From positions 1 to 32,000 of the forward strand of contig JBAYVT010000006.1 in assembly GCA_041674405.1 (NCBI GenBank): a stretch of DNA of 32,000 bases, written 5' to 3'. Below, one piece after another: positions 1 through 32,000 of the stretch. Both the position numbers and the translations under genes were made by a program. Position 1 is the stretch's first letter; the number at the start of each line of letters is the position of its first letter. The stretch is from Patescibacteria group bacterium. Its GTDB lineage: Bacteria; Patescibacteriota; UBA1384; XYA2-FULL-43-10. A model generated the notes under the pieces. The model saw only the letters and a list, made by a program, of their open reading frames with translations. It was not told the DNA's origin and searched no databases.

Positions 1-1544
1 AAGATCGCGCTCGCCATAAACCTTCGCAGCTTTCCGGTGGGCAGCAACAAAGGGTTGCCATAGCCAGGGCGCTGATTACGAATCCGGATATTCTTTTGGT
101 TGACGAACCGACAGGCAACTTGGATGTGCCGACAGGCAAGGAAATCATGAGTATCTTGAAGGAGATAAATGAGAAATGGCGAACGACCATAGTGATGGTT
201 ACCCATAATCCGGATTTTGTGAATGAAGGGAACAAAGTCCTTTACATGGAAGACGGGAAAATTATCAAAGAGGTGCACAATCAGAAAGTTGCAGAAATTG
301 CCAATCCGGAAGAGCCGCGAAGCAAAAATGTGAGAATTCATGCCGGGCATTTAGGAATATCTGAGATCTTGCGCCTTTCTGGAATCCATTTTTTAAGCAA
401 AGGGCTTAGGGCTTTTTTGACTACTTTGGGCGTTGCCATGGGTGTCGGCTCGATCGTTGCCCTAGTTTCTTTGGGAATCGGTTTGCAGAAAATTACGTCA
501 AATCAGCTAGCTTCGCTCGATATGTTAGTTTCGATTGGCGTAAGCCCAGTCAAAGATTCTAGTATCAAGCTTGATGATGAATCTCTGGGTAAAATCGCGG
601 CAATAAAAAACATCAGCATTGTAAGCCCTGAAATCGCAATGCCTGCCAAAATTACAATCGGATCTTCAACTTCTGAAATTGTGATAAACGGATTGAAGCC
701 AGACACTTTGGATTTCGAGAATGTGAGCCTGATTTCTGGATCAAAGTATTCTGATTCGGCCGGTTTAATAATTTCCAAATCTACTGCCAAACTCTTTGGT
801 GGCGATCCTCAAACATTCATTGGAAAAGATGCCAAAATTTCACTAATTGTCATAGGAGATGACCCCAGCGATTTAACAGGAGCCAAGATTGTCGAGATGA
901 ATGAAAAGATTGTTGGAGTATCAGCTGACGAATCTGCGGCGGCGGCCTATATTTCACTTGCCCGCCTAATGAATGCGACAACCCAACCAAGCTACAATTC
1001 ACTAAAGGTGAAGGTTGACGATCGGACCAATGTGGAACAGGTAAAAAGCTCAATTGAAAAGCTAGGATTTTCAACCAGCTCCGTTGTTGACCTTGTCGAC
1101 CGCGTTGACAAAGTGTTTTTGATAACGCAAATTGCCCTTGGCATCATTGGCGGAGTTGCTCTCATAATCGCGCTGATCGGAATAATAAATATTATGACAG
1201 TCGCTTTGCTTGAGCGGACGCATGAAGTGGGAATTTTGAAGGCAATAGGCGCAAGCAATCTGGATATCAGGCGAATATTTGAATATGAAGTCCTGATGTA
1301 CGGACTTGTCGGCGCAATCTTCGGCGTATTCGGCGCATGGGGGCTTGGAGAGCTAATTAACAATGCCATCGGATATCTGATGAAGGTCTCCGAAATTCCG
1401 GGCAGCATACGGCTTTTTGATACCCCATTTTCATTTGCTGCTGAGATGGTTGTTTTGACAATTCTTGCTTCACTTCTCGGTGGCTGGTATCCATCAAAAA
1501 AAGCTTCGCGCCTTTCGCCTGCGGAAGCTTTGAGATATGAATAA
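1..1544 (+). CDS. MacB-type ABC transporter, fused ATPase + FtsX-family permease (5' end cut by window edge)
   Basis: The frame is open from nt 3, upstream of the listed TTG at 96. Translation reads DRARHKPSQLSGGQQQRVAIARALITNPDILLVDEPTGNLD (ABC signature LSGGQ plus Walker B), then VMVTHNP (H-loop). It continues without a stop into a TM helix, a ~230-aa extracytoplasmic domain and a C-terminal FtsX-like TM block (ALLERTHEVGILKAIGAS ... YPSKKASRLSPAEALRYE). Stop at 1542-1544. Confidence 0.9.
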   Translation, partial: DRARHKPSQLSGGQQQRVAIARALITNPDILLVDEPTGNLDVPTGKEIMSILKEINEKWRTTIVMVTHNPDFVNEGNKVLYMEDGKIIKEVHNQKVAEIANPEEPRSKNVRIHAGHLGISEILRLSGIHFLSKGLRAFLTTLGVAMGVGSIVALVSLGIGLQKITSNQLASLDMLVSIGVSPVKDSSIKLDDESLGKIAAIKNISIVSPEIAMPAKITIGSSTSEIVINGLKPDTLDFENVSLISGSKYSDSAGLIISKSTAKLFGGDPQTFIGKDAKISLIVIGDDPSDLTGAKIVEMNEKIVGVSADESAAAAYISLARLMNATTQPSYNSLKVKVDDRTNVEQVKSSIEKLGFSTSSVVDLVDRVDKVFLITQIALGIIGGVALIIALIGIINIMTVALLERTHEVGILKAIGASNLDIRRIFEYEVLMYGLVGAIFGVFGAWGLGELINNAIGYLMKVSEIPGSIRLFDTPFSFAAEMVVLTILASLLGGWYPSKKASRLSPAEALRYE

Positions 1545-1654
1545 GACAAAATCAAAGTAAAAAATAGGATTAATTCGTTAACTTGTCAACTGAGATCTTG
1601 AAATATTCATTATCAACCTGATTCAAAGCTAACAACGTTTGGAAAGTTCAAAAC

Positions 1655-4600
1655 ATGCAAATTCGAAGCTTTCATAGAAAATCGCTTTTTAATTGCCGTA
1701 CCGGGCGAATGTATTTGATATTAACGATTGCTATTATTGCACTGGCAACGGTTTTCTTATCGTTTTCTAAAACCAGGGCCAATCCTGGTACATGCTATTG
1801 GGTCGGAGATACCAGCCCTGCAAATTGGAACGATCCTTCCCACTGGTCAAATTCATCCGGTGGAGCTGGCAATACATGCGAAGGCGGCGTAAACATTCCC
1901 CAATCTGGTACAGCGGTTGTTTTTAATTCGGCAAACAACAATTCCGTTAACGTGGATACAGACGTGAATATCGCTTCAATCAGCATAGCTACCGGCGGTT
2001 ACTCGGGTACGTTTGATGCAACGACGCATAACATCTATACGTCCGGCAATATCACTTTTAGCAGTGGTACTCTGCATATGGGTTCAGGAACATGGACTAT
2101 TGCTGGTGGGGTGACCTTAACAAACATCAGCACTTTCGATGCCGGCTCGTCAACTCTAATTATGACCGGGACAACTAAAAATTTAATTGGGGCGGCGCAA
2201 ACTTTGCATGATTTAAGTATTTCCGGAACAGTCAATGTGGCTACCTCCAATGTCTCGGTTGGGGGAATTTTATCGGTTGAAGATGGAAAAACCCTTACCA
2301 TCAATTCAAACAAATTTTTAATAATGAATTCTGGGGCGGTGACAAATTTAAACAATACCGGAACAATTACAGGATCGTCAGGCTATTTAGCCCTCAATGA
2401 TTCAGCCGGGGAGAATTTAAGTGCTGGTGGAACATTATCATCCAAAGTTAGGTTTGATGCCACCAGTGGGGATGTAAAGGTTCGCGCAAGAACATATGGA
2501 GCACAAGCCGAGTTTTATTCAAATTCTGCTTTATCCGCCAGGACAATTACGCTCGGCACATCCGCGTCTCAAACACTGGATTTTAGCTCAAATTTTTATG
2601 TCCTTGCAGCGAATACACAGAATATTGCTGTGTCTGCGGCTATTTATAATCCCTCTATCAATATTACTGGCAATATTGATTTTACCGGAACAGGAGCTGG
2701 CTCCGAATCGTTATCAATGGGATCGAGTGTTTGGACCTTGTCTGGCAATATTGATATGCAGGATGGCTCGGTAATAGGCGGCACATCGACACTGGTTTTT
2801 GCCGGTTCTGCTGCGGCGCAAATTTTCACGCCAAATGCTCAGACCTTTCATAACATCATAGTCAAAAACACTAATGCTGCGGGGACAATATTGAATGGTA
2901 ATGGTACTCAGGGGTATAAGTCGGGAAATTTGGTAGTTTCGGGCAATCTATATCTTTCAGCAGATGGAGCATCCGATGTCCTTTTAGATGGAAATACTCA
3001 CCATTGCGGCGTAACCGTTGAAGGAAGTTTAGATTTTGTTGGCGAGGGAGATGGGCAGGAGTCGATCTTGTTGGGTAATAATACTTGGATTGTTGATGGC
3101 AATGTTGATTTTACTGGCGGAACGATTAATGCAGGTAACTCCACTTTGGAATTAGCCGGAATTGATGAACAAAATTTAACACTTGCTGGGCAAACGCTAA
3201 ATGACTTAAGAGTGTCTAACGAGTCTGGAAATAGCATAAATTTTATCGGTGATGTCACGGCTGTCAGCTTTGCCATAGCCTGCCCAGATACCAAAGTGGT
3301 TTTAGATGCTGGCGGAACATATAGTTTTACCAATATCAATATTGATGGCAGATCTTTAGAAACGCCCGTGAAACTAGTTAGCTCGCTTTCCGGTTCTTCT
3401 TGGAATTTTGATGTGTCAGGTATCCCTCTTGTTTCACACGTTGAGGTTTCAGACTCCAATGCCTCGGGTGGTAACAAAATTAGCGCGATCAACAGTATTG
3501 ATTCAGGGCATAATTCAAATTGGGAGTTTTTAGAAGATGCGGTTGGTTTTTCTCCTGACCAGAATACCTGGCGATTTTCTTCGCCGCAGGATTATGTAAT
3601 CTCCGATGCTTCTAAGATACAATTTTCAAACAGTTCAGCCAAAATAATCCCTACAGGATTTGAAACCGCATGGGGAAAGGTGTGGCACGATACCCATTTT
3701 GCCCCAAATCCCGGTGAGTCCGGCGCTGAGTCGATAATCGCCGATAGTTCTGGAAACTTCTATGTTAGCGGATATACCAGGAATGGGGCTGGCGGCAGTG
3801 ATACAGGCTTTATTGTCAAACTAGACCAAGATTTAAATGAAATCTGGTATAAAAACGATTATTTCACTGATTCTTTGAAAAGCGAAGTGTATCGTATGGC
3901 TATCGCTTCGGATGGTAATATTCTTGCCCATGGCGGCTATCAAGATAGCTCTGGAAATTGCCATTCGGTTCTTATGAAATTATCTCCTTCTGATGGAAGC
4001 GTCGTCTGGTCTTCCACAATCGACCAGCCAGCAGGAGTGGTGCGATTGTCTGGTTGGGATCGTGCCGGGGGGCCGGTCATAGACAAAGAGGGCAACATTT
4101 ACATTGCAGTAGCTAATCATTTAGGTGACACCCAAAATGATGCCGAACCATCAGGAATTTATAAATTTGATTCAAACGGAAACCTAATTTGGAGCCGTTC
4201 AGACTCACTTGCTTCGCGTAAGACTGGTTGGAATTGGGAAGACATGTGGGGGATGGCAATAGACAGCGAAGGTTCAGTCTATATCAGTTATAGTTGTGGC
4301 GGACCATGGCCAAGCAGCCTCTATTGGGGACTATTAAAATATGACACGGATGGCAATTACCAATGGATGAATATAAAACTTTGGTCTGGAGAAAATGAGT
4401 TCCAAGCCGCCAGGGGAATTTCAATTGACCCTGCGACTGATATCATATATCAAAATGGGAATGCCGGAGGTAGTAGCAGCTCGGGTTGTGGTTTTAGAAA
4501 AATTGATAAATATGGCAATGTATTGTTTGAGGAAATAATGCATGATATTGCGTTCGGGGGGGATACGTATTGCTGGGGGTCGATTATTGACCAGTTCGGC

Positions 4601-5314
4601 AACTGGAATGCAGCAGGGCAAGACGGCACAGCTGCGACTGCGACATCCTTTATTAAAAAGTATCGAGGTTTAGACGCAACGAAAATCAATGTAATCACAA
4701 ATGATTTTTTGCCTCGACTTAGTCACGGGTTATACGCTAGCCGCATTACACTTGACCAATGGGGAAATGTATACGCGGCTTCATATTTTCCCGACTCGAA
4801 TTACAATTCAAAATATTCGATTGCGATAACGAAAGGGGTAAATACATATCCAAACACACAACCGGACTCTGGTATTCCCCTTACTCTGGTGAACAGAATC
4901 CCGATCGAATATTCATCATTGTCCGGTTTCTCTGTTGGTTATGGACCTATGGATCAGGCAGATGTAAAATTTCAGATTTCTAATAACGGAATAGATTGGT
5001 ATTTCTGGAGTGGATCAGGTTGGGAGAAAACCGATGGATATGTATCAAATACAGAAAGTGATATCAATGCGAATATTTCAAAATTTTCCGATGAACTTGG
5101 TCCCGGACAATTCTATTTCAAGGCTTTTTTGCTCACGGATGGCACAAAAGAAGTTGATTTGAAGAATGTCACAATCCAGGCAGTGTCAATTTCAGTACTG
5201 CCGCAAACAGGCAAGAATGATGATTTTAACTTAAGATTGCTGAACTTGGCAATAATGTTTTTGCCAATCACAATATTTTTTGCGGTTTTAGAAAAAAGAA
5301 TTAGCACTCGTTGA
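1655..5314 (+). CDS. Large LPXTG-anchored surface protein (1219 aa): signal peptide, beta-helix-like repeat region, beta-propeller-like GNxY repeat region, C-terminal sortase signal
   Basis: The N-terminus has a basic stretch followed by a hydrophobic stretch (RKSLFNCRTGRMYLILTIAIIALATVFLSF). A CYWVGD..NWNDPSHW..VVFN cap motif follows, then long G/T/N/S-rich repeats. The central part carries repeated DSSGNFYVSGY / DKEGNIYIAV / DSEGSVYISY / DQWGNVYAASY motifs, as in SBBP-type propeller repeats. The C-terminus is LPQTG + hydrophobic helix + KRISTR. GGAAAG lies 8 nt upstream of the ATG at 1655; an alternative ATG is at 1709. Confidence 0.85.
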   Translation: MQIRSFHRKSLFNCRTGRMYLILTIAIIALATVFLSFSKTRANPGTCYWVGDTSPANWNDPSHWSNSSGGAGNTCEGGVNIPQSGTAVVFNSANNNSVNVDTDVNIASISIATGGYSGTFDATTHNIYTSGNITFSSGTLHMGSGTWTIAGGVTLTNISTFDAGSSTLIMTGTTKNLIGAAQTLHDLSISGTVNVATSNVSVGGILSVEDGKTLTINSNKFLIMNSGAVTNLNNTGTITGSSGYLALNDSAGENLSAGGTLSSKVRFDATSGDVKVRARTYGAQAEFYSNSALSARTITLGTSASQTLDFSSNFYVLAANTQNIAVSAAIYNPSINITGNIDFTGTGAGSESLSMGSSVWTLSGNIDMQDGSVIGGTSTLVFAGSAAAQIFTPNAQTFHNIIVKNTNAAGTILNGNGTQGYKSGNLVVSGNLYLSADGASDVLLDGNTHHCGVTVEGSLDFVGEGDGQESILLGNNTWIVDGNVDFTGGTINAGNSTLELAGIDEQNLTLAGQTLNDLRVSNESGNSINFIGDVTAVSFAIACPDTKVVLDAGGTYSFTNINIDGRSLETPVKLVSSLSGSSWNFDVSGIPLVSHVEVSDSNASGGNKISAINSIDSGHNSNWEFLEDAVGFSPDQNTWRFSSPQDYVISDASKIQFSNSSAKIIPTGFETAWGKVWHDTHFAPNPGESGAESIIADSSGNFYVSGYTRNGAGGSDTGFIVKLDQDLNEIWYKNDYFTDSLKSEVYRMAIASDGNILAHGGYQDSSGNCHSVLMKLSPSDGSVVWSSTIDQPAGVVRLSGWDRAGGPVIDKEGNIYIAVANHLGDTQNDAEPSGIYKFDSNGNLIWSRSDSLASRKTGWNWEDMWGMAIDSEGSVYISYSCGGPWPSSLYWGLLKYDTDGNYQWMNIKLWSGENEFQAARGISIDPATDIIYQNGNAGGSSSSGCGFRKIDKYGNVLFEEIMHDIAFGGDTYCWGSIIDQFGNWNAAGQDGTAATATSFIKKYRGLDATKINVITNDFLPRLSHGLYASRITLDQWGNVYAASYFPDSNYNSKYSIAITKGVNTYPNTQPDSGIPLTLVNRIPIEYSSLSGFSVGYGPMDQADVKFQISNNGIDWYFWSGSGWEKTDGYVSNTESDINANISKFSDELGPGQFYFKAFLLTDGTKEVDLKNVTIQAVSISVLPQTGKNDDFNLRLLNLAIMFLPITIFFAVLEKRISTR
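5198..5311 (+). other. Sortase cell-wall sorting signal (LPQTG, TM helix, basic tail) of the 1219-aa protein
   Basis: Codons ctg ccg caa aca ggc at 5198-5212 encode LPQTG. They are followed by KNDDFNLRLLNLAIMFLPITIFFAVLEKRISTR and the stop. This is the classic tripartite LPXTG signal. Confidence 0.8.
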
Positions 5315-5341
5315 CTCAAAAATAGAGCACGTTATTCGATT

Positions 5342-5659
5342 CTAGCTTTTAGTTGACTTTCCGTATCTTCCTTTGTCGCGTTTGGCGACTTTATTGAGCG
5401 ATCTGCGAGCCGCTTTATCTAGGTCAACGCCGGTACTATTGCCGAGGCAGATCAAAGTGTAAATTACATCGCCAATTTCGTCTTCCAGATCCTGCTCAAG
5501 TTCGGAAGCTTTTTTCGGTTTCTCCCCATAGAGGTGATTTAATATTCGTGCCAATTCGCCGGTTTCTTCAATTAAGCGAGTGAACTGGGCGAGCGGGTGC
5601 CAGTAATCCCAGCCTTCTTTTTTAAAATATCCGTCGAGCTCTTTTTGAAACTTATTCAT
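5342..5659 (-). CDS. MazG-like nucleotide pyrophosphohydrolase domain protein (105 aa)
   Basis: The translation has the all-alpha MazG pattern RLIEETGELARILNHLYGEK...LEDEIGDVIYTLICLGNSTGVDLDKA (EExGE...E..D metal-binding helices). It is a small stand-alone ORF convergent with the LPXTG gene. Confidence 0.75.
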   Translation of the reverse strand: MNKFQKELDGYFKKEGWDYWHPLAQFTRLIEETGELARILNHLYGEKPKKASELEQDLEDEIGDVIYTLICLGNSTGVDLDKAARRSLNKVAKRDKGRYGKSTKS

Positions 5660-5784
5660 AAATTAATAATATCATTATTTGTCAACTAGGTTGATTTTTT
5701 TGCCGCAACTGGGCAATATAAAATTGCAACACGCCTGAAACTGAACACCGGGAGGGGAATTAGATGCTACCAGGTCCGGAGATC

Positions 5785-5895
5785 ATGGCTGACGAGGGTA
5801 CTCGCAACGGGTGCGCCATCATGGCCGGAATCGTGATCGCCTTGCTGGGTATCGGATGGTTGGTGCAGGCGCTGGTTCTGCATGTGAATCCATAG
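5785..5895 (+). CDS. Candidate 36-aa single-TM mini-protein in the GC-rich islet
   Basis: An ATG is preceded by GGAG at a 4-nt spacing (tccGGAGatcATG). Translation is MADEGTRNGCAIMAGIVIALLGIGWLVQALVLHVNP, ending in TAG, and contains one clear hydrophobic helix. It is too short for the ORF track. It could instead be an accident of GC-rich sequence. Confidence 0.35.
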   Translation: MADEGTRNGCAIMAGIVIALLGIGWLVQALVLHVNP

Positions 5896-5906
5896 GGGGT
5901 GGAACA

Positions 5907-6062
5907 ATGGGCAGCCTTTGGCGGGAGTGGCGTGATGGTTGGCGTGAAAACCGCGGCGGCTGCCTTCTGGGGATTTTCTTCTTCGTTTGGGTGTCGGCGG
6001 CAATCGTAGGTTTTTTCTGGTGTGCCTCACACCCATCGCCACCGCACACACCGGGAATGTAG
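5907..6062 (+). CDS. Candidate 51-aa single-TM mini-protein in the GC-rich islet
   Basis: This is an internal ATG of the listed 5811..6062 ORF, preceded by GGGGGTGG 4 nt upstream. Translation is MGSLWREWRDGWRENRGGCLLGIFFFVWVSAAIVGFFWCASHPSPPHTPGM: a Trp/Arg-rich N-terminus followed by one TM helix. The stop lies 18 nt before a perfect GC hairpin. Confidence 0.35.
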   Translation: MGSLWREWRDGWRENRGGCLLGIFFFVWVSAAIVGFFWCASHPSPPHTPGM

Positions 6063-6079
6063 CAGGGGGACGAACGGGT

Positions 6080-6103
6080 GGGACGGGCGCATGCGCCCGT
6101 CCC
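6080..6103. other. Perfect 24-nt GC-rich palindrome/hairpin
   Basis: GGGACGGGCGCATGCGCCCGTCCC is fully self-complementary (about a 10-bp GC stem). No T-tract follows on either strand, so it is not a canonical intrinsic terminator. It sits between the mini-ORFs and tRNA-Gln. Confidence 0.6.
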
Positions 6104-6146
6104 TACTGGATTTATTAAGCTTAAAATGGTAATCTTAAGTGCGTAT

Positions 6147-6220
6147 TCCGAGATCGTCTAATGGCAGGACGGCGGATTCTGGCTCCGCTAATCTAGGTTC
6201 GACCCCTAGTCTCGGAACCA
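6147..6220 (+). tRNA. tRNA-Gln (anticodon CTG), CCA encoded
   Basis: Cloverleaf folded by hand over 74 nt:
- acceptor TCCGAGA/TCTCGGA (U1-A72)
- D stem GTCT/GGAC
- anticodon stem GCGGA/TCCGC
- anticodon loop TTCTGGC, giving anticodon CTG
- T arm CTAGG-TTCGACC-CCTAG
- discriminator A, then CCA. Confidence 0.85.
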
Positions 6221-6253
6221 AAAAAGTGGTTGTCTTTATGATGATCGCTTTTT

Positions 6254-6395
6254 TGGTTATAACTGGTCGAACCTGGGAAGGGGTCGGGAAACAGGAGTTT
6301 CCCGCGAGAGGAAAATAACAAAAACCGAGGGTTTTTGTAAGCAAAGACCCGAAGGGTCCCCATAGGGGCGTGTTCGACCCCAAGGCTTAAAACCA
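6254..6395 (+). ncRNA. Unclassified multi-hairpin structured element (candidate small RNA or decayed tRNA/att remnant)
   Basis: Nested pairings found by hand:
- P1: TGGTTATAA (6254-6262) / TTAAAACCA (6387-6395), 8 of 9 pairs
- P2: GGTCGAAC (6265-6272) / GTTCGACC (6372-6379), 8 of 8 pairs
- hairpin CGGGAAA-caggag-TTTCCCG (6285-6304)
- hairpin ACAAAAACC-gag-GGTTTTTGT (6318-6338)
- hairpin GACCC-gaa-GGGTC (6346-6358)
The 3' end repeats the tRNA-Gln 3' end. I could not match it to any RNA family I know. Confidence 0.35.
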
Positions 6396-6428
6396 AAAAA
6401 GAGCTTGTTTTTGGCAGGTTCTTTTTTG

Positions 6429-6457
6429 TTGTATTAAAATGTATTTCGTCTTATAAT
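6429..6457 (+). promoter_or_regulatory. Sigma-70-like promoter (TTGTAT - 17 nt - TATAAT), likely for the TPR/giant-protein/ABC operon
   Basis: TTGTAT lies at 6429-6434, followed by a 17-nt spacer and a consensus TATAAT at 6452-6457. It sits just upstream of the TPR ORF and an AGGAGGGAG Shine-Dalgarno at about 6485-6493. Confidence 0.55.
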
Positions 6458-6461
6458 TGTA

Positions 6462-7064
6462 GTGACAATTAAACCAAGTCGTCTAGGAGGGAGAATAGAG
6501 AAGCAACTAGGCACAAGAAAAGTCCAGCTCTGGGCTGTTATTTCAGTGCTATTGATAGCAGGATTTTTTGTCGTGGTTTGGAAATATTTCGATGTTGATA
6601 ATGCTAAAAACACAAGGAACAACTACGATCAAGCATTTCAAGATTTATTCAACAAAAATTACGATGAGGTAATACAAAATTTGACAGATGTCGAGAAGCT
6701 TCCAGAATTACAAAAAGAGCAAGCTTACACGGCATTGGGGCAAGCTTACTTTGCAAAAGCCAATTATGATAAGGCATTGGAAAATTATCAAAAAGCAGCA
6801 AGTTTGGCTGCAAGCGATAAAAAGAAATCGTATTATAATAATCTTATGGGAAATTGTTTGAGAGAGAACAAAGACAAAGACGGGGCAGTTGCTAAATATA
6901 AGCTGTCGGTCCAGCTTGATCCTAAAAATGAATTAGCTTGGGTTAATCTGATCAACTTATATAAGCTAGATGGGGATATCGCAAATGCAAAAAATGCGGT
7001 AAAAGATGCCCTTGTTGCCATGCCGGGCAACGAAACGATCAAGGCAATCGAACAAACTCTTTAG
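6462..7064 (+). CDS. Membrane-anchored TPR-repeat protein (about 200 aa)
   Basis: An N-terminal TM helix (LWAVISVLLIAGFFVVVW) is followed by TPR-like repeats (AYTALGQAYFAKANYDKALENYQKAASL; NNLMGNCL...AVAKYKLSVQLDPKNELAWVNLINLYKLDGDIANAKNAVKDAL). The start is uncertain. The GTG at 6462 overlaps the predicted transcription start, and a strong SD at 6485-6493 is followed in frame only by ATA (6495). The stop lies 9 nt before the giant gene. Confidence 0.75.
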   Translation: MTIKPSRLGGRIEKQLGTRKVQLWAVISVLLIAGFFVVVWKYFDVDNAKNTRNNYDQAFQDLFNKNYDEVIQNLTDVEKLPELQKEQAYTALGQAYFAKANYDKALENYQKAASLAASDKKKSYYNNLMGNCLRENKDKDGAVAKYKLSVQLDPKNELAWVNLINLYKLDGDIANAKNAVKDALVAMPGNETIKAIEQTL

Positions 7065-7073
7065 CGAGGGGAA

Positions 7074-10000
7074 ATGGGAGATTTTTTAAGAAAATTTAGC
7101 GCACTTACCAAGCTCAGGAGACAGAGAAAAGAGCGCAGTTTTGACATGGAAAAGTTGTCTTACGATCAAGCCAGGGAAAAATTCTCCAAAATATTTGAAG
7201 GCAAAATAACCGAGATCAAATCAGAAGCAGAAGCTATTCCGCAGAAATATTCGGAGATTAAATCTGATGCTCATGCTAAACATGGAAGAGAGCTTCGACG
7301 AATAGAGCGGCAGAAGGCCAGGGAATTAAAAAAACTTTCAAACGAAGAAAGATACGTCAGGTCTCGAATCAAGTACATCGAAGCCGGCGGAACAAAAACG
7401 ACATTTTCTGTATTCAAGTCTCTTGATTCAAACTTGAAGCACCGGTTTTCTTGGTATGAAAAATGGAGTTTAAATCCGCTTTCTGCCAAGGTAAATTTAT
7501 CGGCTGCAGGGATTTATATATTTGCCTTTTTGTTTGTAGTTTCCTTTTTTGCCCAGATACCAAAAGTCTCGGATGCAAGCGGGACATATGCTTGGAAATC
7601 TACCAAGGTCGCCCAGATAGATGCCAAAAGCAGCCAAGACGTGCCGAACCTTGACAATTCATCGGAACCGCAAAAATCGATCAGTGTAGATAATGTCACG
7701 GTAAATTTTTCCGATCAAAATAAAACAGCCTCGACAGAAATTGCGGCGACCATCGGCGGCAACAATGAGACTAATGCGGTGAAATTTACCCTGCTGCAAT
7801 CAAGCGGAGAAAAAAGTGAGTCAGTTTCTAAAAACAGAAGCATTTGGCAGAAAATTGCTGGTATTTTTCAGGCCGAAGCTGAAGATTCCAACGAAGCTAA
7901 TCCTGGAACAGGCGAGATAAAAGAAGCTACTGGTATCGAGGTAATATCAAGCGATGAGAAAAATAGCGTCACTTATAAGGTGAACGACAATCTGGATTTG
8001 GCGTATGAGGTTACGAAGGATGCTGGATCTGCAAAAATTAAAGAAACAGCAATCATAAAGGATGCAATTGCACTATCGAATGACAAATTATTGTTTGATG
8101 TGAATCTTTCTGGGCTCTCTGCGGTAGCACATGATGATGGATCGTATGATCTGGTTTCTGGGGATGGAGAATTAGTGATGCAAATTGCAGCTCCGACAAT
8201 TTTTGATGCTGAACAAAATAGCGGAATGGTAAATTTGGCGATCGACGAAACTGATGGCTCGGCCACATATTCTATTGATCCGGAATTTGTTAAAACAGCC
8301 AAGTATCCACTTTATCTAGATCCGACGGTTACAATTACCACATCCACAACCACAAACCCAAATTCTTATTCCAAGGATCACACCCTGTTTGAGGCGACCA
8401 ATGGTTCGATGGTAAATATCTATTCCGATGGGTCAAGCCTGTATTATACGATTTCGTCGGATCATGGCAATACTTGGGGGGCTGGTACAAAAATTCTGGA
8501 TACGGCTACCGCCGATGATACTGGTTTTTCCGGTTGGATGACTGCCGACAATAAGATTCATCTGGTTTACTCAAATAACGGAACGAATTCCTATATTTTT
8601 TATCGCGCCCTGACATTTGATACTGGAACCAATGCCATAACTTCGACAGGTACTGAATACACCGTCGAATCTGCCGGTACCAGCCAGGCTTTTCCTTCGG
8701 TTACTGTGAGTACTGCCGCCACAATTTATGTTGCTTACAGATACTATGACGGGGCGAATTATACGATTAAAGTAAAACCCTCGACAGCCACGGACGGTTC
8801 AACATGGGATACTGCAGCTACAATATCATCTGGAACAAATGCTTCTGCCGCAACATATCCAGAGCTCACACTCTGGGGGGACAATCCAGCAGTGGTCTAT
8901 AATTTTGCAAACGGAAGCTTCCGCTGGAATTATTATAATGGATCGGCTTGGCAGGCAGCTGGCTGGACGAATGAAAATATCTCAAATGAAGTTGATGCTG
9001 ATACGGGATTAGAATTTTCCTTAAGCCAGGCAACAAGTGATCACTTTCTACACCTTGCCTGGCGGGGATCAAGTACAAATGGCATCTTGTATCGCAAGCT
9101 TGCTAGCGCATCAGATACATCAAAATGGGATTCGGCATCGCAGGCCGTTACATCTTCTCATGATGATCGTTATCCGAATCTGGGTTTGGGTTTGAATGAC
9201 GCGCTATATCTATACTATAGCGAATACGTTGGAGCCAATTCATACAATGTTAAATATGTAGAAAAAGTTGGAAACACCGCCTTTGGGTCAACTAAGGTTT
9301 CTGTCACGACTGACAATGCCAATAATCTGATTCCAAAAGCAGCAATGAAGGGTACAAGCGTCCAAATTGCTGCGTATCCAGCGAGTGCTTATGATTTGAG
9401 TTTTAGTGGAAGCAGCCAGTATGTCAATATCGGCTCTGGATATGATAATTTTACATCCGGTCTAACATTTAGCATCTGGGCTTATCCAACAAATACGAAC
9501 GGCTGGGGTAGATATTTTGATCTTGCCAATGGCTCTGCAAATAATAATATCATGTTCGCGCGTAACGGAACGACTACAAACTTAACTTATGATATTTACA
9601 ATGGCGCAACAAGTGGAGGAAGTGTTACAGCAAATGGGGTGATCGAGCTAAATAAATGGCAACACTTTGTCGTTACCGAAACTGCGAGCGGAGTCGTAAC
9701 GATCTACAAAAACGGATCAGTCGTCGGTGGATCTGCGAGTTTTATTCTTCCCAATAATATTACTAGGACATCGAATTATATTGCCAAGAGCAACTGGCCA
9801 GATCCTTACTACGCTGGGCAAATTGATGAACCACAGATTTACAATAGAGCACTTACTTCAGATGAGGTTACTGCTCTCTATAACGGCGGGTCAATTTCAC
9901 AGCTATATTTTTCCTCAGGCTTAGTTGCCGGCTGGCATCTCGAAGAAAACTCTGGAACCTCAATTGCAGATTATTCAGGAAATGGTTATACAGGAGCATT

Positions 10001-13000
10001 ACAGGGTCCACCCACATGGGTGTCTCAGGGTTCCGGTGGCGTCTATACGGTTCCTGCAATTAGTATTTCTTCTTATTCCCCGGTAGTTTTTGTTTCCGGT
10101 ACCGGCCCATCTTATGATATTAATTATGCTCCAACGGTGAAGGTTTGGAGCGCGGCTGCAGATGGAAACTGGGAAACGGATGCTAATTGGACGCCAAGCG
10201 GCGCTCCGGCTGCAGGCGACATAGTATTATTTGACGGGACATCAACCAAGAATTGTACTGTTACGACTTATACCGGTAGTGCTGGAGGGATGGGTATTGC
10301 TGACGGCATAGGAAGCGTTTCCTTGAATCCCGGTTATACTGGGACGATTACATTCCAAAAAAAGCCTTCGCAAAATGCTGACCCGTACAAAATTAATATT
10401 GCGGGAGATTTTGCCATTAATGCAGGAACCGTACTATCGCAAGGAGATACCTCTGTTGCTCACGGTGGGGTGACTGATGGGCGTGGTAATGAATACGGTT
10501 CTTTGAACCTGATTATTGGTTCGTCTGGAACCTTAAGCGCAGACAGTCTCGGGTTTCCAGCGTTCTCAGGGCCTGGGTATGGTGGTACGGGTACTTATGG
10601 AGGCCAAGGTTACTATAGTTCAGCAAACACATATGGTGATTTTTCAAATCCAGTAAGTTTGGGAAGTGGGAGTGCTAATGGTATAAGTGGCGGCGTATCT
10701 GGAGGCGGAGCAATGCTTATAAGCGTTACAGATACCGCAGACATATCGGGCACAATGTCAGCAAATGGCCAAACTTCAGGCGCTTACGCTGGAGCAGGCG
10801 GATCTGGAGGCTCTGTCAACGTGTCTGCCAAGACAATATCAAATAGCAGCGGAGGTGGTGTTATCTCCACAGAAGGTGGAGATGCCACATACACCTCTGC
10901 CGGTGGCAGTCCTGGCGGCGGCGGACGAATTAGCCTTCAAGCAACAACAATCAGCTATAACGGAACTCTAACAGCCGCAGGTGGAGTTTGGAACGCCAGC
11001 CGTTATGCTTCTGCCGGTACTATATTTAAAAAGGCCGGAGGCCAGAGCTACGGAGATCTTATTATTGACAATGGCACCAATGCTCCAGACTGGCGCATCT
11101 TCGGTGCTGCTCATTTAAAGGGCATAAACGATACGGGATCATATCAATTCGACAATCTGATAATCCAAAATTATGGAAAACTCGCTATAGATACCGGTCA
11201 AACTTTTGATCTTACAGGCGGCGTAACAGGTGGGGACAAAAATGCCGGTGTTATAAACGCAGGTACAATCACAACTCCTTCGACTTGGACACTGAATTAT
11301 TTTTTTGCTGACAAAAATGGTACGATTACAAACCTAGCAAACAAAGATATCATTGTCTCCTCAACCGGCCGCCTAACTCATTACGCAAACGCCAATCTTG
11401 AAACTTATAAATTAAATTGGCAAATAAATAACTTTACCGTTCAATCAGGCGGGGAAGTAATTACCTCAGGTGTCGGTTATGCGGCTGGACAAGGAACTGG
11501 TTATACAAGTGGTGCAGGTTCGAGTTATGGGGGGGATGGATACGCCGCAAGCACCACCAAAGCCTACGGAGATTATTCGAACCCAATCAATCTCGGAAGC
11601 GGCGGGTCGTATGCCGGTGGCGGCGGGGCAATTATCTTGAATGTTACAAATACACTAGACATTTCGGGGACAGGTATTATTTTGGCAGATGGCCTGAGTC
11701 ATGGGTCAATGAATAATAGCGCCGGCTCTGGCGGTTCAGTTAATCTGACCGCATCTTCTATCACCAACTCCGGTGGTGGGGGCTCAATCACAGCTAATGG
11801 TGGAAATTGTACTTTTTCCGGCGGCGGTTTCCAGCCGGGCGGCGGCGGCGGACGAATAAAACTCGAGGCGACTACGATTAGCTATAACGGAACAATTACT
11901 GCGGTCGGAGGATATAACGGCAACATGTATGCCTCTGGGGGCACAATTTACAAAAAGGCCGGTGGCCAGAGTTACGGTGATCTGATTATCAATAATGGAA
12001 CAAATACGCCTTTAGTGAGAAACCAGTTAAGTGCCCATCTTAAAACTTCGACCGATAATGGCACTTATCAATTTGATTCGATAACATTTTCCGGTTATGG
12101 CAGGTTGGTTGTCGACGCAAACCAAACCCTAAAACTCGACTCTGGCACGATAAGCGGTAACAAAACATCGGGAATTGTAAATGCTGGTACTATTAATGTG
12201 CCGGATAGTTGGAGCTTGAACCATTATTATTCTGACAAAGGTGGCACGATTACGAATTCGTCAAGTAAAAGTTTGACAATTACCTCAACAGGCCTTATGA
12301 CCCACTATCCGAATACGACTGATGAAACATATAAATTGAACTTAAATCTTTCAGGCCTGACCGTCCAATCAACTGGCGAGATCAATGTTGGTGAGATGGG
12401 CAATCAAACCGGGTATGGAAGTGGTTATGCAGCTGGAGTCGGTGCATCTCACGGCGGTGTCGGCGGAAGCTCAACTGCAGCTAAAACTTATGGTGATTAT
12501 ACCAATCCGATCAATATTGGAAGCGGTGGTAGCGGTAATGGCGGTGGCGGTAATGGCGGTGGCGCAGCAATTATCAATGTAACCAATTCGCTTGATATTA
12601 GCGGAACAATTTCGGCTTCTGGCGGTACATACCCGGGAGCCTGTTATGACTATGGATCAAGCGGTGGAAGTATTAATCTAACGGCCGGACAAATTACGGG
12701 CAGCGGCTATCTGTATGCACTTGGCGGAACCGTCAATTTTGGCTGTGCTGCACGTGACGGCGGCGGCGGCGGACGAATTAAAGCAGAAGCGACATCGATA
12801 GCGGGGACTTTGCATTATTCCGCGGCAGGCGCGCCAGGGGCTGGCACCCGCGGTGGATCTGCTGGTACGATTTACAAAAAAATAACCGGGGAATCAACCG
12901 GCGATCTTATTATCGATAATTCAACTACAAGCGCTACTGCATATACTCCCCTAACGATGCCTGTTTCTCTGAAAGTTTTAACGCTGCAAAGCAATGGCAG

Positions 13001-16000
13001 GCTTGAGGCAAATCCGAATGCTGACTCGGGCCAAAATGCCTTTTCAATCTCAGGGGATTTGACCATTGCTTCTGGAACTACAATGAGTGTGAAAGGAGAT
13101 GCTGACGGGACCCCTGCTGCAGGTTCTTGGCCGGCACTAACGGTCGGAGGTAGCGCGAGCATTGCTGGCACGCTGACAGCAACTGGCAATGGTTTCATTC
13201 ACGATACCGGTCCCGAAAGTGGTAAAGGGTTAGTTGCTGGTGGAAATGGTTCCGGTGGCGGTTATGGCGGCGCGGGGGGAAATTCGGCCGGCGGCGCCGT
13301 TGGGGGCCAAACTTACGGAGATCAGAGGAACAACAATTATCTTGGCTCCGGCGGTGGAAATACGAATGGCGGATCCGGCGGCGGAATGGTCAAGCTTTCT
13401 GTGGCTGGTAACTTGGCGCTTTCGACGACAGGTATTATTTCTTCGGATGGCAATGCTGGTGGCGCAAATGGCGGTGGTGGTTCCGGCGGATCAGTCCAGA
13501 TTGTTACCGGCGGTACTTTGTCCGGATCCGGAAGTGCTAAGATCACCACAAATGGGGGAGCTGGCGGTAGTGCTGGTGGCGGCGGTGGCGGCGGACGCGT
13601 TACCATTTATACGGCAAGTGATTCCTATACAGGTGCGCTGACGGCAAATGGAGGCACCAAGGGCACAGGAGCCCAGGATGGTTCTGCTGGTACCATACTG
13701 AATCAACATTCACCGACGGCACCAACAATTACTTCGCCAACCGATGCGGCAACCGGTCAAGTGCAAAGGATAGCTTTTCACTTTAATTCGACAGATATCG
13801 ATACTGACTGGATTCAATACAAATTACAATTAGCTACAGATTCCGGTATTACGCAAAACGTCTCAACTTTCGACGAAACGGTTTCACAATCTCCGTCTGA
13901 TGGCGGCCGATCTGCAGCTTTTTCAAATCAGAATATGACAACCGGAAAGGCGGCTGGGACCGATGGCTATGAATCGGGACGCGATGCAATTTTGACGCTA
14001 ACTTCGGATTTAACTCAAGGTGCGACTTACTATTATCGCGTGTATGCCTATGACCCGGAGGGTGTTGATTCGTTTGATGGTACGCAGCACTGGTCTATCG
14101 CTTCGAGCGTACAATCATTCACGGTTGCGGCTATCGACCGCATCGCTTTTTCAACTGCACAGCAGGAAATCGTGGTGACTTTCTGTTCGGCAGAGATGAC
14201 GATAAACTTGAGAAATTCAGCGAATACCAACATGAATTTGACTGCTGATGACGGCTCAAAGACAATTCATTTGGCATCAACCTCATCAGGTGGAAAATTT
14301 TATTCCGACGGCAATTGCCAATCGGAGCTTTCCGGCGCAAATGTCACAATTGCCCCGGGAAATTCAGCCTCAACCTTCTATTACAAAGACACGGTTCCGT
14401 CCGCGGTAGGAGGATATTGGAATATCACTGCGGCCGAGTCTCCATCAGCCGGCTGGACGGATGGATCGCAAAATATTCGGATCAAAGCAGGTGATTTTGG
14501 TTCTTTCGAGATTACTGGCGCACCAGCCACCATTGTTGCTGGCCAAGCCTTCTCGTCACCGGCAAACGATATTACCGTGACGGTGAAAGATGTATTTGGC
14601 AATGTAAAGAACGACTGGATCGGGGAAATTTGGTTCTATTCTTCCGATTCCCAGGCAACCTTTCCTTACAATGATTCGAGCAAATATACTTTCACATCGG
14701 GAGAGGGATTAGATAACGGCACCCACACCTTCGCGGGGACAGGATTTACTTACAAAACGAAGGGCAACCAATCTCTTGTAGTTCACAACTCGGAAGGCAG
14801 CGAACATGATGCCGTGACAAATGTGGCAGTCACGCCGGCTGCAACGGATCATTTTGGCCTTGCCAGTTATCCGAAGACCACGCAAGGATATTTTGCCATG
14901 GCCTCATTTGCCTGGAATACGCCGGGTTACTCGAATGCTCCGTATACGCCAGCAGTGACTGTTTATGACCAATTCAACAACGTCAAAGACAATTTCACCG
15001 GCAGTGTCTGGTTTGAATTATACAAATCGTCCGACACACCGGGAAATCCAGGTGACTCAACTGCCAGCTATTCTTTTGACAATGATTATACCAATCCTTA
15101 TACCTTTACTTCCGGCACAGGGAATGACAACGGCGCGCACGCATTTGCCGGTAGTGGGTTTATAGTGAATTCTGCCGGATCAGATTTGCGATTCAGGGTT
15201 AAAACCACAGACAATGGCAATAAATACTCTGATTTCACAATTTCGGTAAAACCGCAGGCGATCGATCACTTTGGCATCACCGCCTCCCCGACGCTTTCCA
15301 GAGGTGGCACAGACTGGGAGAAAGCAGTGGACTCGACCTTTACTGAAGATGTGACGGTCACTGCTTATGATGCGTTTGGCAATGTAAAAACCGATTATGG
15401 ATATGATGAAAATACCAAGGCGGGAATGATTTATTTTTATTCATCCGACACATATGCAGTGTTGCCATATTACAAAACCGTTTCAACCGATTCCACGCAT
15501 TGTTACAATTTTCCGGCCGATAATACCGGTACTTACACATTTACCCCAGAGAATACGCCGACAAATTACTTCATGTTTCGTACTGGAGGATACCAAACAA
15601 TTTCAGCATCAGAATGTATCGATCCAACCTCCGATTATGCAACCAATGTGAATACCAATCGTTATGATCCAAGGCTTGAGGGGACAAACCCATTAAAACT
15701 TGCTGCTTCGATTGGTTCTCTTCCTGCCGCGAATGCTACGCCTAACAAAGTATTTGTGTCACAGCATGTGCCAGGGTCAAATCATACAGCAACAGCCCAC
15801 ACAAATGATGCCAACGATCTTATTTCGGCAGCACCTGGCCACCAACAGGCAACTATCTCCTGGTACAATCCATTCGACGTGCCGTCTGATTCCAATGTTC
15901 ATCCTCAGGTTTATGTTTATCGTTGTACTCTTACCGATTGTAATGATCCGGAAAATTTCCAAAAAATTATAACCAATCCTTCCGAAGTTGCCGCAACTCC

Positions 16001-18287
16001 ATCGACTTGGGGTTCATATACCGATACCGGCCTTACAAACGGCCAGGATTACTATTATCGCCTAAGCTATGCCTACGAAAAACAAGATAGCACCTACCTC
16101 GAGAGTGGATTTTCTAATATTGTTACCGTTCAGCCGGCGGATATCGCGCCGAGAAATATTACAGCAGAACAGCTGGATGTAAGCGACCCGACCAATCCTG
16201 GAAAAATTAAAATCAATTATGATTTAAGGTGGGCTTCGACCATTTCGATTGCATATTTCGATCCTGACTTAAATTCGTGGCACAACGCATCATCTTCGGC
16301 GCAGTCTGGCGATGTCGGGGCGGGGATAACCGGGGATGAGAATCTGATCAGCCATATTGCCTATCTGGATCCGAACGTCGATTTTGATGGCAAATATCTC
16401 GAAGATTCATTTAAGATCAGGGTCAAAGCGCAGGTTAACGGGAATAACGCTTATTCTGATTCAGCGACGATGGATTTGGATTCAAAGAATCCGGTCTCGA
16501 CTTTGGTAGTCGACGCAACGGCGGGGAGTACTGCCAATTTGGCTATTACCGGCACAGACGATACGGGACCGCTCAAAATGATGGTTTCGACGCATGCGGA
16601 TTACAATGGGGCAAGCTGGGAATCGTTTGCAACTTCAAAATCTAATCTGGATATCACAGGTGCCACTAATGTGTATCTTAAAGTCCGCGACAACTTCAAC
16701 AACATTACCGAAGTTATCACCCCATTAACCTCTGCGCCAACCAATATTCAAATCAAGGATGCGTCCGATATTACATCGGGTGATTATCGCTTGGCGATTA
16801 TTTGGCATTCGGTTCCCGGCGCTGCCCATTACAATATTCTACGCACGACCGACGGCTCAACATATAACAAGATTTCTGAAGCAACTGAAAACGGATATCT
16901 GAATATGAACTTAAGCCAGGGAACGACTTATGGGTATAAGGTTACAGCTCAGGATTCTTCCGGCAATATTTCCTTGCCGGCCGGGCCGGTTTCATCCGAG
17001 CCTGGAAGTGCGCCGGATGTGACATCGCCGCCACAAGTAGAAATTTTCGGCTGGAAGCAGGATGTTGGAGTTCGCGTAAGAGTCACCTGGCATACCGATC
17101 AAAGCTCTGATTCATTTGTAGCGTATTCAACCGATCCATTGTCTTCCGGCACAGCTTTAACCACCACCAATGGCACAACCGATTCAGTAAAAGTTGTCGG
17201 TTCTCCTGATCTTAAAACAGATCATGAGATAATGCTCTACAACCTCAATCCTTCAACAAAATATTACTTCAAGGTGCTTTCCAAAAACCAAATTCAGATT
17301 ACGGGAGCATCGGATGTCTACGATTTCACAACTCCAGAGCGCATTCTTCTCACAATTTCAGGCCTTAAGATATTGGATATTACAAATACCCAAGCCTTGG
17401 TATCCTGGACAACCTCCAAGCTGTCCACGACAAAATTGGAGTATGGAAAGAGCGTAAACTATGAAAGTAATATTCTCGATGAGACAATGAACACAGATCA
17501 CAAGTTCCAGCTGACCAATTTAACTGCCGGTGAGTATCATTTACGTGTAAATGCGACTGATTCGGATGGGAATGTAACAATTTCTGATGATTACACCTTC
17601 ACAATTCCGGAAACCCCGGTAATTTCGGGTCTTTCAATTTCAGAGGTTGGCGACAACGGCGCTACAATATCTTGGACTACCAATGTCCCCTGCGATTCGA
17701 ACGTTGATTTTGTTGCCAGCGATAAGGTGGGAGGATCGCAAGGCGATGGCACCAGGCTAACCACACACAAGGTAAAATTGATCGGGTTGGATTCAAAGAC
17801 AACTTATTCAATCAAAGCAAGATCGACCGACCAATATGGTAATGTGGCACTATCCGGCGAACAATCATTCACGACAACTGCAGACACACAAGCACCACAA
17901 ATTTTGAACCAAAAATCGGAAGTTTCTTCGACTGGGGCAGGAGATTCTATTAAATATCAATTGATAGTCTCCTGGGAAACCGATGAACCCGCTACTTCCA
18001 AGATAGAGTATGCCGCAGGTATGGGTGAAAATTATGATTCTGCCTCGCGCGAGGATCTATCACTTAATATGACGCACGTAGTCATAATCTCTGATCTTAA
18101 GCCAAATTCGCTGTATCATTTCCGTATCAAGAGCATGGATAAAGCCGGAAATACTGCATATTCCGATGACTACACCATTACTACGCCACCAAAAGAAAAA
18201 AATATCCTGACAATTATTATCAATGCCGTAATTGGGCCGATTAATGATATTTATTCAGGGCTGATGCAAAAATTTAGATTGAGGTAA
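7074..18287 (+). CDS. Giant mosaic surface protein, 3737 aa (N-terminal charged cytoplasmic segment + signal anchor; BNR/Asp-box propeller-like region; LamG/ConA-like lectin domain; Gly-rich beta-helix modules; Big-like domains; multiple Fn3-like domains)
   Basis: A single uninterrupted ORF with GAGGGG upstream of the ATG. Motifs read from the translation:
- K/R/E-rich first ~140 aa, then a TM helix AAGIYIFAFLFVVSFFAQIP (nt ~7503-7562)
- Asp-boxes SSDHGNTWG (8457-8480) and TDGSTWD (~8790)
- LamG-like block LSFSGSSQYVNIG...WQHFVVTE...IYKNGSVVGG...GQIDEPQIYNRALTSDEVTALYNGG (~9390-9895)
- VWSAAADGNWETDANWTPSG cap (~10140)
- repeated Gly-rich modules (10386-13705)
- three V(T)V.D.FGNVK.(D/N) Ig-like units (~14491-15610)
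- Fn3-like units with ISW.T...S.V.Y signatures (~15830-18195)
- a hydrophobic C-terminal tail NILTIIINAVIGPINDIYSGLMQKFRLR. Confidence 0.9.
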   Translation: MGDFLRKFSALTKLRRQRKERSFDMEKLSYDQAREKFSKIFEGKITEIKSEAEAIPQKYSEIKSDAHAKHGRELRRIERQKARELKKLSNEERYVRSRIKYIEAGGTKTTFSVFKSLDSNLKHRFSWYEKWSLNPLSAKVNLSAAGIYIFAFLFVVSFFAQIPKVSDASGTYAWKSTKVAQIDAKSSQDVPNLDNSSEPQKSISVDNVTVNFSDQNKTASTEIAATIGGNNETNAVKFTLLQSSGEKSESVSKNRSIWQKIAGIFQAEAEDSNEANPGTGEIKEATGIEVISSDEKNSVTYKVNDNLDLAYEVTKDAGSAKIKETAIIKDAIALSNDKLLFDVNLSGLSAVAHDDGSYDLVSGDGELVMQIAAPTIFDAEQNSGMVNLAIDETDGSATYSIDPEFVKTAKYPLYLDPTVTITTSTTTNPNSYSKDHTLFEATNGSMVNIYSDGSSLYYTISSDHGNTWGAGTKILDTATADDTGFSGWMTADNKIHLVYSNNGTNSYIFYRALTFDTGTNAITSTGTEYTVESAGTSQAFPSVTVSTAATIYVAYRYYDGANYTIKVKPSTATDGSTWDTAATISSGTNASAATYPELTLWGDNPAVVYNFANGSFRWNYYNGSAWQAAGWTNENISNEVDADTGLEFSLSQATSDHFLHLAWRGSSTNGILYRKLASASDTSKWDSASQAVTSSHDDRYPNLGLGLNDALYLYYSEYVGANSYNVKYVEKVGNTAFGSTKVSVTTDNANNLIPKAAMKGTSVQIAAYPASAYDLSFSGSSQYVNIGSGYDNFTSGLTFSIWAYPTNTNGWGRYFDLANGSANNNIMFARNGTTTNLTYDIYNGATSGGSVTANGVIELNKWQHFVVTETASGVVTIYKNGSVVGGSASFILPNNITRTSNYIAKSNWPDPYYAGQIDEPQIYNRALTSDEVTALYNGGSISQLYFSSGLVAGWHLEENSGTSIADYSGNGYTGALQGPPTWVSQGSGGVYTVPAISISSYSPVVFVSGTGPSYDINYAPTVKVWSAAADGNWETDANWTPSGAPAAGDIVLFDGTSTKNCTVTTYTGSAGGMGIADGIGSVSLNPGYTGTITFQKKPSQNADPYKINIAGDFAINAGTVLSQGDTSVAHGGVTDGRGNEYGSLNLIIGSSGTLSADSLGFPAFSGPGYGGTGTYGGQGYYSSANTYGDFSNPVSLGSGSANGISGGVSGGGAMLISVTDTADISGTMSANGQTSGAYAGAGGSGGSVNVSAKTISNSSGGGVISTEGGDATYTSAGGSPGGGGRISLQATTISYNGTLTAAGGVWNASRYASAGTIFKKAGGQSYGDLIIDNGTNAPDWRIFGAAHLKGINDTGSYQFDNLIIQNYGKLAIDTGQTFDLTGGVTGGDKNAGVINAGTITTPSTWTLNYFFADKNGTITNLANKDIIVSSTGRLTHYANANLETYKLNWQINNFTVQSGGEVITSGVGYAAGQGTGYTSGAGSSYGGDGYAASTTKAYGDYSNPINLGSGGSYAGGGGAIILNVTNTLDISGTGIILADGLSHGSMNNSAGSGGSVNLTASSITNSGGGGSITANGGNCTFSGGGFQPGGGGGRIKLEATTISYNGTITAVGGYNGNMYASGGTIYKKAGGQSYGDLIINNGTNTPLVRNQLSAHLKTSTDNGTYQFDSITFSGYGRLVVDANQTLKLDSGTISGNKTSGIVNAGTINVPDSWSLNHYYSDKGGTITNSSSKSLTITSTGLMTHYPNTTDETYKLNLNLSGLTVQSTGEINVGEMGNQTGYGSGYAAGVGASHGGVGGSSTAAKTYGDYTNPINIGSGGSGNGGGGNGGGAAIINVTNSLDISGTISASGGTYPGACYDYGSSGGSINLTAGQITGSGYLYALGGTVNFGCAARDGGGGGRIKAEATSIAGTLHYSAAGAPGAGTRGGSAGTIYKKITGESTGDLIIDNSTTSATAYTPLTMPVSLKVLTLQSNGRLEANPNADSGQNAFSISGDLTIASGTTMSVKGDADGTPAAGSWPALTVGGSASIAGTLTATGNGFIHDTGPESGKGLVAGGNGSGGGYGGAGGNSAGGAVGGQTYGDQRNNNYLGSGGGNTNGGSGGGMVKLSVAGNLALSTTGIISSDGNAGGANGGGGSGGSVQIVTGGTLSGSGSAKITTNGGAGGSAGGGGGGGRVTIYTASDSYTGALTANGGTKGTGAQDGSAGTILNQHSPTAPTITSPTDAATGQVQRIAFHFNSTDIDTDWIQYKLQLATDSGITQNVSTFDETVSQSPSDGGRSAAFSNQNMTTGKAAGTDGYESGRDAILTLTSDLTQGATYYYRVYAYDPEGVDSFDGTQHWSIASSVQSFTVAAIDRIAFSTAQQEIVVTFCSAEMTINLRNSANTNMNLTADDGSKTIHLASTSSGGKFYSDGNCQSELSGANVTIAPGNSASTFYYKDTVPSAVGGYWNITAAESPSAGWTDGSQNIRIKAGDFGSFEITGAPATIVAGQAFSSPANDITVTVKDVFGNVKNDWIGEIWFYSSDSQATFPYNDSSKYTFTSGEGLDNGTHTFAGTGFTYKTKGNQSLVVHNSEGSEHDAVTNVAVTPAATDHFGLASYPKTTQGYFAMASFAWNTPGYSNAPYTPAVTVYDQFNNVKDNFTGSVWFELYKSSDTPGNPGDSTASYSFDNDYTNPYTFTSGTGNDNGAHAFAGSGFIVNSAGSDLRFRVKTTDNGNKYSDFTISVKPQAIDHFGITASPTLSRGGTDWEKAVDSTFTEDVTVTAYDAFGNVKTDYGYDENTKAGMIYFYSSDTYAVLPYYKTVSTDSTHCYNFPADNTGTYTFTPENTPTNYFMFRTGGYQTISASECIDPTSDYATNVNTNRYDPRLEGTNPLKLAASIGSLPAANATPNKVFVSQHVPGSNHTATAHTNDANDLISAAPGHQQATISWYNPFDVPSDSNVHPQVYVYRCTLTDCNDPENFQKIITNPSEVAATPSTWGSYTDTGLTNGQDYYYRLSYAYEKQDSTYLESGFSNIVTVQPADIAPRNITAEQLDVSDPTNPGKIKINYDLRWASTISIAYFDPDLNSWHNASSSAQSGDVGAGITGDENLISHIAYLDPNVDFDGKYLEDSFKIRVKAQVNGNNAYSDSATMDLDSKNPVSTLVVDATAGSTANLAITGTDDTGPLKMMVSTHADYNGASWESFATSKSNLDITGATNVYLKVRDNFNNITEVITPLTSAPTNIQIKDASDITSGDYRLAIIWHSVPGAAHYNILRTTDGSTYNKISEATENGYLNMNLSQGTTYGYKVTAQDSSGNISLPAGPVSSEPGSAPDVTSPPQVEIFGWKQDVGVRVRVTWHTDQSSDSFVAYSTDPLSSGTALTTTNGTTDSVKVVGSPDLKTDHEIMLYNLNPSTKYYFKVLSKNQIQITGASDVYDFTTPERILLTISGLKILDITNTQALVSWTTSKLSTTKLEYGKSVNYESNILDETMNTDHKFQLTNLTAGEYHLRVNATDSDGNVTISDDYTFTIPETPVISGLSISEVGDNGATISWTTNVPCDSNVDFVASDKVGGSQGDGTRLTTHKVKLIGLDSKTTYSIKARSTDQYGNVALSGEQSFTTTADTQAPQILNQKSEVSSTGAGDSIKYQLIVSWETDEPATSKIEYAAGMGENYDSASREDLSLNMTHVVIISDLKPNSLYHFRIKSMDKAGNTAYSDDYTITTPPKEKNILTIIINAVIGPINDIYSGLMQKFRLR
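10386..13705 (+). repeat. Intragenic tandem modules (about 3.5 copies, 308-340 aa each) of a glycine-rich beta-helix-like unit within the giant gene
   Basis: Modules start at the in-frame YK(I/L)N anchors at nt 10386, 11406 and 12330. Each carries YGD(F/Y)(S/T)NP(V/I)(S/N)(L/I)GSGG, a GGGG(G)RI(S/K)(L/A)(Q/E)AT(T/S)I core (nt ~10917, ~11841, ~12763) and SAGTI(F/Y)KK...GDLII(D/N)N. A shortened fourth unit has GGGGGGRVTIY at ~13582. Copies differ at many nucleotide positions. Confidence 0.8.
14491..15610 (+). repeat. Three tandem Big/Ig-like units (about 130 aa period) within the giant gene
   Basis: Recurring blocks are ITVTVKDVFGNVKNDW...YTFTSGEGLDNGTHTFAGTGF, AVTVYDQFNNVKDNF...YTFTSGTGNDNGAHAFAGSGF and VTVTAYDAFGNVKTDY...YTFTPENTP. 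Each is preceded by DHFG(L/I) linkers. Confidence 0.65.
17010..18195 (+). repeat. Four tandem Fn3-like (purple-acid-phosphatase-N-like) domains at the C-terminus of the giant protein
   Basis: Four units of about 95-100 aa each carry a (V/I)(T/S)W.T....(S/T)...V.(Y/F) signature: VRVTWHTDQSSDSFVAYS, ALVSWTTSKLSTTKLEYG, ATISWTTNVPCDSNVDFV, LIVSWETDEPATSKIEYA. Each ends in ...Y.F(T/R)(V/I)...D..GN. Confidence 0.65.
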
Positions 18288-18289
18288 AA

Positions 18290-19045
18290 ATGTCGAAAAC
18301 AAAGGTAATTGAAGTGGAAAATATCACGAAATCATATGGTGTTGCTGATAATGTTTTTTCTGTTTTAAACGGGATTAGCTGTAGCATAGACTCGGGCGAA
18401 TTCGTGATATTTTTTGGTCCCTCTGGTTGTGGCAAATCGACGCTTCTCAACGTGATTTGCGGGCTTGAGACGGTTGACTCGGGAAAAGTTAGTATTCGCG
18501 GAGAAGATATTTCAAAATTTTCGCAAAAGGAAATCGCTTTTTACCGACGAACAAAGATTGGAATTATTTTCCAGCAGTTCAACCTTTTAAAAAATCTTTC
18601 AAACAAAGGTAATGTGGCGCTTCCGCTGGTGGCGAACGGAGAACCCCTAAAGCGCGCAGAACATCGTGCCGAGCAACTTCTTACAATGTTCGGGCTACAG
18701 AAACACATAAACAAACAACCAACAGAGCTTTCTGGCGGACAGCAACAGAGAGTGGCGATGGCGAGGGCACTTGCACCGAATCCCTGGATATTGGTTGCTG
18801 ATGAGCCGACAGGAAATCTGGATTCAAAATCGGCCGATGAGGTCATCGAAATTTTTAATATACTAAACCGGAAGTCAAAGAGAACGGTAATTATGGTTAC
18901 GCACAATCCGGATTATCTAAAATATGCTGATCGTGTCCTTCATCTTAAAGATGGTAAAATTGTTAAAGAAGAAAAAAATAAAAATACAGCAGCGGTTAAA
19001 AATATTGAAGGGTTTGATCTTAAAGAGCATGCGTTTTCCAACTAA
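18290..19045 (+). CDS. ABC transporter ATP-binding protein (MacB/LolD-like), 251 aa
   Basis: Walker A GPSGCGKST, Q-loop IGIIFQQFNL, signature LSGGQQQRVAMARAL, Walker B ILVADEPTGNLD and H-loop MVTHNP are all present. The ATG lies 2 nt after the giant gene stop (gaggTAAaaATG), suggesting co-translation in one operon. Confidence 0.92.
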   Translation: MSKTKVIEVENITKSYGVADNVFSVLNGISCSIDSGEFVIFFGPSGCGKSTLLNVICGLETVDSGKVSIRGEDISKFSQKEIAFYRRTKIGIIFQQFNLLKNLSNKGNVALPLVANGEPLKRAEHRAEQLLTMFGLQKHINKQPTELSGGQQQRVAMARALAPNPWILVADEPTGNLDSKSADEVIEIFNILNRKSKRTVIMVTHNPDYLKYADRVLHLKDGKIVKEEKNKNTAAVKNIEGFDLKEHAFSN

Positions 19046-19054
19046 GGGTTTGAT

Positions 19055-20236
19055 ATGAAATTTTTTCAAATTATCAGAACAACTTGGCTAAATATTCTGG
19101 GGAAAAGAATGAGGTCTTTGCTTACTGTTATCGGCATCGCCGTTGGTATCGGGACAATTGTTTTCTTGGTTTCTTTGGGATATGGCCTTCAAGAATTTTC
19201 GGTGAAAAGAATCAGCTCGATTCAATCGCTTACTACCCTTGATGTGACACAGGGGAAAACGGCTAATTTTAAGCTTGACGAACCGACAATTGATAAGATA
19301 TCAAAACTAAGCAATGTATCAGAAATTAGCCCGATTATCTCATTGGGCAGCAAGGTTGCGCTTGCTGACAAAAAAACCGATGCGGTAGCTACGGCTGTGC
19401 AAGGTGACTATTTTGTGTATGAAGACCTTAAGCTCACAAAAGGCTCTACTTTCATGGATGATGATAAAAAAGCAGTGTTGTCAACGGCCCTTTTGCAGGC
19501 GCTTGGTACGGACGAAAATTCAATAATCGGCAAAACAATCGCGTTTAATATTTCCTATAAACAAAAAGAGCAGTCTCAAAGCAAAGATTTAAGCCTTATT
19601 GTGTCTGGCGTTGTCTCCGATAACACTTCTCCCTTTGCCTACATCCCATTGTCTCAAGTTCAGGATCTGCTGGGAGAGCGCGCCATCTACTCGTCCTTAA
19701 AGGTAAAAACCGCTTCTGAAGATACTATGGGCGGCGTTCGCAAGGAAATCGAAGACATGGGGCTTTCTGTTACTTCGGTTGCTGACACAATTGCCCAAGT
19801 AAACAGCGTTTTTGGCGGGATTAGGATCGCCCTTGGCTTATTGGGTGGGATTGCCCTGGTCGTTGCGGCAATCGGAATGTTCAATACAATGACGATCGCC
19901 CTTTTGGAGAGAACTCGTGACATTGGGATAATGAAATCGGTCGGCGTTGATAACCGCGATATTTACTGGATGTTTTTGGCTGAAGCAATTATCATCTCTG
20001 GTGCAGGAGGAATTGCCGGCGCAGCATTTGGGCAGCTTCTGGCTGTGCTGATCAATGTTCTTGTTGGTAGCTTGGCTAGGATGGTTGGTGCGGAGCCAAT
20101 CGTGTTGTTTTCAACCCCGTTTACATTTGTTGCCATCATTGTCGGTTTTTCGCTGGTAGTTGGGATCTCGACCGGATTTTATCCTTCAAGAAGGGCAGCT
20201 AAAATCAATCCATTGGATGCGCTGCGTTATGAATAG
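19055..20236 (+). CDS. FtsX/MacB-family ABC permease, 393 aa
   Basis: The N-terminal TM helix (LLTVIGIAVGIGTIVFLVSLGYG) is followed by a ~220-aa extracytoplasmic domain and the FtsX block MTIALLERTRDIGIMKSVGV...FYPSRRAAKINPLDALRYE. It parallels the permease half of the fused gene at 1..1544. The start lies 9 nt after the ATPase stop. Confidence 0.9.
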   Translation: MKFFQIIRTTWLNILGKRMRSLLTVIGIAVGIGTIVFLVSLGYGLQEFSVKRISSIQSLTTLDVTQGKTANFKLDEPTIDKISKLSNVSEISPIISLGSKVALADKKTDAVATAVQGDYFVYEDLKLTKGSTFMDDDKKAVLSTALLQALGTDENSIIGKTIAFNISYKQKEQSQSKDLSLIVSGVVSDNTSPFAYIPLSQVQDLLGERAIYSSLKVKTASEDTMGGVRKEIEDMGLSVTSVADTIAQVNSVFGGIRIALGLLGGIALVVAAIGMFNTMTIALLERTRDIGIMKSVGVDNRDIYWMFLAEAIIISGAGGIAGAAFGQLLAVLINVLVGSLARMVGAEPIVLFSTPFTFVAIIVGFSLVVGISTGFYPSRRAAKINPLDALRYE

Positions 20237-20242
20237 CGTAGC

Positions 20243-20270
20243 TAGTCGAAAGTCCACAAAGTTTTAAAGA
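20243..20270 (+). repeat. Copy A of the dispersed TAGTC + AAAGTC-unit repeat
   Basis: TAGTCGAAAGTCCACAAAGTTTTAAAGAG lies immediately 3' of the permease stop. It has the same head motif and unit structure as the copies at 22954, 23331 (inverted) and 29187. Confidence 0.6.
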
Positions 20271-20354
20271 GTTGATTCAGTAGTTGATACAATAGTTTAT
20301 TCGGTAGTTAAAACAATTGTATTAACAATTGAATTAACGAAAAGCAGAGGAGTT

Positions 20355-21398
20355 ATGGATCATCACCATCTAATGTATGACGAGATTTATGAAGAGCCGG
20401 AACTCATCCGCCGTCTTGTTCTTGATAGGCACAATGAAAAACTCAGAAAAGCAGCGCTATTAATAAGACAGGCAGTCTCAGAAGGCGGAGATATCTTTTT
20501 GGTGGGATCTGGCAGTTCATATCATTCGTGCATTTTTGCCAAAAATTTGTTTTCGCTTAAAAATCATATATTAGTACAAGCAATGCCGGGCAGTGAATTT
20601 TTAAATTACATTTCCTCTGTAGATAATAAATCGCTAGTTATTTTTATCTCGCAAAGTGGAGAGTCTGCTGATGAAATTGATGCCTTTTCCCATATTAAAC
20701 AGCATGATCCTCAAACTATTGCGATTACAAATGACCCAGATTCAACTCTTGCTCATCTTTGCAAGGATGTTTTGCTGCTTTTCGCCGGACCAGAAAGGGC
20801 AATTCCGGCCACAAAAACATATACGGCAGAAATGTTGCAGTTTTTCCTTTTGTCCGAAGAGCTTTCCGGAGATTATTTATTTGAGATGAAAAAAGAAGAA
20901 GTACTTGCCGAAATGAACAAAATATTATCAGATGGATACCAAAGCAATATTCGTTCTGTGGCGAAGAAAATTGCAAAAGCAAAAAATATTTTTTGCCTAG
21001 GATTTGGCATTGATCTTGCCAGTGCGGCTGAAACCGCACTTAAAATTAAAGAGTGCGCAAATATCGAAACAGAGGCATTCCCGTTGCATGAGTTTATGCA
21101 CGGGCCGATCGGAATGGTTTCTTCCGATTCGGCGGTCATCATCTTTGAACCAGAATCGGATGGCAATCGGGAAATCCTCGCGAAAATAATCAAGATTTCA
21201 AAGGATGCCGGAGCATCTAGTATTCTTATCGGTGGAGCTGAAAATCACGGCGCGGAAATACATCTGCCAGTAGCAGAATTTCAAACACTCTCAGTTTTCC
21301 CAGAAATCATTCCTGTACAGCTAATTGCGTACTATTTAGCAATCTTTCAATCATTGAATCCGGATAGCCCAAAGGGGCTTGCAAAAATTGTGGAATAA
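20355..21398 (+). CDS. Double-SIS-domain sugar-phosphate isomerase/deaminase, GlmS isomerase-domain-like and lacking a glutaminase domain (possibly a GlmD/NagB-II-type glucosamine-6-P deaminase)
   Basis: Motifs are VGSGSSYHS, ISQSGESADEI, GPERAIPATKTYTAEMLQF and a C-terminal PKGLAKIVE that resembles the GlmS C-terminal tail. At 347 aa it has no N-terminal Cys/glutaminase domain. AGAGGAG SD precedes the ATG. Confidence 0.75.
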   Translation: MDHHHLMYDEIYEEPELIRRLVLDRHNEKLRKAALLIRQAVSEGGDIFLVGSGSSYHSCIFAKNLFSLKNHILVQAMPGSEFLNYISSVDNKSLVIFISQSGESADEIDAFSHIKQHDPQTIAITNDPDSTLAHLCKDVLLLFAGPERAIPATKTYTAEMLQFFLLSEELSGDYLFEMKKEEVLAEMNKILSDGYQSNIRSVAKKIAKAKNIFCLGFGIDLASAAETALKIKECANIETEAFPLHEFMHGPIGMVSSDSAVIIFEPESDGNREILAKIIKISKDAGASSILIGGAENHGAEIHLPVAEFQTLSVFPEIIPVQLIAYYLAIFQSLNPDSPKGLAKIVE

Positions 21399-21433
21399 AT
21401 CACAAAGAAATTTTGGATATTTTGGACTAAAAT

Positions 21434-21512
21434 AACGGCGGAAGGCTGGGTGTGGTGGCGAGCTAGCGGGGCAAGCTAATGGTGCCCTGGATACCCAGCC
21501 TTCCGTGCCGTT
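21434..21512 (+). other. Long GC-rich imperfect hairpin (18-bp stem with a 2-nt bulge, ~41-nt internal region)
   Basis: AACGGCGGAAGGCTGGGT (21434-21451) pairs with ACCCAGCCTTCC-GT-GCCGTT (21493-21512). The element is visibly GC-rich relative to its flanks and lies in the 3' region of the SIS gene, directly before a terminator-like hairpin. Confidence 0.5.
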
Positions 21513-21547
21513 GCGCGACTTTGTGTGTGAGCCGCGCGTTTTTGTTT
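21513..21547 (+). terminator. Putative rho-independent terminator
   Basis: GCGCGAC (21513-21519) / GCCGCGC (21531-21537) forms a stem with one mismatch around an 11-nt loop, followed by G + TTTTTGTTT. The stem is moderate in strength. Confidence 0.45.
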
Positions 21548-21636
21548 ACAAACGCCTCATCGGGTATTATAAACATGCATAATAATTTTCATGCTTTTTC
21601 AAATTTGTAATTTGTGGATTTGGAGCTTAGCAATCG

Positions 21637-22956
21637 ATGTGCCTTACGATCCCGGGAAAAATTATAGATATAAAAAATGGCATGGCCTCAATTGCCGAAA
21701 ACCAAAATCAAATCAAAATTGATCTCGGTTTTGTTTCTGGCGCGAAAGTAGGTGATTGGATTCTCTATGCTACTGAGCGTGCGGTAAAAATTATTGATGA
21801 AAACGAGGCAAGAGAAATTATCAATTTGCTGGAAACAAAATATAAACCGGTTGATAATCAAAAGTTGCCGGATAGGTTGAAGGAAATGATTGTTGATTTG
21901 AGGGCAAATCAACAAGGGCAAAGGGGAAAGAGAAAAGTGAAAAGGATTACAAAGCCTGATATAGAATATCTCTTGTCACTTGAAAATCCGGAGGAGCTGA
22001 CGACGCTATATTCGGAAGCTAATACTTTGCGCAAATCGGAGCTCAAGGATTTCGTCTGCATTCATGGTATTATCGAATTTTCAAATTACTGCAAAAATAA
22101 TTGTATGTATTGTGGAATTCAAAAAGATAACGAGAGTATTAAACGTTATCGAATGAGTGCTGATGAAATTATTGAAGCGGCCGGAGATGCGATAGAGAAT
22201 GAGGGATATAAACTGGTCGTCCTGCAAAGCGGAGAGGATCTCTCGTATTCGGATGATGATATAATCGGAATTATTAGCGCGCTAAAAAATAATCATAAGG
22301 TGTTTATCTTTTTATCGGTAGGCGAGAGAAGCGAAAATTTTTACAGGAAGGCTTTTGCGGCAGGGGCGCATGGTTCACTCTTTCGATTTGAGACAAGCAA
22401 TCCAAAACTTTATGCGAAATTACACCCAGGACACTCCCTGGAACAACGTTTGTCTTCTTTGCGGACGCAACAGAAGATCGGATATTACGTTGCTTCTGGC
22501 AGCCTTGTGGGGCTTCCAGGACAGACAATATCCGATATTGCGAGCGATATTTTGATGGTGAAGAAACTGGGAGTGCCGATGATCTCATCAGGGCCATTCA
22601 TTCCAACAGGAGGGACGCCGCTTTACAAAATCAAAAGTCAATCCGCCAACCGGCGGACAAAAGTCAAAACTGTGGAATTATTTCTAAAATACATCGCTGT
22701 GTCGCGGCTTCTCATGCCCGAGATTAAGATTCCGGTCACCACTGCACTCGAAACTTTGGATCCGGAAAATGGGCGCCACAGGGGACTCTTGGCTGGTGCA
22801 AATGCTTTGATGTTCAATTTAACGCCCAAAAAGTATTGCAAAAATTACAAGATATACGACAATAAGTATGTCGAGAGAGAAAAGGTCTGGCAAAAATATG
22901 GCCTTTTCAAAGGAGAAGAGTCTTATGAAATGCTCGAAAAAAGATTACGTTTTTAG
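21637..22956 (+). CDS. Fusion protein: N-terminal HypC/HupF-like domain + HydE-like (BioB/HydE-class) radical-SAM enzyme, 439 aa
   Basis: The N-terminus MCLTIPGKIIDI...VGDWILYATERAVKIIDENEAREIINLLE follows the HypC pattern: an MC(L/I)x(I/V)PG start with the essential Cys2, and a VG(D/Q)W(V/I)L...I.E.EA tail. A basic linker follows. The radical-SAM core is IIEFSNYCKNNCMYCGIQKDN (CxxxCxxC) ...KRYRMS...VVLQSGED...FRFETSNPKLYAKLHP...SGSLVGLPGQT...GPFIP, which closely resembles HydE as I recall it. GGAG lies upstream of the ATG. Confidence 0.8.
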   Translation: MCLTIPGKIIDIKNGMASIAENQNQIKIDLGFVSGAKVGDWILYATERAVKIIDENEAREIINLLETKYKPVDNQKLPDRLKEMIVDLRANQQGQRGKRKVKRITKPDIEYLLSLENPEELTTLYSEANTLRKSELKDFVCIHGIIEFSNYCKNNCMYCGIQKDNESIKRYRMSADEIIEAAGDAIENEGYKLVVLQSGEDLSYSDDDIIGIISALKNNHKVFIFLSVGERSENFYRKAFAAGAHGSLFRFETSNPKLYAKLHPGHSLEQRLSSLRTQQKIGYYVASGSLVGLPGQTISDIASDILMVKKLGVPMISSGPFIPTGGTPLYKIKSQSANRRTKVKTVELFLKYIAVSRLLMPEIKIPVTTALETLDPENGRHRGLLAGANALMFNLTPKKYCKNYKIYDNKYVEREKVWQKYGLFKGEESYEMLEKRLRF

Positions 22957-22990
22957 TCGAAAGTCCATAAAGTCTGTAAAGTCCATAAAG
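22954..22990 (+). repeat. Copy B of the TAGTC + AAAGTC-unit repeat (left flank of the four-helix-bundle gene)
   Basis: TAGTC GAAAGTC CATAAAGTC TGTAAAGTC CATAAAG. The first TAG is the stop codon of the HypC-HydE gene, and the array ends 9 nt before the 4HB gene ATG. Confidence 0.7.
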
Positions 22991-22999
22991 CGGGAGAAA

Positions 23000-23344
23000 A
23001 TGAAAATCAATAAATTTGAAGATATATTGGCTTGGCAGAAGGCGAAAGAGCTGACTCTCTTGGTCTATACGATATTCAAGGCAAACAAGGATTTTGGTTT
23101 TCGCGATCAAATTCAAAGGGCGGTGATATCGATTATGAACAATATTGCTGAGGGTTTTGAACGTCGCGGAGATAAAGAATTTAAACATTTTTTGTATATT
23201 GCCAAAGGGTCCTGCGCTGAGGTTCGTTCAATGCTTTATATTGCTAAAGAACAAGGTTATGTCAGAAGCACAGATTTTGATAGAATCTACTTATTAACTG
23301 TCGAAATTTCAAAAATGTTATCAGGATTCATAAAGACTTTATAG
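23000..23344 (+). CDS. Four-helix-bundle protein (23S rRNA intervening-sequence protein family), 114 aa
   Basis: The translation from the internal ATG at 23000 (GGGAG SD 3 nt upstream) is MKINKFEDILAWQKAKELTLLVYTIF...FRDQIQRAVISIMNNIAEGFERRGDKEFKHFLYIAKGSCAEVRSMLYIA... This matches the family signature as I know it (W..A..L...(V/I)Y, Q(L/I).RA..SI..NIAEG, F..(F/Y)L.IA.GS..E). The 44 codons upstream in the listed ORF are just the repeat array read through. Confidence 0.85.
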   Translation: MKINKFEDILAWQKAKELTLLVYTIFKANKDFGFRDQIQRAVISIMNNIAEGFERRGDKEFKHFLYIAKGSCAEVRSMLYIAKEQGYVRSTDFDRIYLLTVEISKMLSGFIKTL

Positions 23345-23375
23345 ACTTTTGACTTTAAGGACTTTATGGACTAAT
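23331..23375 (-). repeat. Copy C of the TAGTC + AAAGTC-unit repeat, inverted (right flank of the four-helix-bundle gene)
   Basis: The reverse complement reads TTAGTC CATAAAGTC CTTAAAGTC AAAAGTC TATAAAGTC. It has the same head and units as copy B but in opposite orientation, and it overlaps the 4HB gene stop (23342-23344). Confidence 0.7.
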
Positions 23376-23390
23376 TAGCCGGAGGCGAAA

Positions 23391-23909
23391 ATGGGTAATG
23401 AAAATGATGTGGTCGTGGTGTTGCCGAATAAAGACTTTCGAGATCAGGAATATGCCGAAACAACACGGCTTTTGCATGAATACAGCATTGGTTACAAGGT
23501 TGTGGCAATTATGCCGGGAGAATGTTTTGGCGTCGGCGGCACAGAAGTTGCTACCGATATCGAAGTTGATGAAATCGATCCGAATTCTTTCGCCGGGGTA
23601 ATTTTTATCGGCGGGCCGGGAGTAGAGTCATCACTTCGAGATGAAAAGTTGATGAATCTGGCCAAAGCCTTCAATTCTGCAGGAAAGATTGTTGCTGGAA
23701 TTTGCTGGGCAGTTTCAATCTTGGCAAACGCGGGAGTCCTGAATGGGAAAAAAGTTACTGCCTGGTCTGGCTGCCAATCAGATCTGGAAAAAGGCGGAGC
23801 GCTCTATACAGGAGAGCCGATAACCGTTCACCAAAATATAATTACCGCCAATGGTCCCGACAGCGCCGATGCCTTCGGTGAAAAAATTGCCCAGACAATT
23901 GCGGGATAG
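23391..23909 (+). CDS. DJ-1/PfpI-family protein, 172 aa
   Basis: The pattern is FAGVIFIGGPG...GKIVAGICWAVSILANAGVLNGKKVTAW...IITANGPDSADAFGEKI. The nucleophile-elbow Cys sits in GIC(W)A and the layout is the typical class I glutamine amidotransferase-like fold. GGAGG SD precedes the ATG. Confidence 0.75.
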   Translation: MGNENDVVVVLPNKDFRDQEYAETTRLLHEYSIGYKVVAIMPGECFGVGGTEVATDIEVDEIDPNSFAGVIFIGGPGVESSLRDEKLMNLAKAFNSAGKIVAGICWAVSILANAGVLNGKKVTAWSGCQSDLEKGGALYTGEPITVHQNIITANGPDSADAFGEKIAQTIAG

Positions 23910-23923
23910 AAGTAACTTTAGGA

Positions 23924-23952
23924 TTGATTTTTTAGCCAAATCGTGATATAAT
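23924..23952 (+). promoter_or_regulatory. Sigma-70-like promoter for tRNA-Glu (TTGATT - 17 nt - TATAAT)
   Basis: TTGATT lies at 23924-23929, followed by a 17-nt spacer and TATAAT at 23947-23952. The tRNA 5' end is 12 nt downstream. Confidence 0.6.
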
Positions 23953-23963
23953 TTTTTCGTTTT

Positions 23964-24038
23964 GGCGCCATCGTATAGCGGTTAGTACGCCGCCCTCTCA
24001 CGGCGGTAACAGGGGTTCGATTCCCCTTGGCGCTACCA
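23964..24038 (+). tRNA. tRNA-Glu (anticodon CTC), CCA encoded
   Basis: Cloverleaf folded by hand over 75 nt:
- acceptor GGCGCCA/TGGCGCT (G1-U72 wobble)
- D stem GTAT/GTAC
- anticodon stem CCGCC/GGCGG
- anticodon loop CTCTCAC, giving anticodon CTC
- T arm AGGGG-TTCGATT-CCCCT
- discriminator A, then CCA. Confidence 0.85.
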
Positions 24039-24071
24039 AAAAATGAGCAACCACTGGGTTGGTCATTTTTT
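24038..24071. terminator. Bidirectional rho-independent terminator between tRNA-Glu and the convergent minus-strand operon
   Basis: AAAAAA-ATGAGCAACC-actg-GGTTGGTCAT-TTTTTT forms a 10-bp stem with one mismatch. An A-run and a T-run flank it, so it can work on both strands. Confidence 0.7.
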
Positions 24072-24145
24072 GTAAGGTAAAACCGAGCAATGAGGACTCG
24101 GGTCTAAATATCGGATCCGACATCATTCATACACGCTTAGTTTAG

Positions 24146-25075
24146 CTAGAGTGTCGTAATGGGACGAGACTGCAAAATGTAGATTTTTCCCTTTTCAAGA
24201 GCCCATTCAATATCACAAGGAAATTTATAATGATCCTCAATATCTTTAGTCATCTTTGCAAGCTCAATTATTTTTTTGCCTTCAATTTTTTGAGTCTTTT
24301 TTTGTGCACGGGGGACATCTTTACTTGATACGATGGCGCCATCAAAAATAAGCATCTTTTCTTGTTGGTTAATTTCAGCACTTAAAAAGGCGAAGTCATT
24401 TTTGTCAATCACATATTTGTCTGGGGTAATGTCTCCACCGACAACATATTCGCCAAGTCCAAAACCCGCTTCAATGAAAATTTCGTTTTTGTTTTTAGTA
24501 ACAGGGTGGACCGTAAAGGCAATTCCAGCAATTTCACTGGGGACCATCTTTTGAATCACCACGGCAACCTTGATATCTCCTTCAACCATTTTTTCGAGCC
24601 TGTACGTTAACGCTCGTGGCGAATAAAGAGAAGACCAACAATCCTTGATCCTTTGTAAAAGGTCGTTTTTGTTAACATAAAGAAAGGTTTCCAGTTCACC
24701 TGCCCAAGACATTTTTGGATTGTCTTCAGCAGTGGCAGAGCTTCTAACGGCAACGTATAGCAATTTTTCCTCATCAAACAATCGGTAAATTGCTTCTTCT
24801 GTTTCCATATTTATTTCACAATTTGCAATTAACTGCTGAATTTCCTTTGCAGAATTGGCGATGTTTCCTTCTTCTAGTTTATTCAATATCTCGTTGATTT
24901 TACCTGAGATATTGTTATCATTGAGAAATTTCTCAAAGGTCTCAGAGCAAATGACAAACCCTTCAGGAACAGGAAAGCCAGCATTAGCTAGTTCTCCCAA
25001 AGCCAAACCTTTTCCACCGACAAGTAATATATCATTTGGCTTAATTTCTTCAAATTTTATTACGAGATTACTCAT
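24146..25075 (-). CDS. Stand-alone PEP-utilising-enzyme N-terminal ATP-grasp (PPDK_N / PpsA nucleotide-binding) domain protein, 309 aa
   Basis: Motifs are LLVGGKGLALGELANAGFPVPEGFVI, VAVRSSATAEDNPKMSWAGELETFLYV, AVVIQKMV and FPCDIEWALEKGKIYILQSRPITT. These mirror the PpsA/PPDK N-terminal domain. There is no swivel-His or PEP/pyruvate TIM-barrel domain in this ORF. The start overlaps the upstream gene by 8 nt. Confidence 0.85.
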   Translation of the reverse strand: MSNLVIKFEEIKPNDILLVGGKGLALGELANAGFPVPEGFVICSETFEKFLNDNNISGKINEILNKLEEGNIANSAKEIQQLIANCEINMETEEAIYRLFDEEKLLYVAVRSSATAEDNPKMSWAGELETFLYVNKNDLLQRIKDCWSSLYSPRALTYRLEKMVEGDIKVAVVIQKMVPSEIAGIAFTVHPVTKNKNEIFIEAGFGLGEYVVGGDITPDKYVIDKNDFAFLSAEINQQEKMLIFDGAIVSSKDVPRAQKKTQKIEGKKIIELAKMTKDIEDHYKFPCDIEWALEKGKIYILQSRPITTL

Positions 25076-25943
25076 TTTTGCCTTCGACTAGTTGGTGTAA
25101 AACATCGTTATCGACAGAATACCTTTTATTCCTTAAAATGACTGAGATTGTTGCATTGCCATCTGAATCTGTGTCAACTTCGCTTTCCCAGCCCTCGAGT
25201 ATCGCTAGAGAGCCGCCTAGTTGGTCAATATTATTAACTCTTTGCCCTTCTTCATCAATTAGGATACCAGACGTTAGAAATGGCTCCATTATGCCTCTAT
25301 GCGATATATGGAATAAATCTATTTCCGAACCAGAATATAATTTTGAAGCCATTCGATTATGCCTTCGGTTAAAAAGTTGTGCAAAATTATATGCTGCCAT
25401 TTCAGGAGACTGAAGTTGTGATAAATCCGTTTGACCCGATAGCCATTCTGCCAAAATAGGTTCCTCTGCTTTCTCTGCTATTTTTTCTTGCTCATCAGGA
25501 GGTAAACTCTTAAAATTGTCTGGGTCTAGGCCCATTTCTTGCATCAGTTTGGCTCGACTTTCGGTAAACTTTTTATCATATAATTCAAGAAATTCTTTCG
25601 GAAAATTAAGGGTTAGTTGTTCCCTTATGGCTATATTTCTTATTGGAACATCTGGGTTTGATTCCTGGTAACCATTAAGAATGCTTTCTGCTGTCTCTCG
25701 TGTTCTTGGTGATTCACTGACGTAAGCTTTTGCACCGTGTTGGGAAGCTTCAATTCCTCCGCCAAGCTCTTTTGCTTTGGAGGCTCCTTGTTCTGAGATG
25801 CTACTTTTACTTAATGCTCCAGCAACAATAACTTCACCGCTCTGTTTTTGAGCGTGTCTATTCCAATAATTTCTTATTTTAACATCTGAACCGTATTTGC
25901 GTAGAGTCTCATTTTCTGCATTAAAGTTTGGTATTTCACTCAT
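25068..25943 (-). CDS. Histidine-phosphatase (PGAM-like) superfamily protein, 291 aa
   Basis: Superfamily-like motifs are WNRHAQKQSGE (RHG-type catalytic Arg-His), VSESPRTRETAESIL (the SSP..R...TA block) and LFHISHRGIMEPFL (second catalytic His, vvsHg type). A long acidic insertion lies between them. AGGAAAG SD precedes the start, and there is an ATGA overlap with the upstream gene. The call rests on motifs only. Confidence 0.55.
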   Translation of the reverse strand: MSEIPNFNAENETLRKYGSDVKIRNYWNRHAQKQSGEVIVAGALSKSSISEQGASKAKELGGGIEASQHGAKAYVSESPRTRETAESILNGYQESNPDVPIRNIAIREQLTLNFPKEFLELYDKKFTESRAKLMQEMGLDPDNFKSLPPDEQEKIAEKAEEPILAEWLSGQTDLSQLQSPEMAAYNFAQLFNRRHNRMASKLYSGSEIDLFHISHRGIMEPFLTSGILIDEEGQRVNNIDQLGGSLAILEGWESEVDTDSDGNATISVILRNKRYSVDNDVLHQLVEGKNE

Positions 25944-27442
25944 AACTTTCCTTTTTGAATTATTCTTACCTCACCTTTATCAGCATCAACTTCAATAATA
26001 TCGCCATCTTTAATTACTTCGGTGGCAATCTTGGTTCCGATAATACAAGGAATATTTAATTCTCTTGAAACGATTGCAGCGTGCGAGTTTATTCCACCTT
26101 CGTTGGTCACTATGGCACTAGCTTTTTTAACTGCGAGGATTAACTCTGGGCCAGTGGTTTCAGTAACAAGAATTTGTCCGTTTTCCATATTGGCGATTTC
26201 TTCCTGTATTACCTGAACTTTAGTCGTTAATCTGATAAGTTTTGCCTTACCTTTTGCAAAACCAAAATTGGCCGTATTGCCTCTGAAAGCATGCAAATCA
26301 CTCTCAATAACTGGTTTGACTAACCTGATTATTCCTTTTGCTTTTTCACCAGTAGCTAATTGATATGTACCACCCTCAGGAATATAAGCAAAGCTCTCTT
26401 GTCTATCTATGATTTCTTTCAGGGGAAAATTTCCTGTTTGAAAAAGTTCCTCAATTTCTTCCACAGCCATAAATTCTAACTGGTTCATTGCAATATAAAA
26501 GCGTTTGCTGATTTCTCTGAAAAGAAGAGAGATAATGCTTTCATCGCCAAAAAATGATTTATTTAAAAGTATTCGGAGCTCAAATTTCTTCTCTTGCATC
26601 TGCCTTACCACGTTCCCAAGCCAAACTATTTCAGGGGGCAGTTCCTTTTCCAGCTTCTTTTGTTCTTCTGTTAATTTAGCAGATTGGTTCACAATATCTT
26701 TAATGAAAGATTCTGATTTATCTGTATTCTGCAAATCTTCGGAGAAAAGCTCGAGCACTTCTTCAACCGTCTGGTATTTTTTGCCATCCTTGTAATTCAG
26801 AAAGCCCCACTTTTCAGCATGCGCTTTTACGAGAGAAAAACTCTTACTTTTTCTTAGTTCATCGCAGTTTTTATTAAGTATAAGCTGTTTGGTAAACCTA
26901 TCATCGTTAAGTTTTAATGCGATTTTTGACCTATCGATTTTTTCTTCAGTTAACAGATTATTTTCAGGCGGAGATGATAATAAAGCAGTCAATATGTTTG
27001 GCAAGTCTTTAGTATCAAATTTCTTTTCCAAAGCTTCGTTAATTTTTTCTTCGATTGAATCGAAAAAGAAATACTCGGTTAAGTAATAGTAATCAAGATA
27101 TTCAACAATAAGAGAAATTTGCTGAGAGAAAACCTTTAAGAATTCACCCTCAGATAAAGAGCCCAAATCTAAGTTGTCAAAATCTCGAGTTAATGAAATT
27201 ATCCTTTTGGTCAAGCCATCAATCTTTGCAAAAAGTTCATCTGTTTTTTCTTTGTCTGAATAGAGCTCTAGCCCTTTTTGATTTAGCTTATGTTCGTCTT
27301 CTGGTTTAGCATAATTTTCCCATACGCCATCTTGATAAATGAAGACAAAGTTGGCTTTGCCATAATCACTTTTTGCAACAAGGTCAGTGAAAGTAATGCC
27401 TGGACCAGGTGCAAATTTAAAAATAGAATTGTATTTGTTCAT
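25940..27442 (-). CDS. Protein with an unknown ~400-aa helical N-terminal domain and a C-terminal PEP-utilising-enzyme mobile (swivel phospho-histidine) domain, 500 aa
   Basis: The C-terminus GQILVTETTGPELILAVKKASAIVTNEGGINSHAAIVSRELNIPCIIG...GDIIEVDADKGEV is the canonical swivel-domain signature (GG..SHAAI(V/L)(A/S)RE..IP). I place the start at the ATG at 27442 (MNKYNSIFKF...). The listed 27553 start is a TTG that would overlap the REC gene by 65 nt. Confidence 0.8.
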   Translation of the reverse strand: MNKYNSIFKFAPGPGITFTDLVAKSDYGKANFVFIYQDGVWENYAKPEDEHKLNQKGLELYSDKEKTDELFAKIDGLTKRIISLTRDFDNLDLGSLSEGEFLKVFSQQISLIVEYLDYYYLTEYFFFDSIEEKINEALEKKFDTKDLPNILTALLSSPPENNLLTEEKIDRSKIALKLNDDRFTKQLILNKNCDELRKSKSFSLVKAHAEKWGFLNYKDGKKYQTVEEVLELFSEDLQNTDKSESFIKDIVNQSAKLTEEQKKLEKELPPEIVWLGNVVRQMQEKKFELRILLNKSFFGDESIISLLFREISKRFYIAMNQLEFMAVEEIEELFQTGNFPLKEIIDRQESFAYIPEGGTYQLATGEKAKGIIRLVKPVIESDLHAFRGNTANFGFAKGKAKLIRLTTKVQVIQEEIANMENGQILVTETTGPELILAVKKASAIVTNEGGINSHAAIVSRELNIPCIIGTKIATEVIKDGDIIEVDADKGEVRIIQKGKL

Positions 27443-27488
27443 GATTGATCGTTTGTTCTTGCTCAAATTTTCTTTTGTGAAATTAATA

Positions 27489-27851
27489 TCAGTTCTCAAG
27501 CACTTCGCTAACCTTAGAGGCGAGTTTTTCCGGTTCGAATTGGGCTTTGACAAAATACTCTTTAGCGCCGAGAGATCGGGCTTTGTCGGCTGAAGCCTCC
27601 TCTGGAAGATTTGTGAGCATCATTACCGGAATTGAAGATGTTTCTTTGTTGTCTTTCAGTTTTTCTAGCACGTCGAGACCGTTTTCTTGGGGCATAATTA
27701 TATCAAGAAGAATTAAATCCGGCATTTCTTTCTCCGCCGCCTCTAGTGCTTCGATGCCATTTCCCGCGGTTATTACTTCGTGTCCAGTCAGCGCTTCCCC
27801 ATACATTCGAAGGATTGGTTCTTCGTCATCAACTATTAAGATCTTTGCCAT
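27489..27851 (-). CDS. Single-domain response regulator (REC/CheY-like), 120 aa
   Basis: ILIVDDEEPI..., phospho-acceptor context DLILLDIIMPQENG, then PVMMLTN and AKEYFVK (conserved T and K). No output domain is present. GGAG SD lies 5 nt upstream, and the start lies inside the 3' end of the kinase gene. Confidence 0.9.
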   Translation of the reverse strand: MAKILIVDDEEPILRMYGEALTGHEVITAGNGIEALEAAEKEMPDLILLDIIMPQENGLDVLEKLKDNKETSSIPVMMLTNLPEEASADKARSLGAKEYFVKAQFEPEKLASKVSEVLEN

Positions 27852-29160
27852 TAGTCTCCTTTGTCCTTTTAGGAATATTGATTAAAATTTTGGTGCCTTT
27901 TTTGGGCTTACTTTCGATATTTAATGTGCCGCCGTGTTTTTCAATGATGGTCTTGGCAATATAAACGCCAAGGCCCGTACCTTTGTTATCGATATTTATT
28001 GCTTCTTGTGTCCGGTAAAATTTTTCCCCGATTTTAAGAAGCGCATCTTGCGGAATGCCAATTCCATTATCAGAAACGATTATATCAACTGAAATTTTCT
28101 TGTCGATAACTTCGACTGAAACTTTGCCACCCGGGGCGTATTTGATCGCATTATCCATGAAGTTAATAATTGCCTGGCCCAATTTTTCGCCATCAGCAAA
28201 AATAATTAAATTTTTATCAATTTCAGAAAGGGTAAGGGTAACTTTCGATTCTTCCGCCTTAGATTCTAAATCTTTGATGATTTTATGCATCAAGTCTGAC
28301 ATATTAACATCTTCAAGGTTTAATTTGATCTTCTCTTGCTCGATTCTTGAAATGGACAAAAGGTTATTGGTCAGTAAAACCATTTTTTCGGTCGAACTAT
28401 GAATTTCTTTTATAAATTCCGCTTGTTTTGTGCTGAGTTTCCCTTCTTTGCCAGAAATTAATAGAGAGGAGTAACCGCGGATTATTGAAAGAGGAGTATT
28501 TAGCTGGTGAGAAGTTACAGCAATAAATTCTTTATCTCTTTCAGTGAGCGCTTTTTCATATGAAACATCACGGATAACGGCAAGCGATTTTACTTTTCCG
28601 TCATTTTCGCGAATCAACGCGAAGCTTGCCTCAATGTCCGCATTTTCGCCATCTTTTGTCACGATTCTATTTTTCACGTAAGGATCGGTTCTTTTAACTT
28701 GTGGGCTTGTGAACATCAAATCTGGCAAAAGTGAGCTATTTTTTTCAGCATGAAATTTCAGAAGATTTTGGGCGAGATGCCCAAGCGCTTCTTCTTTTTT
28801 GTAGCCGGTGATTTTCTCCATGCCCGGAGAAAAATCCTCTATTCGTTGTTCATCGTCAAGCACCAATATTCCATCAGCAGAATTGTTAAATACGAGGTCG
28901 AGTGTTTTTTGGCGATTATTAATTTCTCGTTGTTTTTCGATAAGTTCCTCAGTTTTTCTCTGAGATTCTTCATAAAGAGAACGATTGTTGAGGTAGAAGA
29001 ACACGGCAGCAAGTGTACCACCGATCAAAACGTATTGAAGCAAAGAAGATGCCCTGAATGCATCAAAGCGCATAAGTATATAAATCGTCGACAGAATAAA
29101 TAAAACCCAAAAAATGGCTTCTATCGAACGTAAGAAATTATGCTTTCGTTTTTTTGGCAT
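27829..29160 (-). CDS. Membrane sensor histidine kinase with a PAS-like domain, 443 aa
   Basis: There are two N-terminal TM helices, then a coiled linker and a PAS-like segment (ADGILVLDDEQRIEDFSPGMEKITGYKKEEALG). The H-box is FIAVTSHQLNTPLSII. The HATPase_c N/G boxes are FMDNAIKYAP, VSDNGIGIP and GTGLGVYIAKTIIEKHGG. GGAGGGAA SD precedes the ATG. Confidence 0.9.
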   Translation of the reverse strand: MPKKRKHNFLRSIEAIFWVLFILSTIYILMRFDAFRASSLLQYVLIGGTLAAVFFYLNNRSLYEESQRKTEELIEKQREINNRQKTLDLVFNNSADGILVLDDEQRIEDFSPGMEKITGYKKEEALGHLAQNLLKFHAEKNSSLLPDLMFTSPQVKRTDPYVKNRIVTKDGENADIEASFALIRENDGKVKSLAVIRDVSYEKALTERDKEFIAVTSHQLNTPLSIIRGYSSLLISGKEGKLSTKQAEFIKEIHSSTEKMVLLTNNLLSISRIEQEKIKLNLEDVNMSDLMHKIIKDLESKAEESKVTLTLSEIDKNLIIFADGEKLGQAIINFMDNAIKYAPGGKVSVEVIDKKISVDIIVSDNGIGIPQDALLKIGEKFYRTQEAINIDNKGTGLGVYIAKTIIEKHGGTLNIESKPKKGTKILINIPKRTKETNGKDLNS

Positions 29161-29174
29161 TTCCCTCCATAAGT

Positions 29175-29203
29175 ATTATAATAAAATTAGTCCATAAAGT
29201 CGA
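29175..29203 (-). promoter_or_regulatory. Candidate promoter of the kinase operon (TCGACT - 17 nt - TATAAT on the minus strand)
   Basis: The minus strand reads TCGACT-ttatggactaattttat-TATAAT-acttatGGAGGgaaATG. The -35-like hexamer is supplied by a GACTTT unit of repeat copy D. Confidence 0.4.
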
Positions 29204-29228
29204 AAGTCTATAAAGTTTGTAAAGTCAA
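29187..29228 (+). repeat. Copy D of the TAGTC + AAAGTC-unit repeat (solo copy in a divergent intergenic region)
   Basis: TTAGTC CATAAAGTC GAAAGTC TATAAAGT TTGTAAAGTC lies between the kinase gene (minus strand) and the PilX-like gene (plus strand). Confidence 0.65.
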
Positions 29229-29247
29229 ACCGGAGAACAAATGGCTG

Positions 29248-30297
29248 ATGAAGAGGGTTAAGCAAGGAGCCAACGTGAAGTTGAGTGGTTTACTTCGAGT
29301 AAAATCGAGAGGATCTGCAATTATCATTGCGTTCTTTCTGATGGCGGCGATAGGCGGTATTGCTTTTGCTATAGGCAGGATTTTTATTCTTGATACTTCT
29401 ATTTCATCTTTGTATGAAAATGGAACAGTTGCTTACTATGCTGCTGAATCTGGAATTGAGGAAGGTATGTTGCGTTACCGTTACAACATGAACTATCAAG
29501 TGCCTGATGGGACGTCGAATGTTCGAAGATACAATCTAAGCAATGCAAGATTGAATAAATTAAGTACCGATCCTGTAGCGACATTAATCCCAAACAGCGA
29601 AAAGAAATTTTATGATTTGAATGCGATTTACAAGGCAAAATTCTATGGTGATACTGACAGAGAGGACGGTTCTTTTAATCTGCAGTTTTTCGAAAGTGAC
29701 CAGTATGGTAAAAATGGCGATGCAAAGGTTTTCCGAATCCCACGCGATGAAAGCATAAAAATTGATATCAGTAATTTTGTCGGTTCCGGAAGCAATGATA
29801 TGGACATGTATCTAAAAATGGATAATTTTGACGGACAGGATAATGGAAATTCTGATCCAGCGGACAAAACGCTGATAGAAGTGAAGGTGACCGGCACTTT
29901 TGGATCTGAACAAACAAAAACTTTTCTTGAGCGTAAAAAAGCGCTTGTTACTCCGACTACTGCTATTCCGATAGCGGATACCACCTCGAGGGTTATGCTT
30001 GCGCCAATGTTGTCACCAGTATGTAGGTATTGCTACTCTAAGGCTAACATTATTTCATCGGTAGCAGAATCTTCACTTGCAGTTAGTAACAAGGCAGAAT
30101 TATCAATCAAGCCGGTTGGCTCCGACATTTATATCGCGCTAATACCAAGAAATAGTAGAAAAATGGCTTCACCCTGGACGACTGTAAAATCAACCGGATA
30201 TTTTGGTAACGCGGCCAGAACTCTCACGGCAAATATTGACCGCCAAAGTGGTACCGTTTATGATTTATTTGACTTCGTGGTCTACAAACACAATTAG
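29248..30297 (+). CDS. PilX-N-like putative type IV pilus minor/assembly protein, about 340-349 aa
   Basis: The N-terminus SRGSAIIIAFFLMAAIGGIAFAIG followed by AYYAAESGIEEGMLRY matches the PilX N-terminal pattern (RGsaL...hydrophobic helix...A.yaAEaG(l/i)e). The remainder has no motif I recognise. A better start may be the GTG at 29275, with AAGGAG 5 nt upstream. Confidence 0.55.
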   Translation: MKRVKQGANVKLSGLLRVKSRGSAIIIAFFLMAAIGGIAFAIGRIFILDTSISSLYENGTVAYYAAESGIEEGMLRYRYNMNYQVPDGTSNVRRYNLSNARLNKLSTDPVATLIPNSEKKFYDLNAIYKAKFYGDTDREDGSFNLQFFESDQYGKNGDAKVFRIPRDESIKIDISNFVGSGSNDMDMYLKMDNFDGQDNGNSDPADKTLIEVKVTGTFGSEQTKTFLERKKALVTPTTAIPIADTTSRVMLAPMLSPVCRYCYSKANIISSVAESSLAVSNKAELSIKPVGSDIYIALIPRNSRKMASPWTTVKSTGYFGNAARTLTANIDRQSGTVYDLFDFVVYKHN

Positions 30298-30348
30298 TGT
30301 ATAATATTAACCAATAACTAATAACTTAAATTTGTTTGTGGAGGAGAT

Positions 30349-30756
30349 ATGCCGGAGAGTAAAACAATAATGGTGGTTGATGATGATTTAACTCTTCGTG
30401 AAATGTACGAAGAGAGATTAAAGGCAGAAGGATTTGTCGTTACTGGCGCTGCCGATGGCGAGGAGGCTTACAAAAAAGCGCAAGAGGAACATCCAAGCTT
30501 AATTATTCTTGACATTATGATGCCAAAATTAAATGGCATAGATACTTTGAAAAAGCTTCGAGCAGACGACAAAACTCAAGATATTCCTGTAATTATTTTA
30601 ACTGCGCTGGTACAAGAGATAGACAAAATCAAGGAAATGATGCGCCCAAATGATTCATACCTTGTAAAATCCGAAGAAATGCCAAAAGATGTCGTCTCTA
30701 AAGTCTATATGGCTTTAAATGAAGGCGAAGCAAAAAAAGAAGAGGAAAAAGAATAG
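30349..30756 (+). CDS. Single-domain response regulator (REC/CheY-like) with a K/E-rich tail, 135 aa
   Basis: IMVVDDDLTLREMY, SLIILDIMMPKLNG, PVIILTAL and YLVKS are present. No output domain is present. GGAGGAG SD precedes the ATG. Confidence 0.9.
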   Translation: MPESKTIMVVDDDLTLREMYEERLKAEGFVVTGAADGEEAYKKAQEEHPSLIILDIMMPKLNGIDTLKKLRADDKTQDIPVIILTALVQEIDKIKEMMRPNDSYLVKSEEMPKDVVSKVYMALNEGEAKKEEEKE

Positions 30757-30801
30757 CACTACCACGATTTAGTCCACAGATTAACACAGATAATTCATAT
30801 G

Positions 30802-30829
30802 AAAAATCAGCCCTCGAGGGCTGATTTTT
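30802..30829. terminator. Bidirectional rho-independent terminator
   Basis: AAAAATCAGCCC-TCGA-GGGCTGATTTTT is a perfect 28-nt palindrome with A- and T-runs on both sides. It lies between the convergent REC gene and the pil genes. Confidence 0.8.
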
Positions 30830-30872
30830 CTTTCTACAGACTAAGGACTACCAAATACGAACTAATCACTAA

Positions 30873-31130
30873 TCACTGAACAGGGACAAATGGATTATCG
30901 CGCCCATATCCGGCTTCGGTTGCGGTAACCTTCTGTCCATAATCTTTAATTTCCGTGAGTGATTTGAATTGATCGGTTTTAAGTTCAACATCTTCATTAT
31001 TGCTTGTTGTCGCGGTATCACTATTTTTCATTAGGCTGGAATAGACAAAATAGCCCAATACAATACCGGCTAGCACTACGATGCAAACTGCGTATACTGA
31101 TATTTTCTTTCCATCAAAACTATTTGCCAT
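30873..31130 (-). CDS. Small single-TM protein with a C-terminal GRDNPF motif (possible PilP-like pilus assembly component), 85 aa
   Basis: The TM helix is ISVYAVCIVVLAGIVLGYFVY and the C-terminus is GYGRDNPFVPVQ. An R(D/N)PF motif is typical of PilP-type proteins. The gene overlaps the pilO-like gene by 11 nt. The functional call is weak. Confidence 0.4.
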   Translation of the reverse strand: MANSFDGKKISVYAVCIVVLAGIVLGYFVYSSLMKNSDTATTSNNEDVELKTDQFKSLTEIKDYGQKVTATEAGYGRDNPFVPVQ

Positions 31131-31752
31131 AATAAATGTTTCCTTTCAAATCAAATTGAAGCGTGCCGGCATCAACTGAATAACCGGAAATATTTACTGA
31201 GCTTAATGATGTGAACCGGGGAAATGATGCAATTTTCTGTAAAAAAGTTTTAAATCCTGGATAGGTTGTTTTAAAGGACGTAGAAAAGGGGATTCCGGTG
31301 CCAGAGTTCTTGGCTGTTGAGGTTGCTGCGGATGGTGTGGAACTAGTGCTTTCGGAGCTAGTTTTGTTTGCACTTGTGGTTTTTTCGTCCTCTTGGACCG
31401 GAGTAGCTTTTTTGGCTACTGGCTCGGTGATAGTGAGGGTGGGAAAAACAATTGATAAATCGGTACCGAGAGCCTCCATTTGCACAACGAAATCGCTTGA
31501 ATTTTGAGTATCTGGCAATAGATTCTTAACTGTTTTTTCTACGCTATCGAGATCAGTTTTGTTTTTACTGTATTTACTTAGGTTTGAAATTGCCTCTTCA
31601 TCTTTGGCAAGCTTGGCATTATTTTGTTCCAAGGCAATACGATTGCTTTTGAGCTCGTTAATTTTGGGTATGATACCAAAAATAATCACAGCTGCAATTA
31701 ACAACACATATATTGAAAGAACATAATAGGATTTTGGAATTGAAAATTTCAT
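31120..31752 (-). CDS. pilO: PilO-like type IV pilus assembly protein, 210 aa
   Basis: An N-terminal TM helix (YVLSIYVLLIAAVIIFGIIP) is followed by a coiled-coil (KINELKSNRIALEQNNAKLAKDEEAISNL) and a C-terminal ferredoxin-like part. It has an S/T-rich linker. An ATGA start/stop overlap links it to the upstream pilN-like ORF. Confidence 0.65.
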   Translation of the reverse strand: MKFSIPKSYYVLSIYVLLIAAVIIFGIIPKINELKSNRIALEQNNAKLAKDEEAISNLSKYSKNKTDLDSVEKTVKNLLPDTQNSSDFVVQMEALGTDLSIVFPTLTITEPVAKKATPVQEDEKTTSANKTSSESTSSTPSAATSTAKNSGTGIPFSTSFKTTYPGFKTFLQKIASFPRFTSLSSVNISGYSVDAGTLQFDLKGNIYYGK

Positions 31753-32000
31753 TTTTTGAATACTCCGGTAAGTGAAAAAGTGAATGTGTTAGCAGTACTA
31801 TCAAGAACGGAGGAGCCAAAAGCCACATTGGAGAAATAGTCGGAATCTTCAAGCTTGGTTTGCAACATTACTATTTCTCTTCTTGAAGGGGCAATGCCCG
31901 AAAGCGTAAGCTTTGTAGAAGCGCTATCTGTTTGCAGGGAGGTGATTTGAATTTTCTCAGGGACTGCCGCATCGAATTTTTGAAGAACATCAGTCCAATC
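31749..32000 (-). CDS. pilN: PilN-like fimbrial assembly protein, C-terminal 83 codons (5' end beyond window)
   Basis: Not in the ORF track because it has no start inside the window. The minus-strand frame is open from 32000: DWTDVLQKFDAAVPEKIQITSLQTDSASTKLTLSGIAPSRREIVMLQTKLEDSDYFSNVAFGSSVLDSTANTFTFSLTGVFKK then stop. This is the typical PilN C-terminal pattern (L.(L/I).G.A.S...(V/I)..(F/L)...L..S..F..V). The stop overlaps the pilO ATG. Confidence 0.6.
   Translation of the reverse strand, partial: DWTDVLQKFDAAVPEKIQITSLQTDSASTKLTLSGIAPSRREIVMLQTKLEDSDYFSNVAFGSSVLDSTANTFTFSLTGVFKK

Follow-up and report, generated by a model that had tools for sequence, protein, structure and literature searches.

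How does a bacterium with a very small cell place a protein of several thousand residues on its surface? The question is raised by a locus from a Patescibacteria group bacterium, contained in a stretch of 32,000 nucleotides (the window), in which genes for a TPR protein, a giant surface protein, an ABC ATPase and a permease stand one after the other. Patescibacteria are ultra-small, represent a large share of bacterial diversity and presumably spend their lives attached to other cells, and we know of no account of how they deploy very large surface proteins. The first-pass annotation of this DNA had proposed that the giant, the TPR protein and a split MacB-type ABC system form an undescribed functional partnership. 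This proposal stands in its main line, in that the comparative linkage is strong and literature searches returned no description of a giant surface protein/MacB-type ABC/TPR partnership, although several of its particulars were wrong or overstated. In sequence comparisons the gene partnership recurs in many related lineages, and it hints at a so far unrecognised route by which giant surface proteins are deployed.

Gene order and boundaries of the locus

The features of the locus are collected in Table 1. The tight junctions described earlier were confirmed by the ORF coordinates, with 9 nt between the TPR and giant genes, 2 nt between the giant and ATPase genes and 9 nt between the ATPase and permease genes, and a GAGG-like Shine-Dalgarno sequence precedes each downstream start of the four-gene set. 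On the upstream side, the terminator-like hairpin, as read from the sequence, closes the tRNA-Gln unit and marks the 5' boundary of the module.

A strong promoter had also been reported. The site in question is present, with a perfect -10 box, but its -35 box has only 3 of 6 consensus matches, the GTG start of the TPR gene comes 4 nt past the TATAAT, and the region shows no excess of promoter-like sites over shuffled sequences (34 against 30.1), so that a strong promoter is not established. Neither was a terminator-like site found after the permease gene, where a terminator had been placed, and a gap of 118 nt leads from there to a same-strand SIS gene, so that the 3' boundary of the operon is only tentative. 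With a weak -35 box and no terminator-like site after the permease, the argument for a single operon based on promoter and terminator falls.

Table 1. Features of the four-gene locus and of the upstream part of the window
Feature	Positions	Strand	Remarks
Fused NBD-MacB_PCD-FtsX protein	1..1544	+	cut by window start; profile and sequence comparison
Surface protein, 1219 aa	1655..5314	+	N-terminal signal anchor, C-terminal LPQTG sortase signal
tRNA-Gln	6147..6220		upstream of terminator-like hairpin
Hairpin and T-run, terminator-like	6394..6428	+	16-pair stem, then TTGTATT
Alternative promoter-like site	6411-6440		TTGGCA-18-TAAAAT
Promoter-like site (putative)	6429..6457	+	TTGTAT (6429-6434)-17-TATAAT (6452-6457); sequence reading and promoter scan
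TPR protein gene	6462..7064	+	GTG start, 200 aa
Giant surface protein gene	7074..18287	+	3737 aa
Juxtamembrane motif and signal-anchor helix	7452..7571	+	WYEKWSLNPLS (aa 127-137), then helix (aa 138-166)
LamG/concanavalin-A-like lectin domain	9408..9869	+	aa 779-932; Pfam Laminin_G_3, 2.2e-24
Gly-rich repeat of ~308 aa, at least 3 copies	10506..13073	+	aa 1145-2000; protein self-comparison, DNA repeats
Three Ig-like repeats, ~125 aa each	14475..15653	+	aa 2468-2860; protein self-comparison, DNA repeat family D5
Array of four Fn3/Pur_ac_phosph_N-like modules, C-terminal	17079..18188	+	aa 3336-3705
Conserved C-terminal tail	18189..18284	+	TPPKEKNILTIIINAVIGPINDIYSGLMQKFRLR; alignment A2
ABC ATPase gene	18290..19045	+	251 aa
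MacB_PCD/FtsX permease gene	19055..20236	+	393 aa

The encoded proteins

A hydropathy scan of the giant gave one TM-grade segment only, in agreement with the single signal-anchor helix placed after a charged N-terminal segment of ~140 aa. The charge of this segment is real (35 K+R and 20 D+E, hence basic), but it is poorly conserved, the N-terminus being the least conserved part of the protein. A type II topology is predicted, in which the N-terminus is cytoplasmic and a single TM helix leads to ~3570 aa on the outside. A motif related to the juxtamembrane one, W-Y-Y-K-W-H-L-N-P-x-S, precedes the TM helix in the giants of loci L012, L013, L015, L016, L025, L038, L043 and L082, and the orthologues of the giant in L003, L005, L006 and L140 have 3186-3557 aa.

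Most of the modules assigned to the external part were recovered. The LamG lectin domain was identified by Pfam, and self-comparison supported both the Ig-like repeats and the Gly-rich ones, which have a DNA period of 924-933 nt and a Gly content of 18-28% and gave no Pfam family match. For the Gly-rich repeats, the beta-helix of the first-pass annotation is a putative fold. The Fn3-like array is also present, with Pfam Fn3/Pur_ac_phosph_N matches spanning aa 3334-3704, but four modules are confident, instead of the six or more that had been counted. The Asp-box/BNR assignment is weak, with one canonical Asp-box and a BNR_2 match (E=2.9e-4) that stays under its cutoff. Pfam and NCBIfam profile searches found no hydrolase domain in the giant. 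The small protein encoded upstream matches Pfam TPR_1/2/8 (TPR_2 at 2.3e-10) and is predicted to be basic at its N-terminus, to cross the membrane by a single helix (aa 19-45) and to have its TPR domain outside the cytoplasm; TPR proteins act as peptide-binding scaffolds.

The ATPase belongs to Pfam ABC_tran and its Walker A (GPSGCGKS), signature (LSGGQ), Walker B (ILVADEP) and H-loop are all intact, so that the complex formed with the permease is probably catalytically competent. Its best NCBIfam matches are the MacB NBD, DarD, LolD, DevA and FtsE. The permease matches PF12704 (MacB_PCD, 1.4e-23) and PF02687 (FtsX, 8.8e-20), in a layout of TM1, a MacB-like periplasmic core domain (aa ~47-250) and TM2-4 forming the FtsX domain, and its AF2 model (pLDDT 83) has four long helices, with an alpha/beta ectodomain at aa ~55-241. 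A PDB profile search found YtrF (2e-54) and MacB (9e-49), and a match to FtsX (E=2.5e-5) limited to the TM region. Foldseek against the PDB returned MacB (5gko, E=1e-24; 5nik_J, TM 0.79), YtrF (0.74) and LolE (0.69), with FtsX absent from the top 50 fold matches. Judged from these models and profiles, the pair is a type VII ABC of the MacB/YtrEF/LolCDE fold.

More specific assignments were rejected. The MacB equivalog NF007826 scored 216.5 bits for the ATPase and 98.3 bits for the permease against a cutoff of 966; TIGR02212 (LolC/LolE) gave 71 bits against 362, and each set has one permease gene only; FtsX_actino and FtsX_Gpos gave 43 and 41 bits against 250 and 225. These missed LolCE and FtsX thresholds and the fold search refute the view that the pair is a housekeeping set of LolCDE or FtsEX type at a fixed locus. 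Nor does the locus fit a type I secretion system (T1SS) for giant adhesins, with no Pfam match to PF00664 (ABC_membrane), HlyD or RTX among the window proteins. No HlyD/MFP/MacA partner or TolC domain was found among the neighbours in the window or at orthologous loci.

Linkage across Patescibacteria and the C-terminal module

Orthologues of the permease with 79, 59, 56 and 53% identity are each located after a giant ORF and an ATPase. The locus at 79% retains the SIS, radical-SAM and DJ-1 genes of the window, and at those with 59-53% the downstream neighbours are completely different. In L140, the nearest relative, the TPR-giant-ATPase order is the same as in the window, and the TPR gene is directly upstream of the giant with a 4-nt overlap.

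The survey was extended to 80 GTDB Patescibacteria loci with a homologous ABC pair. ORFs of at least 1000 aa accounted for 32 of the 263 genes (12.2%) within two positions of the pair against 6 of 546 (1.1%) farther away (OR 12.5, P=2e-11), and 31 of the 80 loci had such an ORF on the same strand within two genes. The linkage holds through turnover of the flanks and permutation of the order at 35-59% identity across lineages, the orders seen being giant-ATPase-permease, ATPase-permease-TPR-giant and giant-TPR-ATPase-permease, and paralogous sets in one genome have each their own giant (L005 and L012; L018 and L038). The TM-anchored TPR family, confined to one Berkelbacteria-like clade, was found only within two genes of an ABC pair (15/15), and in all 13 closest loci. 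No glycosyltransferase or lipid-handling gene was consistently linked to the orthologous loci. The remaining 49 homologous pairs lack a large neighbour, and some are placed after SecY instead, which may mean that the role of the ABC family is more general.

The element common to the ABC-adjacent giants is found at their other end. The C-terminus had been described as a short hydrophobic tail, but it is not TM-grade (maximum KD19 1.35) and consists instead of a conserved Fn3-like domain (W-x-T-[DN]-E ... Y-x-F-R-V-x-S-x-D-x-x-G-N ... T-P) followed by a tail of ~25 aa at the extreme C-terminus. The giant of the window fits this pattern, with an iE of 3e-39 against the family HMM for its last Fn3-like module (aa 3626-3705). 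In other lineages the tail reads TP-x-x-E-x-S-L-L-Q-L-V-x-x-S-L-E-E-T-F-S-W-V-G (alignment A2). The C-terminus of the giant, which ends in TPPKEKNILTIIINAVIGPINDIYSGLMQKFRLR, has no LPXTG, and the helical moment of the tail is not significant; a low-confidence AF2 model has it as a beta-strand. The tail HMM matched 35 ORFs adjacent to an ABC pair and none of 172 distant ones (P=7e-16), a comparison that is partly circular because the HMM was trained on adjacent ORFs. The tail is a candidate recognition or docking element.

In the reciprocal search, anchored on the tail, the ABC pair was immediately downstream in 11 of 30 giants, and in 3 of 5 in an unbiased sample. A nearby pair was missing for the other 19 and 2, respectively, and on one 848-kb contig all four giants (4/4) lacked an adjacent pair and were flanked by housekeeping genes. 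The linkage of giant and ABC pair is therefore enriched, not obligate. To call the ABC pair dedicated is an overstatement, as ~60% of the more distant tail-bearing giants do not have one adjacent.

A proposed mechanism and its alternatives

Several known systems resemble parts of this locus. The best functional analogy is FtsEX, also a type VII pair with a separate ATPase and a 4-TM permease with an extracytoplasmic domain in a single-membrane setting, but here that domain is of the MacB periplasmic core type and not the FtsX ECD, the partner is a modular protein of 3737 aa with the Fn3-like domain and tail and not a coiled-coil hydrolase activator, and there is a TPR anchor protein besides. 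MacAB-TolC is the best match of the permease, in sequence as in fold (PF12704 and PF02687; 5nik_J), and also of the ATPase. It exports the enterotoxin STII, and MacB can expel a periplasmic polypeptide; by contrast, in the locus NBD and TMD are split, no MacA/HlyD or TolC gene is nearby, the cell is presumably monoderm, and the candidate partner exceeds STII in size ~80-fold. LolCDE has the type VII fold in common with the pair and brings the concept of extracting a membrane anchor from the outer leaflet, but the locus has one permease gene instead of LolC and LolE, and the giant lacks a lipobox and has its conserved element at the C-terminus.

Among solved structures, the permease is nearest in sequence to YtrEF from B. 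subtilis (PDB 9o9x; E=2e-54, TM 0.74), likewise a monoderm split type VII ABC, although encoded in the cell-wall stress operon ytrGABCDEF with no giant or TPR neighbour. No function has yet been assigned to YtrEF (PMC12772383), so it offers no clue to the mechanism. Two further comparisons concern the giant itself. In LapA/LapBCE and SiiE/SiiCDF, both T1SS, a giant repetitive adhesin-like protein is also encoded beside an ABC and carries a conserved element at its C-terminus and one for retention or anchoring at its N-terminus, whereas here the ABC is of type VII and not a 6-TM ABC_membrane exporter, MFP, OMP and RTX are lacking, and a Sec-type signal anchor is present. In the LPXTG/sortase and PEP-CTERM/exosortase systems a short C-terminal tag is carried by many otherwise unrelated large surface proteins, some encoded beside the machinery and others scattered, which fits the ~40-60% adjacency found here; the tail differs from these tags in having no signature motif, TM helix or basic cluster, and its linked machinery is an ABC pair and not a transpeptidase.

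With an even chance, in our estimation, of being right, the four genes are a conserved module for surface deployment, specific to Patescibacteria, in which the ABC pair acts on the exported giant by mechanotransmission. Type VII ABC complexes pass ATP-driven movements to an extracytoplasmic domain. The giant would be made as a type II membrane protein, and its ~3570 aa of lectin, Gly-rich, Ig-like and Fn3-like modules exported, presumably via Sec. The extracytoplasmic domain of the ABC would then engage the last Fn3-like domain and the ~25-residue tail, assisted in the Berkelbacteria-like clade by the outward-facing, membrane-anchored TPR protein, and ATP hydrolysis would be spent on docking, unfurling, assembling or holding the giant at the surface. 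This logic is modelled on FtsEX, which works by mechanotransmission and not by transport on partners that have been exported, namely EnvC in E. coli, PcsB in S. pneumoniae, CwlO in B. subtilis and RipC in M. tuberculosis (PMC7668044, PMC6355983, PMC10694151). We infer the contact of the tail with the ABC or TPR ectodomains, the outcome of the ATP cycle, the Sec dependence and the adhesin role; attachment to host or prey is purely conjectural.

Among the other explanations, an indirect partnership seems unlikely. In it, the ABC pair would not touch the giant and would have as its substrate a small molecule (a lipid, a lipid-linked glycan, a peptide or an antimicrobial); this ligand would serve to modify the giant, to anchor or protect it, or to obtain material from the host where the cells meet. 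The many homologous pairs without a giant, including those beside SecY, and the non-obligate adjacency are in line with this, as are the relatives MacB, BceAB, HrtBA, DevCA and YbbAP, which handle small molecules. However, it leaves unexplained the C-terminal module of the ABC-adjacent ORFs and the association of the TM-anchored TPR protein with the pair, and a consistent link to genes for glycosyltransferases or lipid handling is missing. We find it rather unlikely that the pair acts as LolCDE or HrtBA do, pulling the signal-anchor helix of the giant from the outer leaflet after Sec export for its release to the wall or S-layer or for shedding. The fold is as close to LolE as to other members, the product of the one permease gene would pair with itself and form a lateral groove, as in LolCDE/HrtBA, and one clade has the juxtamembrane motif ahead of the helix, but many ABC-adjacent giants have plain signal anchors without that motif, at an N-terminus that is their least conserved part, and what they have in common is C-terminal.

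Export of the T1SS kind, with the tail as an uncleaved secretion signal, the giant threaded C-terminus first by the MacB-type pair and its N-terminal helix kept as a retention anchor as in LapA/SiiE-type adhesins, appears improbable: the resemblance of the anchor to a retention module and the adjacency of an ABC system to an adhesin-like giant with a conserved C-terminal element speak for it, but the 4-TM MacB/LolCDE-type fold has no central translocation pathway or transmembrane channel for a polypeptide, the neighbours lack ABC_membrane, MFP and RTX repeats, and the signal anchor suffices for Sec targeting. That the genes are neighbours merely by shared descent or by insertion at permissive sites is strongly disfavoured and hardly credible, since the wider synteny that would argue for it belongs to the closest loci, at 79% identity, and the linkage outlasts full flank turnover and order permutation, with the P values given above for large ORFs near the pair and for the tail in adjacent ORFs.

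A wider version of the mechanotransmission proposal is possible, and we hold it only tentatively. The Fn3-like domain and tail would be the sorting or docking signal of an unrecognised type VII ABC-driven deployment pathway widespread in Patescibacteria, in which thousands of large proteins carry the module, and one MacB-type complex, sometimes with a TPR adaptor, would serve the adjacent giant and possibly several encoded elsewhere, powering the assembly, extension or anchoring of the giant fibres with which these episymbionts would contact their hosts. To our knowledge, the outside partners of type VII ABC systems have always been small or medium-sized (EnvC, PcsB, lipoproteins, peptides). 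If true, mechanotransmission would be extended to giant adhesin-like fibres, whose proteins range from 1,000 to more than 6,000 residues and share a C-terminal module. The substrate set could then be picked out by this sequence tag in any CPR genome, one particular ATPase could be mutated or inhibited, and there would be a testable hypothesis of host attachment in organisms that genetics is only beginning to reach.

A second MacB in the same window had been overlooked in the first-pass annotation. It is a fused protein, 34% identical to the split permease, encoded beside a 1219-aa LPXTG-type surface protein (LPQTG) that does not carry the Fn3-like domain and tail. The two genes may represent a parallel module, and the LPQTG protein a different class of partner.

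Gene organization of the module and topology of its products

The organization of the module was analyzed from its ORFs and the signals around them. As listed in the table below, four ORFs were found where the first-pass annotation had placed them, encoding a membrane-anchored TPR protein, a giant modular surface protein and an ABC pair made of a separate ATPase and a permease, with intergenic gaps of 9, 2 and 9 nt in this order. The promoter proposed for them, TTGTAT-17-TATAAT, is present, and the GTG start of the TPR gene lies 4 nt beyond its -10, but the strength attributed to it was not supported, with a -35 that matches 3/6 consensus positions and promoter-like sites showing no enrichment over shuffled sequence. 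The terminator claimed after the permease gene could not be recovered either, as no terminator-like site was detected 3' of this gene, and a SIS gene on the same strand begins 118 nt past it.

Features of the module and of its surroundings in the window
Feature	Position	Strand	Basis or remarks
Second MacB, fused NBD-MacB_PCD-FtsX	cut by window start		34% identical to split permease
1219-aa protein after fused MacB	ends 5314		signal anchor, no Pfam domain, C-terminal LPQTG sortase signal
GC-rich stretch	5760-6110		small ORFs of the two strands overlap (5767..6051 -, 5811..6062 +)
Perfect 24-nt palindrome GGGACGGGCGCATGCGCCCGTCCC	6080-6103		closes the GC-rich stretch, upstream of tRNA-Gln
tRNA-Gln	6147..6220		3' end repeated (6197-6262)
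Repeat of tRNA-Gln 3' end	6372-6437		71% identity, 175 nt downstream
TPR protein gene	6462..7064	+	ORF call; Pfam TPR repeats
Giant gene, 3737 aa	7074..18287	+	ORF call; Pfam Laminin_G_3 aa 779-932, Fn3/Pur_ac_phosph_N aa 3334-3704
ABC ATPase gene	18290..19045	+	ORF call; Pfam ABC_tran
Permease gene	19055..20236	+	ORF call; Pfam MacB_PCD plus FtsX
HupF/HypC (N-terminal)-radical SAM fusion	21637-22956		one 439-aa ORF, unusual; kept in related loci L001-L003
bAvd / 23S_rRNA_IVP-like ORF	22868-23344		four-helix bundle
PEP synthase / PPDK-like enzyme	24146-27553	-	seems split over three consecutive ORFs: PPDK_N (309 aa), 291 aa with weak His_Phos_1 match, 537 aa ending in PEP-utilizers mobile domain; same split in L001

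The fused MacB at the window start had been overlooked in the first-pass annotation. Together with the LPQTG protein that follows it (window 1-5314), it may constitute a second pairing of an ABC system with a large surface protein, of a different class, and the tRNA-Gln and a terminator-like hairpin stand between this region and the TPR gene. The repeat of the tRNA 3' end lies directly before the promoter-like site of the module, and from its sequence it could be an integration scar or the remnant of a decayed second tRNA.

The topology of the giant agreed with that proposed, with a single TM-grade segment at aa 138-166 preceded by a basic 140-aa N-terminus, except for its "hydrophobic C-terminal tail", whose hydrophobicity is too low for a membrane span (maximum KD19 1.35), ruling it out as a TM anchor. 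Internal repeats were seen in both protein and DNA comparisons. Three Ig-like units and the LamG domain were confirmed, and the Gly-rich repeat was found as a unit of around 308 aa (DNA period 924-933 nt) in 3 or more copies. Fn3-like modules are also present, with four confident ones versus the 6 or more claimed, whereas the Asp-box/BNR assignment is weak, with a single Asp-box and a BNR_2 match under its threshold. No NCBIfam model exists for the giant. A search with its N-terminal 450 aa produced one weak match, so the charged N-terminal segment was not supported as a conserved determinant; a juxtamembrane motif, W-Y-Y-K-W-H-L-N-P-x-S, located just before the signal anchor (WYEKWSLNPLS in the window giant), is limited to a Berkelbacteria-like subset of giants. 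ORFs similar to bAvd / 23S_rRNA_IVP were observed near giants, both in the window and in L146, a locus from another genome, where two of them (1165-1548 and 3570-4037) lie in the flank of a 4492-aa giant. Diversification of the DGR type was rejected despite this nearby ORF, as the window contains neither a template/variable repeat pair nor a reverse transcriptase. Regarding the TPR protein, its single TM helix comes after a short basic N-terminus, in such a way that the TPR domain should face outward.

Distribution of giants and ABC pairs

An identical permease is recorded in NCBI under "Patescibacteria group bacterium", and relatives of the permease were found in Berkelbacteria and other CPR lineages. 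The order giant, ATPase, permease was present at homologous loci with 79, 59, 56 and 53% permease identity, with giants of at least 2098 to 3557 aa carrying Fn3/LamG/Pur_ac_phosph_N domains. The 79% locus shares the SIS, radical-SAM and DJ-1 genes downstream, whereas those at 59-53% have wholly different downstream genes (NYN/Ddl, UvrD, YjbQ). In the nearest relative, a TPR gene lies immediately 5' of the giant, with a 4-nt overlap.

A scan with a permease alignment, in which each GTDB species was represented by a single genome, produced 80 loci, every one of them in a CPR-type MAG. At 31/80, an ORF of 1000 aa or more on the same strand was detected no further than two genes from the ABC pair, a minimum estimate given how often the contigs are short. 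In agreement with the proposed linkage, ORFs of this size accounted for 12.2% of the near genes versus 1.1% of those farther away at these loci (odds ratio 12.5, P=2e-11). The order of the genes depends on the lineage (giant-ATPase-permease, ATPase-permease-TPR-giant, giant-TPR-ATPase-permease or ATPase-permease-giant), and two genomes, ADurb.Bin212 (L005, L012) and JBAYHC01 (L018, L038), have two paralogous ABC sets with a giant beside each. For the TPR protein with its TM anchor, an iterated HMM search recovered 15 members, all within two genes of a permease and none away from it in the surveyed DNA, and the family is present at all 13 closest loci. The genes of around 230 aa beside the pair or the giant in other clades were rejected as TPR equivalents, since they encode housekeeping proteins (a SLOG/LOG-family protein, TGT and HrcA). 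A homologous putative lipoprotein of around 153 aa adjoins tail-bearing giants of another clade (L118 846-1304, L122 865-1323, L119 13109-13573), either immediately 5' of the giant or 3' of the permease, with an Asn/Thr-rich linker and a lipobox-like MTGCG (L118, L122).

The linkage was also studied from the side of the giants. In a scan of metagenomes with the motif [SN]LEETF[SA]W, from the C-terminal tail described below, as sole anchor, 52 loci were recovered. Downstream sequence of 2.5 kb or more was available for 30 tail-bearing ORFs, and 11 of them had an ATPase and a permease among the three genes that come next; the remaining ones adjoin ordinary genes (TGT, UvrA/B, Ddl, SurA-like, YkuD). 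Of five giants with the tail module, sampled without bias from the exhaustive search with the last 110 aa, three (6179, 4492 and 2600 aa) have the pair directly after them, one of these also with an upstream TPR protein, and the pair is missing after the other two, which are of the RCC1/WD40 type. These counts (11/30 and 3/5) indicate an adjacency far above chance, although not obligate. No pair hidden just beyond the flank of the non-adjacent giants was found where this could be checked, L142 and L145 showing both flanks. The Fn3-like array is likewise found at the C-terminus of the RCC1/WD40-repeat giants of these two loci (3518 and 3053 aa), with no ABC pair nearby, and a 2051-aa FG-GAP protein precedes the giant of L145. 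Contig Ga0209512_1000004 (848 kb; L110, L112, L113, L115), probably a near-complete CPR genome, encodes four giants that carry this tail (2500-3360 aa), 0/4 with an adjacent MacB pair, in such a way that their service, if any, would be in trans. An adjacency of this partial kind is reminiscent of sorting-signal systems, where the genes of some substrates adjoin those of the machinery and the rest are dispersed.

The C-terminal element of the giants

The large neighbours of the ABC pair are very diverse in their N-terminal and central parts, and all of them align to the last 500 aa or so of the window giant. Their C-termini consist of a specialised Fn3-like domain followed by a tail of around 25 residues, which in most lineages reads TP-x-x-E-x-S-L-L-Q-L-V-x-x-S-L-E-E-T-F-S-W-V-G and in the clade of the window TPPKEKNILTIIINAVIGPINDIYSGL. 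An HMM of this end region matched 35 ORFs in the permease-anchored loci, 35/35 adjacent to the ABC pair, and 0/172 distant ORFs of at least 300 aa (P=7e-16); since adjacent ORFs were used to train this HMM, it is the absence of matches in distant genes that carries information. With the last 110 aa of the giant as query, an exhaustive HMMER search recovered 14,115 cluster representatives (E of 1e-3 or lower), including many large proteins with the best match stopping 10-15 residues short of the C-terminus; named matches were from Uhrbacteria and Parcubacteria. A clear amphipathic helix was not supported for the tail, since the helical moment was not over that of shuffles in most sequences (p = 0.03-0.5), and a single-sequence AF2 model (pLDDT 65) gives a beta-strand.

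The ABC pair and its possible role

The ATPase keeps all catalytic motifs. The "MacB-type" label given to the pair holds for the fold, as the AF2 model of the permease (pLDDT 83) is closest to MacB (TM 0.79), followed by YtrF (0.74) and LolE (0.69), with FtsX missing from the top 50 structural matches, but the pair scores under the curated NCBIfam MacB equivalog (216 and 98 bits vs a cutoff of 966). The same was found for LolCE (71 vs 362 bits) and FtsX (about 43 vs 250). A PDB-sequence profile search ranked B. subtilis YtrF first (2e-54), then MacB, S. pneumoniae Spr0695 and LolF/E/C, with FtsX marginal; YtrEF has no established function (PMC12772383). With scores far under these cutoffs, variable flanks and paralogous sets, the possibility that the pair is a fixed-locus housekeeping set of the FtsEX or LolCDE type, which the first-pass annotation had named as one that would refute the linkage, was discarded. 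No MFP/HlyD, TolC, ABC_membrane exporter or RTX repeat was found among the window neighbours.

Type VII ABC complexes, as seen in work on MacB, LolCDE and FtsEX, lack a polypeptide channel and act at the outer face of the membrane, and the TPR protein is presumably an outward-facing peptide-binding scaffold. Because the ABC is of this class, the signal anchor is normal, the only feature shared by all ABC-adjacent giants is C-terminal and the TPR scaffold should face outward, the best-supported reading is that the permease ectodomain engages the last Fn3-like domain and the tail once the giant has been exported, the contact, the direction of action and the biological role being what we infer from these features. 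The giant would be exported by Sec through its ordinary signal anchor, its C-terminal element would be engaged with or without the TPR protein, and ATP-driven movements could then dock, assemble, extend or hold it, the logic of FtsEX-PcsB applied to a giant fibre.

Export of the giant through the ABC in the manner of a T1SS is disfavoured by the permease fold, and so is a LolCDE-like extraction of its N-terminal anchor, as the conserved end of the giants is the C-terminal one. An indirect action of the pair through a small ligand is possible, and the occurrence of ABC pairs without giants, some beside SecY, speaks for it. Mere co-location of pair and giant is strongly disfavoured; the kept triad in permuted order, the paralogous sets and the confinement of the TPR family form the pattern of a functional module and not of inherited synteny.

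Large Fn3/ConA surface proteins have been noted in Patescibacteria (PMC13059738), and giant genes of Omnitrophota have been tied to T2SS, with no mention of MacB, FtsX or permeases (10.1101/2023.11.21.568195). Full-text literature searches found no description of the ABC-TPR-giant module or of the C-terminal tail. We read the module as a further version of a known arrangement, in which a type VII ABC works with a protein outside the cytoplasm, and there is a real chance that it constitutes a distinct pathway of surface-protein deployment.

At Falkowbacteria/Parcubacteria loci without giant (L052 6968-11158; also L049, L057, L061, L081), the homologous ABC pair comes directly after SecY (Pfam 1.4e-102). 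The ATPase of this pair has a C-terminal extension of 200-350 aa without Pfam match, and the pair closes a run of small ORFs with the look of the ribosomal-protein cluster.

Follow-up and report, generated by a model that had tools for sequence, protein, structure and literature searches.

Gene content of the locus

Analysis of the window, a 32,000-nucleotide stretch of Patescibacteria DNA, revealed five open reading frames at positions 24146-29160, all on the minus strand. Read along that strand, they encode a membrane PAS-HisKA-HATPase sensor kinase of 443 aa (27829-29160; PF00512, PF02518 and PAS by Pfam), a single-domain response regulator (REC) of 120 aa (27489-27851; PF00072), a 500-aa protein with a swivel domain (25940-27442; PF00391), a 291-aa protein referred to here as HP291 (25068-25943) and a 309-aa protein carrying the PPDK_N ATP-grasp domain only (24146-25075; PF01326). 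From the coordinates, the kinase and REC genes overlap by 23 nt, REC is separated from the swivel gene by a gap of 46 nt, the swivel and HP291 genes share a 4-nt overlap (ATGA), and the HP291 and ATP-grasp genes overlap by 8 nt. The five minus-strand genes, their overlaps and the motifs quoted in the original prediction were all as described there. The swivel protein is counted from the ATG at 27442. An alternative start is the TTG at 27553; the alignment of homologues of 500-501 aa from M1 supports the ATG.

The putative operon boundaries are consensus matches only. A sigma-70-like promoter match (29203-29175, minus strand; TCGACT, 17-nt spacer, TATAAT) lies upstream of the kinase gene, and a terminator-like hairpin followed by a T-run (24083-24101, minus strand) lies 45 nt past the stop codon of the ATP-grasp gene, while a second hairpin (24048-24061) scores on both strands. 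The promoter and the bidirectional terminator that had been predicted both have a counterpart in the sequence, with the correction that a tRNA-Glu gene (23964-24038) adjoins the latter. A Pfam search for the PF02896 TIM-barrel domain found none in the three genes of 24146-27442 (the cassette) or in any scanned ORF of the window, in agreement with the earlier statement that a PEP/pyruvate TIM barrel is missing.

The 309-aa and 500-aa proteins are predicted to form a two-component dikinase

The 309-aa protein matches PF01326 with E 2.6e-88 over profile positions 3-311 of 328 and carries the motifs VGGKG and AVRSSATAED. It also matches PEP synthase, rifampin phosphotransferase (RPH) and the stand-alone 387-aa ATP-grasp chain 9goj (E 1e-50 to 1e-63). 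At the C-terminus of the 500-aa protein, residues about 381-500 (minus strand) match the PF00391 swivel phospho-His domain (E 1e-24) and contain the motif TNEGGINSH. This motif has the T-x-x-G-G-x-x-x-H form, whose histidine places the predicted catalytic residue at His454 (codon 26081-26083, minus strand); a T/SxxGGxxxH motif has been described for HpeH, PpsA and RPH (PMC12167813).

The remaining part of the 500-aa protein had been regarded as an unrecognisable domain of about 400 aa, a view that did not hold. Foldseek searches with its AF2 model (pLDDT 92.3) returned the RPH-Lm structures 5fbt/5fbu/5hv1 as the best matches (E 3e-13 to 3e-12; 480-580 aligned columns) and RPH-Lm as the sole full-length structural match, and the family profile aligned with RPH across its residues 509-866 (E 2.6e-31). 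On this modelled fold and profile homology, the helical domain of residues 1 to about 380 (26303-27442, minus strand) is the predicted counterpart of the central, rifampin-binding domain of RPH, matched at the family level.

The published two-component dikinases PpsAB, PasAB, AcvAB, CreHI and HpeHI likewise pair an ATP-grasp subunit with a second subunit that combines substrate domain and swivel (PMC12167813, PMC7500099), so that the original statement that no system of this composition had been described was wrong for the split. As in these enzymes, the window encodes a separate PPDK_N subunit and an RPH-like helical domain followed by a C-terminal swivel with T/SxxGGxxxH, the TIM barrel is absent, and the gene for the His subunit comes first, followed by that for the ATP-grasp subunit. 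Given that the published operon names (ppsAB, hpeHI, acvAB) follow the same order, nothing is permuted, contrary to what had been proposed. Unlike the PpsAB-type enzymes, the window proteins show no specific affinity to the phenolic clade, the host belongs to the Patescibacteria, and the neighbourhood is free of aromatic-catabolic and carboxylase genes. PpsA, HpeH and CreH share about 45% mutual identity, whereas NCBIfam models of the PRK08296 type align only to residues about 420-535, in the swivel region. Compared with RPH (PDB 5FBS/5FBT/5HV1), the ATP-grasp, helical substrate domain and swivel His modules are common to both, but the window enzyme is split in two genes, is 15-17% identical to RPH in its 500-aa subunit and stays far below the threshold of the Rph family model. 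PEP synthase and PPDK have homologous ATP-grasp and swivel domains, and the window enzyme is expected to share their His~P swivelling; in place of their PEP/pyruvate TIM barrel it has the helical domain of RPH/HpeH type.

HP291 is predicted to adopt a histidine-phosphatase fold

The AF2 model of HP291 (pLDDT 86.7) gave 211 Foldseek matches in the PDB at E <= 1e-3, and the best 50 of these were all histidine phosphatases or PGAMs (prob 1.0, E down to 5e-9). The best structural matches are small-molecule enzymes, namely MINPP, acid phosphatases and PGAM, and SixA was absent among the best 50 of the 211. At the position where MINPP, the acid phosphatases and PGAM have their cap, HP291 carries about 85 aa of inserted helical sequence (residues about 116-201). 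The predicted catalytic core comprises R29, H30 (codon 25854-25856), R80 and H215 (codon 25299-25301), all on the minus strand. These four residues are invariant in 17 close homologues, and among the aligned members of the family R29/H30 are conserved in 104/104, R80 in 113/113 and H215 in 128/131. The Pfam model PF00300 scored 21.4 bits against a cut-off of 21.7, covered the N-terminal third only and gave weak matches in 7 of the 17 homologues. HP291 is assigned to the histidine-phosphatase superfamily by its modelled fold and intact catalytic residues, not by Pfam, which upholds the original description of a PGAM-like protein. A set of 1.84 billion proteins yielded 240 cluster representatives of the family.

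A conserved cassette of three genes

Exploring the neighbourhoods of HP291 homologues, we found that the HP291 gene directly adjoins a swivel-domain gene in 17 of the 20 distinct loci with enough flank, in several architectures. Around HP291 loci, 34 swivel ORFs lie within 5 kb, compared with 1 in the 92 kb beyond that distance, which served as background; an ATP-grasp gene was inside the fetched flanks in 7 of the 20 loci only. In L001, the closest relative, the three genes recur in unchanged order with 66-68% identity. Further layouts, including variants in L013/L021, L029/L031, L033/L034 and L042, occur in more than 20 loci, so the co-conservation of the three core genes that had been put forward as a check was found in other genomes. 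The swivel beside HP291 may be fused to an RPH-like domain, free-standing (about 110 aa) or part of a single-chain 770-aa enzyme; in L033 and L034, the HP291 genes adjoin those of fused relatives, 770-782 aa long, that unite the set of RPH domains in one chain. HP291 homologues are 45-52% identical to the window protein whether they stand beside the RPH-like domain or beside the unrelated X358 family, both presumptive substrate domains. Divergent phosphatase-like paralogues occur alongside extra swivel paralogues in L013 and L007. Next to none of 25 cassettes is a carboxylase or another enzyme using a phosphorylated intermediate encoded. We concluded that the three-gene cassette is conserved across Patescibacteria and that the functional unit is 24146-27442 rather than all five genes. 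The linkage of the HP291 and swivel genes is the new element, a histidine-phosphatase-fold partner being unreported in the literature searched.

Proposed mechanism and alternative explanations

We hold with good confidence that the locus encodes a two-component dikinase of the RPH/HpeHI type together with a conserved histidine-phosphatase-fold partner, and that the sensor kinase and REC lie outside the conserved unit. The His~P swivel mechanism of the original prediction is the natural reading. The 309-aa subunit would bind ATP, His454 on the swivel of the 500-aa subunit would attack the beta-phosphate, yielding AMP, Pi and His~P, and the swivel would then deliver the phosphoryl group to the N-terminal helical domain for phosphorylation of a small molecule. 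HpeHI and PpsAB are established examples of both this mechanism and the two-component architecture (PMC12167813, PMC7500099). Rifampin, pyruvate and phenol are all improbable as the substrate.

Three other accounts of the locus as a whole were weighed. A phospho-relay of all five genes, in which the PAS kinase and REC control the dikinase or are phosphorylated by it, had been suggested originally. The genes lie on one strand with tight spacing, the 46 nt that separate REC from the swivel gene showed no promoter-like site, and further samples of this organism (L043, L044) have the same five-gene arrangement. Kinase and REC are each individually intact: the kinase has its H-box His218 and most resembles PnpS/WalK/PhoR among NCBIfam models, below their cut-offs, and REC retains D8, D9, D50, T80 and K102 (PF00072 E 1.8e-21). 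However, the other 24 distinct HP291 loci, like the swivel-seeded ones, contain neither an HK nor a REC gene, SmpB stands upstream of the cassette in L001 instead, and in the window the pair adjoins a divergent REC and the type IV pilus cluster PilB/C/M/N/O. Given this absence and this neighbour, control by the PAS kinase or a role of REC as substrate is without comparative support, and we judge the relay very improbable. By gene neighbourhood the pair are lineage-specific neighbours and not conserved cassette members; they more probably belong with the pilus cluster and are possibly co-transcribed with the cassette in this genome. Slightly less probable still is a split antibiotic-inactivating kinase, that is a rifamycin phosphotransferase or similar resistance enzyme, to which the full-length RPH-Lm match, the profile homology and the 228 bits of the ATP-grasp subunit on the NCBIfam Rph model would point. 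Yet the two proteins, encoded in two genes rather than as a single chain, score far below the cut-offs of the Rph models: 228 and 49.5 bits on NF041857, which requires 999, and 158 and 34 bits on NF000283, which requires 1700. With this failure and the low identity, the match to the rifampin-binding domain, named originally as a possible refutation and indeed found, does not make the protein a rifampin kinase. The phenol-type kinase HpeH is likewise about 20% identical to RPH (PMC12167813), which means that the substrate cannot be read from the fold. Moreover, the family is expanded in Patescibacteria and DPANN (1389 matches to the swivel-protein query, and as many as seven paralogues in tandem) and coupled to HP291, neither of which is reported for Rph in the literature searched. 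Least credible of all, in our judgement, is an ordinary PEP synthase (pyruvate, water dikinase) or an aromatic catabolic kinase of the phenylphosphate-synthase type. The top-ranking NCBIfam names are those of PEP synthase, relatives are labelled 'pyruvate, water dikinase' by JGI, and phenylphosphate synthase has been annotated in DPANN genomes (PMC8091004); but the TIM barrel is lacking from cassette and window, TIGR01418 scored 292 and 96 bits against 739.75 with matches ending at model position about 460, the PRK08296-type matches confined to the swivel reached 60-81 bits against cut-offs of 578-730, and carboxylase or aromatic-pathway genes are not found nearby.

For HP291, which we read as an active enzyme and an obligate partner, by gene neighbourhood, of such swivel proteins in Patescibacteria, we prefer a role in which it would hydrolyse or relocate the phosphoester of a small molecule connected with the dikinase reaction, be it the product, a derivative of it or a precursor. 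This role is suggested by analogy with the HAD phosphatases HpeD and AcvF, which act so in aromatic dikinase pathways and share the HpeHI and AcvAB operons, and by the small-molecule enzymes among the best structural matches together with the insertion at their cap position. Dikinase-plus-phosphatase operons are known (PMC9618137; bioRxiv 10.1101/2022.04.28.489975); in the cassette, however, the phosphatase has a histidine-phosphatase rather than a HAD fold, its gene lies between the two subunit genes, and it is linked to the swivel across many architectures. Three observations weigh against this explanation: the ATP-grasp gene falls within the fetched flanks of only 7 of 20 loci, since no intermediate-using enzyme stands beside the 25 cassettes, a simple pair of kinase and then phosphatase looks futile, and since HP291 is equally similar whatever the substrate domain while the swivel is the constant neighbour, a target at the protein level fits at least as well. 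Taken whole, the core reading with this role for HP291 stands, in our estimate, a little short of an even chance.

A target of that kind would be met if HP291 were a SixA-like phosphohistidine phosphatase that removes the phosphate from the swivel His~P, a brake on the dikinase akin to the 'reset' first proposed. The swivel domain is its invariant neighbour in every architecture, its divergence is independent of the type of substrate domain, the 4- and 8-nt start/stop overlaps suggest coupled translation, and SixA, of the same superfamily and catalytic His chemistry, dephosphorylates the phospho-His of Ndk and of NPr~P, a carrier fed by the PEP-utilising Enzyme I (EI-Ntr -> NPr) (PMC7948535, PMC6282199, PMC12934123). 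Against this, HP291 with its large insertion is nearly twice as long as the compact, cap-less SixA type of about 160 aa, its top structural matches are the small-molecule enzymes, with SixA missing from the best 50, a comparable genomic coupling to swivel genes was not found for SixA in the literature searched, and a brake made 1:1 with the enzyme would short-circuit the dikinase. We consider this explanation rather unlikely. More doubtful again is the idea that HP291 is a third phosphotransfer station, in which the swivel His~P would phosphorylate His30 of HP291 and make it an ATP-primed mutase or phosphotransferase acting on a substrate of its own. Such a station would account for the association of HP291 with the swivel domain and not with any particular substrate domain. 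PEP synthase or PPDK are run in reverse to make ATP in some anaerobes, and a third station could likewise work backwards, with phosphate from a phospho-metabolite passing via the swivel to AMP. If true, two enzyme superfamilies would be joined by a His-to-His relay, a coupling that we have not found described.

Implications

Swivel-His dikinases are known from central metabolism, from antibiotic resistance and, recently, from aromatic catabolism. The split dikinase is an already described enzyme type, and the matches presented here reveal a large uncharacterised radiation of such enzymes in Patescibacteria and DPANN. In annotation, the cassette genes should not be called PEP synthase, phenylphosphate synthase or PhoE. 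Judging by sequence, HP291 defines a dedicated histidine-phosphatase-fold partner family with intact catalytic residues. Because Patescibacteria genomes are minimal, a conserved, ATP-spending cassette of kinase and phosphatase that lacks an obvious surrounding pathway probably serves something important: it may trap, activate or salvage metabolites, or embody a new phosphotransfer logic.

The cassette encodes a probable two-component dikinase

Exploring the open reading frames of the window, we found five minus-strand genes at exactly the positions assigned by the original prediction, a reading of the sequence alone: an ATP-grasp (PPDK_N) protein of 309 aa (24146-25075), a 291-aa ORF here termed HP291 (25068-25943), a swivel protein of 500 aa counted from its ATG (25940-27442), a receiver (REC) ORF (27489-27851) and a PAS-HisKA-HATPase kinase ORF (27829-29160). 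The coordinates also bear out the described junctions, i.e. overlaps of 23 nt, 4 nt (ATGA) and 8 nt and a gap of 46 nt. The swivel ORF has an alternative start at TTG 27553; the ATG is favored because alignments with homologues of 500-501 aa begin at Met1. Searches for transcription signals returned a promoter-like site at 29203-29175 and terminator-like hairpins at 24101-24083 and 24048-24061, the latter, taken to be a bidirectional terminator, coming straight after a plus-strand tRNA-Glu (CTC) gene (23964-24038) that lies between a DJ-1/PfpI gene and the cassette end. Pfam profiles matched PPDK_N (E 2.6e-88) and the PEP-utilisers mobile domain (E 1e-24) as well as Response_reg, HisKA, HATPase_c and PAS, and the predicted lack of a PEP/pyruvate TIM barrel held for the cassette and for the rest of the window ORFs scanned.

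The helical part of the swivel protein had been regarded as about 400 aa of unrecognizable sequence. A structure search with an AlphaFold model of this protein (500 aa, pLDDT 92.3) gave as best match Listeria rifampin phosphotransferase (RPH; 5fbt, 5fbu, 5hv1) at E 3e-13 to 3e-12, with 480-580 aligned columns and 15-17% identity, and RPH was the sole match spanning the full length of the model. A profile of 40 members of its family aligned with RPH residues 509-866 (E 2.6e-31). Together, the model and profile matches indicate that the helical N-terminal domain corresponds to the central, rifampin-binding domain of RPH. The cassette contains an ATP-grasp subunit and, as its His subunit, a swivel protein whose second domain is of RPH type. 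This arrangement has precedents: in HpeHI, the ATP-grasp part is HpeI, and HpeH combines an RPH-like substrate domain with the swivel (2025 study, PMC12167813), and the relationship of HpeH to RPH exactly parallels that of the window protein. The same study groups HpeHI, CreHI and PpsAB into one subfamily, the two-component small-molecule dikinases, and describes the swivel motif T/SxxGGxxxH (PMC12167813), which in the window protein reads TNEGGINSH with His454; PasAB and AcvAB are further two-component examples (PMC7500099; bioRxiv 10.1101/2022.04.28.489975). As the operon names ppsAB, hpeHI and acvAB place the His subunit ahead of the ATP-grasp subunit, the same order as here, the layout is not permuted as had been proposed. 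The split dikinase itself is an already known kind of enzyme, and the presumption of an unprecedented five-component composition does not hold.

Narrower family models failed: for Rph, the scores of 228 and 49.5 bits fell short of the cut-off of 999, and for PEP synthase TIGR01418, those of 292 and 96 bits fell short of 740. Matches to PRK08296-type models were limited to the swivel region. The fold thus indicates an RPH/HpeH-type dikinase and carries no information on the substrate. In two relatives of the swivel protein, P0020 and P0023, a UDP-N-acetylglucosamine 2-epimerase domain (PF02350) is part of the same chain, an architecture that recalls the epimerase/kinase fusion GNE and hints at sugars or sugar nucleotides as substrates of some family members.

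HP291 is a histidine-phosphatase-fold protein with intact catalytic residues

HP291 is identical to the NCBI entry 'MAG: hypothetical protein WC080_04455 [Patescibacteria group bacterium]'. Its assignment to the histidine phosphatases narrowly missed the Pfam threshold for His_Phos_1 (21.4 bits against 21.7) and was borne out by the predicted fold: all 50 structural matches listed for the HP291 model (pLDDT 86.7) belong to the histidine-phosphatase superfamily (MINPP, histidine acid phosphatases, PGAM, TIGAR), at probability 1.0 and with E values reaching 5e-9. The model carries a helical insertion of ~85 aa (residues 116-201). A profile run against 1.84 billion representatives picked out 240 proteins (E <= 1e-3) that form a compact family. 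Among 131 near-full-length members, the catalytic residues are kept, R29 and H30 in 104/104 aligned, R80 in 113/113 and H215 in 128/131, so HP291 is an enzyme of this fold with its catalytic residues intact, and the original prediction stands on this point, where loss of either would have refuted it.

Three further candidate leads were rejected. HP291 fusions (forms of 509-691 aa) provide no Rosetta-stone evidence, as their extensions have no swivel, RPH-like, X358 (see below) or Pfam match. A role in anti-phage defense was set aside since the three core proteins have no PADLOC match. The third lead was that HP291 dephosphorylates a phospho-Thr with a regulatory role, two positions ahead of the swivel's catalytic His. 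An initial regex count pointed to loss of this Thr beside HP291, but was contradicted by the complete HMM-aligned count (Thr in 13/22 HP291-adjacent against 15/18 non-adjacent swivel domains), indicating that Thr presence is uncorrelated with adjacency; the window swivel protein has Asn at this position.

HP291 is coupled to the swivel domain across loci

We took 45 related loci, seeded by the swivel protein or by HP291, and annotated them with profiles made from our own alignments. In L001, the locus of the closest different organism (66% and 68% identity for the two proteins), the genes overlap in the window order, swivel, HP291, ATP-grasp, and upstream lies SmpB and no kinase. The set contained 25 distinct HP291 genes, 20 of them with at least 400 bp on either side. 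A swivel-domain ORF directly adjoins HP291 on the same strand in 17 of these 20, and in one further locus the genes run swivel, X358, HP291; the remaining two loci hold the most divergent HP291 members (32-35% identity). Within 5 kb of HP291 we counted 34 swivel ORFs against a single one in the 92 kb of background beyond. The ATP-grasp gene was present in the flanks examined at 7/20 loci and absent from them at 13/20. This recurrence argues that the three-gene core is not a chance grouping, and its strongest link is that of HP291 with the swivel domain.

The partners of the swivel vary. RPH-like domain and swivel share one chain, and ATP-grasp is a protein of its own, in the window, L001 and L029/L031; ATP-grasp, RPH-like domain and swivel form a single chain of 770-782 aa in L033 and L034; and a free swivel of ~110 aa is followed by X358, a conserved protein of ~360 aa, with an ATP-grasp gene nearby or not, in L010, L014, L016-L020, L023-L025 and L035. 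X358 (L010:7226-8323; L014:1540-2640; L016:11131-12225 and 12526-13599; L017:2311-3387; L018:11165-12241; L019:11197-12294; L020:11163-12266) is preceded in these mapped loci by the free-standing swivel gene and this in turn by HP291, and the swivel-X358 pair is tandemly duplicated in L016, L023 and L024. X358 had no Pfam or PDB match, and the idea that it is a diverged RPH-like domain was dropped (hhalign probability 0.4%). X358 may serve the free phosphocarrier swivel as an alternative partner that binds substrate or donor. In L010 (Moraniibacteriota genome GCA_016699425.1), a single 1521-aa ORF downstream of the HP291, swivel and X358 set (8323-12888) combines PPDK_N with two swivel (PF00391) domains.

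Loci L013 and L007 are clusters of several swivel paralogues with a second, divergent phosphatase-like gene. These encode proteins of ~290 aa, flanked by a swivel gene and a PPDK_N gene (L007:3221-4105) or by two swivel genes (L013:4011-4886), that bear histidine-phosphatase motifs (RHG; SxxRT..TAE or R..ETAD; THD or THGG). The L007 protein, with RHG, SxxRT and THD, was rejected as an HP291 relative, having no significant match to the HP291 profile; the L013 protein matched weakly (E about 1e-10). The partnership of a phosphatase fold with a dikinase cassette may thus extend past the HP291 family as defined here. Separately, L008 (2171-11569; also L009) carries at least seven consecutive paralogues of 442-522 aa, each an RPH-like plus swivel domain, and neither an ATP-grasp nor an HP291 gene within the 11.5 kb examined. 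The run looks like a substrate-diversified array whose members would have to share one ATP-grasp subunit.

The kinase/REC pair adjoins a type IV pilus cluster

Both kinase (H-box His218) and REC (D8, D9, D50, T80, K102) are intact, and their families were absent from every other distinct locus examined. Control of the cassette by the PAS kinase, or REC as phospho-acceptor, as originally proposed, therefore finds no comparative support. The cassette lies on one side of the pair; on the other are a second, divergently transcribed REC-only gene (30349-30756), a 349-aa protein with no Pfam match and PilO (31120-31752). These, with an 85-aa ORF, belong to a type IV pilus cluster at 29248-31752 that continues in L043:1-5071, the same organism from another sample, where PilN, PilM, PilC and PilB come after the window end. 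The pilus cluster is likely the true context of the kinase. The pair may still be co-transcribed with the cassette in this genome; a search for a promoter-like site in the 46-nt gap between REC and swivel genes found none.

Elsewhere in the window, a second MacB/FtsX permease (96-1544) and a 1219-aa ORF without Pfam match (1655-5314) lie upstream of a giant 3737-aa ORF (7074-18287). This ORF combines FN3 repeats with a LamG-like domain and with domains of the purple-acid-phosphatase N-terminal type; next come an ABC ATPase and a MacB/FtsX permease (18290-20236). An unusual fusion (21637-22956) joins a HypC/HupF domain to the N terminus of a HydE/BioB-like radical-SAM enzyme, whose BATS-domain match is weak (E 0.0096) and falls short of the Pfam cut-off. 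A 23S-rRNA-IVP/bAvd-type four-helix-bundle gene (22868-23344) resembles one in L001 (1952-2290) that adjoins reverse-transcriptase fragments. This suggests a diversity-generating retroelement in L001; no reverse-transcriptase gene was seen in the window.

Mechanism and role of HP291

By analogy with characterized homologues (PMC12167813), ATP would bind the 309-aa subunit, His454 would be pyrophosphorylated and would then keep the beta-phosphate, and the swivel would carry this phosphate to a small molecule sitting in the helical domain. HP291 may then act on a small-molecule phosphoester of the reaction, be it product, derivative or precursor. We tentatively rank this role first, given the precedents of HpeD and AcvF (PMC9618137; bioRxiv 10.1101/2022.04.28.489975), the cap-like insertion, the small-molecule enzymes that head its structural matches and the joint expansion of paralogues, although no nearby gene encodes an enzyme that would make the phosphorylation useful. 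HP291 could instead remove phosphate from the swivel His~P in the manner of SixA, which dephosphorylates NPr and Ndk (PMC7948535, PMC6282199, PMC12934123). That it tracks the swivel rather than one particular substrate domain, and keeps 45-52% identity to the window protein even where the neighboring domains are unrelated, would fit such a role, but its size, insertion and structural neighbors do not, and we consider it rather unlikely. A role of HP291 as third phosphotransfer station in a His-to-His relay appears more improbable still.

In the literature searched we found no coupling of dikinase genes to a dedicated histidine-phosphatase-fold family, and the tight coupling of HP291 to the dikinase is the new element of the finding. 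The window enzyme represents a distant, uncharacterized dikinase branch in Patescibacteria and DPANN, whose members at present carry the erroneous names PEP synthase, phenylphosphate synthase or PhoE (PMC8091004).
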